From Fistulifera solaris (lineage: Eukaryota): a DNA stretch of 64,000 nt. The stretch spans positions 310,001 through 374,000 of the forward strand of contig AP026123.1 of assembly GCA_030295235.1 (NCBI GenBank), in the 5' to 3' direction. The notes beneath the pieces were generated by a model. It was not told where the DNA came from. It searched no databases and saw only the letters and a list, made by a program, of their open reading frames with translations. Both the position numbers and the translations under genes were made by a program. This document shows positions 1 through 64,000 of the stretch, piece after piece; within the stretch, counting starts at the first letter, position 1; the number at the start of each line of letters is the position of its first letter.

Positions 1-363
1 GCACGGCTTTGTTCTCTTGAATGACAAAGCCTTTGGCTGACGACGTAAGAAAGCCCAGTCCGATGAGTGAATGCAATCTCTTCATCTCTAGAGTATGAAG
101 CTTGCTATAAAAATAATATTAAAAGCAAAGTGTCTTCAAACGGAATGTCTTTAGTGTGCAGAAGGCGTCGAAGTTTGGCAACGGGCTTTCGAACCGCAAG
201 AATGAGAAAACGGAACACGTTGGCCTTTTTCCAAAGCGAAAAAAAGAAAACAGAACTTTTGGTGAAATTCGGATGACAGCAGAACATCGTTGGCCTAAGT
301 AACAAGTACCGGTACGAAAGCGCAAAAGCGGTTATCAAGTGCCGGATGCCGGAAGTTGAAAGT

Positions 364-1293
364 CTACGTAACCTTCACGTAGCTCTCGTGGGGAAATTTA
401 TCGACAGAGGGAAAACCCGGATATTGTCCAATTTCGAACACACCATCTTTCGCGTCTTTTGGGCATCAATGTCACCAAAACGTTGCCCAACATTGCTTAT
501 GCAAGCCATGAAACTTTATTCGACTTTTTGTTTGACAATGTAAGATGAAAAAGTAGAAAGACACGACGCTTCCAATGTCTACGCGTAATCTGCGTAGCCG
601 CCGTAGGAAATTTATCTCTGCAGGGGTACCCGGAGTTTGTGTTCTTCGCCATCATCCAATTCTTCGACCTGCAGTGCACAGATGTCAGCGTGTCCTTATC
701 CTCCGTATCTGGTTCGTATCTTGAAGCAATAATGGCCTTCGAAATGAAAACAAAACGTCGATGGAACGAACGATGCAGCGCTTCGAATGTCTACGTAACC
801 TTCACGTAGCTCTCGTAGGGAAATTTATCGACAGAGGGGAAACCCGGATATTGTCCAATTTCGAACACACCATCTTTCGCGTCTTTTGGGCATCAATGTC
901 ACCCAAACGTTGCCCAACATCGCTTATGTAAGCCATCAAACAATATTCAACTTTTAGTTGACAATGAAAGATGAAACAGTTGCAAGACACGACGCTTCCA
1001 ATGTCTACGCGTATTCTGCGTAGCCGCCGTAGGAAATTTATCTCTGCAGGGGTACCCGGAGTTTGCGTTCTTCGCCATCATCCAATTCTTCGACCTGCAG
1101 TGCACAGATGTCAGCGTGTCCTTATCCTCCGTATCTGGTTCGTCTCAAGACGCATTAATGGCCTTCGAAATGAAAACAAAACGTCGATGGAACGAACGAT
1201 GCAGCGCTTCGAATGTCTACGTAATCTTCACGTAGCTCTCGTAGGAAATTTATCGACAGAGGGAAAACCCGGATATTGTCCAATTTCGAACAC
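364..1293. repeat. ~427-bp tandem repeat, about 2.2 copies
   Basis: CTACGTAA(C/T)CTTCACGTAGCTCTCGT...GGATATTGTCCAATTTCGAACAC starts at 364, 791 and 1217. The copies are highly similar. The third copy is truncated at ~1293. Confidence 0.95.
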
Positions 1294-1311
1294 GTTGTAG
1301 GGGTAGGGGTC

Positions 1312-1337
1312 GGGTACCGGTACCGGTACCGGTACCC
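1312..1337. repeat. perfect 26-bp palindrome G(GGTACC)4C, preceded by G-runs
   Basis: Read directly as gggtaccggtaccggtaccggtaccc; gtaggggtaggggtc lies just upstream. Confidence 0.95.
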
Positions 1338-1479
1338 AGATAATTCACGATGATGGCATCTCATCGGCGGAACCACCCAAAAAGCTGAGTCAAAAAAATA
1401 AAAATTGGTTGTGCAATCTCACTTTCCATCTATGGTTGCATTGTTATCATTTTTAAAATTTACTCTTTATGGTCTCAAC

Positions 1480-2970
1480 ATGCGATTTGATCATAGCGTA
1501 ATCATCTTTCTTGGGGCGTCGTTGCTGCCGCATTTAGATGCTTTTAGTTTTGTCAAAAACAGGGTGGCGCAACACCCGAAAGTAGCGTCACACATTCGGG
1601 TCTTTTCCAAAGATACTGATGATTATGACGATTGGTACGACGATTTCGATCCATCTGATTTCGAGACTCCTGCTCTTAGCAATGGCAGTCGTCGCCGACC
1701 GCATGGCTACATACGAGACACGAGCGAGGACAATTCGAATGTAAATTTAGATGCCGTGAATGCACTCTTGCAAGAAAGAGCAGATGCACGTTCAAACTGG
1801 AATTTCGATGTTGCGGATAAATTAAAAGAGCGGCTACTGCGAGAACACGGTGTGAGAGTGCTAGACAGGGAAGGGATTTGGAGGTCGGGATGCAGTGAAA
1901 GCGGCAGTGGTTCGAAGTTTGGTCGACGAAAACAGTCTCGTGGTAGGGATCCTATGATGGGTCGATCTGACTCTCGTCGTAGCACACCCTTACGCGATTT
2001 TGGACCCAAAGGTCATGACTATCGACGCGTGGGGGCAAGAGTGGAAAATGAAAGCGAAATTGATGCCGCGCTCGCTGAGCGGCTGCAGTGCAAATTGAAT
2101 AGAAATTTCCGTCGCGCGGACGAAATTCAATTCGACTTGATGACCCGAGGTGTTTTCATTAATGACGGTACAAAGGAGTGGAGAGGAGATGGTAAGGCTC
2201 TCGACATAACAACCGAAATACCCAGTAAGAATGAGCGTGCAACACAGCAGTATGCGCCATCTCCTGCTCGGAAATATTCCCAATCACCCTACAGTGAATA
2301 TTCCGAAGACTTGCCACGGATTGAAGATTTGGTAGCAGAACGATCAAAAGCCAAAGCTATTAGTGACTATCGCACAGCCGATGCTATACGCGAAGAATTG
2401 CGCTTGGTTCACAATGTTTTTATTAACGATCGATTGTTGCTATGGTCAGTGGGCGGTCATTTTGACCCACCTCAAGAGTGGCGCCGGTCAAGTACTTCCC
2501 ATGAAATATCGGACCATGATGCTAACGAAGTAAAAAGGATGTTGCAAGAACGCACCGAAGCCCGATTGGTCAGAAACTTCAAAGAAGCTGATGAGATTCG
2601 TGAGAACCTGCGAACTAAGTTTAACGTTCTCATTAGTGATCGGTCAAGTGAGTGGTGGGTGGAATGGCCTCTTTCGGATGAGTCTAGAAGTAGAGCTTCT
2701 GAAAGTGATCAGTACAATTTGGACGTCAATGAAGTATTAGATTCTGATGGGCCATCTTTTGCTAATGAGTATGAAACAGCGATATGCGAGCCTTCTGGTA
2801 ACACAGCTGATTCAAGTGAGTTGCAACGGCTCACGGTCGCTGCACTAAAGGAGAAACTGCGTGAAGCTGGCCTTCCCGTTAGTGGAAAGAAGTCAGAATT
2901 GATCGCTAGATTAACATCATCTTTTAGAGGAATCAATCTATTCTCATTATATGGAGGCTTTTATTTATGA
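1480..2970 (+). CDS. predicted plastid-targeted protein with four CysRS anticodon-binding-like repeats and a C-terminal SAP domain
   Basis: First plausible ATG at 1480 gives the signal peptide MRFDHSVIIFLGASLLPHLDA-F. Four repeats of ER..AR...(N/D)F..AD.IR..L....(G/N)V.I.D....W follow. SAP motif LTVAALKEKLREAGLPVSGKKSELIARL near the C-terminus. Confidence 0.8.
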   Translation: MRFDHSVIIFLGASLLPHLDAFSFVKNRVAQHPKVASHIRVFSKDTDDYDDWYDDFDPSDFETPALSNGSRRRPHGYIRDTSEDNSNVNLDAVNALLQERADARSNWNFDVADKLKERLLREHGVRVLDREGIWRSGCSESGSGSKFGRRKQSRGRDPMMGRSDSRRSTPLRDFGPKGHDYRRVGARVENESEIDAALAERLQCKLNRNFRRADEIQFDLMTRGVFINDGTKEWRGDGKALDITTEIPSKNERATQQYAPSPARKYSQSPYSEYSEDLPRIEDLVAERSKAKAISDYRTADAIREELRLVHNVFINDRLLLWSVGGHFDPPQEWRRSSTSHEISDHDANEVKRMLQERTEARLVRNFKEADEIRENLRTKFNVLISDRSSEWWVEWPLSDESRSRASESDQYNLDVNEVLDSDGPSFANEYETAICEPSGNTADSSELQRLTVAALKEKLREAGLPVSGKKSELIARLTSSFRGINLFSLYGGFYL

Positions 2971-3067
2971 TAATTGCTTGCAGACGAGGTCAAGGGTATT
3001 CGTACCAGCAGGGAAAGACTCGTTGTGAAGACTAGTCCTAAATGTTTAGTCCATTGAGTTGCCATTT

Positions 3068-4003
3068 GTCGTAGCTTTGTCACTTCTCTTGTTTCTGTCA
3101 ATGGGTAACTCTAAGCTGGCCGCATGTGATTCGTAATACATTGCGTAGGTCTAAATGAGGAGTTTATATACTCATAAAACCTGGAACTGTCTTTCTATTA
3201 ATTTCAATTCTCAAAACACTAGTTCCCGAATATCAGGAACGTCCACAGCATTTTGTATGATCCAAAACACCGATTCCAGAATAACTGGAACATCCACGAA
3301 ATGTCTGTTTTGACTCGAAGAAACAACTGGTCCAGAATTTCTGGACCAATCACACAGAATTTCTGGTTCACACAAACCACGAATTCCAGAATTTCTGGAA
3401 TTTGCTCAAACTGGCTGTATTTCACAAAACACTAGTTCCCGAATATCAGAACGTCCACAGCTTTTTTGTATGATCCAAAACACCGATTCCAGAATAATTG
3501 GAACGTCCACAAGTAGAGAAAGTAATACTAAAAGGACAAGTTTCAAAAAAAAAAAAAAAAAAAAAATGTCTGATTGATTCGAAGAAATAACAGCTCCAGA
3601 ATTTCTGGACCAGTCACACAGAATTTCTGGTTGACACAAAACCACGAATTCCAGAATTTCTGGCTGTATTTCTGAAAAACACCAGTTCCCGAATATCAGG
3701 AACGTCACAGCATTTTTGTATGATCCAAAACACCGATTCCAGAATAACTGGAACGTCCACAAAATATCTGTTTGACTCGAAGAAACAACTGGTCCAGAAT
3801 TTCTGGACCAGTCACACAGAATTTCTGGTTGACAATAAACCACGTATTCCAGAATTTCTGGAACGACGGTTGTCGTAGCTTTGCCACTTCTCTTTTTGTC
3901 AATAAATAGTTCTTAGCTGGCCTCGATTGTTTCATAACACATTGTGTAGGTTTACAAGAAGAATGAAGTACTCAAAATACCTGGAACTGTCTTTCTATCA
4001 ATA
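3068..4003. repeat. satellite island (three ~200-250-bp higher-order units, 3214-3865) between ~135-bp diverged direct repeats (3068-3203 and 3872-4003)
   Basis: AAAACAC(T/C)AGTTCCCGAATATCAG...TTCCAGAATTTCTGG is repeated from ~3214, ~3426 and ~3676. Both flanks read GTCGTAGCTTTG.CACTTCTCT...AGCTGGCC...ACCTGGAACTGTCTTTCTAT. Confidence 0.9.
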
Positions 4004-4037
4004 GTTTAGAATGTATGTATGTCTTGCAAGAAACTTC

Positions 4038-6153
4038 TCAAAAGCACTCGGAGCAACACGAACAAGAAATCGCCGAGCAATCAGTTGCAAAAAGCTGTAA
4101 ATATGTTGGATTGGACTCTCTTCGCGTGCTCAGCACTTTGCAAATATCCTCGAACGATCCAGCAAATTGATTGCCATGCGATGAGAAAAGAACTGAAATA
4201 AGGGAAATTGTGAGACCCAAGGTTTGTGCGAAATCATAGGCCATTTGAGCGAAGTACTTACTGAGGTTCTCGAGCCGAGACAACGCAACCACAGGTAAGG
4301 CCTCGGTGAGGTTGTTGTTTTCTACTTGCAACACCATCAATTCCGTCAAATTGGCGACATCAGACGAGAGCCCTCCGACAAACGTGTTGTTGTTCAGATC
4401 AAGAGCTTTGAGCGCGGCAATCGAATACAGGCTTTCTGGTAGCACTCCAGTCATTTTGTTATCATCTAGTTCAAGGATTTGAAGCTGTTTAAGATTTCCG
4501 ATGCTTGAAGAGATAGTACCATTGATCTGGTTATGATCGAGAGAGAGCTGGATCAACGAAGAGAGCGCAAACAATTCCGATGGCAAGGGCCCTTTGAGTC
4601 CATTGTCTTTCACCACAACCTTTGTCACTTGTTTCGTCGTGTCGCACGAAACACCGTACCAATCGCAGTGATGTTCATCGCTGAGCCATCGCTTTTCGCA
4701 ACTCAGATCGCCTGTCGAGCAAGACACCCAAGCATCACCTTGTGTGGCATAGTAAAGAAGAACCAGCACGTATCGTTCGACGGTATCGCGGCCGTTCCCC
4801 GGACAAGCGATGTAGCCATCTTCCTGATCCAACCACATTCTTGCCCACCATTCCGGTGATCCTGGGGTCAGGCCTACGACTGGATTGGATACATTGGAGA
4901 AAAGCATGACCAACTCGGTGGAACGTAGCTCTGGTTCCATACCACATTTCTCCATAATAGTCCCAGTACGACCAGGGAAAGTAGGCACCAGCGTGGTAGA
5001 AGGACCATTTGTGATTGACGGCTGCAATGAAAGAGAAGGAATATCGGATGGAAAGTCGGATGAGAGAGAGTCGACAGTCGGTTGTTCCTCGTCTGGCTGT
5101 AAGAGTACGCTTGAACTCGGCGAGAGGGAAGAAACTGCTCCGATGGCAGTCGGCGTGGACGGAACTAACTCGGGTGAGGGCGGAGCTGCTCCCGTTGGCT
5201 CTGCTACGGCTGGCATGACGCTGGCTTGGGGCATACTGTTTGTCGGTGCCGTCCCGGCGAGCTCTCGCCCGTTGGTGTCGCTACAGGCGATCCATTCGGG
5301 CTGGGTGCAATCGGCGATCCTTGCACCGGTGTAAGAGTAACCGATCCTCCTTCTGATGGAATTGCCACGGGAAGAGTAGCCGTGGGTGATCCTACCGTCG
5401 GATTGGATACAGGTGATTCGGCACTCGGCAACGATCCTGGCGATCCGGTTGTGGGGGCTGGAAGGGGCGATCCGACCGTAGGAGACGAGACTGGTGACGT
5501 CTCTCCGGTCGGTGTTACGACCGAACCATCTGTAGGTGAAGGAAATGGCAATCCACCTTCAGTCGGAGTCGATACGGGCGATTCGGCGGGGGTTGCAACA
5601 GGAGATCCTCCTGTTGGAGACACAGGAGATCCTTCCGACGGAGATGAGACTGGCGATCCTTCTGTAGGTAATGAGACTGGAGATTCTTCTCCAGTTGGCG
5701 TCGCTACAGGTGGTCCTTCTGAAGGAGACGAGACGGGAGATCCCTCTCCAGTCGGTGTCGTTACCGGCGCGACGTCAGTGGGCGATGCCACTGGCGTTCC
5801 TTCTCCAGTGGGTGTTACGACCGATCCTTCCGTGGGGGCTGAAACCGGAGAACCTTCACCAATCGGTGAAAGTACAGGAAAGGCGCCTGGTGGAGTCACA
5901 ACACTTCCCGATGGAGGTGTTACAGGCTGAACGGGAAGAGACATTGACATGGACTGCATTTCCAAGTTGCTCTCAGCGTAATCCCTCATCAGAGCATCCA
6001 AAAATACGTCAACTTGGTGCTTATCGGTGAATCTGTTCTCAGTCATTGCTCGTCGATTGGTGAGTTTGATCTCATAGGATTGATTGCGCATGCGCTTCAA
6101 AGCAGCATCTGCTCCTCCCAAGGCGAACAGCAAAAGAAAGCTGTCCGAAACAT
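4038..6153 (-). CDS. secreted leucine-rich repeat protein with a long Pro/Ser/Thr-rich (mucin-like) stalk
   Basis: ORFs 5204-6133 and 4038-5234 join through a frameshift. ATG 6153 with a 1-nt indel gives the signal MFRTAFFLLFALGGADA. SPVSxPTEG repeats, ERYVLVLLYYAT, the LRRNT cap (HCDWYGVSC) and plant-type LRRs (LxxLxLxxNxLxG) follow. In-frame intron at 4193-4261. Confidence 0.85.
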
Positions 6154-6804
6154 GATCAGAAAGCTTTGTAAATTGCCAACTAGACTACGTACTCCAATGC
6201 AAGGTGGCTCAATTATTTGTCGTCTCGTTAAACAAACAAAGATGGACGATTGTAATCAAGGCAATGATTTCGCAACTTTTCTGGTTTCCACTCCGTTTAT
6301 TTATTGGAAAATGTCCTCGTTGTGGATCTGTCGTTTCGAATTTCAATTCATTATACGTCCATGAAGATTGAACATAAGGGCAGCTTCAACGGTGAAAACA
6401 GTTCACCCTAAATACATTCGGTCGTCCATCAGAAACCGGTACTGAAGATGGCTACAGTTTGAAATGCAACGGCTATTTTCAAAGTCGACCCGTCGTCCGT
6501 CGTCGTGCACCTTTGTCGTCAACGTCAAATCAGTTTCCGTTGATGATCTTGGTAAATAGTATAAATTGTGTTGCTTACCTGAGCTTCTTACTATACATAT
6601 AATGTACTAAGAAAATTAAAGCGTTACCCCCTCGTCATGTCCTTCGACCTCCCTCGTCGTAAAAAACACCACGAGTAAACACCATTGACCTTTTTTTTGT
6701 TTCGAATCAAAACCGTGCAATTCGCAAGGTGTTGCAGAAGACCCTAAGGTTTATTTTCATTTCTACAAAAGAGAAAAGCTTAATCGCTCATCCGGACTTG
6801 CAGA

Positions 6805-8226
6805 ATGCCGCCTTCATCCGTTCTCGTACCGACCCTTCTTGTCTGCTCGATCGTTTGTTGTCTCTACCCAATTCTCCTGTCATCTCCGCATCCTACCTTC
6901 CATCGAAGTGCAATATCTCGAGAACTGGACTCATTTGTCACTCAAAAGCTAAATCTCACCGCATTATACCCTCCGGAAGAACCTCTTCCGAACCCACCGC
7001 TCTCGGATGGACACGACACATTCAGCGCCTGTTTACTGGTGATGGACGACAATCATCGACTGATCGAGTGGCTTGCTTACCATTATCATGTGTTACCGCT
7101 GCGCTATTTGGTTGTTGCGGTCGATCCAAGAAGCAAAACAACACCCACGAGTATATTGAATCGCTGGCGTGAGCAGGGAATGTACATTTTGGAGTGGTCC
7201 GATCGAGATTTTTGGAAACGAAAATCGCCATTGCGCGACATTCCGGATGATGCCGAGCTGCAAGTCAAGCGTGACCGCCATCGTGGTCGACAAAAGTACT
7301 TTTACCGACAATGCTTAATCCATTTGAAGGAAGAGAATCGCACGTGGGTCTCTCTTCATGATTCCGACGAATACATGGTGTACAACCATGCGGGCGGAGA
7401 CAAGTTTCGAGAGTGGGAAGACAAAATGAAAGATCGTCATTCAAGAAGTGTTCATAGTAAGGAGGTTCGTATTGAACCATCCAAGACACCACCGACCACG
7501 GCTGAAGAAGGAGCAATGATCAAATACATTCGTCAAGAACAAGAGGCTGGTCTCGAGTTTTATCAATCTCCTTGCATCGGTATTCCTCGCCTTACATTCA
7601 GCGCCGTGGAAACCAGCACATCCATCACAAAAGGCCTTGCTCCAGAAATAGCATCATCTTTTGATCTTGAGCAATTTGACACACTGCGCTGGAGGAAACA
7701 CGCACCTCGAAATGATTTTGTGAAGAATGCATTGGGCAAAGTCATGATCGATGTTTCTCGCGTCGATATGAAAAATACTCCCATGTTCAGGAGTTTACAT
7801 CGTCCTATTCAATCCATCTGTCCTGCACCGTGGCACAATGACTGGTCGTCGGGCATTCGAATCAATCATTATTTGGGGTCATGGGAGTCATATAGCTTTC
7901 GCGACGATGCTCGAAGGGGCTTTGAACGCAGTCGAGAGCAATGGGAATTCAAATCAACTTCGAGCGCCGTGCAAGATGACGATAATGTCACACCCTGGCT
8001 GAATGGTTTCGTCGAAAGCCAGGGACTCCCGAAAGCTTCCAGTCTACTGCATAATATTGGTCTTCCCAAGCACTACCGCAATGAAAAGGATCATAGATGG
8101 AATTTACTACCCGACAAGTTGGCCAAAATCATGGAGACGGATGTTACCATTGCGAATGACAACAAAATGGTTGCGTTTGATGCCTTCGTTCGAGAGAAGT
8201 ATCGTAACTCATCGCTCCGCAGATAA
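6805..8226 (+). CDS. type II membrane glycosyltransferase-like protein (GT92/GT-A type)
   Basis: Intact 473-aa ORF with an N-terminal TM segment. Motifs FSACLLVMDDNHRLIEWLAYHY, WVSLHDSDEY (DxD-like) and RINHYLGS. Confidence 0.75.
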   Translation: MPPSSVLVPTLLVCSIVCCLYPILLSSPHPTFHRSAISRELDSFVTQKLNLTALYPPEEPLPNPPLSDGHDTFSACLLVMDDNHRLIEWLAYHYHVLPLRYLVVAVDPRSKTTPTSILNRWREQGMYILEWSDRDFWKRKSPLRDIPDDAELQVKRDRHRGRQKYFYRQCLIHLKEENRTWVSLHDSDEYMVYNHAGGDKFREWEDKMKDRHSRSVHSKEVRIEPSKTPPTTAEEGAMIKYIRQEQEAGLEFYQSPCIGIPRLTFSAVETSTSITKGLAPEIASSFDLEQFDTLRWRKHAPRNDFVKNALGKVMIDVSRVDMKNTPMFRSLHRPIQSICPAPWHNDWSSGIRINHYLGSWESYSFRDDARRGFERSREQWEFKSTSSAVQDDDNVTPWLNGFVESQGLPKASSLLHNIGLPKHYRNEKDHRWNLLPDKLAKIMETDVTIANDNKMVAFDAFVREKYRNSSLRR

Positions 8227-8321
8227 GTGCTGCTTCACCTGCTCGATGTTATGTTTATTCTTTGCAGAGTGGCAGATAGCCTATTCTAGAAACCTTAGTT
8301 ATGTTGTTCAATGTTCTATTT

Positions 8322-8772
8322 TTACTTTGACAGATTGTTCGTTACGTCGTCTAAACTAGAGGATGCAATAGAAACACACAATTCACCTCGTTCACCATCA
8401 TGCACATAAATAATGAATGATCGCTCATTCAAGCAGAAAAAGCATTCCCACAGGCTGGGCACTGGTTCTCTTCCGGGGGGAAAGAACGGCGCAGATCTTG
8501 CAGCGGCGCATATGGGCTTGATGTGCAAAGATACTACCCCATCCATTTGCAGGTAGCTTTTGAAAATGGAATCCCTGGAAAGTTGCAGTAGTAGCTTGAC
8601 GTGCACGAAGTCGTTCCGCCTCTCGTCGATGGTCTTCCAACAACTGTTCCTGGGTGTAGACGGCCACACGATGATCTCTGTGTCCTTTGTAGTCTCGCAA
8701 AACAATCGGCTCTGTCGAGATAGACTTGAGCGGTGCCTCGTCGTAACGGTCATCATCGTTGGATTTCGTCAT
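8322..8772 (-). CDS. hypothetical protein, probably frameshifted
   Basis: Overlapping ORFs 8425-8856 and 8322-8756 can be joined at the G-run near 8475. No recognisable domain. Confidence 0.3.
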
Positions 8773-9494
8773 TTGTCGTTCTGCATGCGGGACGCGGGAC
8801 AGGAAATCGTTTTCGAATGGTGAGATAATCGCGACAAAAGAACATTGTGTTTGCAAATCATCGAATTGAATGCATCACATCATCTTACCAGTTCAGGTAG
8901 AAAATATAGAAACGAGATATAAGAAAGGAAATAAATGATGATTGTTTTGTTTGTGATGCAAAAGACAAGCTTTCTGCAATGTGTGATGGTGAAAGATTTT
9001 TTTGTTTTTGCGCGGTTTCGTGTTGTTTTTGTGTCTGATAATGGTGCGACAGGTACTATAAAAATTAAAGTAGGTTGCCCGAAGTTTGAAACAACCTCTG
9101 ACGTCATGCCTATTGAGTCATGAAAAGTCACGAGTTGTTACCACGATTTCTTCACACAACGCGCAGCATTCATTATTATCATCATTCTTTCAAACACCAC
9201 CATGGTAAGCTGCTATTGTCTTGATTATAATACACTATTCTTTAGCATCGTTTGCAAACGCGCCTGGTCGGAAATCGCCACATTTCCAATACTGGTATCG
9301 AGGATCTAACTTGATGCCAAACGCTTAGCCTTAATGCAGATAGGATTGATCTCCGATGTGAAAGAAAAAAGATCTTTGATGATAGCATCATTACAAGTAA
9401 CAGGGTCAAATGCATCTATTCTTATTCCCGTCCTGCAACAAATAAAGAAATAGTATTCGTTTACCTAGATTGTTCATCGTCAGCCTCTTTTCCC

Positions 9495-12400
9495 ATGTCC
9501 GCAAAGGCAGTCCGCGAATATCACGGCAAAAAACTCATTGCTCGTCATGTCGCTGCACTCTCCGAGCACCGCATCGATGATCGTTCCGTACTAGTCACTC
9601 CCGATACGGATCTTCGAACCCCGCCAGAACCATGGTTAACCGAGACGAGACTGGTGGTGAAACCGGATCAGTTAATTAAAAGACGCGGAAAGGCTGGTCT
9701 TGTGGGCATCAATTTAGATTGGCCAGGCGTTGTGCAGTGGATCTCCGAACGCATGGGCCAGGAGCAACAAATAGAACAGGTCGTTGGCGTGTTAGATCAT
9801 TTCATTGTGGAACCCTTTGTTTTTCATCAGCAACAGGATGAGTATTACGTGTGTATTCACAGCAATCGAGAAGGTGAAGAAATTCTTTTCACGGCCGAAG
9901 GAGGTGTGGATGTTGGAGACGTCGACGCAAAGGCGCAACGGCTCTTGGTGCCCATCGATGACAAGAGTCTTTCTGTCGAACGGTTTCTTCCGATTTTAAA
10001 CGGAGTCTCGGAAGATCGTGTGGGAAAACTCGCTTCTTTTCTATTGACTTTACTGAATGTCTACCGAAAGCTAAACTTTGTCTACATGGAGATCAATCCT
10101 TTGGTTTACATGAGCGATGGAAGAATCGCCCCGCTCGACTTGGCGGCTAAGATTGATGAGACTGCAGCTTTTTTGAATGCAACAGACTGGGGACACCTGG
10201 ATTTCCCTGCCCCCTTTGGACGCAAAGATTATCCAGAAGAGTCGTACATTCGCGAACTTGATTCGAAAACGGGTGCTTCCTTGAAGTTGACGATCTTGAA
10301 TCCGAACGGTAGGATTTGGACGATGGTCGCTGGTGGCGGCGCCAGTGTAGTATATGCGGATACTATTTCAGATTTGGGGTACGGTAACGAGGTAAGACAG
10401 ACAAATAGCTAAGGCTCTCGATTCCGTGTTGCATCTTTTCTTACGCTTTTCAAAATAGATTGCCAACTATGGCGAATACTCGGGAGCTCCTAGTACAGAG
10501 CATACCTATGAGTACGCCAAGACGCTAATCAGCTTGATGACAAAGGAAAAAGATCCTAGGGGTAAAATCTTTCTCATCGGTGGTGGAATAGCGAACTTCA
10601 CCGATGTCGCAGCTACATTCACTGGACTGATCAAAGCGATGCACGCATTCCAAGAAGAATTAAAGCTTCACAACATACAGATTTGGGTTCGTCGTGCGGG
10701 TCCCAACTACCAAGAGGGTCTTCAGCTGATGCGGACGTGCGGGAAGGAGACTGATCTGCCTATTCACATCTATGGGCCAGAAACGCACGTGACCGCTATA
10801 GTTCCCCTTGCTCTTGGTTTGGAAAAGGTAGAAAATATTCCTGAATTCGACGATCCCGGTCATCTAGACGCCAATCGAAAAGAGAAAGCAACGAAGAAAA
10901 TCCTAAAAAGAAACAGAAACGCCCCGATTATGTTGGGCAAGTTGCAGATCACGAAGCCGACCACAAGGTAGAGAATTTCACTGCCATGACGAGATGCGTG
11001 GTGTACGGCCTACAAAATCGGGCGGTGCAGGGTATGCTTGATTTTGATTTTATGTGTAAAAGAGCGAAACCTTCTGTGGCGGCAATGATTTTCCCTTTGC
11101 AGCCAATCATTTCGTGAAGTTCTATTGGGGGACAGACGAGATTTTAATGCCTGTCTACCAGAGTACAGAGGAAGCTTTGAGCAAACACAAAGAGGTTACA
11201 GTAGTCGTGAACTTTGCATCGTTTCGATCGGTCTATGATTCTGTTATGGAGATTCTCGAATACTCAAACCAGATTAAAACAATTGCGATCATTGCAGAAG
11301 GTGTTCCAGAATCGCAGACTCGCGCGTTCATCAAAGTTGCGAGTGAGAGAAATGTTGGGATTATTGGACCAGCAACTGTTGGTGGAATAAAGCCTGGATG
11401 TTTTCGAATTGGTAATACAGGTGGGATGCTTGATAACATAGTCATGTCGAAACTCTACAGACCTGGCTCCGTTGCGTATGTGTCTCGATCGGGTGGTTTA
11501 TCAAACGAGTTAAACAATCTGATTTGCCGAAATTCTGATGGTGTGTATGAGGGTGTCGCAATAGGAGGAGACCGATATCCAGGATCTCGTTTCATCGATC
11601 ATCTCCTTCGCTACAACGACAATCCGAACGTGCACATCCTTGTTCTATTAGGAGAGGTTGGTGGCGTCGATGAATACCAGGTTTGTGAGGCATTGAAAGA
11701 AGGTCGAATCTCAAAGCCGATGGTGGCATGGTGCATCGGCACGTGCGCGTCGATTTTTCCCTTCGAAGTTCAATTCGGACATGCAGGCGCATTAGCCCAC
11801 GGAGACCTGGAGACTGCGCGTGCCAAGAACCAGGCCCTGAAGGAAGCTGGTGCTCATGTTCCTGAAAACTTCTTTGAGTTTGGAAACACCCTAAAGCAGC
11901 TGTACCAATCTCTCGTTGATGCCGGGACACTGGTACCACAGCCCGAGCCGGAGCCTCCAAAGATTCCTATGGACTATTCATGGGCGAAACGTTTGGGCCT
12001 TGTCCGAAAGCCCGCTCAATTCATTTCGTCTATCTCTGACGACAGGGGCGAAGAGCTCACCTATAGCGGAATGCCGATAAGTGAAATATTTGAAAGAGAT
12101 CTCGGTATCGGTGGAGTATTGTCGCTCTTGTGGTTTCGCCGACAGCTTCCCCCCTTACGCCACAAAGTTTATCGAGATGATTTTGATGATTACAGCCGAT
12201 CATGGCCCGGCTGTATCGGGGGCACATAACACAATTGTTGCGACGCGTGCCGGTAAGGACCTAGTGTCTTCCCTTGCGAGTGGTCTATTGACAATTGGGC
12301 CTCGTTTTGGCGGGGCACTAGATGATGCAGCAATAATGTTTACCGAAGCAAGCGATGCTGGGCTTGATGCCGAGCAGTTTGTGAAAGATATGCGAAAACA

Positions 12401-12863
12401 GAACAAGCTAGTCATGGGAATAGGCCACAGAATCAAATCACTGACGAATCCGGACAAGCGTGTCGAAATCATCAAGAAGTATGCGCTCGAGAACTTTTCG
12501 GGCAATACTGTACTGGAGGTAAGCTACTGTTTTTTTTTCTCGGTCTTCGCAAGTGCAATTGACTCAACTTTTTTGTAGTTTGCCCTTGCGGTGGAACAAG
12601 TGACAACAAAGAAGAAAGCAAATCTAATTCTGAACGTAGATGGCTGTATCGCGGTCTGCTTCGTCGATATGCTGCGTACGTGTGGTGCATTCTCCAATCA
12701 AGAGGCTGACGAAATAATCAAAAATGGGAGTCTAAACGGTCTTTTCGTATTGGGTCGATCGATGGGTTTCATCGGCCATTTCCTGGATCAGAGAAGACTG
12801 AAGCAGGGATTGTATCGGCATCCTTGGGATGACATCAGTTACCTCGATACAACTGACGTCTAA
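9495..12863 (+). CDS. ACLY: ATP-citrate lyase (fused beta+alpha polypeptide)
   Basis: Motifs [67 protein letters not shown] (phospho-His), [13 protein letters not shown] and LYRHPWDDI. Introns 10392-10458 and 12519-12578. Homopolymer frameshifts near 10900, 11098 and 12150. Confidence 0.97.
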
Positions 12864-12964
12864 ATACTCTCATCAATAAACGATGTATATATTTACTAAT
12901 TAATCGACTAGGACTTGGACTGGTGCGCTATCGCGCTAAACACCTATTAGTATGGAAAACGAAC

Positions 12965-13641
12965 TCAAGCGCTTAGAATCTGAATGACTGCTTCGGCGCA
13001 CGCATCACTGGACTGGGGATTCTGGCCCGTCACCAAGTTTCCATCCGCACACGCCTTCGATTGCCAATCCTCCGCCTTTTCATACTTTGCTCCAAGTTCC
13101 TTGAATCGCGTTTCCAGCAAAAGGGAACAATGCCCTGCAGTTGCACCGCCAACTCTTCCGAATCGGCAAACCCCGTCACCACTTTGTCTTGCACGAGCGG
13201 AGTACCATCGGGCTTGTGGCATTGCGCGAGACCGATCGGACCATGACAGTCCGCTGCCACAACTTTACCGGCTGCGTATACCGTTTCAATGGCATGTTTG
13301 AGGACAGGGTTATCGATAAAGTCGACACAAGTACCGTGTCCTCCAGCCAAATAGATAGCATCGACGGATTGCCAGTCAATGTCGTCCAGTTTCTTCGTAT
13401 GACTGAGTGCGCCGACAGCGGCCGCATCGTGCATAAACTTCTTGCTAGCATCCGTAAAGAATCCTTCCTCTAGACTGTTTTGGTCAATGGGAACGGCCCC
13501 GCCTGCTGGTGAAGCCAAGATAACTTCGTAGCCTTGTTCGAGGAAGGCGTAATACGGAGTCGCGCATTCCTCCAACCACAAGCCCGTAGGATGACCTTTG
13601 AGTTCCGATGCGCTAGTGCAAACCAAGACGACTTTCACCAT
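12965..13641 (-). CDS. DJ-1/PfpI family (Hsp31-like glyoxalase III / type 1 GATase-like) protein, copy 1
   Basis: Motifs TGLWLEECATPY, AIYLAGGHG, AADCHGP (nucleophile Cys) and DGNLVTGQNPQSS. One T is missing near 13120. Confidence 0.93.
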
Positions 13642-14068
13642 TGTTATGTTATAGAAGTGTTAATCACTTTACGATTAAATAATTCAGCCTGTCAAGATTT
13701 GTTCATTATAATCTTTTCGAGGTGACGAAAGAATGAATAACGTCGTGGCATTCATCAAAGAAATCTAAAAAGATCCTGTAGCCTATAACCATAGCCTTAG
13801 TTGACGAGTAACTCGGTCGTCGAGCCTAACGCAGCTCTTGGTAGTCTAAACTAGAGATTTCTTTGCTCTAGAAAGATTGATTTCAATAACTTTAGCAAGA
13901 GCAAGCTCGGGCTACAGAACTCGTGGTAAAGTTCTAGAGAACAATGAGTGTCAAATGAAAACCATCTAATTTTATAAAAACAATTATTTTGGGGGACATG
14001 TCGCACTCCAAGAGCCGCCTTCCAACATCCTACAGAAGCAATTTGACACTCCAGCATCACTGCATGGC

Positions 14069-14482
14069 TTAATGCCCAAATCCGAAGCCACGATCGGGCC
14101 AGTGGCGTTGCTCCTCTTCATCTGCCGGCTCACCCTTCATGCTTCTACTTTTCTTGCTTTTCGGGGATGTCTCATAGTCACCACCCTTACCGCCCTTGCC
14201 TCCTTTTCCTCCCTTGCCACCTTTCTTCGAGGCAGAAACCGGAACATCATCGTCGTCGTCATGATGACCGAAATCTATGCCGTGATCGTCGTGAAAGATA
14301 CCGAAGAATTTCAGTTGGCGACGATGACGACGATGATGATGATCTGCATCCACATGAATGTGGGTTCGTAATTTTCTCCTCTTCACATGTCGCACTTGCG
14401 GGGATGACTCGACGGCTTCATCAGATGCGTGCGCAACAGCAGCGATGAGACCGAGAACGAAGACAGAGAAGAAAGCTTTCAT
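14069..14482 (-). CDS. small secreted His/Asp/Lys/Gly-rich protein, silaffin-like
   Basis: Signal peptide MKAFFSVFVLGLIAAVAHA, RKL and RQL motifs, poly-His, poly-Asp, (KGG)5 and KSKKSRS. Confidence 0.75.
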   Translation of the reverse strand: MKAFFSVFVLGLIAAVAHASDEAVESSPQVRHVKRRKLRTHIHVDADHHHRRHRRQLKFFGIFHDDHGIDFGHHDDDDDVPVSASKKGGKGGKGGKGGKGGDYETSPKSKKSRSMKGEPADEEEQRHWPDRGFGFGH

Positions 14483-15262
14483 GGTGCACGCTCAGCTTGG
14501 TGTTTTATGCAATCGTAAAACTTTTCCGAAAGAGAGTTCGCTTGACGCGGAAGACAACAATGACCGAAGATTCGGATATGTGGTATCTTGTTGCATAACG
14601 CCATTTTTCGCAATCAAACATTATAGAAGCATTTGGTCGTTGTTTCATTTGTTGATTGTGCGTCGAGAAAAATGTGAGCATCGTCACAAATTTCTTGACA
14701 AAAATTATTGTTGTTGATACGTTGATACGTCAACGGACACATAAATGGCACTGGACAGTACATTAAGATGCCTTGTAAATTCACTGCTATGCAGTGTATT
14801 GTGAACCTGCCATGATTGTGCGACATACGACTGAACCTCGATTCTACAGTCCCGGAAAAGTGACAATGTCTATCATGTGTTTATAACGCGACGGAACTGT
14901 AGTACCGTATCTATCCACTTCTACAATATTGCTCATGGTAACTAGCCCCCAAGTGAAATTACTAAGAATTACACAGAATGCAGATCCATAAAAAAAGGCA
15001 CATTGTGGTTAGCAAAGTCTCACGATTTCGGCATAGGAGTAAGTAGACTCCTATGATTACAGCGTTCATTATTCCAAGTGTAGGGGCCTGGATTTTCGGT
15101 ATAGATATATGTAAATAATGTAAAATTAGTTATGATTGATGAAACTTTTTGGCATGGGCAAACAACAAGACTTCCCTCCCAAAAGTCTCTGCCGGAAAAT
15201 CGATATGCTCCGCATCTTCATGACTGTCTGTCACTATGATAATCCTATCATTCCAATGTGTT

Positions 15263-15939
15263 CTAGTGGCTAAGGATATCGATGACAGCAGAAGCACAAG
15301 CCGAAGAGCTTTGAGGGTTCTGTCCCGTCACGATATTATTGTCAGTGCAAGCTCGGGAATGGAAATCCTCCGCTTTCTCAAACTTTGCTCCAAGTTCTTT
15401 AAAGCGACTTTCAATCAAGAAAGGAACAGCGTCTTGTAACTGCATCGCATATTCCTCAGAATCCGAGTACGCGGTGACCGATTTGCCTTGCACCAAAGGT
15501 GTTCCGTCGGACTTCTTGCACTGAGCAAGAGCAATAGGACCGTGACAATCGGCTGCAACAACTTTGTCCGCCGCATAAATGGTTTCGATTGCGCTTTTCA
15601 ATGTGGGGTTATCCACAAAGTCCACACAAGCGCCATGCCCCCCAGCTAGATAAATCGCATCAACAGAATTCCAATCAATGTCATCGAGTTTCTTGGTGTG
15701 ACAAAGGGCGGCAACAGCGGCTGCATCGTGCATGAACTTTTGCTAGCATCCGTGAAGTATTCATCACCCAAGCTGTTCTCATCGATAGGGACGGCCCCTC
15801 CAGCTGGAGAAGCTAAGATGACTTCGTAGCCCTTTTCGAGGAAGGCATAATAAGGTGTCGCGCATTCTTCCAACCACAAGCCCGTTGGATGCCCATTCAA
15901 TTCAGGGGCACTCGTGCAAACCAAAACAACTTTCACCAT
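15263..15939 (-). CDS. DJ-1/PfpI family protein, copy 2
   Basis: Close paralog of 12965-13641 with the same catalytic motifs. One A is missing near 15738, splitting the ORF. Confidence 0.93.
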
Positions 15940-16521
15940 TTTACAATTTTTCAGTCCTCAAACAATGTTCAGTACCAGCAATCGAGAAGATAATTTGTGC
16001 TGACTGATGCGCGTTAAGGAACGTGGTACGTGTTCGCATCGAAAGTCTTCAGAGAAATTACCTGGTACCAGCGATCGAATTCGCTTCTCAAATCGAAATT
16101 GCCCAGAAAAATGTTGCACCTAATCTGCAATAATGAGCTATTGCGGATCAGTTCGCACCTGATGTACCGACACATAAGGTGATCCTTCACTGAACGAGGG
16201 AAAACCGTCGCTACACACTGGACTGATTTCCCAACATTATGCCAATACGAAGTGAGACACCAGACATCAACGACTAAATGCTGGGAAGCGTTTCAACCAT
16301 GAGAAGAGATTCATGCATCGCGCATCTCAAGAAGATAGATCGAAGTTATTGTGAATGATGAAGCGATCCTTTCAGCGGCTAGGCGCTGTTCGATTGGAGT
16401 CGAATCGCGCTTTATCGATATAGACTTGTCGTCACTGGAAGAAGTTGAGAGCGACGAATGCCGCAAGAGTGAAAATGAGGCCAGTTTGGTCAAGGAGAGA
16501 CATTTGGCTCCTTATAAAAAC

Positions 16522-17819
16522 TCATGAATTCCGCAATACCGATGCAATCTTTTCCGACAGTGGATTTCGCACTGAAGCAAATGCTTCAATCACTGTAGCA
16601 CCATCCGTGAGTCCACTCAACATGAGAAGATCGCGCATGGCAAGATCAACAACACGAGACCGACCGTCTTTATTGGTTTTGTATTCATCATAGCACTGGT
16701 AATGTTTTGGATCCGCTAAGTCGACGTCGTCGGTCACAATCCACATCCAGTGCTCCAGGCTCCAGCTGAGGTACACGGGTAGTAAGTAGTTCTCACGCAA
16801 ACAGGCATAGAACAAGACGATGTGCTCCCGAACGAATTCGAAATCCATCATCATCAAAATCGACCCTTTGGTCAAGGGACCGAGTCCAGCGAGTTGCTGT
16901 TGAAGGTGTTGATTGCTCTTTGCACTATCAATCGAAATGAGAGCTACGGGACGATGACCTAATGCCTCCGGATTGAGTGTCTCTTTACTGATAAAGCCTT
17001 GCCGTGAGATGACTGTAGGAAAGGTCGGCTTGACGCCGTATTCCCAAAGGAAATGAAAGTTGTCATTTTGTTGCGTATATTCCGGGTGTTCGTCTTTGAG
17101 CCACGGGTGCATTCTCTGTATAGCTCTAAAATTCATCAACCCGCTAAAGGTGTCGTAGACAAATAAAGTATTCTCTTTGACTCCATTTTTGCGCATTCCG
17201 ACCGCAATGCATTTCGTTGACAAACCCAAAAGGGTCCTAACTCCACAACAACATTATTGGGATCTTTTGTTGCGGCGAAACCAGCCAGCGTGAGAGGAAT
17301 ACAAGCCATATTCGTGCCGAGACCATTGTGTTGTCTTCCATTGGGATAATGCGTCAGATTATAGATATTCATCTGCGGATCGTCCTCCCACAACACAGTG
17401 GGTATTTCATGTGCTGTATGGTCGGGATGTTGACTGTAATGCGCATACCCTCCAAAACATATGTTGTCCTTGGTGTGGCGAATGCACGCCTTTCTCCGTT
17501 GCACTTCGGCAGATGGTGACGTGTGTAAGTGTTGTCGCAATAGTTGAACGAGAATAGCAGCGGGAGTGTCTGGGTTTTGATACACAAAATCATTCAGCTC
17601 CTTCAATGACGTTGCCGGCGATTGCGAGGTAACCACAGACTCGAGTGTATTTTTGAGAGCGGGAAGAAAGTCGAGGTCTATCGAAATTTGCGGGGCATTC
17701 ATCCACAGATGTCGGGTGTTGATTAGAAAGACGACGTCGGCGACCAAGATGAAAATGAAAAGAACACGGATGAAGAAGGAAAAGGTCCCTCGCAGAGAGC
17801 AAATGCTTGCGCGCGTCAT
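16522..17819 (-). CDS. membrane-anchored class I SAM-dependent methyltransferase-like protein
   Basis: N-terminal TM segment, VVVELGPF.GLST (motif I), LFVYDTF and ISIDSAK. Frameshift near 17228 joins the two ORFs. Confidence 0.65.
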
Positions 17820-19007
17820 CCTTTTTATCGATTCCGGGCCGATTCTCCCCGCCTTTCAAAGAATAACCAACGTCGGCTCTTCACACAAGACCCGTACAGC
17901 AAGTAAATCGGTGAGGATGCAAAATACGCAAGGAAATGCCGCAGAGAATATAGTACGGACTAAAAACGCAAACAGTAACAAAATATAGGTCTACAAAAAG
18001 CAGCGCGAAAAATAGTGTGTTTTAACCGGTACTCGCTACGACACTTAGACCGCGAATAAACCAATCGTGCGACATTGGGCGACATTTTAAGGGCTGGTCA
18101 CTGGTCACACGTCGGGAGGGACTGGAAAAATTGCGCTGTAGATTTGTACCAGATTTCTACGTATGTACATACAAACCTATAGTAGAGGTACCAAAAATTC
18201 GACGCGACAATTACACGACGACCATGGCGAAATGACAATTCATGCGCTTCTATCTCTTGCTAGAAGTTAAACCAGCGGTTCAATTTGACACCATTGACTT
18301 AAAACCATCAAAGGGAAGATAGTTGCGAAAATTTGAACCGCTGGAACGCTAAAATAGCTGAGATATCCGCTTTCAAGTAAATTTGTGTCTCGTGGATGAT
18401 TGGCTTCTCTTCTTTATGCCATGATTCGAGCAATTATTACAATGATCAAAACATCATTAAATCCTTCTTTATCTTTATGTTTCAACTGTACATTATCACG
18501 GTGATTTGTCGATAGCGCAGCAAGTGACATCGCGACAACAGCAAGACGACCATCGTCGGTGACCATTCATATGACTGTATCTGCTGATAAACGCGTCAAA
18601 TCTCTCTCATATTCAACAAAAATAAGCGTCTTACGCTTGAAAAGCATCCTGTCGAAAATGAGAGAAACTGAAGCTACAGTAGAGAAGATTTTCTTTGTCG
18701 CGCAAACTTGCTGTCACTGCCTTTATTAGTTTTCAAGGTTTTCTCTACAACCCAAGCACTTATGGCCAAAATAACAGCACCATTAAATCCGCCTCTTAAC
18801 GGTCAATTGACCTATGAAAGATCTCATCGATTGGGCTACAGCGCATTGATTGATTGTCTACCATGTTAGACCTTGCAGCTTGCGGTATTTTCATTCAGAC
18901 GCTTTCGTGATTCAAGCTTCACTATACTCCGTAATATTTAGTGTACAAGCACGTATTATCGCGGAGCGCATTTTTCGTGAAACCGCAGCCCTTATTGATT
19001 TCGCAAA

Positions 19008-22000
19008 ATGGACGAACCTTTCATTGCAATGTGTTTATTCATCATTCATCATCAAACAGTTCGTTGGTACAAAATATTACGATGTACCATGAGAACATCA
19101 CTCAAGATGCCGCTTTGACAGGAACAATCCATTTTGTTTGCGAATTACGAAGGCCGGGAAAGAAGAGAAAGCATACCGAAACGCGCGGCCCTCAGATTGT
19201 CGGCTGGAGTTTTCGATGTCACCATGGAGTCGAGTATCTGCTGTCTTTTCCCATTCGCTGCTATCACAATGCTTTACGTGCATGGCAGCAAAGCCTTGTG
19301 GTTCACTTGGAGAAATTTACCTTAGTCCCCATATCGACGACGACCAGATTCGACCATCTCATCGAAGTGCACGAGGACGGGCTCATCGTACCTGCAATCC
19401 GAAACCAAGCCAGAGACGCGCGTCTTGACAAAGATAACGCCTGGACTCTGGCCCAGATATCACTCAAAGAAGCTTTGGATATTCATCTGCAACGACAAGT
19501 ACAGAATTACCGCTCATACAAAGACTCGCAGTCACGGAAATACTCGTTTCGAGCAACCATTCAAGCTGTTACGCCCATCTTTACTTTGGACCCCTCCGAT
19601 CCGTTTTGTTTGCTTCCAAGTCGAAGATGAAGGATATCGATCTGTATTAGTGCTTCAAAAAGAGGCCCTGGCGTGCAGTACATTGTTGATTCCGGGGGAT
19701 ACCTGTTACTTTTGCGACGTCACTCGAATCGCATGGAAAGTTCCTGACGAACTGAATCAAGAGCGCTTTGCCCATTTGCAAGCAAACGTCCCAACGCATG
19801 TTTTTGTCGCTCACAACAGAGACCAAATTGCTATCTTGAATAGTCCTCAGCGGTCTGAAGTGTCTCCATCGCTCACTGGTTGTATCACACGCGTTCACAG
19901 CGTGCATTCACAAAACTCGTACCCGGGCAGCGTTTCGATTCAATACATCGACTTGATTACCGAAGACGGGACCGACTGCAGGCTCTATCTCGAATATTTC
20001 CCCATGTCCTCCACCTTGCAACTAAGCTTACGAAGTGGAATTACTATCATGGCCACCAACATACATGAGCTAGGGCAAGGGCATTTTGCAGCGTGCTCAC
20101 GATCGAGCATTCATGTTCAAAGCATGCGACCTGATCTACCTTTTGGAACTCATCTGAACTTGCGGTCGATCGTTTTACTCCCTTGACTTACACGCGAATA
20201 CGGAAAACGTGCTATGACACAGCTTTGTCCACTCTGTTGTCTGAATTTCTCGATGGGTTCGACCGTATCGACGCTCCCAGTGTCCGGCATTGGGCGCGTA
20301 GCTGGCTACAACATCATGGAGTTATCAGCAGTAGTGCCACCCCACCTCCCTCGACGAAATGTGTATGCAGAATTCTTTGATCATCAGGATGAGGCGGTGG
20401 ATGTAGACGACGACGGTGCCGAACGATCCGGATGCCATTTGAGCCGGGACCTGCAAAGGGCACCCAAATTGCCCTTCCTAATACAACTGAACGATATTCG
20501 AAACGAAGCGATTCGTGTCCTTCAAGATAGGTTAGATCGTTACATTGCAAATAATCGTGTTCGGGTAGGATGGAGTGCTTCGTTCACGTTGGGTGCCGAG
20601 GATCTAAACGTCAACCTGAATCCCAGAAAGTGTTTGAATGCAGCAATTTATTCGGGTGGTGCTGTCGTGTCTGCTTCAGGACCTGTGCATACAAATGATG
20701 CAAGCATGTTGTTGTTAAGTATCAGCAATGGAAACACCGTTCTACCCATTGTTGTAGAGAGCAATGCTGATGTTTCGCCCCACACACATGCACTCTTTGG
20801 TTTGGAGAGTATCACTACGTCCGTCCTCTGCCTGGGTGCGAGTCCTAGAGGAGATAACGACGTACGGAGCGAAGGAGGGGCAGATGTCTGTATTCTTCCT
20901 GTGTTTGGTGGAGATAGTCGTTTCCATGGGCCGTGTGTTTTGATACGAGTGACAAATCAGAATTGGATATTCATTGCCAGTTTTCATATAGAAGCAAAGA
21001 CTCTCCTTAAGATATCTACTGACGAATCACCGATCGAAAGGGAAGCTGCCGAGACTCGACCGTGCCGCGCACCGGTACATTTGGGCGATGTAGCATTACC
21101 AACTTTCGACACGTCTCCTAATACAAGCGACCGGATGTGTGTCAGCTTGCTTGCGAGGAAACAGTTCGCTTTCATGCGATTGAAGAAGGGGAGCTACGGA
21201 GGCATCACACTTACTCTTGCACATATGCCTTTACGAAAAGCATCTATGGACGAAGTGAACGATCTTTCGGATCCACGCGGTGTGACTCTGCAATCCATTG
21301 ATTGTAGGCCTTTTCTTCTGTTGGACGAAGTTGCCACAAGGCAAATGGAAGCTTTCTTTTCTTGCTCGTCCATAGCAGCAACTGGTGTGCTGAGTGAGCA
21401 AATAGCCACAGCTCTAGCTTTTTGGAAAATCGCAAGCTCTGAAACACAATGCTTTCTGTTACATGGCGGTTTGGACGAATTGAGGTCCGGTGCAAGTACG
21501 TTTTGCCACAGTCGGAACATCACTGTCCTTGTGCCGCTAAACAATTTTCAACGCGATCCGAAACGAGGATATTTACGGATACGCTCCAATTTCAACGACA
21601 TTGTCGCTTTCCCCGTCGGTTCAGCGAAAAGATTTGCAAGGTCTGTCGATGAGAATGGTTTGTTCGAATACATCGGAGGCGGGAAGATGATTGCTGGTAT
21701 GTTGGGACGCCATCGTAATCGAAATCAGTATGGAGATATAGCGATTGGTGAGCTCACTTCCACGATATGGAGTCAAAGAGACGACGGGGTTCCTACTTGC
21801 TCGATTGGGGAAATGTTCCGAAGCCTTTGTCTTGACTTACAAAGCGGGACATGTACTCATTTAGCACCCTCTTTGACGCGTCGAGTGGTCGGCACTTTCT
21901 TGGGGGTTTCCTTCTGTCGGGCGATTGCTGAGTGTTCCGAATGCTATTCGCAGTTAGTAAAGAGCAAACACAAAGCCAAACAAAAGGCGGTGACCAGGAA

Positions 22001-22728
22001 GAACGTACGCTCCAGCACGAAGGTCAGTTTTGGAACCGTGCACTCCCTCCGAGTACGGATTCTATTAGTGAGACCAACAGCGAGATTCAGAGCACCGACA
22101 CGATTAGTATGAGCGATAAGGTTGAGCGTCCTGAGCCACCGACAAGGTCGATGATCTCAAGAATTTGATGATTTGCCCGAAACGTTGTGGTGGTCAAATA
22201 GCGATCAAATGGGAATGCAGCGGCACCCTGGATGATTCGACGGGCCAGGCAAAATTGTACGCCGAGCGAGACGCTGCCCTGTTATTACTAGGATTGACCA
22301 AACAGTATGTGTCCATGATAGAAGAAGGTGCATGGATGGAACCAAATGGTATAGTCTTTTCCAAAGCAATGGCACCGAATCCGTCGATCACGCATGCTAT
22401 TTCTCGCGCCAAGTATCGCGCCAAAGAGTCGCGTCGGGGCGGTAAAATTAGCGAAAACGTTGTCTTGCAGCACATGGAGCCGTTGGCTCGCGCCGAGTAT
22501 CTCTTGCAGCGCCATTGCCGATTCTCACCGGAACCAAGTCGCGATTTGATTTATTATGTTCTTTGCAAACCCATGGGTGACAATAATCTCCATCTCAAGC
22601 ACACAAACGTCGATCAAGTGTCGGATCAATCGGTTCCCACGTACACACTGCCGCCTTTGAAACTCGTTCTCGTCGACGGTCAAGCGGTCTCGTCAAGGGG
22701 GAGGCACTACGACAATGATGAGCAGTAA
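19008..22728 (+). CDS. large multi-OB-fold protein, CTC1-like (CST complex)
   Basis: Chain of same-strand overlapping ORFs totalling ~1200 aa. RLYLEYFP...LRSGITIMATNIH resembles a CTC1 OB motif. The C-terminal OB fold has Zn ligands (CSEC...CPKRC) and SGTLDDSTGQAKLYAERDAALLLLGL. The start is uncertain (ATG 19008 with an indel, or ATG 19082). Confidence 0.55.
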
Positions 22729-22799
22729 ACTGTTTTACTAGAGTATATTATTGGGTCTCATCTTTTTCACAGTGATTGTTTTAGTCCTAAAGCCTCATA

Positions 22800-23343
22800 T
22801 TAACGCGAAACTGTCTTCTTGAATGCATCATAAGCACGAAACTTGACTTTGTCTTTGGCAGGAACGTGAACGGGCTAGGGTGCGCTACGTTTGAGAACAA
22901 CCACATGCTGATCATCGTCAAGACTGTGAAGCAACTACTTACCTCCCCCGTCTTGGGGTTCCGAGCGGTGTATTCTTTGGAGCGAGAAGGAACAAATGCT
23001 CCAAATTTACTAATCGAGACTTCTTTCTTTTCTGCGACCGCCTGTCACAAATGAACTGAGATTGCATTCTGTAGATTACTTCACCCTAGAGCGACCGTCT
23101 GTGTTCCAAACTTACATCAACAATGGCATCAAAGGTAGTTGTTAAGATTCGTCTTGTTTCCGCCAGTGACAAGTGGTGTGCTTCCGCTACTAAGTGAACA
23201 ATGTCTTCCGTAGAAACACGATCTTTCGAGGCTTTGCTCGCCTTCGACGACTCGGATTCGGAACTGGAAAACGATACCTGTGCCGTCGCGATAGATCCGC
23301 GGATCTTGTGTGCGGGAAGAATACGACGAGTAATTCGAAGCAT
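22800..23343 (-). CDS. bacterial-type histone-like HU/IHF DNA-binding protein, 3 exons, mitochondrial-like presequence
   Basis: Exons 23343-23116, 23041-22943 and 22874-22800 (GT-AG) give ...STEDIVHLVAEAHHLSLAETRRILTTTFDAIVD|AVAEKKEVSISKFGAFVPSRSKEYTARNPKTGE|PVHVPAKDKVKFRAYDAFKKTVSR*, with the canonical HU FG.F and RNP.TGE motifs. Confidence 0.93.
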
Positions 23344-23690
23344 GTTGATTAGAGAAAATGCAAATGAAAACGAAAAAGAAACGATATGTTTTACAAGAAA
23401 CAGTGCATTACAAGTATTGCGAAAAAAATGCAGCCGAGCCCGTTTTCAATCTAAGCGTTCAACCGCGATTCAACTAAGTATACCTCTTTAGAGTGCAACG
23501 GTCAGCTGTATCAAACAATTTAGTGGTCTCTTTCGTTGAACAAAGAGGACCCGGAAAATGAAAACGTATTCCTTTTTCATTTTTTTGAAAACTGGTCTTG
23601 TCGTTTCTCACATCGAAAACAATCCCTTTTCAAGAGCACGACTTGATCCATTGCTTTCGCCTTAAGTATGTGATCATAAATTGGAAAAGC

Positions 23691-25540
23691 ATGTCGATGA
23701 AAGGCACTTTCGCGTTCTTGCTTGGTCTTCCGGCCGCCACCGCCACACTCGTGTCCCTCCCCGAACACGGTCGAAGCCATCACTTGGGTCCTGTCGTTCA
23801 TCCCACTCCCAAGTGCTGGAATGCCGCCACGCAACTATTCCCCGAACTATCACCATCGATCGATACCGTCCAATTCTGTGCGTTACTGCCCGAACACGAC
23901 CAAAAACGATTGGCTTTGGAAATTGCACGTTGTCACATGCTCGATCTCGGCAAACCCCTCGTCCACGGCCCGTGCCATCACCTCGAAGACTGTTTGCGGG
24001 ATTTGACCAGCGAAGGCGCGCATGCGTATACGCATTACATTACGTACGTGCAGCAATTGTGCATTCGATTAACGCAAGAATTGCTGTTGCAACAACAACA
24101 CCAAACTCAGGTCGATATTGGGGAGCAATATAAGAGTGTGTCACAAGAAACACTGGCGCAGGTTCAGAATCTGCAACAGTCCATGGGACAGCACGTCCGT
24201 AATTTGAATGAATTAGTGGATCTTCCCCAACGCTTGCGCGAGAAACTCAGTCGGGAACTCGAAGAGAAATTGACCGAAACCTTGACGCTGTCACTGGATC
24301 GAGAATTGAACAAGCATTTGGCGACGCAGTTGGAAACGCAGCTCGGATTACAACTCGGGCACTTGTTGGAGCAGCAAGCACTGCATCAAGCCAACTTTGT
24401 GGCGGGCATTTTGGACAATTTGACGGTCCGCGATCAAGAACTGCAAGAGCGTTTCAAGTTGTGGGAACACTATCAAACTTCCTTGTGGAGCAATCATGCC
24501 ATGGAAGTTGAGAAGCAGCGCCGACAAATTGAAGAGCAACGCAATCGGATGGATTATCTGAGCAGTACATTGAATCATGCGACGCGTTTGTTGTGGCCGA
24601 TTGAGGGATTGAAAGCGGTTGCGCAATGGATCCTAAGTGGCTATGTCTGGTTCGAAACGGTTGTTACCGTTTTAGTCCACGTTGTGGTGACGGTGATTGT
24701 GACACGCCCTCGTCGTTGTCATTTGTTTCGAACGCATTTATTCCAGCTGATATTCTTGGAAGTTTTATTGGAAGTGATGATACACTGGATGGGGCAGAAT
24801 GAAGTCGTGGGGAATGAAACAATCAATGCCGACAAATTTCTTGGCTCTCTTCGCATGGGCTTTCGAGTTACAATGATTCTGATCTATGTGATTGGAATGA
24901 CGGCCAGCTTTTTCGTAAATCAAGCCACCAAGAAGTCTCGCAACGAACGTCTGAATATGAAATGCATCGTGCGGAATGGGAAATGTCAAGGAACAATCCG
25001 GTCGACTATTATTATCCGTCTCCTCCACCCATACCTCCGCCTGTTCCTTTCACGGTTCGAGAACGTCAGTTACCGAACAAGATACCTCGACATTTGAGCG
25101 CACGTCTTGAAACGATGCATGTTCCCCGATCCGATGCTGCAATCAGACGATACCGAAATGTTGTTGTGTCTCCATCGTATCCGTCTCCCATGGCGCCGTC
25201 TACGACCAAGACTATATTCCGTAGACTTGCTACTCCGCCTGAGAAAAGAGAAGAAAGAGTTTCATCCGTTGCATGGCGCGAAGAGATCACCCCACCGCCG
25301 GCGGCTCCTTTGTTCAATCCTACTACAGAAGAAGAAGAAGAAGAAGAAGAAGAAACGGAAGAGGAGACCTTTTTCGACGCCCCCGATCCCGAGTATACCA
25401 GTGATCGAAAGCGCAAGGAAGAGTTATTTGTGGAAGGAGAAGAAGAAGAAAATTTGCACAAGAACAAGAAGAGCAAAAAGGAATGGATGCTCGAATGCGA
25501 CGACGATGCGACTAACAATAACAACGGAGAGCAAACGTGA
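23691..25540 (+). CDS. GEX1: GEX1/KAR5/Brambleberry-family nuclear fusion protein
   Basis: Signal peptide, then a Cys-rich domain (CWNAA...FCALL...KRLALEIARCH...CLRDL...AYTHY...QLC), a long coiled coil and three TM helices. An acidic/basic tail follows the frameshift near 24950. Confidence 0.8.
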
Positions 25541-25720
25541 CTGCATCTTGATCCGTGACCCTCTATACTCATAGTATAGTGAGCTAAAGTAGTGACGTCA
25601 ATACTATTATACACCATAGTGTTGCGAAATTCCAGCTCATCGCATCGCGATCGGGAGGTGCTCGAATTTCGAAGATTGCGTGGTTCTTTATATTTCGTTT
25701 CCTTGCACAAACGCACAAAA

Positions 25721-28200
25721 ATGATGAGAACGATTGCATTGAATAACATTGCATCCTCATCATTCACCAAGCATCGTATTGTGAGAATGCCAATCAGTTT
25801 CGGTCCTCGTCATTTTGCCGTAGCTTTTTGGTGTGCTTGTTCCGTGCAAAGTTTCTCCTCCGTCTTGCCCTTGTACGTTGCCGCGGGTCGATCTTCTTCG
25901 TCGTCTCTTCATTCTTCGACTTCGTTCACACCAACAACAACAGTGACAACTTCGACCATGATGACGCCCGCCGAAAAACTTGCCGCTCTGCGCGAGCACA
26001 TGAAAGAAAACAACTTGGATGTGTGGATAGTGCCGACGGATGATCCGCATCTTTCCGGTGAGTCATCATTGAGTGTTGTGTCGTCCGCAGTTTCCTCCTA
26101 ACTCTCATCATCGACGCACTTTATAAAGAATACGTCCCGGAAGCTTACAAACGTCGCGAATTTCTGACCGGATTCCAAGGCAGCGCCGGCACGGCGGTCG
26201 TGACTTCCGAGGAGGCCTTCTTGTGGACCGACAGTCGTTACTGGAATGAAGCTTCCTTGCAACTCGATGCTTCACTGTGGACGTTGAAAAAGGCCGGTTT
26301 GCCATCGACACCCTCCATTCCCCCAATGGATGGCGCAACAATCCCAGAAGAAGGCACTGCAGATTGGAATGGATCCCTTTGTGCATCCGGCGTCGTTTCC
26401 GAAAGAAATCAAAACGGCTTTAGAAGAAGAAGGTGTTGAAGAACTCGATCAGATACAAATCAAAACGATTACCACCAATCTTGTCGATCAGATTTGGAAA
26501 CAACGACCGGCGGTTCCGACGTCACCATGGCGCGTTCATCCGTTGGAATATGCCGGCATGACTTGGCAAAACAAAGTCACCAAAGTACGACGGGCCATGA
26601 AAGAAAAGAAAGCGACCATGGCCGTCTTTTCTACTTTAGATGATGTCGCGTATTTGCTCAATTTGCGTTGTCAAGGGGATATTGATACGTGTCCTGTGGG
26701 AATTGCGTATGCGACCGTGACCATGGATACCGTGACATTGTTTGTGCACGAGGACAAGATGAAGGTTTCGCCGGAAGAAGTGCATCAACATTTACAAGGT
26801 GTGGTCATTCAACCGTACGACAGTATTGTGGAAGCGGTCCAGCAACATGTCGAAGGTACCGAAAAAGCCAAGGTGTGGTTGGATGCCAGTCGCGCCAATT
26901 ATGCTCTCACTTTGGTCATTCCGGAAAAATCGTTGTTGGATGCACAGAATGCCATTACGCCCATGAAGGGAGTCAAAAATAGAGCTGAATTAGAAGGGAT
27001 GCGAGAGGCTCATATTGTCGATGGTGTCGCTATGGCGAAATTCATTGCCTGGTTGCAGGAGACATTGAAGGAGCGGTCTGTTTCCGAAGTCGAAATCGAT
27101 CAAGTATTGACGGGCTATCGAGCGGAACAGAAAGGATTCAACGAAGTGAGTTTTCCCACCATTGCGGGAGTGGGACCTAACGCTGCCATCATCCATTACC
27201 GTGCTACCGAAGGATCGGACATTCTTAAATATCTCGATACGACGCAGCCCATTCTGATTGATTCGGGCGGACAATATAGTTACGGGACGACGGATGTCAC
27301 CCGAACATGGCATTTTGGTACACCGACGGCAGAGTTTGTCGATGCGTACACTAGGGTACTCAAGGGAAACATTGGTTTGGATCAAATGGTACGTCAGCAT
27401 GGCGACGTCGTTCCACTGGGGCAGATTTGTTGCAAGAGTTCGACCTAATCGATCTCTGTTTTTGCTTCGCAGATTTTCCCAGAGAACGTTCCGGGATTTG
27501 TGTTGGACGTTTATGCCCGTCAAGCTCTGTGGCAAGTAGGAAAGGATTACGGCCACGGAACGGGGCACGGTGTTGGGGCCGGTAAGAAACGTTGCTTGTC
27601 GACCGTCATCGATCTACATAGTTGTTTGCTAACATTTGTGATAACTGCTCTTACACAATAGCCTTGAACGTCCACGAGGGACCACACGTAAGTAGCAATT
27701 GCATGCTCTCTTATCAATTGATGATGTTTTGTACTCTCACGTATGTTCTCTTTTTGGCTTTTTGAATGCAGTCCATCAGTCCGCGATTCGCGAACAAAGA
27801 GGGACTGAAGAAGGGAATGATTGTTAGCAACGAGCCGGGATATTACGAAGATGGCAACTTTGGCATTCGTATTGAAAATCTATTGGAGCTCCGTTACGTG
27901 AAACCCGAATTGAACGATGAATTTGAGAAGGAGCAGCTAAGGGAGCCTTCGTTAGACGATCAGAATCAGGACGCCGCATCATCGGACGAAAAGAAATTTC
28001 TTCATTTTCAAAGTCTGACTATGATCCCGATTCAGAAAAACTTGATCGACGTTTCTTTAATGACAGAGTCTGAGCTCGATTGGTTGGATTCCTACCACGC
28101 TAAAGTATGGGAGAATGTTTCGCCGCGTTTAACCGAAGGTACACCTGAGTACCAATGGTTAAAAACAAGCTGTGAAAAGATTGACCGCAATGTTCACTAA
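25721..28200 (+). CDS. Xaa-Pro aminopeptidase P (M24B)
   Basis: Motifs [66 protein letters not shown] and [18 protein letters not shown]. Introns near 26058-26128, 27389-27472, 27582-27661 and 27688-27771. Frameshift near 26320. Confidence 0.95.
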
Positions 28201-28281
28201 ATTTACTCCTGATTGAAAAAATAAAAGCAACTTATAAATATAGCTATAAAGTATTATTGTTACTTGGTTCGCTGAGAAATT

Positions 28282-30975
28282 TCACAGTGCTTCGGAGTAT
28301 TCCATCCATACAATCGCACTACTTGCAACTCTTTGAATCTCGCGCTTTGCAAAGTGATCCATCGCTCCGACAACTGTATCTTCATTGTCATCAGTACCCG
28401 CAGTGCATCTTTGACAGCGCTTAGGATCTTTTCCCAAACCTACAGATGCGCGAGATTTCGCCGTGGACATGGCAAATGCCCCTGGCAGAACATTAATATG
28501 ATATCCTAGGCCAATAAGCTGTGACAAATGCAATCCATTGTAGCAACTTGATCCTTCAAGAGCTTCGACATTCCGAGCAATGACACTAGTGCGAATGTTT
28601 GGGTCGTTCGGTGAAAGATTATCCTTCAACAAGATAAAAGATTCATCTTGGAAACGGAACACATCATTAAAGCTCTCTTGTGTAGCGTTCACCATGAAAG
28701 TAAGCAGAGATTTCTCGATGACACTAATTGCGTCTATTCCTTGCTGATTGATGCTTAAATAATCATGATTCTTTTCTTCCGCATCGGCTGTAGTAAACTC
28801 GGTATACTTCCACCAAACTTGATCCAAGGCATTAAATATTCGATCTTTCGCAAACGCAGCTTCCCTTTACACTGATTGAATTCATGAACAAAATGAACTT
28901 GGTTGATCCGTCGCGAAGCGAAAAGCCGGTCAGTATCCGTCATGTGTTGACTGGCGTCTCCCTCATTGTCAGACAATGCAAATTGCGGGAGGTAGAACAC
29001 ATTTCCGCGTTGACCTTTTCTTGAAGTAATAGCAGCCTGGGCGAGATAGGACGCTTCGTTGGAGATAATGAGCCCGCTCTCAACTTCCAAACCACTTAGA
29101 AACCATCGAGTCGGAGCCAGGTCGGTGGCCATATTTTGCAACGCTTTGCGACTAGCGCTGGAAGATGTTTCTTTGTCGAAGACGGCGGCGACAAAAGCAT
29201 TTTTGTGGTGTTGCGTAAAGATCGATTCCGGTCCTAACCGTTCATGAACATATCGGATGGAATCTTCAGTTGCACCGGCGATAAAAATGACTGTTACACT
29301 GGGTTGGCCGAACCAACGATCCACATTATCAATCAAATGATCGATGCATCCTTTAAGAGCAGTTTTGTCATTACTTTGATCAGCATTTATTTGTAGTGTC
29401 AAGACGAGTGTCACATCACTTTCGACGTCAATGAAATTCCAGCCCTGAGCAGAAGCGAGAATGGTCGTGGCATTTTTGTTAGTCCATTCAATGAACGTTC
29501 GACACGGTGATTTCGTCAGCTTGGTAGCAGATCCAACAATGCAGTACTGAGACAAGGGTAATTGCCTGCGGTCGAACTCCATAGAACTATCCCATTTTTG
29601 TGGAGCTAAGCCTAACGGAGACACAGAAGAATCACTCGAATCTTTCAAGACCCGTGGTATTTTCTGTTGCGGTAGCGGTATGGCACCGAACTGCGTGAAC
29701 AAATAAATCGAGATTGACGTTCGTGCATGACAAGAAGCAACTTCATCGTATCGATAATGGCGCTTCCATTCTTGAAAATGAAAGAAAGGCGCGGTATCAG
29801 CAAGGCCTTCGTCATGCAACACAACTTTTTGTTTGTAGAGGGAACCATTGATCCAATAGAGCGTCTCGTCCGAGGCTACCCGTGCAGACAAGCAAAGTTT
29901 AGACTGATATTCCGACGGAACCCAATACATGCATTTGTCGCTATTATGCACGGCATCTGCTGTTTCAATGGATTCTAGGGATCCTAGTGATATGTCTCTC
30001 TGCGTGTAGGCGGTATTCTTATCCCAGTACGAAGGATCCAACCTTGCAACAAGACGTGCGTTCTCACCAGCACTCTTGGCTCGATAGAGCACTTGACGAC
30101 TCTTTGATCTCGCTAAATAAACACCATGTGATGATATAATATCACGAAACGTTCCTCCTGCCTCATCGTGCGTATCTGTCCAAGCATGAGGGACGTATTT
30201 CACCCTCACATCGTTTCGATCTAGCACTGCTGCAGAATAACATCCTTCGGCCGATTCGACCCGAAAATGACCTTTGCTCTTCACAATACCATCAAAACGT
30301 TCATCCAAGTCACGTAGGTACCGACAATACCTCCAGATATTATTGACCATATCGTTATTCTTGTGAAATGTGAATTGCCCTCGCAAATACAAGCGCCGCT
30401 GGTCCCCGTACGAATATGTAACAATATCATAATTGAGCAATTCGTCTTCTGTGATCCAATGGGAGAGATCGCCAAACACAATATCCAGATCGGTGTAACC
30501 CCAATGAGAATACCCCTCCAAAAGATCTTGAAAGATATATCCGAGGGCCGGTTTGAATTCCACCAACGCATACGGCCGCAGATCTAAAAGTGTCGTCATC
30601 AACTCTTCCAGCGAACTTCGTTCAATGACGGTTTCATTCTTGTGATCGATGACACGCAGCAATCGCTTTCCCAGATTCTGATTGGACTGTAAATTGATCA
30701 AAATGACATTGTCGGCGCACACCGCGTGCTCCAGAACACCGTTGTGCACAATGATGAAATCAGCAATCCCCGCCGCACCCCCTGCTCCCCCGACAAAACA
30801 TTCCCCAATAAGGGACATTGTGTTGGGCCGCGAAGGGTATTAATAAGGCTAAACGCAACTGCGCGCTGCGGACGGAGGGCCGGCGATGAACGCGGAGCGT
30901 CCAGGTTGCCGTGAATAGCAATAGTATGGCTGCCGGAATGGCGAAAAGGCGTTGCGGTCGCGGCCGTCTTCTCAT
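28282..30975 (-). CDS. type II membrane two-domain glycosyltransferase-like protein (GT-A/DUF6625-like plus GT49-like)
   Basis: N-terminal TM segment. First domain has EFKPALGYIF..LLEGYSHWGYTDLDIVFGDL. Second domain has DVTLVLTLQ...RWFGQPSV...RKALQNMATDLAPTRWFL...FYLPQF. Frameshifts near 30800 and 28850. Confidence 0.6.
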
Positions 30976-31378
30976 TGCTCGTTGTAATAATTGAAAATAG
31001 AATGTTTACTCGTTCTCTCTTCCAAAGGAGTATTGTTGACTTCTTTTACACCATATTTGCATGGCTCGTGCTATCTGCATTTGCGAGGAGAGTGAACTCG
31101 AGGCAAAACGGAATGTTGTCGTAGTGTTATAAAACAGATATGATAGTCTATTGTATTCCGTATTTTTCACATTGTCGACGGAATCATACCGGTACTGGAG
31201 AACGGACGAGATTTTTTGCGTTTTGCGCTTTTGCGATGATGATCGTCAATAATGTCGTTGATGATTAGCATTCCGTGCAATTGTCATCAATTTTTTGTTT
31301 CAGAAGTGCAATTTCTCCTTTTTGTTCTCTCTCCCAGCTGTCTCATCTTTGGTTGCGACGCAAGCGAGAGAACCGACC

Positions 31379-31999
31379 ATGAAAGCCAAAGATTTGAAAG
31401 TTCTTCGCAAAAAGTTCCTTCGGGTCGATCGCATTGGCAGTCCTCTCGACGATTCGAAAATAGCAGGTCAGTTAAACGACATTCTCAGCGGTCCGTGGAA
31501 ACTTAAGTACTTTGCGGGACCTTCGGCACCAATTGATAGTTTGCTCGATCTGTTCGAACGCAACATGGGCGATTTTTATCGCAAGAGTTCTTGGGGACTG
31601 GATTTGGTACAAAAAGCGGATGATCTAGCGCACCGAAGAGCACGGCATCTAGTGGTGTACGACGACAATGAGCACATGGCAGCCTATTGTCACTATCAAT
31701 ATGACTACGATGACGAGGAACATCCAGAACGCGTGGTCTTTTACGTTTATGAACTGCAAATTGAAGAAAAATATCAGCGCTTGGGTCTGGGGACCAAACT
31801 CATGAAATGTATGGAATATCTGGCTCAGTCAGCCGACCTGGACTCGGTGTTGCTGACTGTTTTCTTTGAGAATACATCAGCCATGGCGTTCTATCAGAAT
31901 TTGGGGTACGAAGTTGACGTTTCTAGTCCAAGCAAATTCAATCAACGAGAGGATTATGAGATTTTGTTCAAAAGGTCGATGCCTTATGATGCTGGCTAG
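31379..31999 (+). CDS. NAA40: N-alpha-acetyltransferase 40 (NatD), GNAT family
   Basis: Motifs LFERNMGDFYRKSSWG, VFYVYELQIEEKYQRLGLGTKLM, VLLTVFFENTSAMAFYQNLGYEVDVSSPS and YEILFK. Confidence 0.9.
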   Translation: MKAKDLKVLRKKFLRVDRIGSPLDDSKIAGQLNDILSGPWKLKYFAGPSAPIDSLLDLFERNMGDFYRKSSWGLDLVQKADDLAHRRARHLVVYDDNEHMAAYCHYQYDYDDEEHPERVVFYVYELQIEEKYQRLGLGTKLMKCMEYLAQSADLDSVLLTVFFENTSAMAFYQNLGYEVDVSSPSKFNQREDYEILFKRSMPYDAG

Positions 32000-32548
32000 C
32001 TAATAGAAGAATCAATGATGTTGTTTGTCATGAAATTGTGTTTATCTTTATGTTTGTCGGTCGCGCAGCTCGCCCCAGCGACGGTAATGATCTTTCAGCA
32101 AATGCTCTTGTTTCTCCAGGTAAAGCATAGAGTCATACTAAGCATCATGTTGAATGATACGTCGATCACTTGTATAACGGTGTTATGTTATTGTCAGTAA
32201 TCTGGTTACCAGGTACTTCGATACAGCAGGACGGCACCGCGAGTGTATTTCCATAGAAGTATATTTCATCATACAGAAATTCTAGAGGCGTATAAGTCCT
32301 ATGGACGTTCCAGAAATTCTGGAATTGGTGTCCTTAGAGTTGCGTACACGACGCACGACGCACCTTTTTGTGAAAAACATCCGTTATATGGGGCGATGCC
32401 GACGTCTGCGATGCGAACCGCCGATGCGATGAATGATGATTATTCTTTGATCGTTTGAAACGTTACAACCAGAAAAAGGATATTTGCTGCGTTGCGTCTT
32501 TTCCTCTGTGTTAACCAGCTCTGACTTACTTTTACAAAGTGCACAATT

Positions 32549-32788
32549 ATGACGAAATACGAAAACTACGATTGGAACGAGCTCCCCGGTGACGTGAAGA
32601 AAGCAGCGGAACAGCTGGGTTACGACAAACGAAAATGGGATAAGAGTATCAAAGTCCCGGTAGATGACAAAGATTGGAAGGATCTCACTGCGAAAGAACA
32701 GGAGGCGGCGTTGAAACTAGGCTATACACAGAAGACTTGGGACGAGGGTAGTGAAAGCGAGAGTGAAAGTGAGAGCGAGAGCGAATGA
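32549..32788 (+). CDS. small protein with two W.EL....K.AA..LGY....W repeats, paralog 1
   Basis: 79-aa ORF with an internal duplication, similar to 33631-33955. Ends in an SE-repeat tail. Confidence 0.85.
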   Translation: MTKYENYDWNELPGDVKKAAEQLGYDKRKWDKSIKVPVDDKDWKDLTAKEQEAALKLGYTQKTWDEGSESESESESESE

Positions 32789-33630
32789 TTGCTCCGTTCT
32801 GATTCCACGTTCGAGTTCATGGGATAATAGCTGATAGAAAGACTTTCGTAGACAGCTTAGACTCATATAAGAAGTAAGCAAATTCTTTAATTAAATTGAC
32901 AAAGTAATAATATTTGGCTTCAGCGTAACATAATTTCCATCAGTTTTTCATCCCTTTCTCTTGATGTTCTATCTCATGAATTCAGTAGCACACTTGTTGT
33001 TGTTCCAGCTACGAACCTTTCATTGAAGCCCGGCTGAAAGCCGAGGCATGGCTGCGTATTAGTTCCGAAAGGACTATTGCGTAGGACATGTTTGCATTCA
33101 AGTCAGAAATATCATAGTCTAGTATTTCCAAGCAAGGCTGCTATTGATCTCCAGTGCCCCAAGCAGTGCCTCAGTTTTTACGTTGAAAGTTGGAACTCTT
33201 TTTAGATCGTTGTCTTATCTTTCATTATATTAGTAAGTCCAAAGTGAAACCTCAACTTTTCCAAGACTGGAATTCAGTCACGAAAGGATTTTTCGTGCTA
33301 GACTGCTAGACAGCTTCACAATATCCTGTCAGTCGGCTAGTTTGGTAGGCCGAAATCCTTATTGTCACAATGCAGCTAACATCAGTGAGATTTTCGTTTC
33401 ACGCCTTTACTCTTTGCGGCGGAAAATGGTGCAGATTGTGCTCATCTGTAATTACTACAGGCATGAAGTGAAGATTACTTTTTTCACGACTGTATTCCAG
33501 TCACGAGACAGACATTTTGGCAATGCGATGAGCGCCGATGATCGATGATGCGAGCAATAATGCGCAATGCGACTCCTCGTTCATTGAAATCAAATTATTA
33601 TTGCGGAATAATAACAACAAGAAAATTAAA

Positions 33631-33955
33631 ATGACAAAATACGACGATTGCTCGTGGAAAGACCTTCCTGAAGACGCGAAGAAAGCGGCAAAGGTGCTCG
33701 GCTACAAGAAGAAAACGTGGGACGAAGATTTGGAGGTGGCTGTTGACGATAAGGAATGGTAAGGCACACACTGTAAAACAAGCATCATGGGGCGAAATAC
33801 TTCCAGCCTAAACATTTTACGATTCAATGTACGTTCGAAATCGAAGGGATGAATTGACCGATGAACAGCAAGAGGCTGCAAAGGTGCTAGGATATACAGA
33901 AGAATCTTGGAATGCAGATGACTCGGACTCGGAGGGATGCTGTGGCTGCTTTTAA
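33631..33955 (+). CDS. small protein with two W.EL....K.AA..LGY....W repeats, paralog 2 (one intron)
   Basis: Exons 33631-33758 and 33847-33955 (GT-AG) give ...DDKEW|DELTDEQQEAAKVLGYTEESWNADDSDSEGCCGCF*. Confidence 0.85.
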
Positions 33956-34659
33956 CCTCTTCATAAACGGATACTTTTACCCATCAGTTATATTTAGAAT
34001 GAACAATTGAATTTGGCGCAATTTAATCCACAGGCCGCTGTGCGATCACTCAGAATGCCGATTGCATTTGATGTTAAACAATAACTTAGTTTTAAATTCG
34101 CTACTTTCTCGATTGAGAGTTGACGATAGGGTTCACAGTTCACACCTGTTGGAGCTTTGAGTAGTCATAAATTGTTGAGTGTGGTCTTGTTTCCGAAAAG
34201 CGGCAACAATCGATTATACCGACGGAAGCGAAATTTGTGATGAGGAGTTGTGCAGATGTTTTATCTTGTTTCTGACATGTTAGCTCAATTGGCCAAAATG
34301 CGGCAGTATTTGTTAATCGTCCACAATATCTTGTTTGCTTTCTTGGTCTTTTTTTTTCTTTAATAAAAAATCTAGAAGCTCAAAAACTATGGTGCTAAGG
34401 TTTCCATAGATTATTGTCAACGGCAATAACAATAACGCTTCTAAGTTTTTAGTACCAGACCCCACTATCGTTTTTATAGTAAAACTGAAATAATAACGGT
34501 CTGACACTTTTTTGTATTTTTTTTACTCCGTATTTTCCTCTTTGAAATAAATGCGATGAACGCAACATCATCATTGCTTGTATTGTGCTTTGCTCTGCTT
34601 GTCAAAAGCACCGCTGACTCGGGCATTACAGAATCTTGATTGTGAAGCAAGGGATAGTA

Positions 34660-35690
34660 ATGATATCCAGCAACTGTCCGTACACGCAGAACTTTTTCGC
34701 CGACCCCGCAGAGAGCACCCGGTGTACTTTGTCGGTCTATGCAAAGGACGAAGCCCCCTGTAGCATGACATTCGAAGAATCTTTCAGTGATCCGTATCTT
34801 CCTCCAAGGACCTCTATCCCACGGGTACCACAAGAAAAGCAACGGTCGGCACTCTCTGCTTCTCCCTTTCCTTTCAATTTTGGAGAGTTTCTCGATAAAA
34901 CATTCGACGAATATGTTGCTCGTAGTTTGCACAAGAATTCCGTTCATACGCCAAGCACGGTAGAAGAAACAGTATCGTCTCATGCCTCTCTGTCTATCAC
35001 CTCATTTCCCGAGCCAGACGAGCTTCTTTCACGGGATTTTCCACACTTCAAGGAGGAAGTTATTGTCATTGGCAAGTATGATGCCTTCGATCGTGTCGAC
35101 GAGTACAAAAGGAAGCTGCTGCAGAAGCATTCATCGCCGTTAGTCTTGACGAATTTGGGACTGGCGTTGATGAATGTCGGGGATTTTTCTTCTGCGGTGG
35201 GAGCATTGGCGGAAGCGGCTCAATTTTGGAGAAAGCGACGGAAACCTGTTGCACTCGCGCGCGTCCTCGATCGACAAGGTGCCTGCTTGAATGCTTTGAA
35301 CATATTCGAGGTGGCGTTGGAATGTTTTTGCGAGGCGTTTTCACTTCGTCACAAACACTTGGGACCTTGGCACATAGATACGATAGACTCTCGCAAGTCG
35401 ATGGGGAATGCATACTTCGCTTTAGGATGCGCCTCCGAGGCGCGCAAATGCCTACTGGAAGTATTCAAAGTTCAAAAGCAGTCTTTCAGACGTATCATCT
35501 TTCGGTTGCGGTATCAGCACATGATTTGGCGAATGTGATGACGGCGGAAGGATTATTCGATGAGGCGAAAAAGTACTTTGGAATCGCCTGGAATATTTAT
35601 TCTCGCCTCAAGATCCCGCCCACAAATGCAGCCGTCGACCAGCTTTTAAAAGACATTGATCGTCTCACGAGTCTGGTTCGAATGAAGTGA
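34660..35690 (+). CDS. TPR (kinesin-light-chain-type) repeat protein
   Basis: Motifs LTNLGLALMNVGDFSSAV, LRHKHLGPWHIDTIDSRKSMGNAY and VAVSAHDLANVMTAEGLFDEA. Frameshift near 35480. Confidence 0.75.
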
Positions 35691-36532
35691 CTTCTTTGCT
35701 CTTTTTCTGGAGAAGCAGATCTGATAGTGCCCGAGTGCTTGCTAGGGGAGATCGAAACTATTATCCTATCAAGATAACAGTAACTTTCGGTCTAGTCGTA
35801 ATAGCACTGACGCACCTGCTTCGTGGTTCAAGCTTAGCTATAGCTAAATTAAGTAATTAATCGAGATCTAAACTTCCCGTCCCGCTTCAAGACGAGAAAC
35901 CATTTCGTCTACTCTAGGTTTCGTCGATGACGGCCCAATCGCGAGCATCCTTGCGTAGCCATCCCGAGGCGCGTGCGTGGCGAGGGAGGTACAAAGCATG
36001 TAGCGTTCGTTCTTATTGAAGTGAATACAAAAGAACAACTCGAAAGACTAGAGAACAATCGATTCAGCTTCACTTTTCATCAAGAAGAACGACGCGGGTG
36101 CGGCGGAGTTCCGGGTACTAAAAATCGTATAGTAAACGCAGCCATCTCAAGGTATTTTCTCCCCTTTTTTGTTATCTCCGTGTAAGTAGCTTTCATCGAC
36201 CCTTTCCTGCGAAACGAAGCGTAATGAAGCGTAGCGAAGCATAAGGAAGCATTTCAAAGCAATAAACGATCCAGCGAATACTTGAATGGAGGGCTGGGCA
36301 TCTTAATTGTAAAGGGAAAGTTGAAGCGGTCGACTGTTGCTGAAAACAGTGCGATCAGCGCGACGTGTGCGGCGCAATCACGATGGTTAGAGTTTTGTAC
36401 ACTTTACGCTACTGTAGCCCAACGAGGTTTATCGCGGTGAAATGAAAAATGAAAAATCTTTTGCTCGTCGATCGCAGTTCGCATCATTCGTTCACCATCA
36501 ACCGACCTCATAAAACCCAAGCAAGCAATCTT

Positions 36533-37136
36533 ATGATCTCATTCGGTCGACAAATTGCAACTCGCGTAGCTAATTCCTCTTTGCTTTCTCATCAAACCGC
36601 AACCTTGATCAGGTAAGTCTCACAGAAGGGATCTTATTTGCTTAGGCCACGTCGACGAGACGAATCTCTCGGAGCTCGCAACAGCTCAATGGTTGTCGTC
36701 GATAACGGAATACATCTGTGATCATTAATTTCCCATCAACTTTCCGATCATTGATTTCCCAACAACTTTCTAACTACTTGACAAATTCACCAGAACCATG
36801 CATTCCATGACAGAAGGAGTTAACTTTGACACGATCGCTCGTGAATGGCGTTGCAAATGGAGCTCGGACAACGACAAAAAATCGCTCCAGGAAGCCCAAA
36901 AGACTCTGGAATCCGTTCTAGCCGATGTCAAGCAGATCGATGGCGTCAAGGGAGTTCAGCGTATCGTCTGCGGAGGCTGCCTTGATTTCAAAGTAATCAT
37001 TTCGCTTTCGGCGGACAAGTTCGAAGCGTGGCAGGGCGTCAACTACGCACCGGAAGAGATCTTCCTCGAGAAGATCAAGGCGATCGATGGTATTAGTACG
37101 GTGGAAACACAAAATTATACCATCACATCGTTGTAA
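36533..37136 (+). CDS. conserved hypothetical protein with a mitochondrial-like presequence exon
   Basis: Exon 1 at 36533-36612 (MISFGRQIATRVANSSLLSHQTATLIR) and intron 36613-36793 join in frame to FDTIAREWRCKWS...QRIVCGGCLDFKV...VETQNY. Confidence 0.8.
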
Positions 37137-37226
37137 AAGTTGTATTTGGCTTAGAGCGAAGAAAGAGTACGAAGCTTAGATTTGTATGAGAAATTAAACA
37201 AAAGTACCTAAACTTCATTTGCAACA

Positions 37227-38161
37227 TTAGGATGATTCTTCATCCTTCGCAACGTGCGCTTCTTGAACCATTGTCTCGTGTAAGTACTTTGATTCATTTA
37301 CCACTATAGCTTCCCACGAAGAGTTGCCATTCGCAGGTCGATGTTTGTAGATACTGTAGCAACAAAGGTCGAGGGACCATGAGCGTGCCATGGGTTCCCT
37401 GTCAATTCCTCGTAAAGATGAGTCACCGGTCCTCCATGAGATACCAACAAAATCGTTTTCCCCGGTTCCATCACTTCTTCTACTGTGTGCAACATTCGTT
37501 TCCGTTGGTCTTCACTGGATTCCAAATTTCTCGGAAAGAATGTGTAAGGATTTGTTACGGACGTTTTGGATTCGTACGCCTCATCAGTATTCTCCACGAG
37601 TCCTACATCTTCTTGACTAGTCAGATGTTTCCATTGGAGCAGTTCCTTCACGGGCACTTTTGCCGATGGGTGCAGTGTGTCGGGGTGGATGACATGCGTG
37701 GCCCGAGTGACGCCATCAGGTCGATAGCCCCATGTCCCATCGGACCCCGGAATCGCCCATGATAAATACCATGACTCATTGAAACTTTCCGCCAAACCTG
37801 GTTCGATCTTTATTTTGATGTGAGGTTCACATCCTCCAGAGAGCAGACCTTGCGACGCCGCCACTGCCGTTTGACGCGTGCGCAGAAACGGCGAGGCGTA
37901 AATTTCTGTCACCGGAGGTATTCCCAATCGCTTTGTTTCTGTAGCCAGCTGGACGCCCAACTTAAATCCCTGTTGTTCTCCATGTGTTGTGAGTGGCGTA
38001 TCGAAGGGTCGTTCGGCCGTTGCCACCCAGTTTCCTCCATTGTCGCGCGTCACGTAATCTAACCTTTCGCCATGGCGAGCGACAATTACAATAGATTCTA
38101 GACTTGTTATCGCTGAATTGGACATGGAGGAAGCTAGTCTAGAAAGATACGTTCGTCTCAT
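37227..38161 (-). CDS. histidine phosphatase / phosphoglycerate mutase family protein
   Basis: Motifs IVVARHGERLD, DTPLT.HG, SPFLRTRQTA and LLVSHG. A frameshift near 37365 extends the C-terminus to a stop at 37227. Confidence 0.9.
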
Positions 38162-38483
38162 AGTTCAGCGAGGAGATTCAATGAATTACGGAGTAGAAAA
38201 CATGATAAACATTCGAAAATTTGTCGTCGTCGTCATCGGCAGAATAATGCACTTTGCGCAATAAGGTGCGAGATAAAAAAGGCGAAAAAGTGAAACAACT
38301 CCAATATTTTCGCGCGCGGATGACACGCGCGACAAGGTGGTCTGTCTGTCTGTGCTGTTTTGTGGTTGCTATTGGTTTTGACGGCCGGAGGAAATTTCGA
38401 CAAAGGCGCATTGACTGTTAACAACTTGTTTGTAGAGTTATTGTGCTTGAAGATTGACGACTCGTTCAAAGGATTCGGCGATT

Positions 38484-41400
38484 ATGGACGTAGAACAGCT
38501 GCATATTGTGTTGCAGCAGTCGTTTTCGGCCGACGCGGCGTTGCGAAAACCAGCTGAAGAGACCATTCGGAACCTCAAGAATCTGCCTGCTGCGGTTCAA
38601 TTATTATTGCAAGTAGCAGCGGAGAAGCAAGTAAGTGCGAAGATGGAGATGTTTCTTTGAAAAAGATTGTTTTGTAGTTTCGTAGTGACAATCGGCCGTC
38701 AGGCGATCTTTCTCGCACGCACCTCTGTCGCTGATAATCATTTTGTTGAAACATGTCACGCACTGACATTTTGTTTGCTCTCTAGGTGCGCTTCGAAGTT
38801 CGACAAGCGGCCGCAATTCAACTCAAGAACATTTGTCGAGAATGCTGGGCACAGCGTACACACTATGCTCCTTACGAGGATGTCCCGACGAAACAAGCGA
38901 TCCTATCGGATGCCGACAAGGAAGCCGTAAAAACCGGGCTAATCAATGCGTTACTGGACGAGCCCGAGAAATCGGTGCGAGGACTCTTTGCCGAGACGCT
39001 ACATACTGCTGTAATTCATGAGTTTCCCGACAACTGGTCTCAGTTGGTTCCCCAACTTCTTACAACGATTCAGACGGGTGTGGTAGACTTGGAACAAAAT
39101 GGTCTTCGCGTACACAATGCTCTGTTGGCTCTTCGAAAGGTTTGCAAACGTTATGAATTCAAGCCGCGAGATCAACGCGGTCCTCTGAATCAAATAGTCT
39201 CGGCGTCTTTTCCATTGCTGCTTCCACTGGCTCAGCAGCTTTCGAACGAAAATCAGCACTCGCTCGAGGCGGCATTGATGCTCAAACAAATACTCAAAAT
39301 CTTCTGGTCTTCCACTCAGTTCTTTCTACCAGGAACCAGCTCAGAAACAAATAACGGTGTCTTGATTACGTATGCTGTCAGCTTGGCGAATCCAGAGCAT
39401 ATCCAACCATGGTTTGATATACTAACAAAAGCATTGAAAAAGCCGCTCCCCGAAGATAGTACCGGCCAAGAACCGAGAGGACAACCGTTAGATATTGATG
39501 CTCGAAACGCATGGCCGTGGTGGAAAGTGAAGAAGTGGGCGGTCCAGATTATGAGTCGCTGGTTCAGTCGATACGGTATTCCGGCTCATGCTCCCGATGA
39601 TGAGCCAGAAGCACAACAATTCGCCGCTTATTTCAGCAATGATGTTGCTCCGCAGTTCATGGGGCCGGTGTTTGATACTCTAAACTTACGGCCAACTGGT
39701 CAGTTTTGTACGGATCGCGTGTTGCATCTCTGTCTGACCTTTGTGGATTTAGCTGTGGAGCTCGCCAGCACGTACAAACTTCTCAAACCTCATCTGGATT
39801 TTCTCCTGTTTCAAGTCTGTTTTCCTACCATGTGTCTGAGTCAAGACGATGTCGATTGTTTTGAGAATGACCCCGTCGAATTTGTTCACAAGCAGAATAG
39901 CCCTTTGGCTGACTTTTACGATCCAAGAATGTCAGCTATTACTCTGGTGACGGACCTTGTGCGGCATCGAGGACAGGATGTGACGCAAAATTTGTTAAGC
40001 AAAATGACGGAAATGCTACACCGTTACAGTGCGTCACCGCCAGAGCACCAGAATCATATCGAGAAAGATGGAGCCTTGTTGACATTCGGATCGCTGTCGC
40101 GCTTGTTGATGGCAAAGCCCAAGTATGCTTCAGAAATTGAGGGACTCCTTGTGTCATCAGTCTTTCCGGACTTTAATTCTCCGATTTCTTTTCTGCGGTT
40201 TCGCGCTTGTTGGATGATACAGCAATTTAATACGGTCAAGTTCACCGATGACGGAACCCATCTCCGCAAGCTAATCGAACTCGTACTGAATCGTCTGAAA
40301 GATCCCGCTCTTCCTGTTCAGATAGAAGCGTCAAAAGCATTACGTTACCTGGTTGAGATGGATGGGGCTGAAAGTACGCTTCTTCCTGTGTTACCCCAGA
40401 TTTTGACGGAATATTTCCGTATCATGAACGAAATTGGAAACGATGAAGTCGTGTCTGCCCTACAAGTGCTTTTGGATCGTTTTGGGGATCACATTGAACC
40501 ACATGCGATCGCTCTAGTGACGCAGCTGACGAATACTTTTCAACAGTACTGTACAGCTGGAGAAGACGACGATGACGATGATGCAGCTTTGGCCGCTGCG
40601 CAGTGTTTGGAATGCGTCGCGACTGTTCTGAAAGGTGTATGTTCAAACGAACATATTCTCAAATCTCTGGAGCCTGTGTTGATACCTTTGGTTTTGAAAA
40701 TACTTGGAAACGATGGAGATTTTTTAGAATATCTTGAGTGTGCATTTGATATATTGACATTCTTGACATTCTTTCAGGAAACTTTATCCCCGGAGCTCTG
40801 GCAAGCGTTTCCGCTCGTGTACATCGCTTTTGATCAATGGGCTTACGACTACCTGAATATGATGGTCCCCTGTTTGCTGAGCTATATACAAAAGGGACCC
40901 GAAGTGTTTTTGAGCGGCGGATTTCAGCTAGCTGAGGGATATGTATCGTACGTTGACATGGTCATTAGCATGGCGTCAAAGACGCTTGCTAATGATTCAG
41001 CCAATGAAAGCGAATGTAGATTTGCACTTAGCTTGTTCATGGGTGTGCTGAATAACTGCCACGGACGAGTCGATCAGTACATTCCTTTCATCAACGAAAT
41101 CGTACTCGCCAAGTTGGGGCAACAAGTAAACGAAGAGAGTGTCTTGACACGGACGTCCATTTACCAAGTGATTGGCTCGGCCTTCTATTATCAGCCCGCA
41201 TTGGAGCTGATCGAGCTAGAAAAAGCGTGGAGTGACGCAGCAAGTCCTTGCAAAATGGATTTCCGATATGTCGAAAATCGATCGAGATCTACCGCGTAAA
41301 TTGACTGTTTTAGGGTTCGCCTCTATTTTGACAATAAATGTTGCTACGCTACCCCAATCGGTGACGAGTTACTTGCCGCAAATAATCCACGTTGCTACGA

Positions 41401-41871
41401 CGACAGCTCTGCAAATAAAGGAAGGTGGCGCCAAGGGGGAAAACCAGTCGAATGACGGGGGAGACGATTTGAAAGGAATAGATGATGATGACGACGATGA
41501 TGATTTGGGTGATCTCGATCAAGGTTTTGATGAAAATGAGGATGTTACAAATGAGGGTTGATGAGGCGTATCGCAAGGCGCTCCACCGGGTTGATGATTG
41601 GAATGAAGACATGGCCAAGTTTCTACTAGGTGATTTCATGGACGACGATGGTGAAGATATTGACGAAGATTACTCATCCCCTCTCGACAAGGTGGAAGAG
41701 CTTCTTTTCATTAATGATGCTTTGAAACTTGCTTTCCAACGTGAACCTGAAGCGTATCAGCAAGTTCAAGCAGCGCTACCTCCCGAATCTGTTCAAGCAT
41801 GCCAAAAGCTTTTCGAATACTCAGATCAGATGCGACTACATGCACAGCAATCCTCTCAGCAGCAGTCGTAA
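38484..41871 (+). CDS. IPO7: importin-7/8 (importin-beta family, SAD2-like)
   Basis: IBN_N motif (VRQAAAIQLKN), WPWWKVKKWA, LRFRACW, LPVQIEASKAL, HIEPHAIALVTQL and an acidic C-terminus. Intron 38631-38785. Frameshifts near 41225 and 41555. Confidence 0.92.
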
Positions 41872-42272
41872 GCTACTAGTCCATCTTGGTCAAAATATCC
41901 CTGAATTTGCTGACTTGACTAGTCTATGAGAGCCGTATAGAAGTAATACAGTAATTCATTTCTCTTCTTTTTGTACCGTAGCTTTCTTTTGACAATTATA
42001 TTTACTAACGACTCGACTAATCAGTCCCGAAACATGATCGATGCGATTTTTGCATTATTTGCGACGATGATTGTTTCCATTCGTTGCGGAAAGGTCCACC
42101 GCCACCATGGTACCGGTATTCATCTTTTTATCCCGCGATTCTTCTTTTTAAGGGTGTTCTTTGTGCTTCTGACAGCGTTGATCGCCTCTCGAGATAGACC
42201 TAACAAAGCGAGGAACGAGCACTTCGAACTACCTTGATAAGTCGATATTTCTTCGAAGTTTTCACAAACGTT

Positions 42273-43570
42273 ATGGAAACGATTAATGAAAACTCATGCC
42301 TTGTCGAGTTTCCATTGCTTGCTGCGCCAAAGAGCGACGTGAAAGTTCACGGAGTCATTTTGAAGAGAACATTTCGTAGCAGCTATGCGTCGTTGCTTGT
42401 TGCTGTGGTAAATCATTCGACGGACTTTCATCCCCCCGACGAAGAGGAGGACCGATTGGTTCTGGTGAGATTGCAATTTAAAACCGACAAAAGCGCACTT
42501 CGTTCGCATTGCAAACGCTTTTGTAAAATGGGTGATCGTTTGCAAGTTCTGGAAGGGAATTGGCAAAAAGTGAGTGATACGCATCAAACAGATTGGGAGG
42601 ATCAACGGCTTGTTGTAGACTTGGAGTCGACGGCTCATGCGATACGAGTGTTAAAGATTGTAGAAACGTTCTGTTGGACGATAAAACAGTGTTTGGCTTG
42701 GCAACAATTGTCGGTGATTCATGCAGAGGACGACGAAATCATTCCACCATTCCAAGGTTTTAAGCAGTCCATTTCCTCGTCCTCGCTTGAGAAGAGCAAC
42801 GAAGCGACTGGACATGGTACGATTGCTGGAAAGCATAAACAAGTTGAATATTTGACAAACTTCTTGATCGGGATGATAATTAACAAGTTAAAGGGCGAAA
42901 AAGAAACAGCGTCTTCCGATGCTTGGTCGACGCAAGCATATTTACCCAGCGATCCGATGTACGTAAAGGCAATAACAGCTTTGAGCGAAAGGCATGGAGT
43001 GTTAGATGTTGCAGGTGGCATCGGGCATTTGTCCATGGCCTTGGGAATGGCTGGAATTCGATCAACTGTTATTGATCCCCGCCCGAGTGTCGGTTTGCTG
43101 AATAAGAGGGACCGGAAAATGTTTCGAAAAGCACTCAGTGCGTCGAAAAGGCAATCAATGTCGGGTGAATACTGTCTCCCTATTCAACAGTTTCAGGTTT
43201 TCCGTGGATGGTTCGGTCAACCTGCGTCGGGGTCGACTTCAGTTTCCGTCATCCAGATGAAAACCCAGACGACGTTCAAGCTCTCGCAGCAGACCACCTC
43301 CTTTTAAAGGCCTGCACGGCTATAGTGGCGCTGCATCCCGACGAAGCCACCGAGGCCATAGTCGATACAGCTGTTGCTAACCACATTCCATTCTGCATAG
43401 TGCCGTGCTGTGTGTTTTGCCGACTATACCCGCATCGTCAACACAATGGGAAGCTGGTCAGCACTTATGAAGATCTGCTAGATTATTTGCAAGCGAAAGA
43501 TCCGTCAATCCAACGAAGCTCGCTTCCATTTTACGGCAAAAATATTGTCCTGTGGTCAAACTTCTCATGA
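42273..43570 (+). CDS. putative SAM-dependent methyltransferase with an N-terminal OB-like region
   Basis: Motifs VLDVAGGIGHLS, STVIDPR, IVALHPDEATEAIVD, PFCIVPCCVF and LPFYGKNIV. Frameshift near 43230. Confidence 0.75.
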
Positions 43571-43637
43571 TGCATAAATGATATATTTACGTTAGCAATG
43601 TACAATTCTATTGTATCTTTCTGCCGCAAAAGATACT

Positions 43638-46600
43638 TTATGGCACCGTTTGCGATAGCACGGGGAACAACCGAGTAAAAGAACGTTGAGTCATTTTTCG
43701 GCCAGCATTCTGCTTGGAGCCGCCGCTTTTAAAATCCAAACGATTGTATTGCTCGATAAGCTCGCGTAACTTGCTGAGTTCTAACTCCAGAGCATCTGTA
43801 TTGGGCTCCTTAGAAACGCGAGCATCTGTACAGTGGGCGTTCATCAATTCATCTAGCGCAGTGACAGTTGGTTCTAAACTGTCAACTCGGAGTGATGGTG
43901 CTTCGTCAGTCATTGTCGTAAGAAAGTCGTTTGATTCATTGGTGGACGCGTAAAGTAATGCACGAAGAGCACTTGACGCAGCGTTGAGTGTACTGGTGGC
44001 TCTTCGCTGTGCGTCAAATGCTTTCGCCCGGTCTTGAATGCAATTTTCAATCGTTCTCACCATTTCATCGCACTCTAAGCGATCGCGAATCAATACAGAA
44101 AGAATGGTTATCAGATCACTTGTGCTCGTCTTGGGGAATCTAGTTAAAGTCGAAGCCGTGAGTGAGACGCGAACTCGATCGCACAAATCAAGCAGTTGGT
44201 CTGTTGATACTGGTTCAGAAGGCATGGATTCATCTGAGTCATGATCCAGCCCAACAGCACTTGCCGGGTCATCAACCAAATGTTTCTCAAAATTGCTCTG
44301 TCTTTCAAGGTCTTTCTCAATCAAATCGCGTCTTAGTGTAGCAAGTGTTGACAAAAGGACACATACATCAAGTTCCTCCTCTGTCGCAGACAGTTTATGC
44401 TCAAGATGTAATAATACTTGGACAACCCGATCAGTCATATGCAGTGCTAGCTGCGTCGATACTAGTCCATTCAGCTATCATCATGCAAAGAATATTGAGT
44501 TTATACGTCAGAGATTTTGCGATGATTTAAAGGTTTCAAGCTTACCAGTCGTATTGCTTTGGAAACTGACAAAGACTCCATTGAGTGAACCACGAAATGT
44601 GGCTTCACAGCCAGCCGCAGACGTCGATGGGCAGTAGGCCTATCAGAGTCAGCGTCACAAAAAGTTGCACCCAATTGACCCAAGGACCAAATCAGTCCTG
44701 ACATATCATCCAATTCCAAGTCCAACCAGGTATATCCAGACTCATCTGAAGGCATTTGATTAATGAAATGCAGAACCTTTCTCGCGAAATGATTGGTAAG
44801 AGATCGAGCGGCCGGTACTTCCATAGACAAAGCCGCTGTCTCGGTTAATCTTACAAGATCAGGCAACGGACACTCACGTAGCAGACGTCCATCGTGTGAC
44901 ACGAACAGACGAAGAAGAACTCGCGTCAAAACGCCGCTCTGAATGATTGCCTTATCGAATTGATGCGCAAGCTTACAAACTGCAGATGACAGTTTACAAA
45001 GACTTAAAGGATCAACCGATACATCTCGCAACAAAGGCAATCGATTTGAATGCTTTGCGTGCCCCGGTATGTCATGGGAGTCATCGATAGCATGTTCTAT
45101 TCGTTGGTCAAAGAAACGCAAAGCAAACTTAGATGTTCGAAGAAACGTGGTGACCTTGGATGGTTCGCGGTGATCGTGCATTTCTGTGCCATCGTGACTG
45201 ATTTCTCTCATGCTTTCCCAATCTAGTAGACTCGTTTCAATCGTAGCCAAGAGTTTACCAAGAGCGGCAGGTACCCCAGGCCAACCAAAGGACACGCTAG
45301 TGTCTGTCAAACTCAAAAATGCCCATACAACCCTAGCCTAGTAGCTAGATTGTAAGATTCCGCAAATAGCATCAAAAGTCGTTCACCTCCTGACTTACCA
45401 TATCTTCGCTTCGAAAAAGAGCCAGATGCGAAGCAGCTATGAGCAAGGCGCGATAGGTCAAAGAAACAATTGAAACTGACGTCCATCTAACGGTACCCTG
45501 ATCCAAGAGAATCGTACTCAAAGACCAAACAAGACGACCCAATTCATGCGGAGTGAACTGTATCAACAATGACGGTGAATCATTAAAAATTCGTCCCCGC
45601 TTGTGATTTCTATAGCGCGGTCGGCTATCCATTTCACAACAACATCGGAGACATCAACTTGTACGGCGAAGCTGCTTTTCGCTAACGCCCAACATAAATT
45701 CGTCAGGTCAGCCCCCGAAAGCCCATTCATAGAACCAACACCTAAGAGATTAAGCATATTTGATACGTCATGGACAACAGCTTCGCGGTGCGACCCGTCT
45801 AGTTCTGTAACAGCCCAAGCCAAGGAACACAAGTCACGTGAAGACAAACAAGAAACGAGGGGCTGGTTGTCTCCAACATCAGAAATGTCAAGTGAAAGCT
45901 GCCGCGAATTTTCGATCGCCTCTGATGCATCGCCAAGAACTTCCACCTTATACTCTTCCGCCTGCGTCGCGATCATCTCGATTCCGTCATCCTCTAGCCT
46001 GCCCGTTTTGACTAAATCGATGGCGTCAGCTACAATAAGTGGGATTTTGTCATGCTCGACTAAGTCCGGCACTTCTGTGTTGTCAATATCAGCCGCATCA
46101 TTCCGCATTTCTTCAAGACCAGTAAACTCGATTCCATCAGTCGCGTCACTCAAATTTTTAAAAGCACCAGTCTCTTCGCTAGTGATACTGTCGCCATTTC
46201 GAATCAATGACTCTTTCAAATTGTCGGACTCGGACCGTTCCTCCACTTCAGTATCGTCGTCAGATACGGCGTGATCTAAAGCGTTTGATTCTCCTGAGAC
46301 TTTTACTTCTTTATCTAAATTTCTGATACCGTCGTGAAGATATTCTCTCGACACAGTCTCTTCCCCCCTCTTGATGATTTCTTAAGCGACATAATTCAAC
46401 TTGTAAAACGCCAGCCATTCTCTGCAATGCCTTTTCACAGTACTCATCAGTTGCAGAAGATGTGTTGTCCATTTTTCTCTAATTAACGCGATGGCCCACA
46501 AAGAATCGATCAGTTCATTGGGCGACAGCCAATCCAGTAAACACGTTTTCTCCCGTGCGGTAGATGTCTCCAGAGTTTCAGCTACTGGAACGGATGAACG

Positions 46601-47548
46601 ATCTGTTTCAAAGACCACGTGATCTGCGGATGGTATTTCAACATCTGAGCTTGCACTATCTGTCGCCAACTCCGACTGTGCCAGTCGCTCCACCACGTCG
46701 TTTGTACCTAGTTCGATATTCGTATCCATTTCAATATCACTCAAAATCTCTTCTTGAGCTGTTTTTCGCGTGATAAAAGGATCTTGAACCAGTAGCGAAG
46801 TACACAGATCAACAAGCGACGATATATTTTGGCCGGTACAGGCCTTGACACAGGCAAAAGTCCAGAGAACGGAGACAGCATCTTCTGCGAGCTCTTCCGA
46901 AAATAGCTCGATGCCCTTTTCAACGGTCTCAACCCCATTTGTAAGCATGTCTCCCCTTTTCAATAGCTCTTGTCGATGTTCGAGCACATGAGCTACTCGC
47001 GACACGAGTGCTTTCAGCGCTGCCCTCGAATTGTCGTCACTACTTTTCTGATGAGACGACAAAACAGCGAGACCCCACGCCGCACGACACGCATCCCTTA
47101 TTGATAGTCCCTCCGTGTATGTATCTTTGTGATCGACGCCACACATGACGCATTCGACGAGCTGTTCGAAACGACGATCCTTCAGAATATCGTCTACGAA
47201 CTCCTCTTGTAATTCGCAGATCCGCCCCAATGTAGCAATGACGCACGCGGCTAAACCACAATCCATATCGGTGCGGGAGGCTCGTATTCGAAGGGATATA
47301 TCCGGAGAATGTCGAATGGCGGGTATTTTGGGAGCCAGGTAATGCAGTAACTTGAGTGGGTTGTTGTTTGGGTATGTGATGATCATTTCACGAAATTCTT
47401 GTGATTCAGGATCATTGTCTATACCCGATCGTGTAATGAGATCATGGATAATATCGGACGCTCGACGTTGCTTGTCGAGAAAAGGAATTCCTCGCGCGAA
47501 CACGCTCACAGCGAATAGCCAAATAAATGAGAGAATGAAACGGAGCAT
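43638..47548 (-). CDS. large signal-peptide protein with OPR/FAST-like helical repeats (candidate plastid RNA-binding factor)
   Basis: Repeats LSPNELIDSLWAIA, LSSRDLCSLAWAVTEL, LSGADLTNLCWALAK, FTPHELGRLVWSLST, FRSEDMARVVWAFLSL and LELDDMSGLIWSLGQLG. Introns 45338-45398 and 44475-44545. Several frameshifts. Confidence 0.65.
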
Positions 47549-48139
47549 GGTAATATGCGGCAGAGAAGAGACAGCTCACTTTTGCCTGTCATTTTCCTTT
47601 TTCTTCTACAAGGATGAAACGAAATGCCTCTCGGTGAAGATTAATTCGGTAAGGTGAAAAGAGAAAGACTTCAGACCATTATAACAAACATTTGTAACTG
47701 CAACGCATTGTCTGGAGGCGATTTTTGTATTTTGCAAAACAATTCATTCCAGAAATTCTGGATTTGGTGTATACATCATACAGAAATTCTGCTTTGTTTG
47801 TTCAGATTTTCTGGACACGTTAATCTAACTGACTGAAATCATTCAGAAATTCTGACTACTGTCCAAAATTTAGATCGGGACTGGATTCCAATTGAGTCGC
47901 TCAGAAAAGTAATTACACTTTACGACACAATAAACCACTACGATGTCACACGAACACTAAATGTGTACACTTTAGAGGATATTAAGTCGTCGCACTAAAG
48001 AACCCTTATGGCATGACTGAGGAGTCACAACGCGTCAGAACGCACAACAAACAACAAAACGCGTTGACAGTTGACATGCATCCCATTATCGTTTACCGTG
48101 AGATCTTTTAGAAACAAACAATATCAACACAACAATACT

Positions 48140-48751
48140 ATGAGAACCAGTTTATTCCATCTCATCGCAATTGCTACACCCGCAATTGCTTTTCAAATCC
48201 CCCGCACCATGCGAACGATTCTTTTGCGCGGCAGCGGTCGTCGCAACGCTGGCTTGCAGTGATCCGAGCTGGGCCGACAGCGGTGAGATGAAGATCCAAA
48301 AGGCGGTGCGTCGACGTTACAGTCCGGACGCACCATTTCAATTACTCGCGGTGTCAATTTAGATGGATCCAACTTTGCGGGGCAAAATTTGAAAGGTGTG
48401 GCCTTTCAACAATCCATCGTACGAGATGCCAATTTTGCGAAAAGCAATTTAGTGGGCGCTTCGTTCTTTGATGCGACACTGGACGGCTCCAACTTTGATG
48501 ATGCAGATATGACTATGGTCAATTTAGAATTGGCGCAGTTGAACCGAGCTTCTATGAGGAATGCTGTGGCTCGAGAAATGTATGTGTCGGGGTCGACCTT
48601 GTTTGAAGGTATCAAAGATATTGAGAATTCCGACTGGACGGACACCTACTTGCGAGCCGATCAGCAAAAGTATCTGTGCAACCATCCCACTGCAAAAGGT
48701 ACTAATCCAGTGACCGGTGTGGATACGCGTGAGAGTCTCATGTGTCCCTAA
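48140..48751 (+). CDS. thylakoid-lumen pentapeptide repeat protein (TL17/TL15-like)
   Basis: Signal MRTSLFHLIAIATPAIA-F, pentapeptide repeats (ANFAK SNLVG ASFFD ATLDG SNFDD ADMTM) and C-terminus LCNHPTAKGTNPVTGVDTRESLMCP. Frameshifts in the 5' part. Confidence 0.88.
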
Positions 48752-49006
48752 AACACAAGCACTTCAGATGTGCTATATCAGCTAGTAGATATCATATATA
48801 AAGATGTATCGATCTTGCGTGACAGCTATACCTTTAGGATCGAAATAGATTACGTAAGCAAACAGAACAAGATACATTATAAGTTTGTCTCTTGTCAAAC
48901 AAATATAAAGCACGTAGAAAAATGTTCGACAAATCGTTTCCAAAGAGGTTCTATTCATTATATAATTATTATTTAGCCTCGGCTTCCGATTGCAAGATAG
49001 CGCCCC

Positions 49007-51260
49007 TTAGTCTTTGTGAATCGGACACTTCCCTCGGCTGTCCACGTTTCCATCTTGTGAGTCGAAAGGCCTTCCGTTAGCATTGAATCCACGTTTCAGG
49101 TGCTGCATCTCCCACCAGCTTGTCGTCTTTTCTACACTTGTGGAGCTTTCACTTACGGACCGTGGTTTCATTTGCAATCCGTTCATTGTATGAATAGTAG
49201 CACCGGTTTTCATTCCAACATCTTCCGCAGGAATCGCGAGCTCAAAGTCCATTTTCTTCAACAAAACACTTAGCGTAACAGCTGCTTCCATCATTGCAAA
49301 TTGATCTCCAACACATTTTCGAGCGCCTCCTCCGAATGGTAAAAACGCAAAGTCAGCTGCTTGTTCATTCGGATACAAACCAGTTACTTTGTCCGGGTTG
49401 TAACCATCCCAGCCCCGGACAGAAGGATTCTGAAAAGGGCGATCCCATCGCGTGGGATCGAAACGCTCGGGCTCATCCCAAAGATCAGGAGAGCGATGCA
49501 AATTCCATGTACTGATGAACATATCCGTCCCACGGAGCACCTTAATACCTGAAGTGAGATCAGAGCCTCCCGACGGTAAATTATCTGCTTCGCGTGCCCG
49601 TCGAATTAAAACCGGAGGCTCCGGATACAAGCGGAGCGATTCAATCAAACAAAAACGTAATTTTTTCATGGCCACAATGTCATCGTAATCCGGACGATCT
49701 TTGTCCTTGAGGACGGTCCGCACTTCTTTTGAATTTCCTCCAGCAGAGCAGGCGGTCCGCGCGCTAATTCAAACAAAGTCCACGTGAGCATTGCAGCAGT
49801 GGTCTCGTGACCGGCTTCACATGAAATGAATCAAAAGCAACATGTAAGTGTTGTTTGCTTCGCAACAAGAGGTTCCACTTCCAAAATCATCACTTACCAA
49901 TCAACATAGTCATCAAGTCATCGCGAAGCGCTTTGCTCGACAAGTCCTCCCCGCGCATGTCAACTAAAAATCGTAAAAGACTCGGATCATCAGCATTGTC
50001 TCGTTCTTCCAGTTCCTCTACAGTTGCCTCACTTCGCGTTTCCACAGCACGATTGATCAAATCGGCCAAAATATCGTCTAACATGGTCATATCACGTCGG
50101 AATTCGACCTGTCCTCCCATCCATTGATCGGCGTAGGGCAAGTTCCAGTAAGGAATGAAACTACTGGAGCGGTGTTCGGCCTCACGCAAAACACGGTATA
50201 CAGCTTTGATAATTGGGCTTTCTTTTGTGACACTTCCAAAGTCGTAATTAAAGACGGCCTTGCCGATAATGTCCAAAGTCACACTGCAAAAGCGCTCCTC
50301 CATGTCCACAACATTGCCTTCTTTTGACTGCAAATCTTTCAAAAGAATGTCTGCCCGATCACCAAACATTCCAATCATTCGATTCAGCCATTTCTTGTGA
50401 AAGCCAGGAACAAGAGCACGACGTCGAACTTTCCATACGGCAGGGTTGGCGGGAATGAGGCCTTGACCCATGATAGGTTCAAGGATTTCGGCCAACATGC
50501 CTTTGCAATATTGTGTGACGGGGACATCGCGCAAGACATGTCTCGCCATGACCGGATCACTCACGACAAGAAACGCCTTCGGACCGAACGCTAAAGTAAA
50601 GATGGGGCCATATTCTTGGTAGTATTTCGCCAGGAGAAGAAACAATGGACCTCCAGCCAGTGTCTGCAGATCACCGCCAAGTACGCCTTTGATAAAGGAT
50701 AGAAATGAACCTTCGTATTTCTGGATGACAGCCGTCGGTACCGCCGCCATCCCCAGTGCTGGCCCTAGACCCACACTCGTTAACATTTGCACTGCAAACA
50801 ATTTCGCCACATCCAACGCCCCAACGGGCCGTGGTCCTTCATTGGGCGATGGTCTTGACCTCGAAACGAGAAAGTCAAACATACTCGGTTGTCTCACCCA
50901 ACTGCCATCATCACGCATGCGCAAACCGGCGAAATAACGACGAGCCTTTTCAATTTCCCAGTCAAAGCCAGATGCCGTCCGTTCGTCCCATTGTTGTAGA
51001 AGTTGAGCTTCGTACGTCGACGCGTCGAGTACTTCATTCCGACTGACCTCGCCTTTAAGACGCAATCGATTCGGAATTCGATCTTCGAATTGTCGCACAT
51101 CACTCTCTTCAACTGTTACTGTGCTCGTATCATTTTCTACCGAGGAACTAACAAAGCATTGCGTAGCAAACCGTGTCGTCGTTCTGCCGATCGTAAACGC
51201 CTCGGAGGAGTAGCAGGATAATGCCAACCAAAGGAGAGATTTTTGCCGTATTATCCTCAT
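49007..51260 (-). CDS. CYP97B: cytochrome P450 CYP97B-like (carotenoid hydroxylase family), plastid-targeted
   Basis: Motifs GPLFLLL, FGPKAFLVVSDPVMARHVLR, YCKGMLAEILEPIMGQGLIPA, LIAGHETTA, ESLRLYPEPP and FLPFGGGARKCVGDQFA. Intron 49815-49897. Frameshift near 49730. Signal ends SEA-F. Confidence 0.93.
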
Positions 51261-51674
51261 TTTTGCAACTCGTTGTATTCTCTTTTTATGCGACGATTTA
51301 CGATTGAAGATTGTCTTTTGGAAGAATCTTTTTTATCGTTCAAGACATCGGCCACGGTTCGGTGTTCGGTTTTTTCCTTCTTCCGATGCCGTCTCGAAGA
51401 GGTTGGAGGATGCTTGAACTTTCTAGCTGCATGACGCGTGTGCGGCGCTTGTGCGACGTGCGAGGCGTTTTGTGATGGGGGAGGAGAGAGAGTTGAATTT
51501 CAAAGCCGTCGCGCATCAACGAGAAGAAAACGTCACGCGCGCCCATCCTGCAGCTGAAACCGGTACTGGACTGCGTAAACTACACAATATCGTATATTGT
51601 GGCAGGCGCCCGTGAGAGGCGGAAAAGTTAAGGTTAAGGACATGAGAAAGAATACTACGTGACTCCGGAGTAGC

Positions 51675-54600
51675 CCGAATTCTGGAATCAGTGTCTAACG
51701 ACATAAGCTTAACAGAGATTCTGTATGGATTTTAAAAATTGTTTGCGGTCAAACAAAGACTCCTCCTCTGTTGTCGTTCCAGAAATTCTGGAATCGGATC
51801 AAACAGAGATTCTGTGTTCGATCAAGAAATTCTGGTCTAGTTGTTTTGAGTAATACAGAAATTCTGTATTAGTTCCAGAAATTCTGGAATCGGCAATTTG
51901 GGTCATACGAAAGAATGTGGTCGTTCCAGAAATTCTCAAATCGGTAATGTGGATAAAACAGAGATTCTGTGGTCGTTCCAGAAATTCTGGACTAGTTGTT
52001 GTGGGTCAAACATAGATTCTTTGGTCGTTCCAGAAATTCTGGACTAGTTGTTGTGGGTCAAACATAGATTCTTTGGTCGTTCCAGAAATTCTGGAATCAG
52101 TGTTTTTGGTCAAACAGAGATTCTGTAGTCTTTCCAGAAATTCTGGAATAATCGGTAATTTGGATCAAACAGACATTCTGTGGTCGTTCCAGAAATTCTG
52201 GACTAGTTGTTTTGAGTAGTACAGAAACTCTGTGGTCGCTCCAGAAATTCTGGAATCGGTAATTGAGTCATACGAAAGTCTGTGGTCGTTCCAGAAATTC
52301 TGGAATAGGTAATTTGCATAAAACAGAGATTCTGTGGCCGTTCCAGAAATTCTTGACTAGTTGTTTTGGTCAAAAGAGATTCTGTGGTCGTTCCAGAATT
52401 TCTGGAATCGGTGCTTTGGGTCAAACAGAGATTCTGTAGTTGTTCCAGAAATTTTGGAATAATCGGTAATTTGGATCAAACAGAGATTCTGTGGTCATTC
52501 CAGAAATTCTGGACTAGTTGGTTTGAGTAATACAGAGATTCTGTGGTCGTTCCAGAAATTCTGGAATCGGTGCTTTGGGTCAAACAGAGATTCTGTAGTC
52601 GTTCCAGAAATTCTGGAATCATTCCAGAAATTCTGGACTAGTTGTTTTGAGTAATACAGAGATTCTGTGGTCGTTCCAGAAATTCTGGAATCAGTAATTT
52701 GGGTCATACGAAAGTCCTTGGAGGTTCCAGAAATTCAGGATCGTTGTTTTTGGTCAAACATGGATTCTGTGCCCGTTCCGGAAGTTCGGGAATCGGTGAT
52801 TTGGCTCAAACAGAATTTCTTTGGTCGTTCCAGACAGTCTGGAAATTGTGTTTTGTAACGATCAGAGATCCGGTGGTCGTTCCAGAAATTCTAGAATCGG
52901 TAATTAATTTGGATCAAACAGAGCTGTGGTCGTTCCAGAAATTCTGGACTAGTTGTTTTGAGTAATACAGAGATTCTGTGGTCATTCCAGAAATTCTGGA
53001 ATCGGTAATTTGGGTCATACGAAAGTCTGTGGAGGTTCCAGAAATTCAGGAATCGCTGTTTTGGGTCAAATATAGATTCTGTGCCCGTTCCGGAAGTTCA
53101 GGAATCGGTGATTTGGATCAAACAGAATTTCTTTGGTCGTTCCAGACAGTCTGGAAATTGTGTTTAGGGACGATCAGAGATTCGGTGGTTCCAGAAATTC
53201 TAGAATAGGTAATTTGGATCATACGAAAGTTTGTGGTCGTTCCAGAAATTGTGGAATCGGTAAATGGGTTAAACATTGATTCTGTGGTCGTTCCAGAAAT
53301 TCTGGAATTGGTAACTTGTATCAAACATAATTTGTTTGGTCGTCCCAGAAATTCTGGTAAGTGTGTTTAGGAACAAACAGAGATTCATTGGTCGTTCCAG
53401 AATTTCAGGAATGTTGTTTTGGGGGCAAACAGAGATTCTGTGACTGTTCCAGAAATCAGGAATTGTTGTATTCCGTCGTACAAAAGTTTGTGGTGCGCCG
53501 GGATTCTGGAATCGGTAACTTGGATCAAACAGAATTTTTTTGGTCGTCCCAGAAATTCTGGAAAGTGTCTTTTGGAACAAACAGAGGTTCAGTGGTCGTT
53601 CCAGAAATTCTGGGATCGGTGATTTGGAACAAACAGAAATTCTTTTGTCATTCCAGAAATTCTGGAAAGTGTGTTTTGGATCAAACAGACAATTCTCTCG
53701 TTCCAGAAATTCGGGAAATGTTGTATTGGGTCCAAAAGAAATTCTGTAGTCGTTCCAGAAGTTCTGGAATCGGTAATTTGAGTGAAACAGAGATTCTGTG
53801 GTCGTTTCAGAAATAATAGAATCTATATATTTTTGACCAAACAGAGATGCGGTGGTTGTTTCAGAAATTCTGGAATGGGTGTTTTGAGGTCGAGCAGAGA
53901 TTCTATGCCCGTTCCAGAAATTCCGGAAAGTGTGTTTTGGAACAAACAGAGATTCATTGGTCGTTCAAGAAATTCTGGGATTGAAGCTTCGAGTCAAACA
54001 GCGATTCTGTGGTCGTTCCAGAAATTCAGGAATAATTGTTTCGGGTCAAATAGAGATTTCTGTGCCCGTTCCAGATATTCGGGAACTATTGTATTGGGTC
54101 AAACAGAGTTTCTGTCGTCGTTCTAGAATTTCTGAAATCTGTATTTTGGGACAAACAGAGGTTTTGTGGTCGTCCCAGAAATTCTGGATTCGGTAATTTG
54201 GGTCAAACAGAGATTCTGTAGTCGTTCCAGATATCCGGAATCAGTTTTTGGATCGTACATAGATTCTGTGCCCGTTCCAGAAATTCTGGAATGGTTGTAT
54301 TGGGTCATACGAAAGTCTGTGGTCGTTTCAAAAATTCTGGAATCTGTGGTCGTTCCAGAAAATCTGGAACTGTGCTCGTTCCAGAAATTCTGCACTAGTT
54401 GTTTTGGGTCAAACATAGATTCTGTGGTAGTTCCAGAAATTCTGGAATCGGTGATTTGTATCAAACAGAAAGATTCTGTAGTCGTTCCAGATATTCTGGA
54501 ATCGTCGTTTGGATCGTACATAGATCCTGTGCCCGTTCCAGAAACTAATTTGGAACAAACATAGATACTCTGTGGTCGTTCCCGAAATTCTGGAATCGGT

Positions 54601-55870
54601 GATATGGATGAAACAGAGATTCTGTAGTCGTTCCAAATATTCTGGAATCAGTTTTTTGGATTATACATAGATTCTGCGCCAGTTACAGATATTCTGGAAT
54701 GGCTGTATTGGATCATAGGAAAGTCTGTGTCCGTTTCAGAAAATTTGGAATATCTTTTGGCACAAACCGAGATTCGGTGGTCGTTCCAGAAATTCCGGAA
54801 TGGATAATTTTTGGTCGCATAGACACTCTGTGGTCTTTCCAGAAATTCCGGAATTTTATAATTTGGGTCAAATAGAGATTCTGTTGTCGTTCTAAAAATT
54901 CTGGATTCGGTGATTTGGACAAAACAGAATACTTTTGTCTTTCCAGAAATTCTGGAAAGTGTGTTTTAGATCTAACAGACATTCTGCCCGTTCCAGAAAT
55001 TCGGGAATTGTTGTATTGGGTCAAACAGAGATTCTGTAGTCGTTTTAGAAATAATAGAATCTATATTTTGGGACAAACAGAGATGCGGTGGTTGTTCCAG
55101 AAGTTCTGGAATGGGTGTTTTTGGGTCGAGCAGAGATTCTATGCCCGTTCCAGAAATTCCGGAAAGTTTTTGGAACAAACAGAGATTCAGTGGTCGTTCA
55201 AGAAATTCTGGGATTGAAGCTTGAGTCGAACAGCGATTCTGTGGTCGTTCCAGAAATTCAGGAATAATTGTTTTGGGTCAAACAGAGATTCTGTGCCCGT
55301 TCCAGATATTCGGGAACTGTTGTATTGGGTCAAACAGAGATTCTGTCATCGTTCTAGAATTTCTGGAATCTGTATTTTGGTTTTGTGGTCGTCCCAGAAA
55401 TTCTGGAATCGGTAATTTGGGTCAAACAGAGATTCTGTAGTCGTTCCAAATATCTGGAATCACTTTTTTGGATTGTATATAGATTCTGTGCTCGTTCCAG
55501 AAATTCTGGAATGGTTGTATTGGGTTCCAGATATTGTGGAATCGTTGTTTTGCGACATACAGAGATTCTTTGGTCGTTCCAGATATTCTGGAATCGCTGA
55601 TTTGTATCAAACATAGACTAGATTCTGTGCACGTTCCAGAAATTCTGGAATCTATATTTTGGCACAAACAGAGATTCGGTGGTCGTTCCAGAAATTCTGG
55701 AAATGGTTATTTGGGTCGAATAGAGACTCTGTGGTTGTTCCGAAAATTCTGAAATGGGTGTTTTGGGTCAAACAGAGATTCTGTAGTCGTTCCAGATATC
55801 TGGAATCAGTTGTTTGGATCATACATAAATTCTGTGCCCGTTCCAGAAATTCTGGAATGGTTGTATTGTT
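51675..55870. repeat. ~53-bp palindromic satellite array (roughly 75-80 monomers) with higher-order repeats
   Basis: Consensus CAAACAGAGATTCTGTGGTCGTTCCAGAAATTCTGGAATCGGTAATTTGGGT repeats continuously. The monomer count is estimated from array length divided by period. Confidence 0.97.
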
Positions 55871-57063
55871 TGTAGTGAACATTCATTGTTCGCAGAACAG
55901 ACGCTAAGAATTTATTCTGAAGTAATGAACACCATTATTTGTTCATAGACAGTCTCTACTAACAGCCACTAAATTCTCCGTGCGTAGTGAACAGTGAACA
56001 TTCAAGCTTGTCATAAAAGACCACTTGTTCTCAGACAGTCTACAGTCTAGCATTAATTGAATTTCCAAGATTTATCTACAAGCTTGTTCTGAAAGACTTG
56101 ATTCTTGAACAATGAACACCACTTGTTCATAGACAGGTGTTACCAGCAACAAATATATTAGCCCACGGGTCACAATTTTGGTGGGTCAAGTCACGCTTTA
56201 ACAACGGATATTTATTCGCCAAAATTGGCTAGAGGAATAAGGCTTTTTTGTAGGAACAAACGGTCAAGAAGCCGGCCGTCCATTTGACTCCAACGGAATA
56301 AATAAGCTCACTTTATAAGTGATACTGCATGCTTTCTTTCGACAAAAACAAATGATTTTTCATACATCTTAGTATTTCATTGATATTTTGAAATTTTTGC
56401 AACAATAACCTATAGTAGTAGTATCAATGACCTGTGGCGAGTCATTTAACATACATTCGACCAAAGTAAAGTCCATGGATTCTCAAAAATCCCACCCCCA
56501 CACCCCCTTGTCACAGCGAAAGTAAAACTTTTCGGACTGCGAGTACCACTGTGAATGTTAGGAGGTACAATAGAAAACATGACTAAACAGGACGGACTGT
56601 ATTTCAGTCACGAATAAACTTTAGGTGTGAGTTATATGATTCATTACTCACTACAGTCGATCCATTCGCACGCCTAGTAAGCTTCACCCGTCAAGTGATA
56701 GATAAGAATCTGATTGAACAGTATTTGAATTTTACTCGACGTTTCTTTACGGCGAAAAGCGATGCCGATGATGCTTTACTATATTTACTATAGCCTTAAT
56801 GTGTATGATCAACTTACCAAGACTGCATATAGTTTGCAGTCATGAATGAATAATCACCAGTCACCAGCTTCTTCCGTTCGATAAGCCTTAACCTTAGACG
56901 TCCGATGAAAACGGTACTGAGATTCTACTTCGGACTGTACAGTCAAGCGTCGCAAACGTCGACACTTCACGCACTCCCTTCGTGCTCGACCACGGCGGCA
57001 ATAACGCGCATTCCTCTCTTTGTGCTTCTTTTCCAAAGGTGCAATAAGAACTCACAATAAACC

Positions 57064-59629
57064 ATGTCTACGATCGAACATTTAGACGAAAGTAACGTTT
57101 GGTCGATATCGGTCAAAACATTCGGACCCGAAGTCCAGGCGAGCGGCGAAACAACCTCAAGGGAACGGGAGTTTGTGGTAGACGTGTCACCGGACGATGA
57201 CTTGCGTTCTTTGTATCACAAAATCGAAACTGTTACAGGCCTCAAAGCCTCGCAGCAACGACTTATTTACCGCGGTAGACTAATTGAAGGAATCAATGAA
57301 TCGCAACCGGAAGTGATTGTAGAATCATTCGAGGATGGGAAACCGAAAATGGATAAGGAACTTAAAATTAAAGACATTGTCGGTTTACAAGATGGGCATA
57401 CGATTCATTTGGTGCCGAAGCGCAATAACGGAGCATCAGAAAACACCAACACCTCAGATAGATCAAGTGATGAAGGCGCTAATAATGAAACGAATACGAG
57501 CGGTTCTTCTGCTTTTTTGAGTTCACTTTTGGGAACGAGTTCGGGAACAGAAGAGGCGGGGACTCCCGGTAGCGCAGCTCGACGTACGACTCGATCGACA
57601 AGGCTTGGATCTCGTCGACGAGCTCATTATCGGCTATCCTCTGAGGATCTTGAAATACCGGATGCGGGCTCCATGGAAGCCGTTCGACAGGGTTTGCTCA
57701 CCATGCACACGATTCTACCTCCAGCACTGCGGAATTTCTCTGCCGAGCAACAAACACAATCACCCTTAGAGGTCAACAGACGCTGGTACATTGGTCAGTG
57801 GATCGATTGTCGGGATACTGTTAATCATTGGCTAGAAGCTACAATCTCGGATATTGTTCTCCCGGATGAAATTCTTCCTCCACGCGAGGTAACGTCGTCG
57901 CGTTCAAAGCGTGGGCGTGCAGCTTTGTTGAATCCGACAAATGACCCTGTTGTCACCGGTACAGATTTGGAAGGGCGTCGTCGCTTGCTTCTTGAACCGT
58001 GTTTGGATGATGACAGCGATGACGAGGGCGGCGAGCTGGCAGGATTTCGTAGACGGGACAATACGGACGTTCAATTACTGTTGGTGCATTACAATGGCTG
58101 GCCGCATCGATGGGACGAATGGATTCGTAGCGACTCGGAGCGTATTCGTCCGTTTCGAGTTCGTACACGACACCCGGCTTCTTCTTCCACCGCTCTCCCT
58201 ACTCCGCAATCGGCCTTTGCTGACTCCCCAGATACGTTTATTCGACATTCCGATGAACAGCTCGATCGACGAGCATTGTTGCCCGAGTTAAGCCGCATGA
58301 TGGATACGATCAATACTCTACTTGCTTCTACTTCCCGTTCTGTTCATCAATTGCAGGAAGACGACGTTGAGCGTGAAACTGGGAAGATCCGCGCTTGCCG
58401 TGGTCGACTGCAGCGAACTGGAATAGGGATGAAGGAATTGCGGAAACTGGACAGCAAGCCACGCGTCGACAGCTGGAAGCTCTTTCACCTCTCATGGATC
58501 GTTTGGGAGGCTTTTAGTTGACGCGGCTCCTCATGTGGCGTCTCTTGCGGCGTCAATGGCGGTCGAGGAAACAAACGTCGAGGACGCCACGGCTGCGTCG
58601 GCGTCGATCGGCGATAGGACCAGTACACTAGGAGGATTCTTTTCCCTTTTGAATCATGATTATCGCCGCTCTGGTGCATCTAGCGAAGAAGCCACCGCGA
58701 TGTCTGAAGAAGATAGCGGCAGATCATTGGCACTCGCTACCCGACGCCTGCCGTCTCCTTCTGATGCTGGCAGTCCCATGGCTTTGTCGACTACTGAAGA
58801 GAACAATTCCGTTTCAAACGTAACCCAGACAACGACAGCACCGGAACCATGCCCGTCAGTTCACATTGATCCAGATTTTACCGACTTTGCTACAGGGGTA
58901 GTAAATACAACTCGGGGTGAGGTCAGAAGTGGACCACGCAGCAGACGTGGTCAAGGCGATGAATTTGCGGGTTTGCTAGGTGCCTATCTGGCAGCGGCTA
59001 GTTTGGCTGGTGCGATTGGAGAAGTTGACGTGGATGGAAATGACAATTTGACTGGACTAGCGCGTCTTTTGCGCGACAGAGGCACGGGCACTGGTGGCAT
59101 TGACATTCACATACACGCAGTTGTCACAGGGCCCGGAGGAGCAGGTGCAAACGGGGGCGTGAATGTGCTGGGACCTATTGGCGGTATAACTATGACAAAT
59201 ACCACCGATAGGGCGGTTTCGGAACCGAATGACAATACAGCAACAACTTTTGGGAATCTGTTTTCTTCGAGTCGCGAACGTCGCAACAATCAAAGTACAA
59301 ATCAAGCGACTATTCCTACAATGCAATATGACGAGGAAGACATGGGCATCTTCGAAGAGCTGTATTCTGAAACACCCGAACCGATTGATCCCAGTAGCTT
59401 GAATCCCTCGGAAGAGTCATCCGGAGGGGATCCTGGTGGGAACAGATGGGAAGGATCCGACGTGAATAGTCGAGCGTCTACAGCTGTGCGGCAAAACTCG
59501 AATCGAAATGCTTCACGTGCCCAGGGTGAGCAGTCGGCGTCAGAATCGCGTTCGCACCCGAGCAATGAGCAGCGACGCAGGCGCGGTTGGTTGAACCGAT
59601 TGTTTTCCCGTCGCAGCACAGGCCGATAG
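57064..59629 (+). CDS. ubiquitin-like domain plus chromo/Tudor-knot-like domain protein (BAG6-like architecture)
   Basis: UBL motif (LYHKIETVTGLKASQQRLIYRGRL...GHTIHLV), then WYIGQWIDCRDTVNHWLEATI...LLVHYNGWPHRWDEWI and IDIHIHA. Frameshifts near 58390-58520. Confidence 0.7.
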
Positions 59630-60259
59630 CCGGTTGATTAGCCGAACACTGAGTCTACGAAACGAGATTATAAAAACAGTCAAACACTTCTTTCTGAAGA
59701 ATGAATTGGAATGCCCGTGGGTTGCGGATTAAATGCTAACGACTGCTTTATGGCGCTTCATGCGCTATTGCTCACAGCGGCAATCTTCCGCACTCTGTAA
59801 CTTTGGCTACGCTAGAGCATAAATCTAATAGAGAATGAATCATTGTCGACGTTCTTGGTTGATATGCTAGGCTGACTGGAAAAGCGATTTTCCTAAGAAA
59901 AATTAGACCTAGTTCATAGAGAAACGTGCTGTTTGTTTTGTGTTATATCCCGTCCGATCGCAAAATGTATCTACAAAACGTGATCGCATCGCATAGAGCT
60001 TCGTTTTGCGTTTGACGTCTGACGTCGTCCGCGCGCGCAGCGCGCAGTCCGCACCTCCGTCGCTACGCCGTCTTTTTTTGCTGGTGGCCCTGCGGCACTG
60101 CATGGCATCCATTATTTGCATGATGCATGATTGCATCAGAGATCCAGAGAGTGTGGCTTTACCTTTGATGCATGTTTGCTTGAGACTGCCTATAGAAAAA
60201 TAAATACACAAATAAGGAAGGATCCGGCGTCGATAATTGTAAAAGCAAACCACCGCACA

Positions 60260-62550
60260 ATGGCATCAGCAATTCTTTATAAATTTCGCTCCGGCACGAC
60301 CTTTGAAGCGCTGCCTCTTCCAGGATCCGCTGCTCGTTTATTTGACGTCAAAAGGCCATTGTTTTAGCGAAAAAGCTCGATCAAGGCAGTATGGAATTTG
60401 ATTTATCCGTTCGCGATGCGACCACGAATGTGGAGTACACGGATGATGCAATGTTGCTACCTCGAGGGGCACGACTTGTTGTGCAGCGTTTGCCTGTTGC
60501 AAGGTATGTTTTCTGCTGTTCAGGATACTTGATGTATGTGTGTTTTACCTTTCTGACCTCTGTCCTATTTCATTTCATATATAGAGGACACGGAATCTTG
60601 GCGAAAATGGCTCGCAGTCAGCTAGGCGTGGGTCATACTGCGGCCGGGACGTTAGGCGATGCTGCTCCTAGTAACTTCTACACGATCGACACCCGCGCTA
60701 ACGACGATGAAGACGAATTTGTTAGCACAAAGACAGCCGAAGAAAAAAGAGCTCGAGGCTCTTCGTGCGGTGACAGATGCTTCGCAACGGAATGCGGCGT
60801 CCACTAGCATTCGAACGGGTGGCGGATTTCGTCCGGGGGCGCAGCCGCGGCTGCAGCAGGACCACCGCGTCATCAACGTCCGAATGCCGACCCAGAGTTA
60901 CGAGAGTTACAGCAACGGGAGTCGCAGCAACCGAAGAAACGGGCAACGGGTATACCGCGAACTTTTTTGAGCTTATCGGCACCTGCTAAAACGACGGATG
61001 GCGAAGGTAACGAAGCAAATGTACTTACGATACAGCCGAACACCGTTGGTTTTGAAGAACTCATTAATCGTGGAGGCGGTCAATCTGAAAATGCGTCTGG
61101 TAGTAAGCGAGATTTAGATTATGCTCTCAAATTAACTGCTTCGACAATCCCTGAATATTTGCAGTGTTCTATTTGTGGAGGAATCGTCAAAGATGCTATG
61201 ATTTTGCCGTGGGACGCCGAGGGTAGAACAACTTGTGAAATGTGTATTCGTGACGCTTTGACACAGAATGGATTTCGCTGTCCGTTGACGGGTCAGGGAG
61301 GGTGTTAGTGCCGATGATCTTTTGCCGAACTTAGCTTTGCGCAAGGCGGCAGAGCAATTCGTCAAAAAGATTATTCAGCAGATGGAAGAAATTGAAAAGC
61401 AGCAAGTGGAAGAAGAGAAAGCTCCCGAGTCTGCCGAAGGAGGCGATGGAACGTCGAAGTTGTTAGAAGGCGACGGCGCCGACAAAGGGGTCATCTTAAC
61501 AAAACGTGCAACTGCAGCGGAGAGACGCAAGAAACAAGAGGAGGAAGATCCCTTTGGAGGAAACGATGATTTCGGCGGCGACGTGTTTGCAGTTGTTGTC
61601 GAAAAAGAAGCTGAACAAGAAGAAAACAAGGAGGATGTTTCCGAACCGGACAAGCCGCCTGTGCAAACACCTCAAGCGAAGAAAAAAGACGACGATGTGG
61701 CACTGTCGGAAAAGGACGATCCAAACAGTGCGCCATCGCCGGTGATTCCTTCAGCAGAGAAAAATTCTACTCACGAACCAAACAACCGTAACGGAACATC
61801 TCAAGCAGAGCACTTGGTAGTGGATACAAACGCTAGGCCCAAGTCCCCCACCTTAAATGAACGAAGTCCTCATGATCCATCATCTGGCAGCCGCCGCGAT
61901 CGGCGTCGCGGGCCACCGGCTGGTTACACGATGGGGCCTGCAGGGGGCGCAGCTGGAGGACCGCGCGAGACAACACACGCACGTTCTTCTTACGACGGTG
62001 ATGGCAGCCGGGGACGAGGAAGTGGGGGCCGCTTTGGAGGAGGTAGAGATTGGAATGAAAGAAACGGTTCTTGGACTGCAGATGGTCACGGTCGCCGAGA
62101 CGATGTAAGTAGAAGTTGGATTTTCCGGACGCTTGGATTTAGTTTGGGAACAATAAATTTTAGTAGATCTAGCTGGCTTGCTTTGTAGAAAAAAGCGTGC
62201 GGTGGCAATGTTGAACGAGCGTGATATTATGCTTGTGCTAACAATTGATTGTTTTAATCTTGCAGCAAAACTTCGGCAACGAGAATGGCGCTCGTCCACC
62301 GAAGAGGCCCCGCGCCGATTCAACTGAAGGCGGACCAGACGAACATTCGTCCACGACCTCGTCACATTTTCACGACCGTCACGATGACTATAGCGGAGGA
62401 CGCAATTCTTACCGAGGCCGAGGACCACCTCGGGGAGGAGGCTACGGTGGACGCGGTCGTGGAGGTCGCGATGAATATGGCGGAGGTCGCGGTGGAAACT
62501 TTCGAGGTAGAGGACGTGGTGGTTTTAGGGGAGGTAGAGGACGCTTTTAA
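60260..62550 (+). CDS. RBBP6: RBBP6/Mpe1-like DWNN plus RING/U-box E3 ligase (mRNA 3'-end processing) with an RGG tail
   Basis: MASAILYKFRS...LLPRGARLVVQRLP (DWNN), ATGIPRTFL, IPEYLQCSICGGIVKDAMILP...CIRDAL...CP, PNLALRKA and RGG repeats. Introns near 60504-60584 and 62105-62265. Several frameshifts. Confidence 0.85.
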
Positions 62551-62786
62551 TAGCCTATGGAAATTGGCTCTAGCAATTCATTCTAGCCTTCTTTGCAAGC
62601 AATAACATTCAAGTAGAAAGTCTAGCTAGTCGACCATCATGAAAGCAGGCAACTAGCGTAATAAAACAAAATACATAATCAGATCGTAATATACTTAACT
62701 AGCTACATTTTTGCAATCAAGAGCACAAACAAGGAGGCCTTGAATTCGATTATTCAAGTGCAATATTTATTGAATTGCAAAAGGCT

Positions 62787-64000
62787 CTAGTTCGTCCCCT
62801 TGTGTGACTGTGATGAAGGAACCGCTAAAAGCCCGTGAAACACATCTTTCTCAGCAAACAGCGAATCTGGTCGAACGAATGTCAGCGGTACTGTGGTTTT
62901 CCCTTTTGTTGCTTTCGCTTGTTTCGTTCTTGTTCAAAGAGAGACTGATACGTATGAGCGAGAAAGTCGTCTAGATTGTAAAGAGGTGTAGAAAGCTCTT
63001 GTTCGCGGCCAACCGACTTTGCCAGAGTTGAAACGGCTGGATAGTAATGGCGTTCTAACGCACCAAGTTCCCACAAGCTCGATTGCAAAGCATTTGCCTC
63101 CTCTGGATCGTCGGTCTCCGCATCGAAGCCGTCCTTCCACTCGTCATCGTTCCGGTGTACCAAACAGGCCATCTCAGGACGCTTGCGGAGCAGATTGGAA
63201 CACAAGGCCAAAACGAACAGTACGCTCGGTACTGGTGCGACCAAGGTAGACCGAAGTAATCGCTTCACGAAAGCAGCCACTATGTGAGTGGGTAGCATTT
63301 CGTTTCGAGTGAGACATTTGTCCAGCAGTCGGAAAAAGCGCGTTCTATATTTGACGTAAAGCAAGCTGGGTGTAATCAGTCGATAGAGCTGCTTGTAGAA
63401 ATTCGGATACTCCAAGCCATGAGCTGTAATGAGGAGAAATAGACCATCTAGCGCCAGGACCGAAACGACGCCATTGTGATTATACGCCTCCATAAAGAAG
63501 TCGGAAAATCTTAGCGGATGTGGAACATGAGGTAAGACATTGCCAGGAAGGAATCGTAACGCTTTCTTTAGCGCTACGAGAGGAAGGTCAAGCTTCAGCA
63601 CAGCTAACCAAGCTTTCGACCAAGCCAGCCGATGGCAGCTTACTTTTGGAAAGTGAACATGGGTTTGATCGCTTTCGCAGCGGAAATTTTGGCGCGTTTT
63701 GCGGCTGGTTGTTCGTCTTCCGAGTCACTATCGGAACTGTCTTCACTCGCATCATTATAATCGATCGCTTCGGCTTCATCATTGCCATCATCCTGTGGTA
63801 CAGCATCCTCTGGAGGAACGAACAACAATCCGCCTTGACTGTCTAGATCCTTTTGCGACGTAGGGAGTTGCATCATTGTCAATATTTCGAGAATGCGTTC
63901 GGCTCTTTCGGCTATATCCTTTCCTTCTGTTTGTTGCCCGTAAAGCTCATGAGCACATCGCGCAATAGCAATCATAGTGTAATACTGTACGTCTCGATAA
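62787..64000 (-). CDS. NOC4: nucleolar complex protein 4 (CBF/Mak21 domain), 5' end outside the window
   Basis: Motifs VLALDGLFLLITAHGLEYPNFYKQLY, LPTHIVAAFVKRL and NALQSSLWEL..L.RHYYPAVS. Frameshifts near 63640 and 62897; the corrected stop is at 62787. Confidence 0.9.

Follow-up and report, generated by a model that had tools for sequence, protein, structure and literature searches.

The window, i.e. the whole stretch of 64,000 nucleotides of DNA analysed here, carries on its minus strand an intron-containing gene for a protein of the bacterial HU type. The locus raises the questions of whether this is a working gene of a eukaryotic nucleus and, if so, to which compartment of the cell its product is sent. 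The gene is best explained as a functional one, located in the nucleus of a raphid pennate diatom and specifying the precursor of a bacterial-type HU; the source of the DNA is best explained as a diatom very close to Fistulifera solaris, or as a homeologous copy within F. solaris. As for the destination, import into mitochondria is the best reading of the N-terminal leader and, as far as sequence features can indicate, a moderately probable one.

The gene extends over positions 23343..22800 of the minus strand, from an ATG at 23343-23341 to a TAA at 22802-22800. Its parts, along with the region separating it from a divergently oriented neighbor, are the following:

23116..23343, minus strand: exon 1 (228 nt, 76 codons), containing the ATG, a 42-aa N-terminal extension and the first two HU helices
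23218..23343, minus strand: codons 1-42, putative mitochondrial presequence and Ser/Lys-rich linker
23042..23115, minus strand: intron 1 (74 nt, GTAAGT...ACAG, GT-AG, phase 0)
22943..23041, minus strand: exon 2 (99 nt, 33 codons), containing the first beta strands and the ascending DNA-binding arm with its R-N-P-K-T-G-E tip
22875..22942, minus strand: intron 2 (68 nt, GTAAGT...CTAG, GT-AG, phase 0)
22800..22874, minus strand: exon 3 (24 codons, 22874..22803, and the TAA), containing the descending arm, the last strand and the C-terminal helix
23344..23690, no strand: intergenic region of 347 bp, bounded by the start codons of the HU gene and of its divergent neighbor, presumed to contain a shared promoter and the 5' UTRs

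Joining of the exons yields a coding sequence of 402 nt and a product of 133 aa. When the gene is left unspliced, the frame meets a stop 9 codons into intron 1, whose donor GTAAGT directly follows the last codon of exon 1; intron 2 in turn shifts the frame, because its 68 nt are not a multiple of 3. Exon 2 alone matches PF00216 over profile positions 35-67 (31 bits, E 3e-7, for a cut-off of 22.4), and exon 3 alone over positions 68-89, with 15.2 bits and an E of 0.026, below the same cut-off. Since the first match ends at position 67 and the second starts at 68, the two exons follow each other in the profile with no position missing. Exon 1, compared alone to Pfam, does not match PF00216. The spliced product was also scored against a HMM of the HU core, 91 positions long and built from 44 bacterial-length hits, and obtained 109.6 bits over positions 2-90. 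The combination of a three-exon structure and a complete HU domain is, by sequence comparison, far beyond chance. The earlier note had described a spliced gene at 22800..23343, whose three exons yield a complete HU fold. Its coordinates proved exact, with two phase-0 GT-AG introns and junctions identical to those of the closest database relative, and the fold is confirmed by the matches to PF00216 and to the core HMM and by the structural model of that relative, described below.

This relative, indicated here as P0005, is the protein FisN_5Lh147 of F. solaris, named 'DNA-binding protein HU-beta' in UniRef and known from database annotation alone. It agrees with the window product in start, both exon junctions and stop, and is identical to it at 119 of 133 residues. 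Eight of the 14 differences, including a one-residue indel, fall within residues 1-42 and the other six within residues 43-133, the identity of the HU core being 93%; the leader is therefore less constrained than the domain, and yet it is kept.

Further orthologues were identified for exon 1, namely P0004 (from JGI), P0006 (from Logan), P0055 and P0067 (both from the representative library), with identities between 57 and 89%; for P0005 and P0004, exon 1 identity is 86-89%. The sequences P0004, P0006, P0055 and P0067 do not stop where exon 1 does but read on as '...D-V-S', the translation of GTAAGT, before diverging completely. They are evidently prokaryote-style ORF calls, and a read-through followed by divergence is the pattern expected when the position of an intron is conserved while its sequence is unconstrained. 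Three members of other subgroups (P0212, P0218 and P0220) display a '...V-(R/S)' read-through at the position of intron 1, again followed by divergence, so that this intron may predate the split of the paralogues. Metagenome scans performed with P0005 and with P0004 found no orthologous locus. As a separate observation, contigs from X1 span both introns unspliced and without joints; X1 behaves as DNA.

The complete HU domain corresponds to residues 44-132 of the window protein. In the Pfam scan, the structural modelling and the Foldseek search, P0005 was used as a stand-in for the spliced window product. It matches both PF00216 and PF18291, the former with 84.2 bits over profile positions 4-89 of 90. 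Its AlphaFold2 model, based on an alignment of 43 sequences, reaches a pLDDT of 95-98 for residues 44-131 and comprises helices at 44-55 and 59-78, strands between 83 and 122 forming the beta sheet with its arm, and a last helix at 124-131; residues 1-43 are disordered, with a pLDDT of 53-63, and no helix is predicted in the leader. Comparison of this model to the PDB by Foldseek returned 42 matches at E<=1e-3, and those listed are all HU, IHF or HU-like proteins. Against HU and IHF structures the TM scores lie between 0.8 and 0.89, and for solved HU structures, after normalisation to the target, between 0.83 and 0.89: the model superimposes on the Anabaena HU-DNA complex 1p71_A with a TM of 0.87 (rmsd 1.6 A over 90 columns) and on Staphylococcus SAV1473 with a TM of 0.89.

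The domain, the fold and the R-N-P-x-T-G tip of the arm, which carries the DNA-intercalating proline, are thus common to the window protein and to bacterial HU/IHF (PF00216). The tip, encoded by exon 2, is intact (A-R-N-P-K-T-G-E) and aligns with the G-R-N-P-K-T-G-E of the Burkholderia HU 6n2l. In contrast to its bacterial counterparts, the window gene is interrupted by spliceosomal introns and encodes a eukaryotic N-terminal extension of 42 aa, and its product also differs in two details of the domain. The last strand reads K-V-K-F-R-A-Y, nearer to the pattern of IHF-alpha, where the usual bacterial HU sequence is V-P-x-F-K-x-G-K. Upstream of the tip, one of the arm Arg residues is replaced by a Tyr, at a position where 6n2l has a DNA-binding Arg. 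This Tyr is common to all five sequences of group A (the closest group in the trees described below) which cover the region, and details of DNA binding may therefore differ from those of bacterial HU.

The destination of the protein has to be read from its leader. The 42 residues include 5 Arg, 4 Lys, 10 Ser and 3 acidic residues, with Ser and Thr accounting for 29%. The first 25 residues contain 5 K/R and no D/E, and the first acidic residue is found at position 29. Hydrophobicity, evaluated by measures which, like the charge counts, are crude, is low throughout: no hydrophobic run is longer than 2 and the 9-residue Kyte-Doolittle mean (KD9) peaks at 1.03, R, H and K interrupting the sequence. 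For comparison, the plus-strand neighbor, whose ORF starts at 23691 and translates without stops, has a signal-peptide-like N-terminus with a run of 7 and a KD9 of 2.07. The five orthologues P0005, P0004, P0006, P0055 and P0067 have the same Met start, keep their R/K residues in place and lack acidic residues up to a conserved 'F-S-S-(E/D)', after which comes a Ser-rich acidic stretch.

The leader has the composition of matrix presequences, rich in K/R and Ser/Thr and acid-free at the N-terminus, and lacks the ER signal peptide with hydrophobic core which is part of the bipartite leaders of diatom plastid proteins. Diatom plastids are bounded by four membranes, and import into them requires an ER signal peptide; on these established sorting rules, a protein devoid of it would not enter the plastid. 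Import into the mitochondrial matrix and cleavage would instead fit a leader whose basic, acid-free part precedes an acidic one. The motif for the processing peptidase includes an Arg at -2, -3 or -10, and the conserved R-x-R-G...V-S-F/S-S-S of the leader appears to fit roughly a pattern with Arg at -10 or -11. On the other side, the hydrophobic moment of the leader is moderate, with a maximum of 0.34, and this value, together with the lack of a helix in the model, would count against mitochondrial import.

The possibility that a signal peptide is encoded further upstream was also considered. An in-frame TGA is located at 23448-23446, 34 codons before the HU ATG, and no in-frame ATG is found between the two. 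Over the 347 bp upstream, minus-strand ORFs are only short and closed; the distance to the divergent ATG leaves little room for a signal-peptide exon, and the annotated F. solaris model P0005 begins at the same Met. Such an exon is, from the arrangement of the sequence, unlikely. The orthologue P0004 has an upstream extension of 37 residues with a hydrophobic stretch, which was evaluated as a possible signal peptide and rejected: the homologous frame in the window is closed by the TGA and has no ATG, and P0004 is itself a prokaryote-style ORF call running into the intron. The description of the leader given in the earlier note, as Arg/Ser-rich, acid-free and devoid of a hydrophobic signal peptide, is thereby borne out, as are the features that set it apart from a plastid leader, and the upstream signal-peptide exon, which the note held to be incompatible with its proposal, did not emerge; the mitochondrial localisation drawn from these features stays inferred.

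Leaders of this kind are not limited to the closest orthologues. A phmmer search with P0005 retrieved 4958 proteins at E<=1e-3, of which 77 reached E<=1e-10, the best matches being mostly 120-250 residues long and composed of an N-terminal extension and a single HU domain. In a profile search, 80 proteins were found at E<=1e-8 among 8000 scored candidates. The named ones come from Nitzschia inconspicua (2), Cylindrotheca closterium, F. solaris and Bacillariaceae MAGs (2 proteins), with the addition of an MMETSP1423 'Pseudo...' entry and one Deinococcus HU. No signal peptide is seen in three MMETSP transcripts which carry the flag 'complete'. The subgroups of the family are only 30-45% identical to one another, and three of the named species are members of one diatom family, so that the subgroups would represent paralogues rather than differences between species. 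On sequence similarity, the window gene is one member of a larger family of eukaryotic HUs encoded in the nucleus, which share similar leaders and include several diatom paralogue groups. ESM Atlas look-ups returned only generic bacterial HU clusters, with scores up to 0.81, to be taken as mere leads.

A census of the leaders was performed on 84 proteins, i.e. the 82 rows of the eukaryote-like clade found by FastTree (see below), the window protein and P0005. A Met start and an extension of at least 20 aa are found in 75 of them. Within the first 25 residues, 48 of the 75 extended members have no acidic residue and 60 have at most one, while at least three K/R are present in 58. A hydrophobic run of at least 8 is seen in a single member (P0053, where the run is Ala/Gly-rich), and a KD9 above 2.3 only in P0016, in a portion lying ahead of a second Met; none of the 75 has a clear bipartite leader of the diatom plastid type. 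At least two early acidic residues are found in 15 of the 75, and these count against the mitochondrial reading; several of the 15 start with 'M-F-G-F-G-S-S', which may correspond to internal Mets. Taken together, the lack of a signal-peptide core, the conserved basic leader and the similarity of leaders across the family point to a destination other than the plastid, probably the mitochondrion.

The alternative which survives best, an unlikely one nonetheless, is that the protein acts in the plastid nucleoid, or in both plastid and mitochondrion, as HUs of red algae, cryptophytes, green algae and apicomplexans act in plastids, and reaches it by means of an unrecognised or alternative N-terminus. 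A Ser/Thr/Arg-rich, acid-poor sequence is also typical of plastid transit peptides, and in diatom plastid leaders the cleavage site of the signal peptide is directly followed, at +1, by an aromatic residue ('ASAFAP'-type motif); the leader of the window protein has a Phe at position 25, conserved among the orthologues and followed by a Ser-rich stretch. No signal peptide, however, precedes Phe25, the required ER signal peptide is absent and none is encodable in frame upstream, and relatives known from complete transcripts are equally devoid of it. Targeting to the plastid, if real, would be an exception to the rule of bipartite leaders and is the less likely case. In favor of a plastid role, in the accessible text of two papers (PMC13108849, PMC5499826), the well-studied eukaryotic organellar HUs known before 2026 are all plastid proteins, and Burroughs et al. 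2017 (PMC5499826, accessible text) explicitly place those of stramenopiles, with nearly all eukaryotic HUs, in one plastid-derived clade, 'often' provided with signal peptides, the HU of Acanthamoeba being a separate late transfer. Moreover, if all paralogues of the family were mitochondrial, the protein packaging plastid DNA would be unaccounted for, and this point counts against mitochondrial import. A term search of the organelle proteome of T. pseudonana (PMC6683858), covering the text and one supplement, gave no match, and the table may omit such annotations.

The bacterial side of the comparison bears on the same alternative. P0005 scores 45.8 bits against Burkholderia HU, more than against Anabaena HU (36.8 bits) or E. 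coli HU-alpha (36 bits). Its best tblastn match among plasmids, with 40.7% identity and 69 bits, comes from Erythrobacter, an alphaproteobacterium; all plasmid and phage matches are at or below 41% identity, and no cyanobacterial record is found among those listed. These scores provide weak hints that P0005 is not specifically close to cyanobacterial HU.

Relationships within the family were analysed by two tree-building procedures. The FastTree analysis included 184 single-domain rows, after 34 of 218 proteins, 19 multi-domain and 15 partial, had been left out. In this tree the window protein and P0005 form, together with P0007, P0013 and P0029, a group (support 95) which lies outside the eukaryote-like clade of 82 rows. 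An IQ-TREE quick search, run on 95 hand-chosen rows, defined a group A composed of the window protein, P0005, P0007, P0013, P0029 and P0024, with a SH-aLRT of 95. A single clade uniting group A with the large family is not rejected by the AU test (p 0.673), and the tree constrained to contain it is 15.4 log-likelihood units better than the one obtained by the free search. The alignment, of 91 columns, is too short for the deep branches to be reliable or for a donor lineage to be named.

Four members of group A, P0007, P0013, P0029 and P0024, have no N-terminal extension, and some of them have basic, Lys-rich C-terminal tails. That the nearest relatives outside Fistulifera are extension-free counts against the mitochondrial reading and favors a second alternative, according to which the protein binds DNA or RNA in the nucleus or elsewhere outside organelles, as the HU-like proteins of dinoflagellates do, its basic N-terminus being a disordered tail. 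Dinoflagellates do employ nuclear HU-like proteins, as stated in the accessible text of PMC5499826, and disorder is predicted for the N-terminal region. In its place, its length and the arrangement of its charges, however, the extension matches a cleavable presequence rather than a Lys-rich tail: about 25 basic, acid-free residues precede an acidic Ser-rich stretch, an arrangement kept from the first Met in five orthologues, and inspection of the sequence did not reveal a classical basic NLS cluster. A nuclear or other non-organellar role is accordingly judged improbable, somewhat more so than a role in the plastid. The last alternative, that the locus is not a working gene and results from bacterial contamination, an unexpressed recent transfer or a pseudogene, is suggested by HU being a typical bacterial gene and is hardly credible for a sequence lying within a 64-kb eukaryote-like contig, broken by two spliceosomal-type GT-AG introns, the first of which shares its position with four orthologous ORF calls and apparently with P0212, P0218 and P0220, and keeping an intact frame in which the core is preserved and the leader diverges faster.

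Under the preferred reading, import into mitochondria, the extension would act as a matrix-targeting presequence: the precursor would be taken up by the mitochondrial import machinery and lose its presequence by cleavage, likely within the conserved '...V-S-F / S-S-S-E', at about residues 25-28. Once mature, the protein would measure roughly 90-105 aa, dimerise like bacterial HU and bind and bend mtDNA without sequence specificity, thereby compacting the nucleoid and assisting replication, recombination and transcription. In this capacity it would replace the HMG-box proteins TFAM and Abf2 of animals and fungi, as has been proposed for AcHupA, the HU of Acanthamoeba castellanii. TFAM and Abf2 are unrelated in fold, and the role they would share with the window protein is the non-specific bending and compaction of mtDNA. 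Bacterial HU is reportedly able to complement functionally the mitochondrial packaging protein of yeast.

Comparable proteins are the plastid and apicoplast HUs (Cyanidioschyzon HU, cryptophyte hlpA, Chlamydomonas HLP, Plasmodium and Toxoplasma HU), which are likewise HU-fold nucleoid proteins of eukaryotic organelles and some of which are nuclear-encoded with N-terminal targeting extensions; they act in plastids, and those of secondary plastids bear signal peptides, according to the accessible text of PMC5499826, whereas the window protein does not. The earlier note had stated that eukaryotic HUs are best known from plastid and apicoplast nucleoids. Reviews agree with this view, and the available part of one published in 2026 gives HU-like proteins for plastids and apicoplasts only and calls the mitochondrial nucleoid proteins of Toxoplasma unknown (PMC13108849); since 2026, however, a mitochondrial case has been on record. 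AcHupA binds DNA in gel-shift assays, co-localises with mtDNA and is proposed by its authors as a TFAM-like packaging replacement, as reported in the accessible text of PMC13632651, and the idea of a mitochondrial HU is therefore not unprecedented.

AcHupA and the window protein are both nuclear-encoded HUs of bacterial type, the mitochondrial site of the latter being read from its sequence. AcHupA is, according to its authors, a recent horizontal transfer confined to Acanthamoeba (PMC13632651, accessible text). Residue R66 of AcHupA (equivalent to E. coli R58), reported there as mutated, probably corresponds in alignment to the arm Tyr of the window protein. An organelle-targeted eukaryotic HU, possibly mitochondrial, is thus a known kind of protein, and the protein of the sister species is already present in databases. 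A full-text search, with most subscription journals outside its scope, found no paper on diatom HU or on mitochondrial HU in stramenopiles, and the prediction of mitochondrial HUs in diatoms appears to be unpublished in the literature searched.

The packaging of mtDNA is largely unknown outside animals, fungi and a few protists, and the window gene provides a small, easily tagged diatom candidate. If the protein is mitochondrial, HU-based packaging of mtDNA would no longer be confined to a single amoeba but would include a major group of algae, the plastid role assumed for stramenopile HUs would come into question, and one could ask whether mitochondria had HU ancestrally or gained it repeatedly. 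A much broader proposal can also be formulated: the mtDNA of diatoms, and probably of other algae in which the family occurs, would be packaged by old, intron-bearing, multi-paralogue nuclear HUs, possibly passed down vertically since the alphaproteobacterial ancestor of mitochondria; the ancestral packager would be HU, replaced later by HMG-box proteins in animals and fungi, and the plastid view of stramenopile HUs would be wrong for this family. Taken in its entirety, this proposal is speculative and doubtful.

Among bacteria, a scan with a single protein as query gave one partial match, in a MAG of Candidatus Glassbacteria. A family search, which found no loci in the named control genomes, identified in this MAG four ordinary HU genes.

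A short motif, 'F-W-(S/G)-(S/T)', is common to seven database relatives of the HU protein (P0008, P0010, P0012, P0015, P0022, P0078 and P0220), which together make up a subgroup within the eukaryotic HU family. The motif is found where the basic leader ends, directly ahead of a polar linker, and may mark a conserved processing site. Outside Fistulifera, the proteins of the representative library closest to the Fistulifera-type HU are P0007, P0013, P0024 and P0029, all devoid of an N-terminal extension; in three of the four the C-terminal tail is Lys/Pro-rich or contains Cys. Nuclear, viral or truncated forms of HU may be represented by these proteins.

The HU gene is flanked on both sides by open frames:

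20187-22109 (+), long open frame of 641 codons, just downstream of the HU gene 3' end
22135-22725 (+), long open frame of 197 codons, just downstream of the HU gene 3' end
23691-25094 (+), open frame of 468 codons, divergent to the HU gene

The N-terminus encoded by the divergent frame is signal-peptide-like, and comparison with Pfam revealed no family above the cut-off, the only match being a weak one to STAT_int (17.5 bits). Since its ATG lies 347 bp from that of the HU gene, the two are probably served by a common bidirectional promoter. Neither of the two frames located beyond the HU 3' end matched Pfam at E<=0.01; they may be exons of a single diatom-specific gene.

Over positions 22600-23700 of the window, the contigs obtained from X1, the only sequencing run to cover it and one which behaves as DNA, are short and unequal in depth, being split at 22832-22865, 22933-22978 and 23582-23633, and two single-base insertions, at 22762 and 23541, are also present. 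Such a pattern is to be expected if the sample contains two similar copies of the region, either alleles or homeologues.

A repeated region was also noted elsewhere in the window:

51799-55868, about 4 kb of tandem repeats, the 52-nt unit being present in roughly 78 copies

The copies match at 64-79% and each unit contains the palindrome TTCCAGAAATTCTGGAA; a higher-order periodicity is also present, at 206 and 311 nt. The composition profile shows low GC (0.40) over the array together with a strong GC skew (+0.19 to +0.25), and a single ORF of at least 200 aa overlaps the array.

Follow-up and report, generated by a model that had tools for sequence, protein, structure and literature searches.

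The repetitive locus at positions 51776 to 55868 of the 64-kb window, i.e., the whole stretch of DNA that was analysed, probably belongs to a satellite (minisatellite) family with a 52-bp unit that is dispersed in the intergenic DNA of Fistulifera solaris, and is probably not a centromere. Approximately 80 monomers of 52 bp follow each other head to tail on the plus strand, far above chance expectation, and since the repeat family is present at several places in the genome, a plain satellite is the most likely explanation and is favoured over a centromere. This dispersed 52-bp family is previously undescribed. The 17-bp palindrome of its monomer was not found in the searched literature, where shorter strings matched only papers that were unrelated as judged by their titles. 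Judged by title, no paper about a Fistulifera satellite was found among those on the centromeres of F. solaris or among the matches listed for repetitive and transposable DNA of the genus.

The first-pass annotation had described a tandem array of ~53-bp monomers. The tandem array stood, but the period had to be corrected to 52 bp, because exactly this distance separates neighbouring cores in 40 of the 83 intervals (47 to 58 bp in 74 of the 83), as determined from 84 matches of a fuzzy core search, one of which was false. Tandem Repeats Finder also reported a period of 52 for positions 51799 to 55868 in three rows (15.8, 53.3, and 24.9 copies), together with a weaker 311-bp period (13.1 copies, 72% matches). 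The regular array extends from 51776, with the end of its final core at 55857. It is preceded by degenerate monomer copies at positions 51670 to 51775 (plus strand), which were recognised by their sequence and a fuzzy core match at 51670 and are situated on the upstream side of a P450 gene, about 420 to 520 bp from its start codon. The monomers have a mean identity of 0.715, and short units of 20 to 30 bp at 52601, 54325, 54352, and 55494 represent register slips. The main array has a GC content of 40%, with more G than C on the plus strand. It carries no gene annotation, its longest open reading frame (ORF; 151 aa) had no match in the protein search, the best Rfam match at a permissive threshold reached 28.9 bits compared to a gathering score of 86, and the tRNA search returned no tRNA in the 64-kb window.

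Each monomer is composed of an 18-bp core, i.e., a G followed by the 17-bp palindrome TTCCAGAA-A-TTCTGGAA, a variable G/T-rich linker, and a second, weaker palindrome, ACAGA-GAT-TCTGT. Two related inverted repeats per monomer had been proposed, and both are indeed present: they have CAGA-R-ATTCTG in common, and the mutual alignment of the two 26-bp monomer halves beats 485 of 500 shuffles. Perfect copies of the 17-mer were counted 19 times in the window, all but one of them (18) inside the main array, and ACAGAGATTCTGT occurs 20 times, always inside the main array. With up to two mismatches, the 17-mer has 133 matches on both strands, compared to 0.03 expected from shuffles. The 18-bp core is about twofold better conserved than the rest of the monomer (0.90 versus 0.78), as counted over monomers with shared ancestry. 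This result is independent of the register in which the monomers are cut (0.904 versus 0.778 in a rotated register) and was also obtained after dropping one copy of each duplicated block (0.908 versus 0.780); the core ranks second among the 52 circular 18-nt blocks. Selection for a function might explain why the core is better kept, in which case a purely neutral reading would overlook it, but a mutation or conversion bias might equally be the cause. Because of this difference in conservation, protein binding to the core is plausible. The palindrome may be recognised by a dimeric DNA-binding protein, in which case every array would offer a dense series of candidate recognition sites.

The higher-order structure of the main array, for which blocks of recurring diagnostic variants had been noted, is local. 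A periodicity of six monomers (~311 bp) is restricted to the left third; the corresponding zone from 51820 to 53210 (plus strand), with about four to five units, was defined by the identity at lag 6 together with block alignments and the lags of nearest neighbours. The identity at lag 6 amounts to 0.806 (22 pairs) compared to 0.72 to 0.76 at other lags, and the zone contains the pairs 52061-52260/52372-52571 (92%) and 52621-52900/52932-53210 (94%). No lag peak was detected in the middle third of the array by the lag identity analysis. An internal duplication of 12 to 13 monomers, the copies of which are neighbours at lag 24, is present in two copies only, 53624 to 54330 and 54914 to 55525 (both on the plus strand), with 563 of 607 aligned bases (93%) matching and with internal deletions in the second copy relative to the first. 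The two block pairs named in the first-pass annotation were confirmed with two copies each: 53800-54330 and 55040-55520 are identical at 458 of 480 aligned bases (95%), and 52655-52900 and 52945-53210 at 228 of 243 (94%). Old and diverged monomers with a mean identity of 0.715 thus stand beside lag-6 and lag-24 blocks with an identity of 92 to 95%, which argues for block duplication by unequal exchange. The array would accordingly have grown and been remodelled by unequal exchange or replication slippage, with single monomers and blocks of 6 to ~13 monomers as the presumed units, and its persistence would require no cellular function.

The family was found at four places in the 64-kb window, in both orientations and in 5'-5', 3'-3', downstream, and promoter-proximal intergenic positions. 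A second array of ~12 monomers, which was detected by BLAST, nhmmer, and a period-51 row of Tandem Repeats Finder, is located at 3208 to 3867 on the minus strand, i.e., in the opposite orientation to the main array, with which it shares 72 to 80% identity over 130 to 320 bases (BLAST). It consists of a ~4-monomer block repeated about three times (94% identity between the internal copies 3213-3400 and 3676-3863) and sits between the 3' ends of two convergent genes (ORFs). The second array is bracketed by a ~137-bp direct repeat with its left copy at 3066 to 3202 (plus strand) and its right copy at 3870 to 4002 (79% identity over 138 bases). At 32261 to 32331 (plus strand; nhmmer E = 1.7e-6 for 32307 to 32331), ~300 bp downstream of the ORF 31379-31999, about one monomer is present as a solo relic, the core of which is perfect. 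A further relic of about two monomers at 47722 to 47854 (plus strand), with nhmmer matches on both strands of one core (E = 1.9e-8 for plus and 3.4e-4 for minus), lies on the upstream side of the minus-strand ORF 46382-47548, ~200 bp from its start codon (47548). The perfect cores of the solo copies are partly an ascertainment effect, because these copies were found via the core.

Contigs of two sequencing runs (X1 and X2) suggest further loci of the family beyond the window. The mean summed depth of contigs fitting the array was ~234 compared to 32 to 35 for the flanks in X1 and ~163 compared to 14 to 23 in X2, values that are contig depths and not copy numbers. A proportion of 13% (X1) and 11% (X2) of the contigs runs on into unlike sequence, and the loose contig ends in both runs are monomer variants and unlike flanks that are absent from the main locus. 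The earlier suggestion of a mobile or dispersed satellite is well supported by these foreign variants and flanks, the second array, and the two short relics, with the number, size, and chromosomal spread of the arrays being estimated from the 64-kb window and summed contig depths only. At least 119 metagenome loci match the 18-mer. They were rejected as family members and are regarded as chance matches, because none among the matches listed has more than ~30 nt in common with a 309-base stretch of the array; two cores at a distance of 30 to 40 nt had no match in the metagenome scan. One metagenome locus (L034) is an unrelated 67-bp tandem repeat that bears the same palindrome.

The divergent genes previously noted on either side of the main array were confirmed, both being transcribed away from it. 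On the left, the first exon of a CYP97-type (carotenoid-hydroxylase-like) cytochrome P450 extends from 51260 to 49890 on the minus strand (Pfam p450, E = 4.6e-25); it is 100% identical to a 723-aa protein labelled Fistulifera solaris, and its relatives are named CYP97B3 or carotenoid hydroxylase. On the right, a gene for a ubiquitin-domain protein is located on the plus strand from 57064 to 58521 (Pfam ubiquitin, E = 5.8e-10). F. solaris is an allodiploid diatom. The right edge of the array is adjoined by a non-coding segment (55870 to 56612) with decayed TGAACA...TGTTCA palindromes and direct repeats, which is repeated elsewhere in the genome. Its summed contig depth in X1 was ~135 compared to 16 to 48 further right, and small indels distinguish the contigs of high depth from the window sequence.

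The dispersal of the family might also result from transposition, with the array as an internal or trailing part of a MITE-, Helitron-, or CACTA-like transposable element that is non-autonomous, and with the palindrome as a transposase site. Copies in both orientations, including those of only one to two monomers, the roughly fourfold repetition of the 740 bp at the right edge with small indels in run X1, the ~137-bp direct repeats around the second array, and a palindromic, sequence-conserved core that fits a protein recognition site are all compatible with such an element. We nevertheless consider it unlikely, as the main array has no flanking inverted repeats, and neither flanking terminal repeats nor target duplications that might explain the dispersal were found; at the solo copies, no target-site duplications were recognised by eye. 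The right-flank segment has no other copy in the window, including the surroundings of the second array, and no transposase-like ORF is present in the vicinity. All ORFs fully contained in this segment are shorter than 70 aa, and its left edge is overrun by a few bases by two array ORFs (96 and 76 aa). An assembly artefact, i.e., a wrong length or internal order of the array caused, e.g., by collapsed or scrambled repeats, is very unlikely. It is true that no contig of any run spans the array and that many contig joints skip between monomers, and of the contig that extends to the right junction, only 30 letters fall within the array. However, diverged stretches specific to this locus were reproduced almost exactly in independent runs: 54428 to 54985 in X2 with one difference and two gaps, 54611 to 55103 in X1, and the left edge (51673 to 51833) without any difference by a 161-letter contig of a further run (X6).

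The proposal that the array is centromere-like was not supported, and a role as a centromere or replication-origin element of the chromosome appears extremely unlikely, even though its tandem organisation and its local higher-order repeats would fit such a role. According to the available text of a study on diatom centromeres (10.1101/2021.11.10.468027), the putative centromeres of F. solaris contain three ARS-like motifs, have a GC content of 36 to 42%, and the best ones are 1.4 to 2 kb in size. The non-coding array with its GC content of 40% falls in this range and is of similar size, and the same text reports no centromere for chromosome 5, a number that is also carried by the label of a flanking protein. 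In contrast to these centromeres, all of which are described there as devoid of highly repeated elements, the array is highly repeated, and the three published centromere/ARS motifs had no match in the whole window with up to three mismatches each. Centromeres of Phaeodactylum tricornutum are low-GC regions, and the criterion for diatoms given in the available text (N_box32) is a clustering of 100-bp windows with a GC content of at most 32% within 3 kb (10.1101/2021.11.10.468027). Corresponding counts in the six 3-kb frames starting between 50501 and 53001 amounted to 2 to 16 of 2901 sliding windows, with a maximum for the 64-kb window of 269 at 32001 to 35000; the lowest GC content of a 100-bp stretch in the array is 30%. 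Instead of one principal array per chromosome, two arrays at a distance of 48 kb, two relics, and contigs with other flanks in two runs, which indicate further loci, were found. Moreover, a conserved gene has its start codon at a distance of about 500 bp from the beginning of the array. The observations do not support the main array as a centromere.

The palindromes had also been proposed to extrude as hairpins or cruciforms, which would act via DNA shape. Folding of single-stranded DNA resulted in -6.3 kcal/mol for the core (z = -4.4) and -8 kcal/mol for the whole monomer (z = -3.05), but the stem of the core comprises only 7 bp with a 3-nt loop, and arms as short as 7 bp rarely extrude in duplex DNA. 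The second palindrome (-2.7 kcal/mol) folds no better than shuffles, 19 of 200 of which equalled it. Three compensatory changes were counted in eight arm pairs of 71 cores compared to 1.27 expected, a number that was reached by 260 of 2000 shuffles, and they are opposed by 82 one-sided, symmetry-breaking changes and four double changes that are non-compensatory. Since compensatory changes in the arms are thus no more frequent than chance allows, the formation of hairpins or cruciforms is not supported and must be regarded as highly improbable.

The resemblance of the core to heat-shock elements (HSEs) was corroborated in its non-canonical form. TTCnnGAA occurs 105 times in the array, which corresponds to 25.6 per kb, whereas its density elsewhere in the window is 0.69 per kb. 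Pairs of TTCnnGAA units with a distance of 1 bp were counted 40 times in the window, and 37 of these are located within 51675 to 55870. The core consists of four TTC/GAA units with a spacing of 5-4-5 bp, and GAAnTTC and TTCnGAA are present 63 and 6 times in the array, respectively. A canonical HSE is made up of three or more nGAAn units that directly follow each other as inverted repeats with 5-bp spacing, and no such three-unit element, neither TTCnnGAAnnTTC nor GAAnnTTCnnGAA, was detected in the array. The core might nonetheless be bound by a diatom HSF paralogue, and the arrays might serve as stress enhancers, transcribed satellites, or a factor sink, which on the basis of the sequence seems rather improbable. 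The high density of TTCnnGAA and GAAnTTC and the conservation of the core are consistent with such a platform, and so is the role of HSFs as the most abundant diatom transcription factor family with 69 genes in P. tricornutum, as stated in the accessible part of the source (PMC11986044). Like diatoms, oomycetes are stramenopiles, and their HSFs recognised TTC/GAA arrays in protein-binding microarrays when the gap measured 0, 1, or 2 nt; these variable gaps are served by different paralogues of Phytophthora infestans, according to the available text (PMC11267843). A 5-4-5 spacing is therefore possible in stramenopiles. However, the measured proteins are from an oomycete and not from a diatom, and the site with a 1-nt gap in the available text is TTCnGAA (PMC11267843), which is rare in the array, where GAAnTTC prevails. 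Furthermore, the family copies have no consistent position relative to promoters, and the sole diatom HSF with genome-wide binding data (PtHSF2, CUT&Tag) has a telomere-like top motif that is uninformative for the palindrome.

A bolder version, in which the 17-bp palindrome would be the site of an HSF paralogue with an evolved 5-4-5 spacing and the satellite would spread clusters of this site as enhancer, transcript, or reservoir arrays, is a long shot. If true, the array in front of the carotenoid-hydroxylase-type P450 would be a diatom counterpart of known HSF-bound repeats, i.e., of the Helitron-borne HSEs of Caenorhabditis, which are dispersed near genes (PMC6927752), or of the human satellite III with its HSF1-bound tandem arrays (PMC3704536, PMC2241877), as far as described in the accessible parts of these reports. 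All of them are repeated DNA, and the array is likewise packed with TTC/GAA units, but it lacks the canonical three-unit HSE and has a central gap of 1 nt, and its likeness is one of sequence.

For the design of diatom episomes, these results qualify the 52-bp array as a poor centromere candidate. Classical satellites are generally considered scarce in diatom genomes, the centromeres of which are described as short, low-GC, and non-repetitive. Against this background, a strongly conserved palindrome in a dispersed satellite provides a useful landmark for genome assembly and for comparing both subgenomes of F. solaris. The array is also a ready test substrate for DNA-binding specificity in the large HSF family of diatoms, which is to our knowledge almost wholly uncharacterised. 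If neutral, the array is one more species-specific satellite.

Eukaryotic satellites and minisatellites that contain a conserved 'box' and local higher-order repeats, for which the alpha-satellite is the textbook case, differ from the diatom family in several respects. The array comprises only ~4 kb and is embedded in gene-dense euchromatin, where the nearest gene start is about 500 bp away, its monomers are only 71% alike, and its higher-order structure is local and mostly made up of two-copy blocks. Moreover, the family is present at several nearby loci and not as one homogenised block per chromosome. With the same class of satellites, the family has in common the head-to-tail monomers, multi-monomer blocks that are more alike than neighbouring monomers, a monomer that is variable except for one well-conserved short motif, and enlargement by unequal exchange. 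Among diatoms, the double-hairpin elements in the mitochondrion of Thalassiosira pseudonana form a 4.8-kb array of 75-bp units, the truncated units of which are attributed to slipped-strand mispairing in the available text of a preprint. Compared by description, both systems are kilobase-scale arrays of short units with two hairpin-capable palindromes each, but the T. pseudonana array belongs to the mitochondrial genome and consists of nearly identical copies, whereas the F. solaris array is diverged and nuclear, surrounded by introns and nuclear genes on a 331-kb contig.

The best-supported reading of the array is that of an undescribed, dispersed 52-bp satellite family, which would have expanded at this locus through unequal exchange, both of monomers and of blocks of several monomers. 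For 51799-55868, Tandem Repeats Finder returned three overlapping rows with a period of 52 bp (15.8, 53.3, and 24.9 copies) and a weaker second period of 311 bp (13.1 copies, 72% matches). A core-anchored search yielded 84 matches, one of them false, and core-to-core spacing was exactly 52 bp in 40 of 83 intervals and 47 to 58 bp in 74 of 83, which together with the period confirms the tandem satellite of the first-pass annotation and corrects its ~53-bp unit to 52 bp. Degenerate monomer copies are present from ~51670, the regular array starts at 51776, its final core ends at 55857, and a few short units of 20 to 30 bp are signs of register slips. The exact 17-mer TTCCAGAAATTCTGGAA, not found in the literature searched, has 19 occurrences in the window; 18 of these lie within the main array, which also holds all 20 copies of ACAGAGATTCTGT. 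Allowing ≤2 mismatches brings the 17-mer to 133 matches over the two strands, versus 0.03 expected. The GC content of the array is 40% versus 46% for the window, and its plus strand has more G than C and more T than A. Both palindromes of the monomer contain CAGA-R-ATTCTG, the mutual alignment of the 26-bp halves of the consensus monomer beats 485 of 500 shuffles, and the two palindromes are, judged by sequence, related. Searches for Rfam families and tRNAs were negative. Plus-strand frames of the monomer consensus are all devoid of stop triplets, hence the ORFs of up to 151 amino acids across 51776-55868; the protein collection yielded no relatives of the longest one, which is not annotated.

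Pairwise identity among 74 monomers averages 0.715. Both block pairs proposed earlier are real, i.e., 53800-54330 versus 55040-55520 (458 of 480 aligned bases identical) and 52655-52900 versus 52945-53210 (228/243); the former has a longer form (53624-54330 versus 54914-55525, 563/607 identical), and a third pair comprises 52061-52260 and 52372-52571 (183/200). The higher-order repeats claimed with them hold up locally, in the left third, where lag-6 identity is 0.806 versus 0.72 to 0.76 at other lags, but not array-wide, as the 6-monomer periodicity is absent from the middle third and faint in the right third (0.734). The main array thus combines higher-order structure of local extent with a single large duplication present in two copies, and is not a homogenized higher-order array. 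Since block copies diverge by 5 to 8% and monomers by ~29%, it is old and is not undergoing rapid homogenization.

Further copies were sought in the window with a profile of the monomers, solo copies being detected via the core. A second array of ~12 monomers in opposite orientation (3208-3867, profile matches 3210-3864) is 72 to 80% identical to the main array over 130 to 320 bases and has its own block structure of ~4 monomers per block; a ~50-bp insertion with a terminal run of ~22 A (3513-3567) sits between two of its 4-monomer blocks. One solo monomer (32261-32331) and a short copy of ~2 monomers (47722-47854) complete the set. Of the four sites, one occupies a 5'-5' gap, one a 3'-3' gap, one follows an ORF downstream, and one precedes a start codon by ~200 bp; no consistent promoter association was found among them. 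The family may have originated from a transposable element; inverted repeats flanking the main array were not found, and direct repeats of ~137 bp lie on both sides of the second array. Other repeats in the window include a 426-bp unit detected by Tandem Repeats Finder (358-1293, 2.2 copies, 94% identity) upstream of ORF 1432-2970, and 24-, 27-, and 57-bp short tandem repeats (5598-5764) within the minus-strand ORF 5204-6091, located in the most GC-rich kilobase (57%) and probably representing a repetitive protein segment.

Contigs of four sequencing runs were placed on positions 49000-58900. Summed over the contigs that fit the array, depth averaged ~234 (run X1) and ~163 (X2), compared with 32 to 35 and 14 to 23 for the flanks, a measure that differs from copy number and serves only as a sign of additional loci. 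Placed contigs continued into unlike sequence in 13% (X1) and 11% (X2) of cases, and the loose ends listed carried monomer variants absent from the main-array locus; these contigs are evidence for additional loci of the family. A gross assembly artefact is argued against because independent runs reproduce locus-specific stretches (1 difference and 2 gaps for 54428-54985 in X2, 0 differences for 51673-51833 in X6), although no contig spans the array. Among the matches listed, metagenome scans gave only chance matches to the core. In an unrelated metagenome contig (L034, 1-360), the same palindrome (GTTCCAGAATTTCTGGAAC) forms part of the 67-bp unit of a tandem repeat that is otherwise unlike the diatom monomer.

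The flanking genes are divergent, as previously noted, with a P450 ORF on the minus strand (49890-51260), whose start codon lies ~500 bp from the array, and a ubiquitin-domain gene on the plus strand (57064-58521). The P450 ORF is 100% identical to a 723-amino-acid protein labelled Fistulifera solaris (331-kb contig), and CYP97B3 or carotenoid hydroxylase are the names given to its relatives; an additional P450 with 90% identity (P0002) is among the protein matches. Over 49103-58176, X1 and X2 contain equal-length contig pairs, one near-identical to the window and the other ~7 to 9% different (e.g., 33/424, 41/469, and 25/343 letters), a pattern that fits two diverged homoeologous copies. The 740 bp that follow the array on its right side (55870-56612) are also multi-copy in X1, where small indels set the copies apart from the window, and contain no complete ORF of ≥70 amino acids; the segment 55951-56612 is likewise multi-copy in X1. 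At 55874-56160, just beyond the right end of the array, a different unit bearing TGAACA...TGTTCA palindromes forms a decayed repeat with spacings of ~86 to 190 bp.

The first-pass annotation had also proposed a centromere-like or cruciform-forming element. In the preprint on the chromosome-scale F. solaris assembly (10.1101/2021.11.10.468027), putative centromeres are called as low-GC regions (36 to 42%) on eight chromosome pairs, chromosome 5 not among them, none has highly repeated elements, and three consensus motifs are tied to episome replication. These motifs are absent from the whole window at ≤3 mismatches, the count of low-GC windows, the calling criterion given there, is near zero in the main array, and two arrays lie 48 kb apart with more elsewhere, so that a centromere reading fails the motif, low-GC, and array-number tests run on the sequence. 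The lowest-GC stretch of the window, 32001-35000, is ORF-poor and holds the solo monomer (at 32308); 269 of its 2,901 sliding 100-bp windows have ≤32% GC, and its lowest 500-bp value is 34.6% (at 34061), yet the stretch remains far short of the low-GC peaks that have been described at the centromeres of diatoms. The cruciform reading failed the folding and compensatory-change tests. As single-stranded DNA, the core forms a 7-bp stem (-6.3 kcal/mol), and the second palindrome, ACAGA-GAT-TCTGT, folds no better than shuffles (-2.7 kcal/mol, matched by 19 of 200). When 8 arm pairs were compared in 71 cores, 479 cells were consensus, 82 one-sided, 4 double non-compensatory, and 3 compensatory versus 1.27 expected, and 260 of 2,000 shuffles reached 3. 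The palindrome is preserved as sequence, not as pairing.

The 18-bp core is the best-conserved part of the monomer (0.92 in core-anchored monomers). Its conservation is 0.904 versus 0.778 with the register shifted by 26 bp and 0.908 versus 0.780 with one copy per duplicated block dropped, and it ranks second among 52 circular 18-nt blocks, counts that are not independent because monomers share ancestry; constraint is suggested, not proven. This conserved palindromic core may be a protein-binding site. The main array contains 105 TTCnnGAA sites (25.6 per kb versus 0.69 elsewhere) and 63 GAAnTTC sites, and no three-unit canonical HSE. HSFs are the largest transcription factor family in diatoms (PMC11986044), and those of oomycetes bind TTC/GAA arrays in which the gap is 0, 1, or 2 nt (PMC11267843). 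However, the unit order of the reported oomycete 1-nt-gap site is opposite to that of the array (PMC11267843), and the only diatom HSF with genome-wide data gave a telomere-like motif; HSF binding is therefore a tentative lead. HSF-bound repeats have precedents (PMC6927752, PMC3704536, and PMC2241877).
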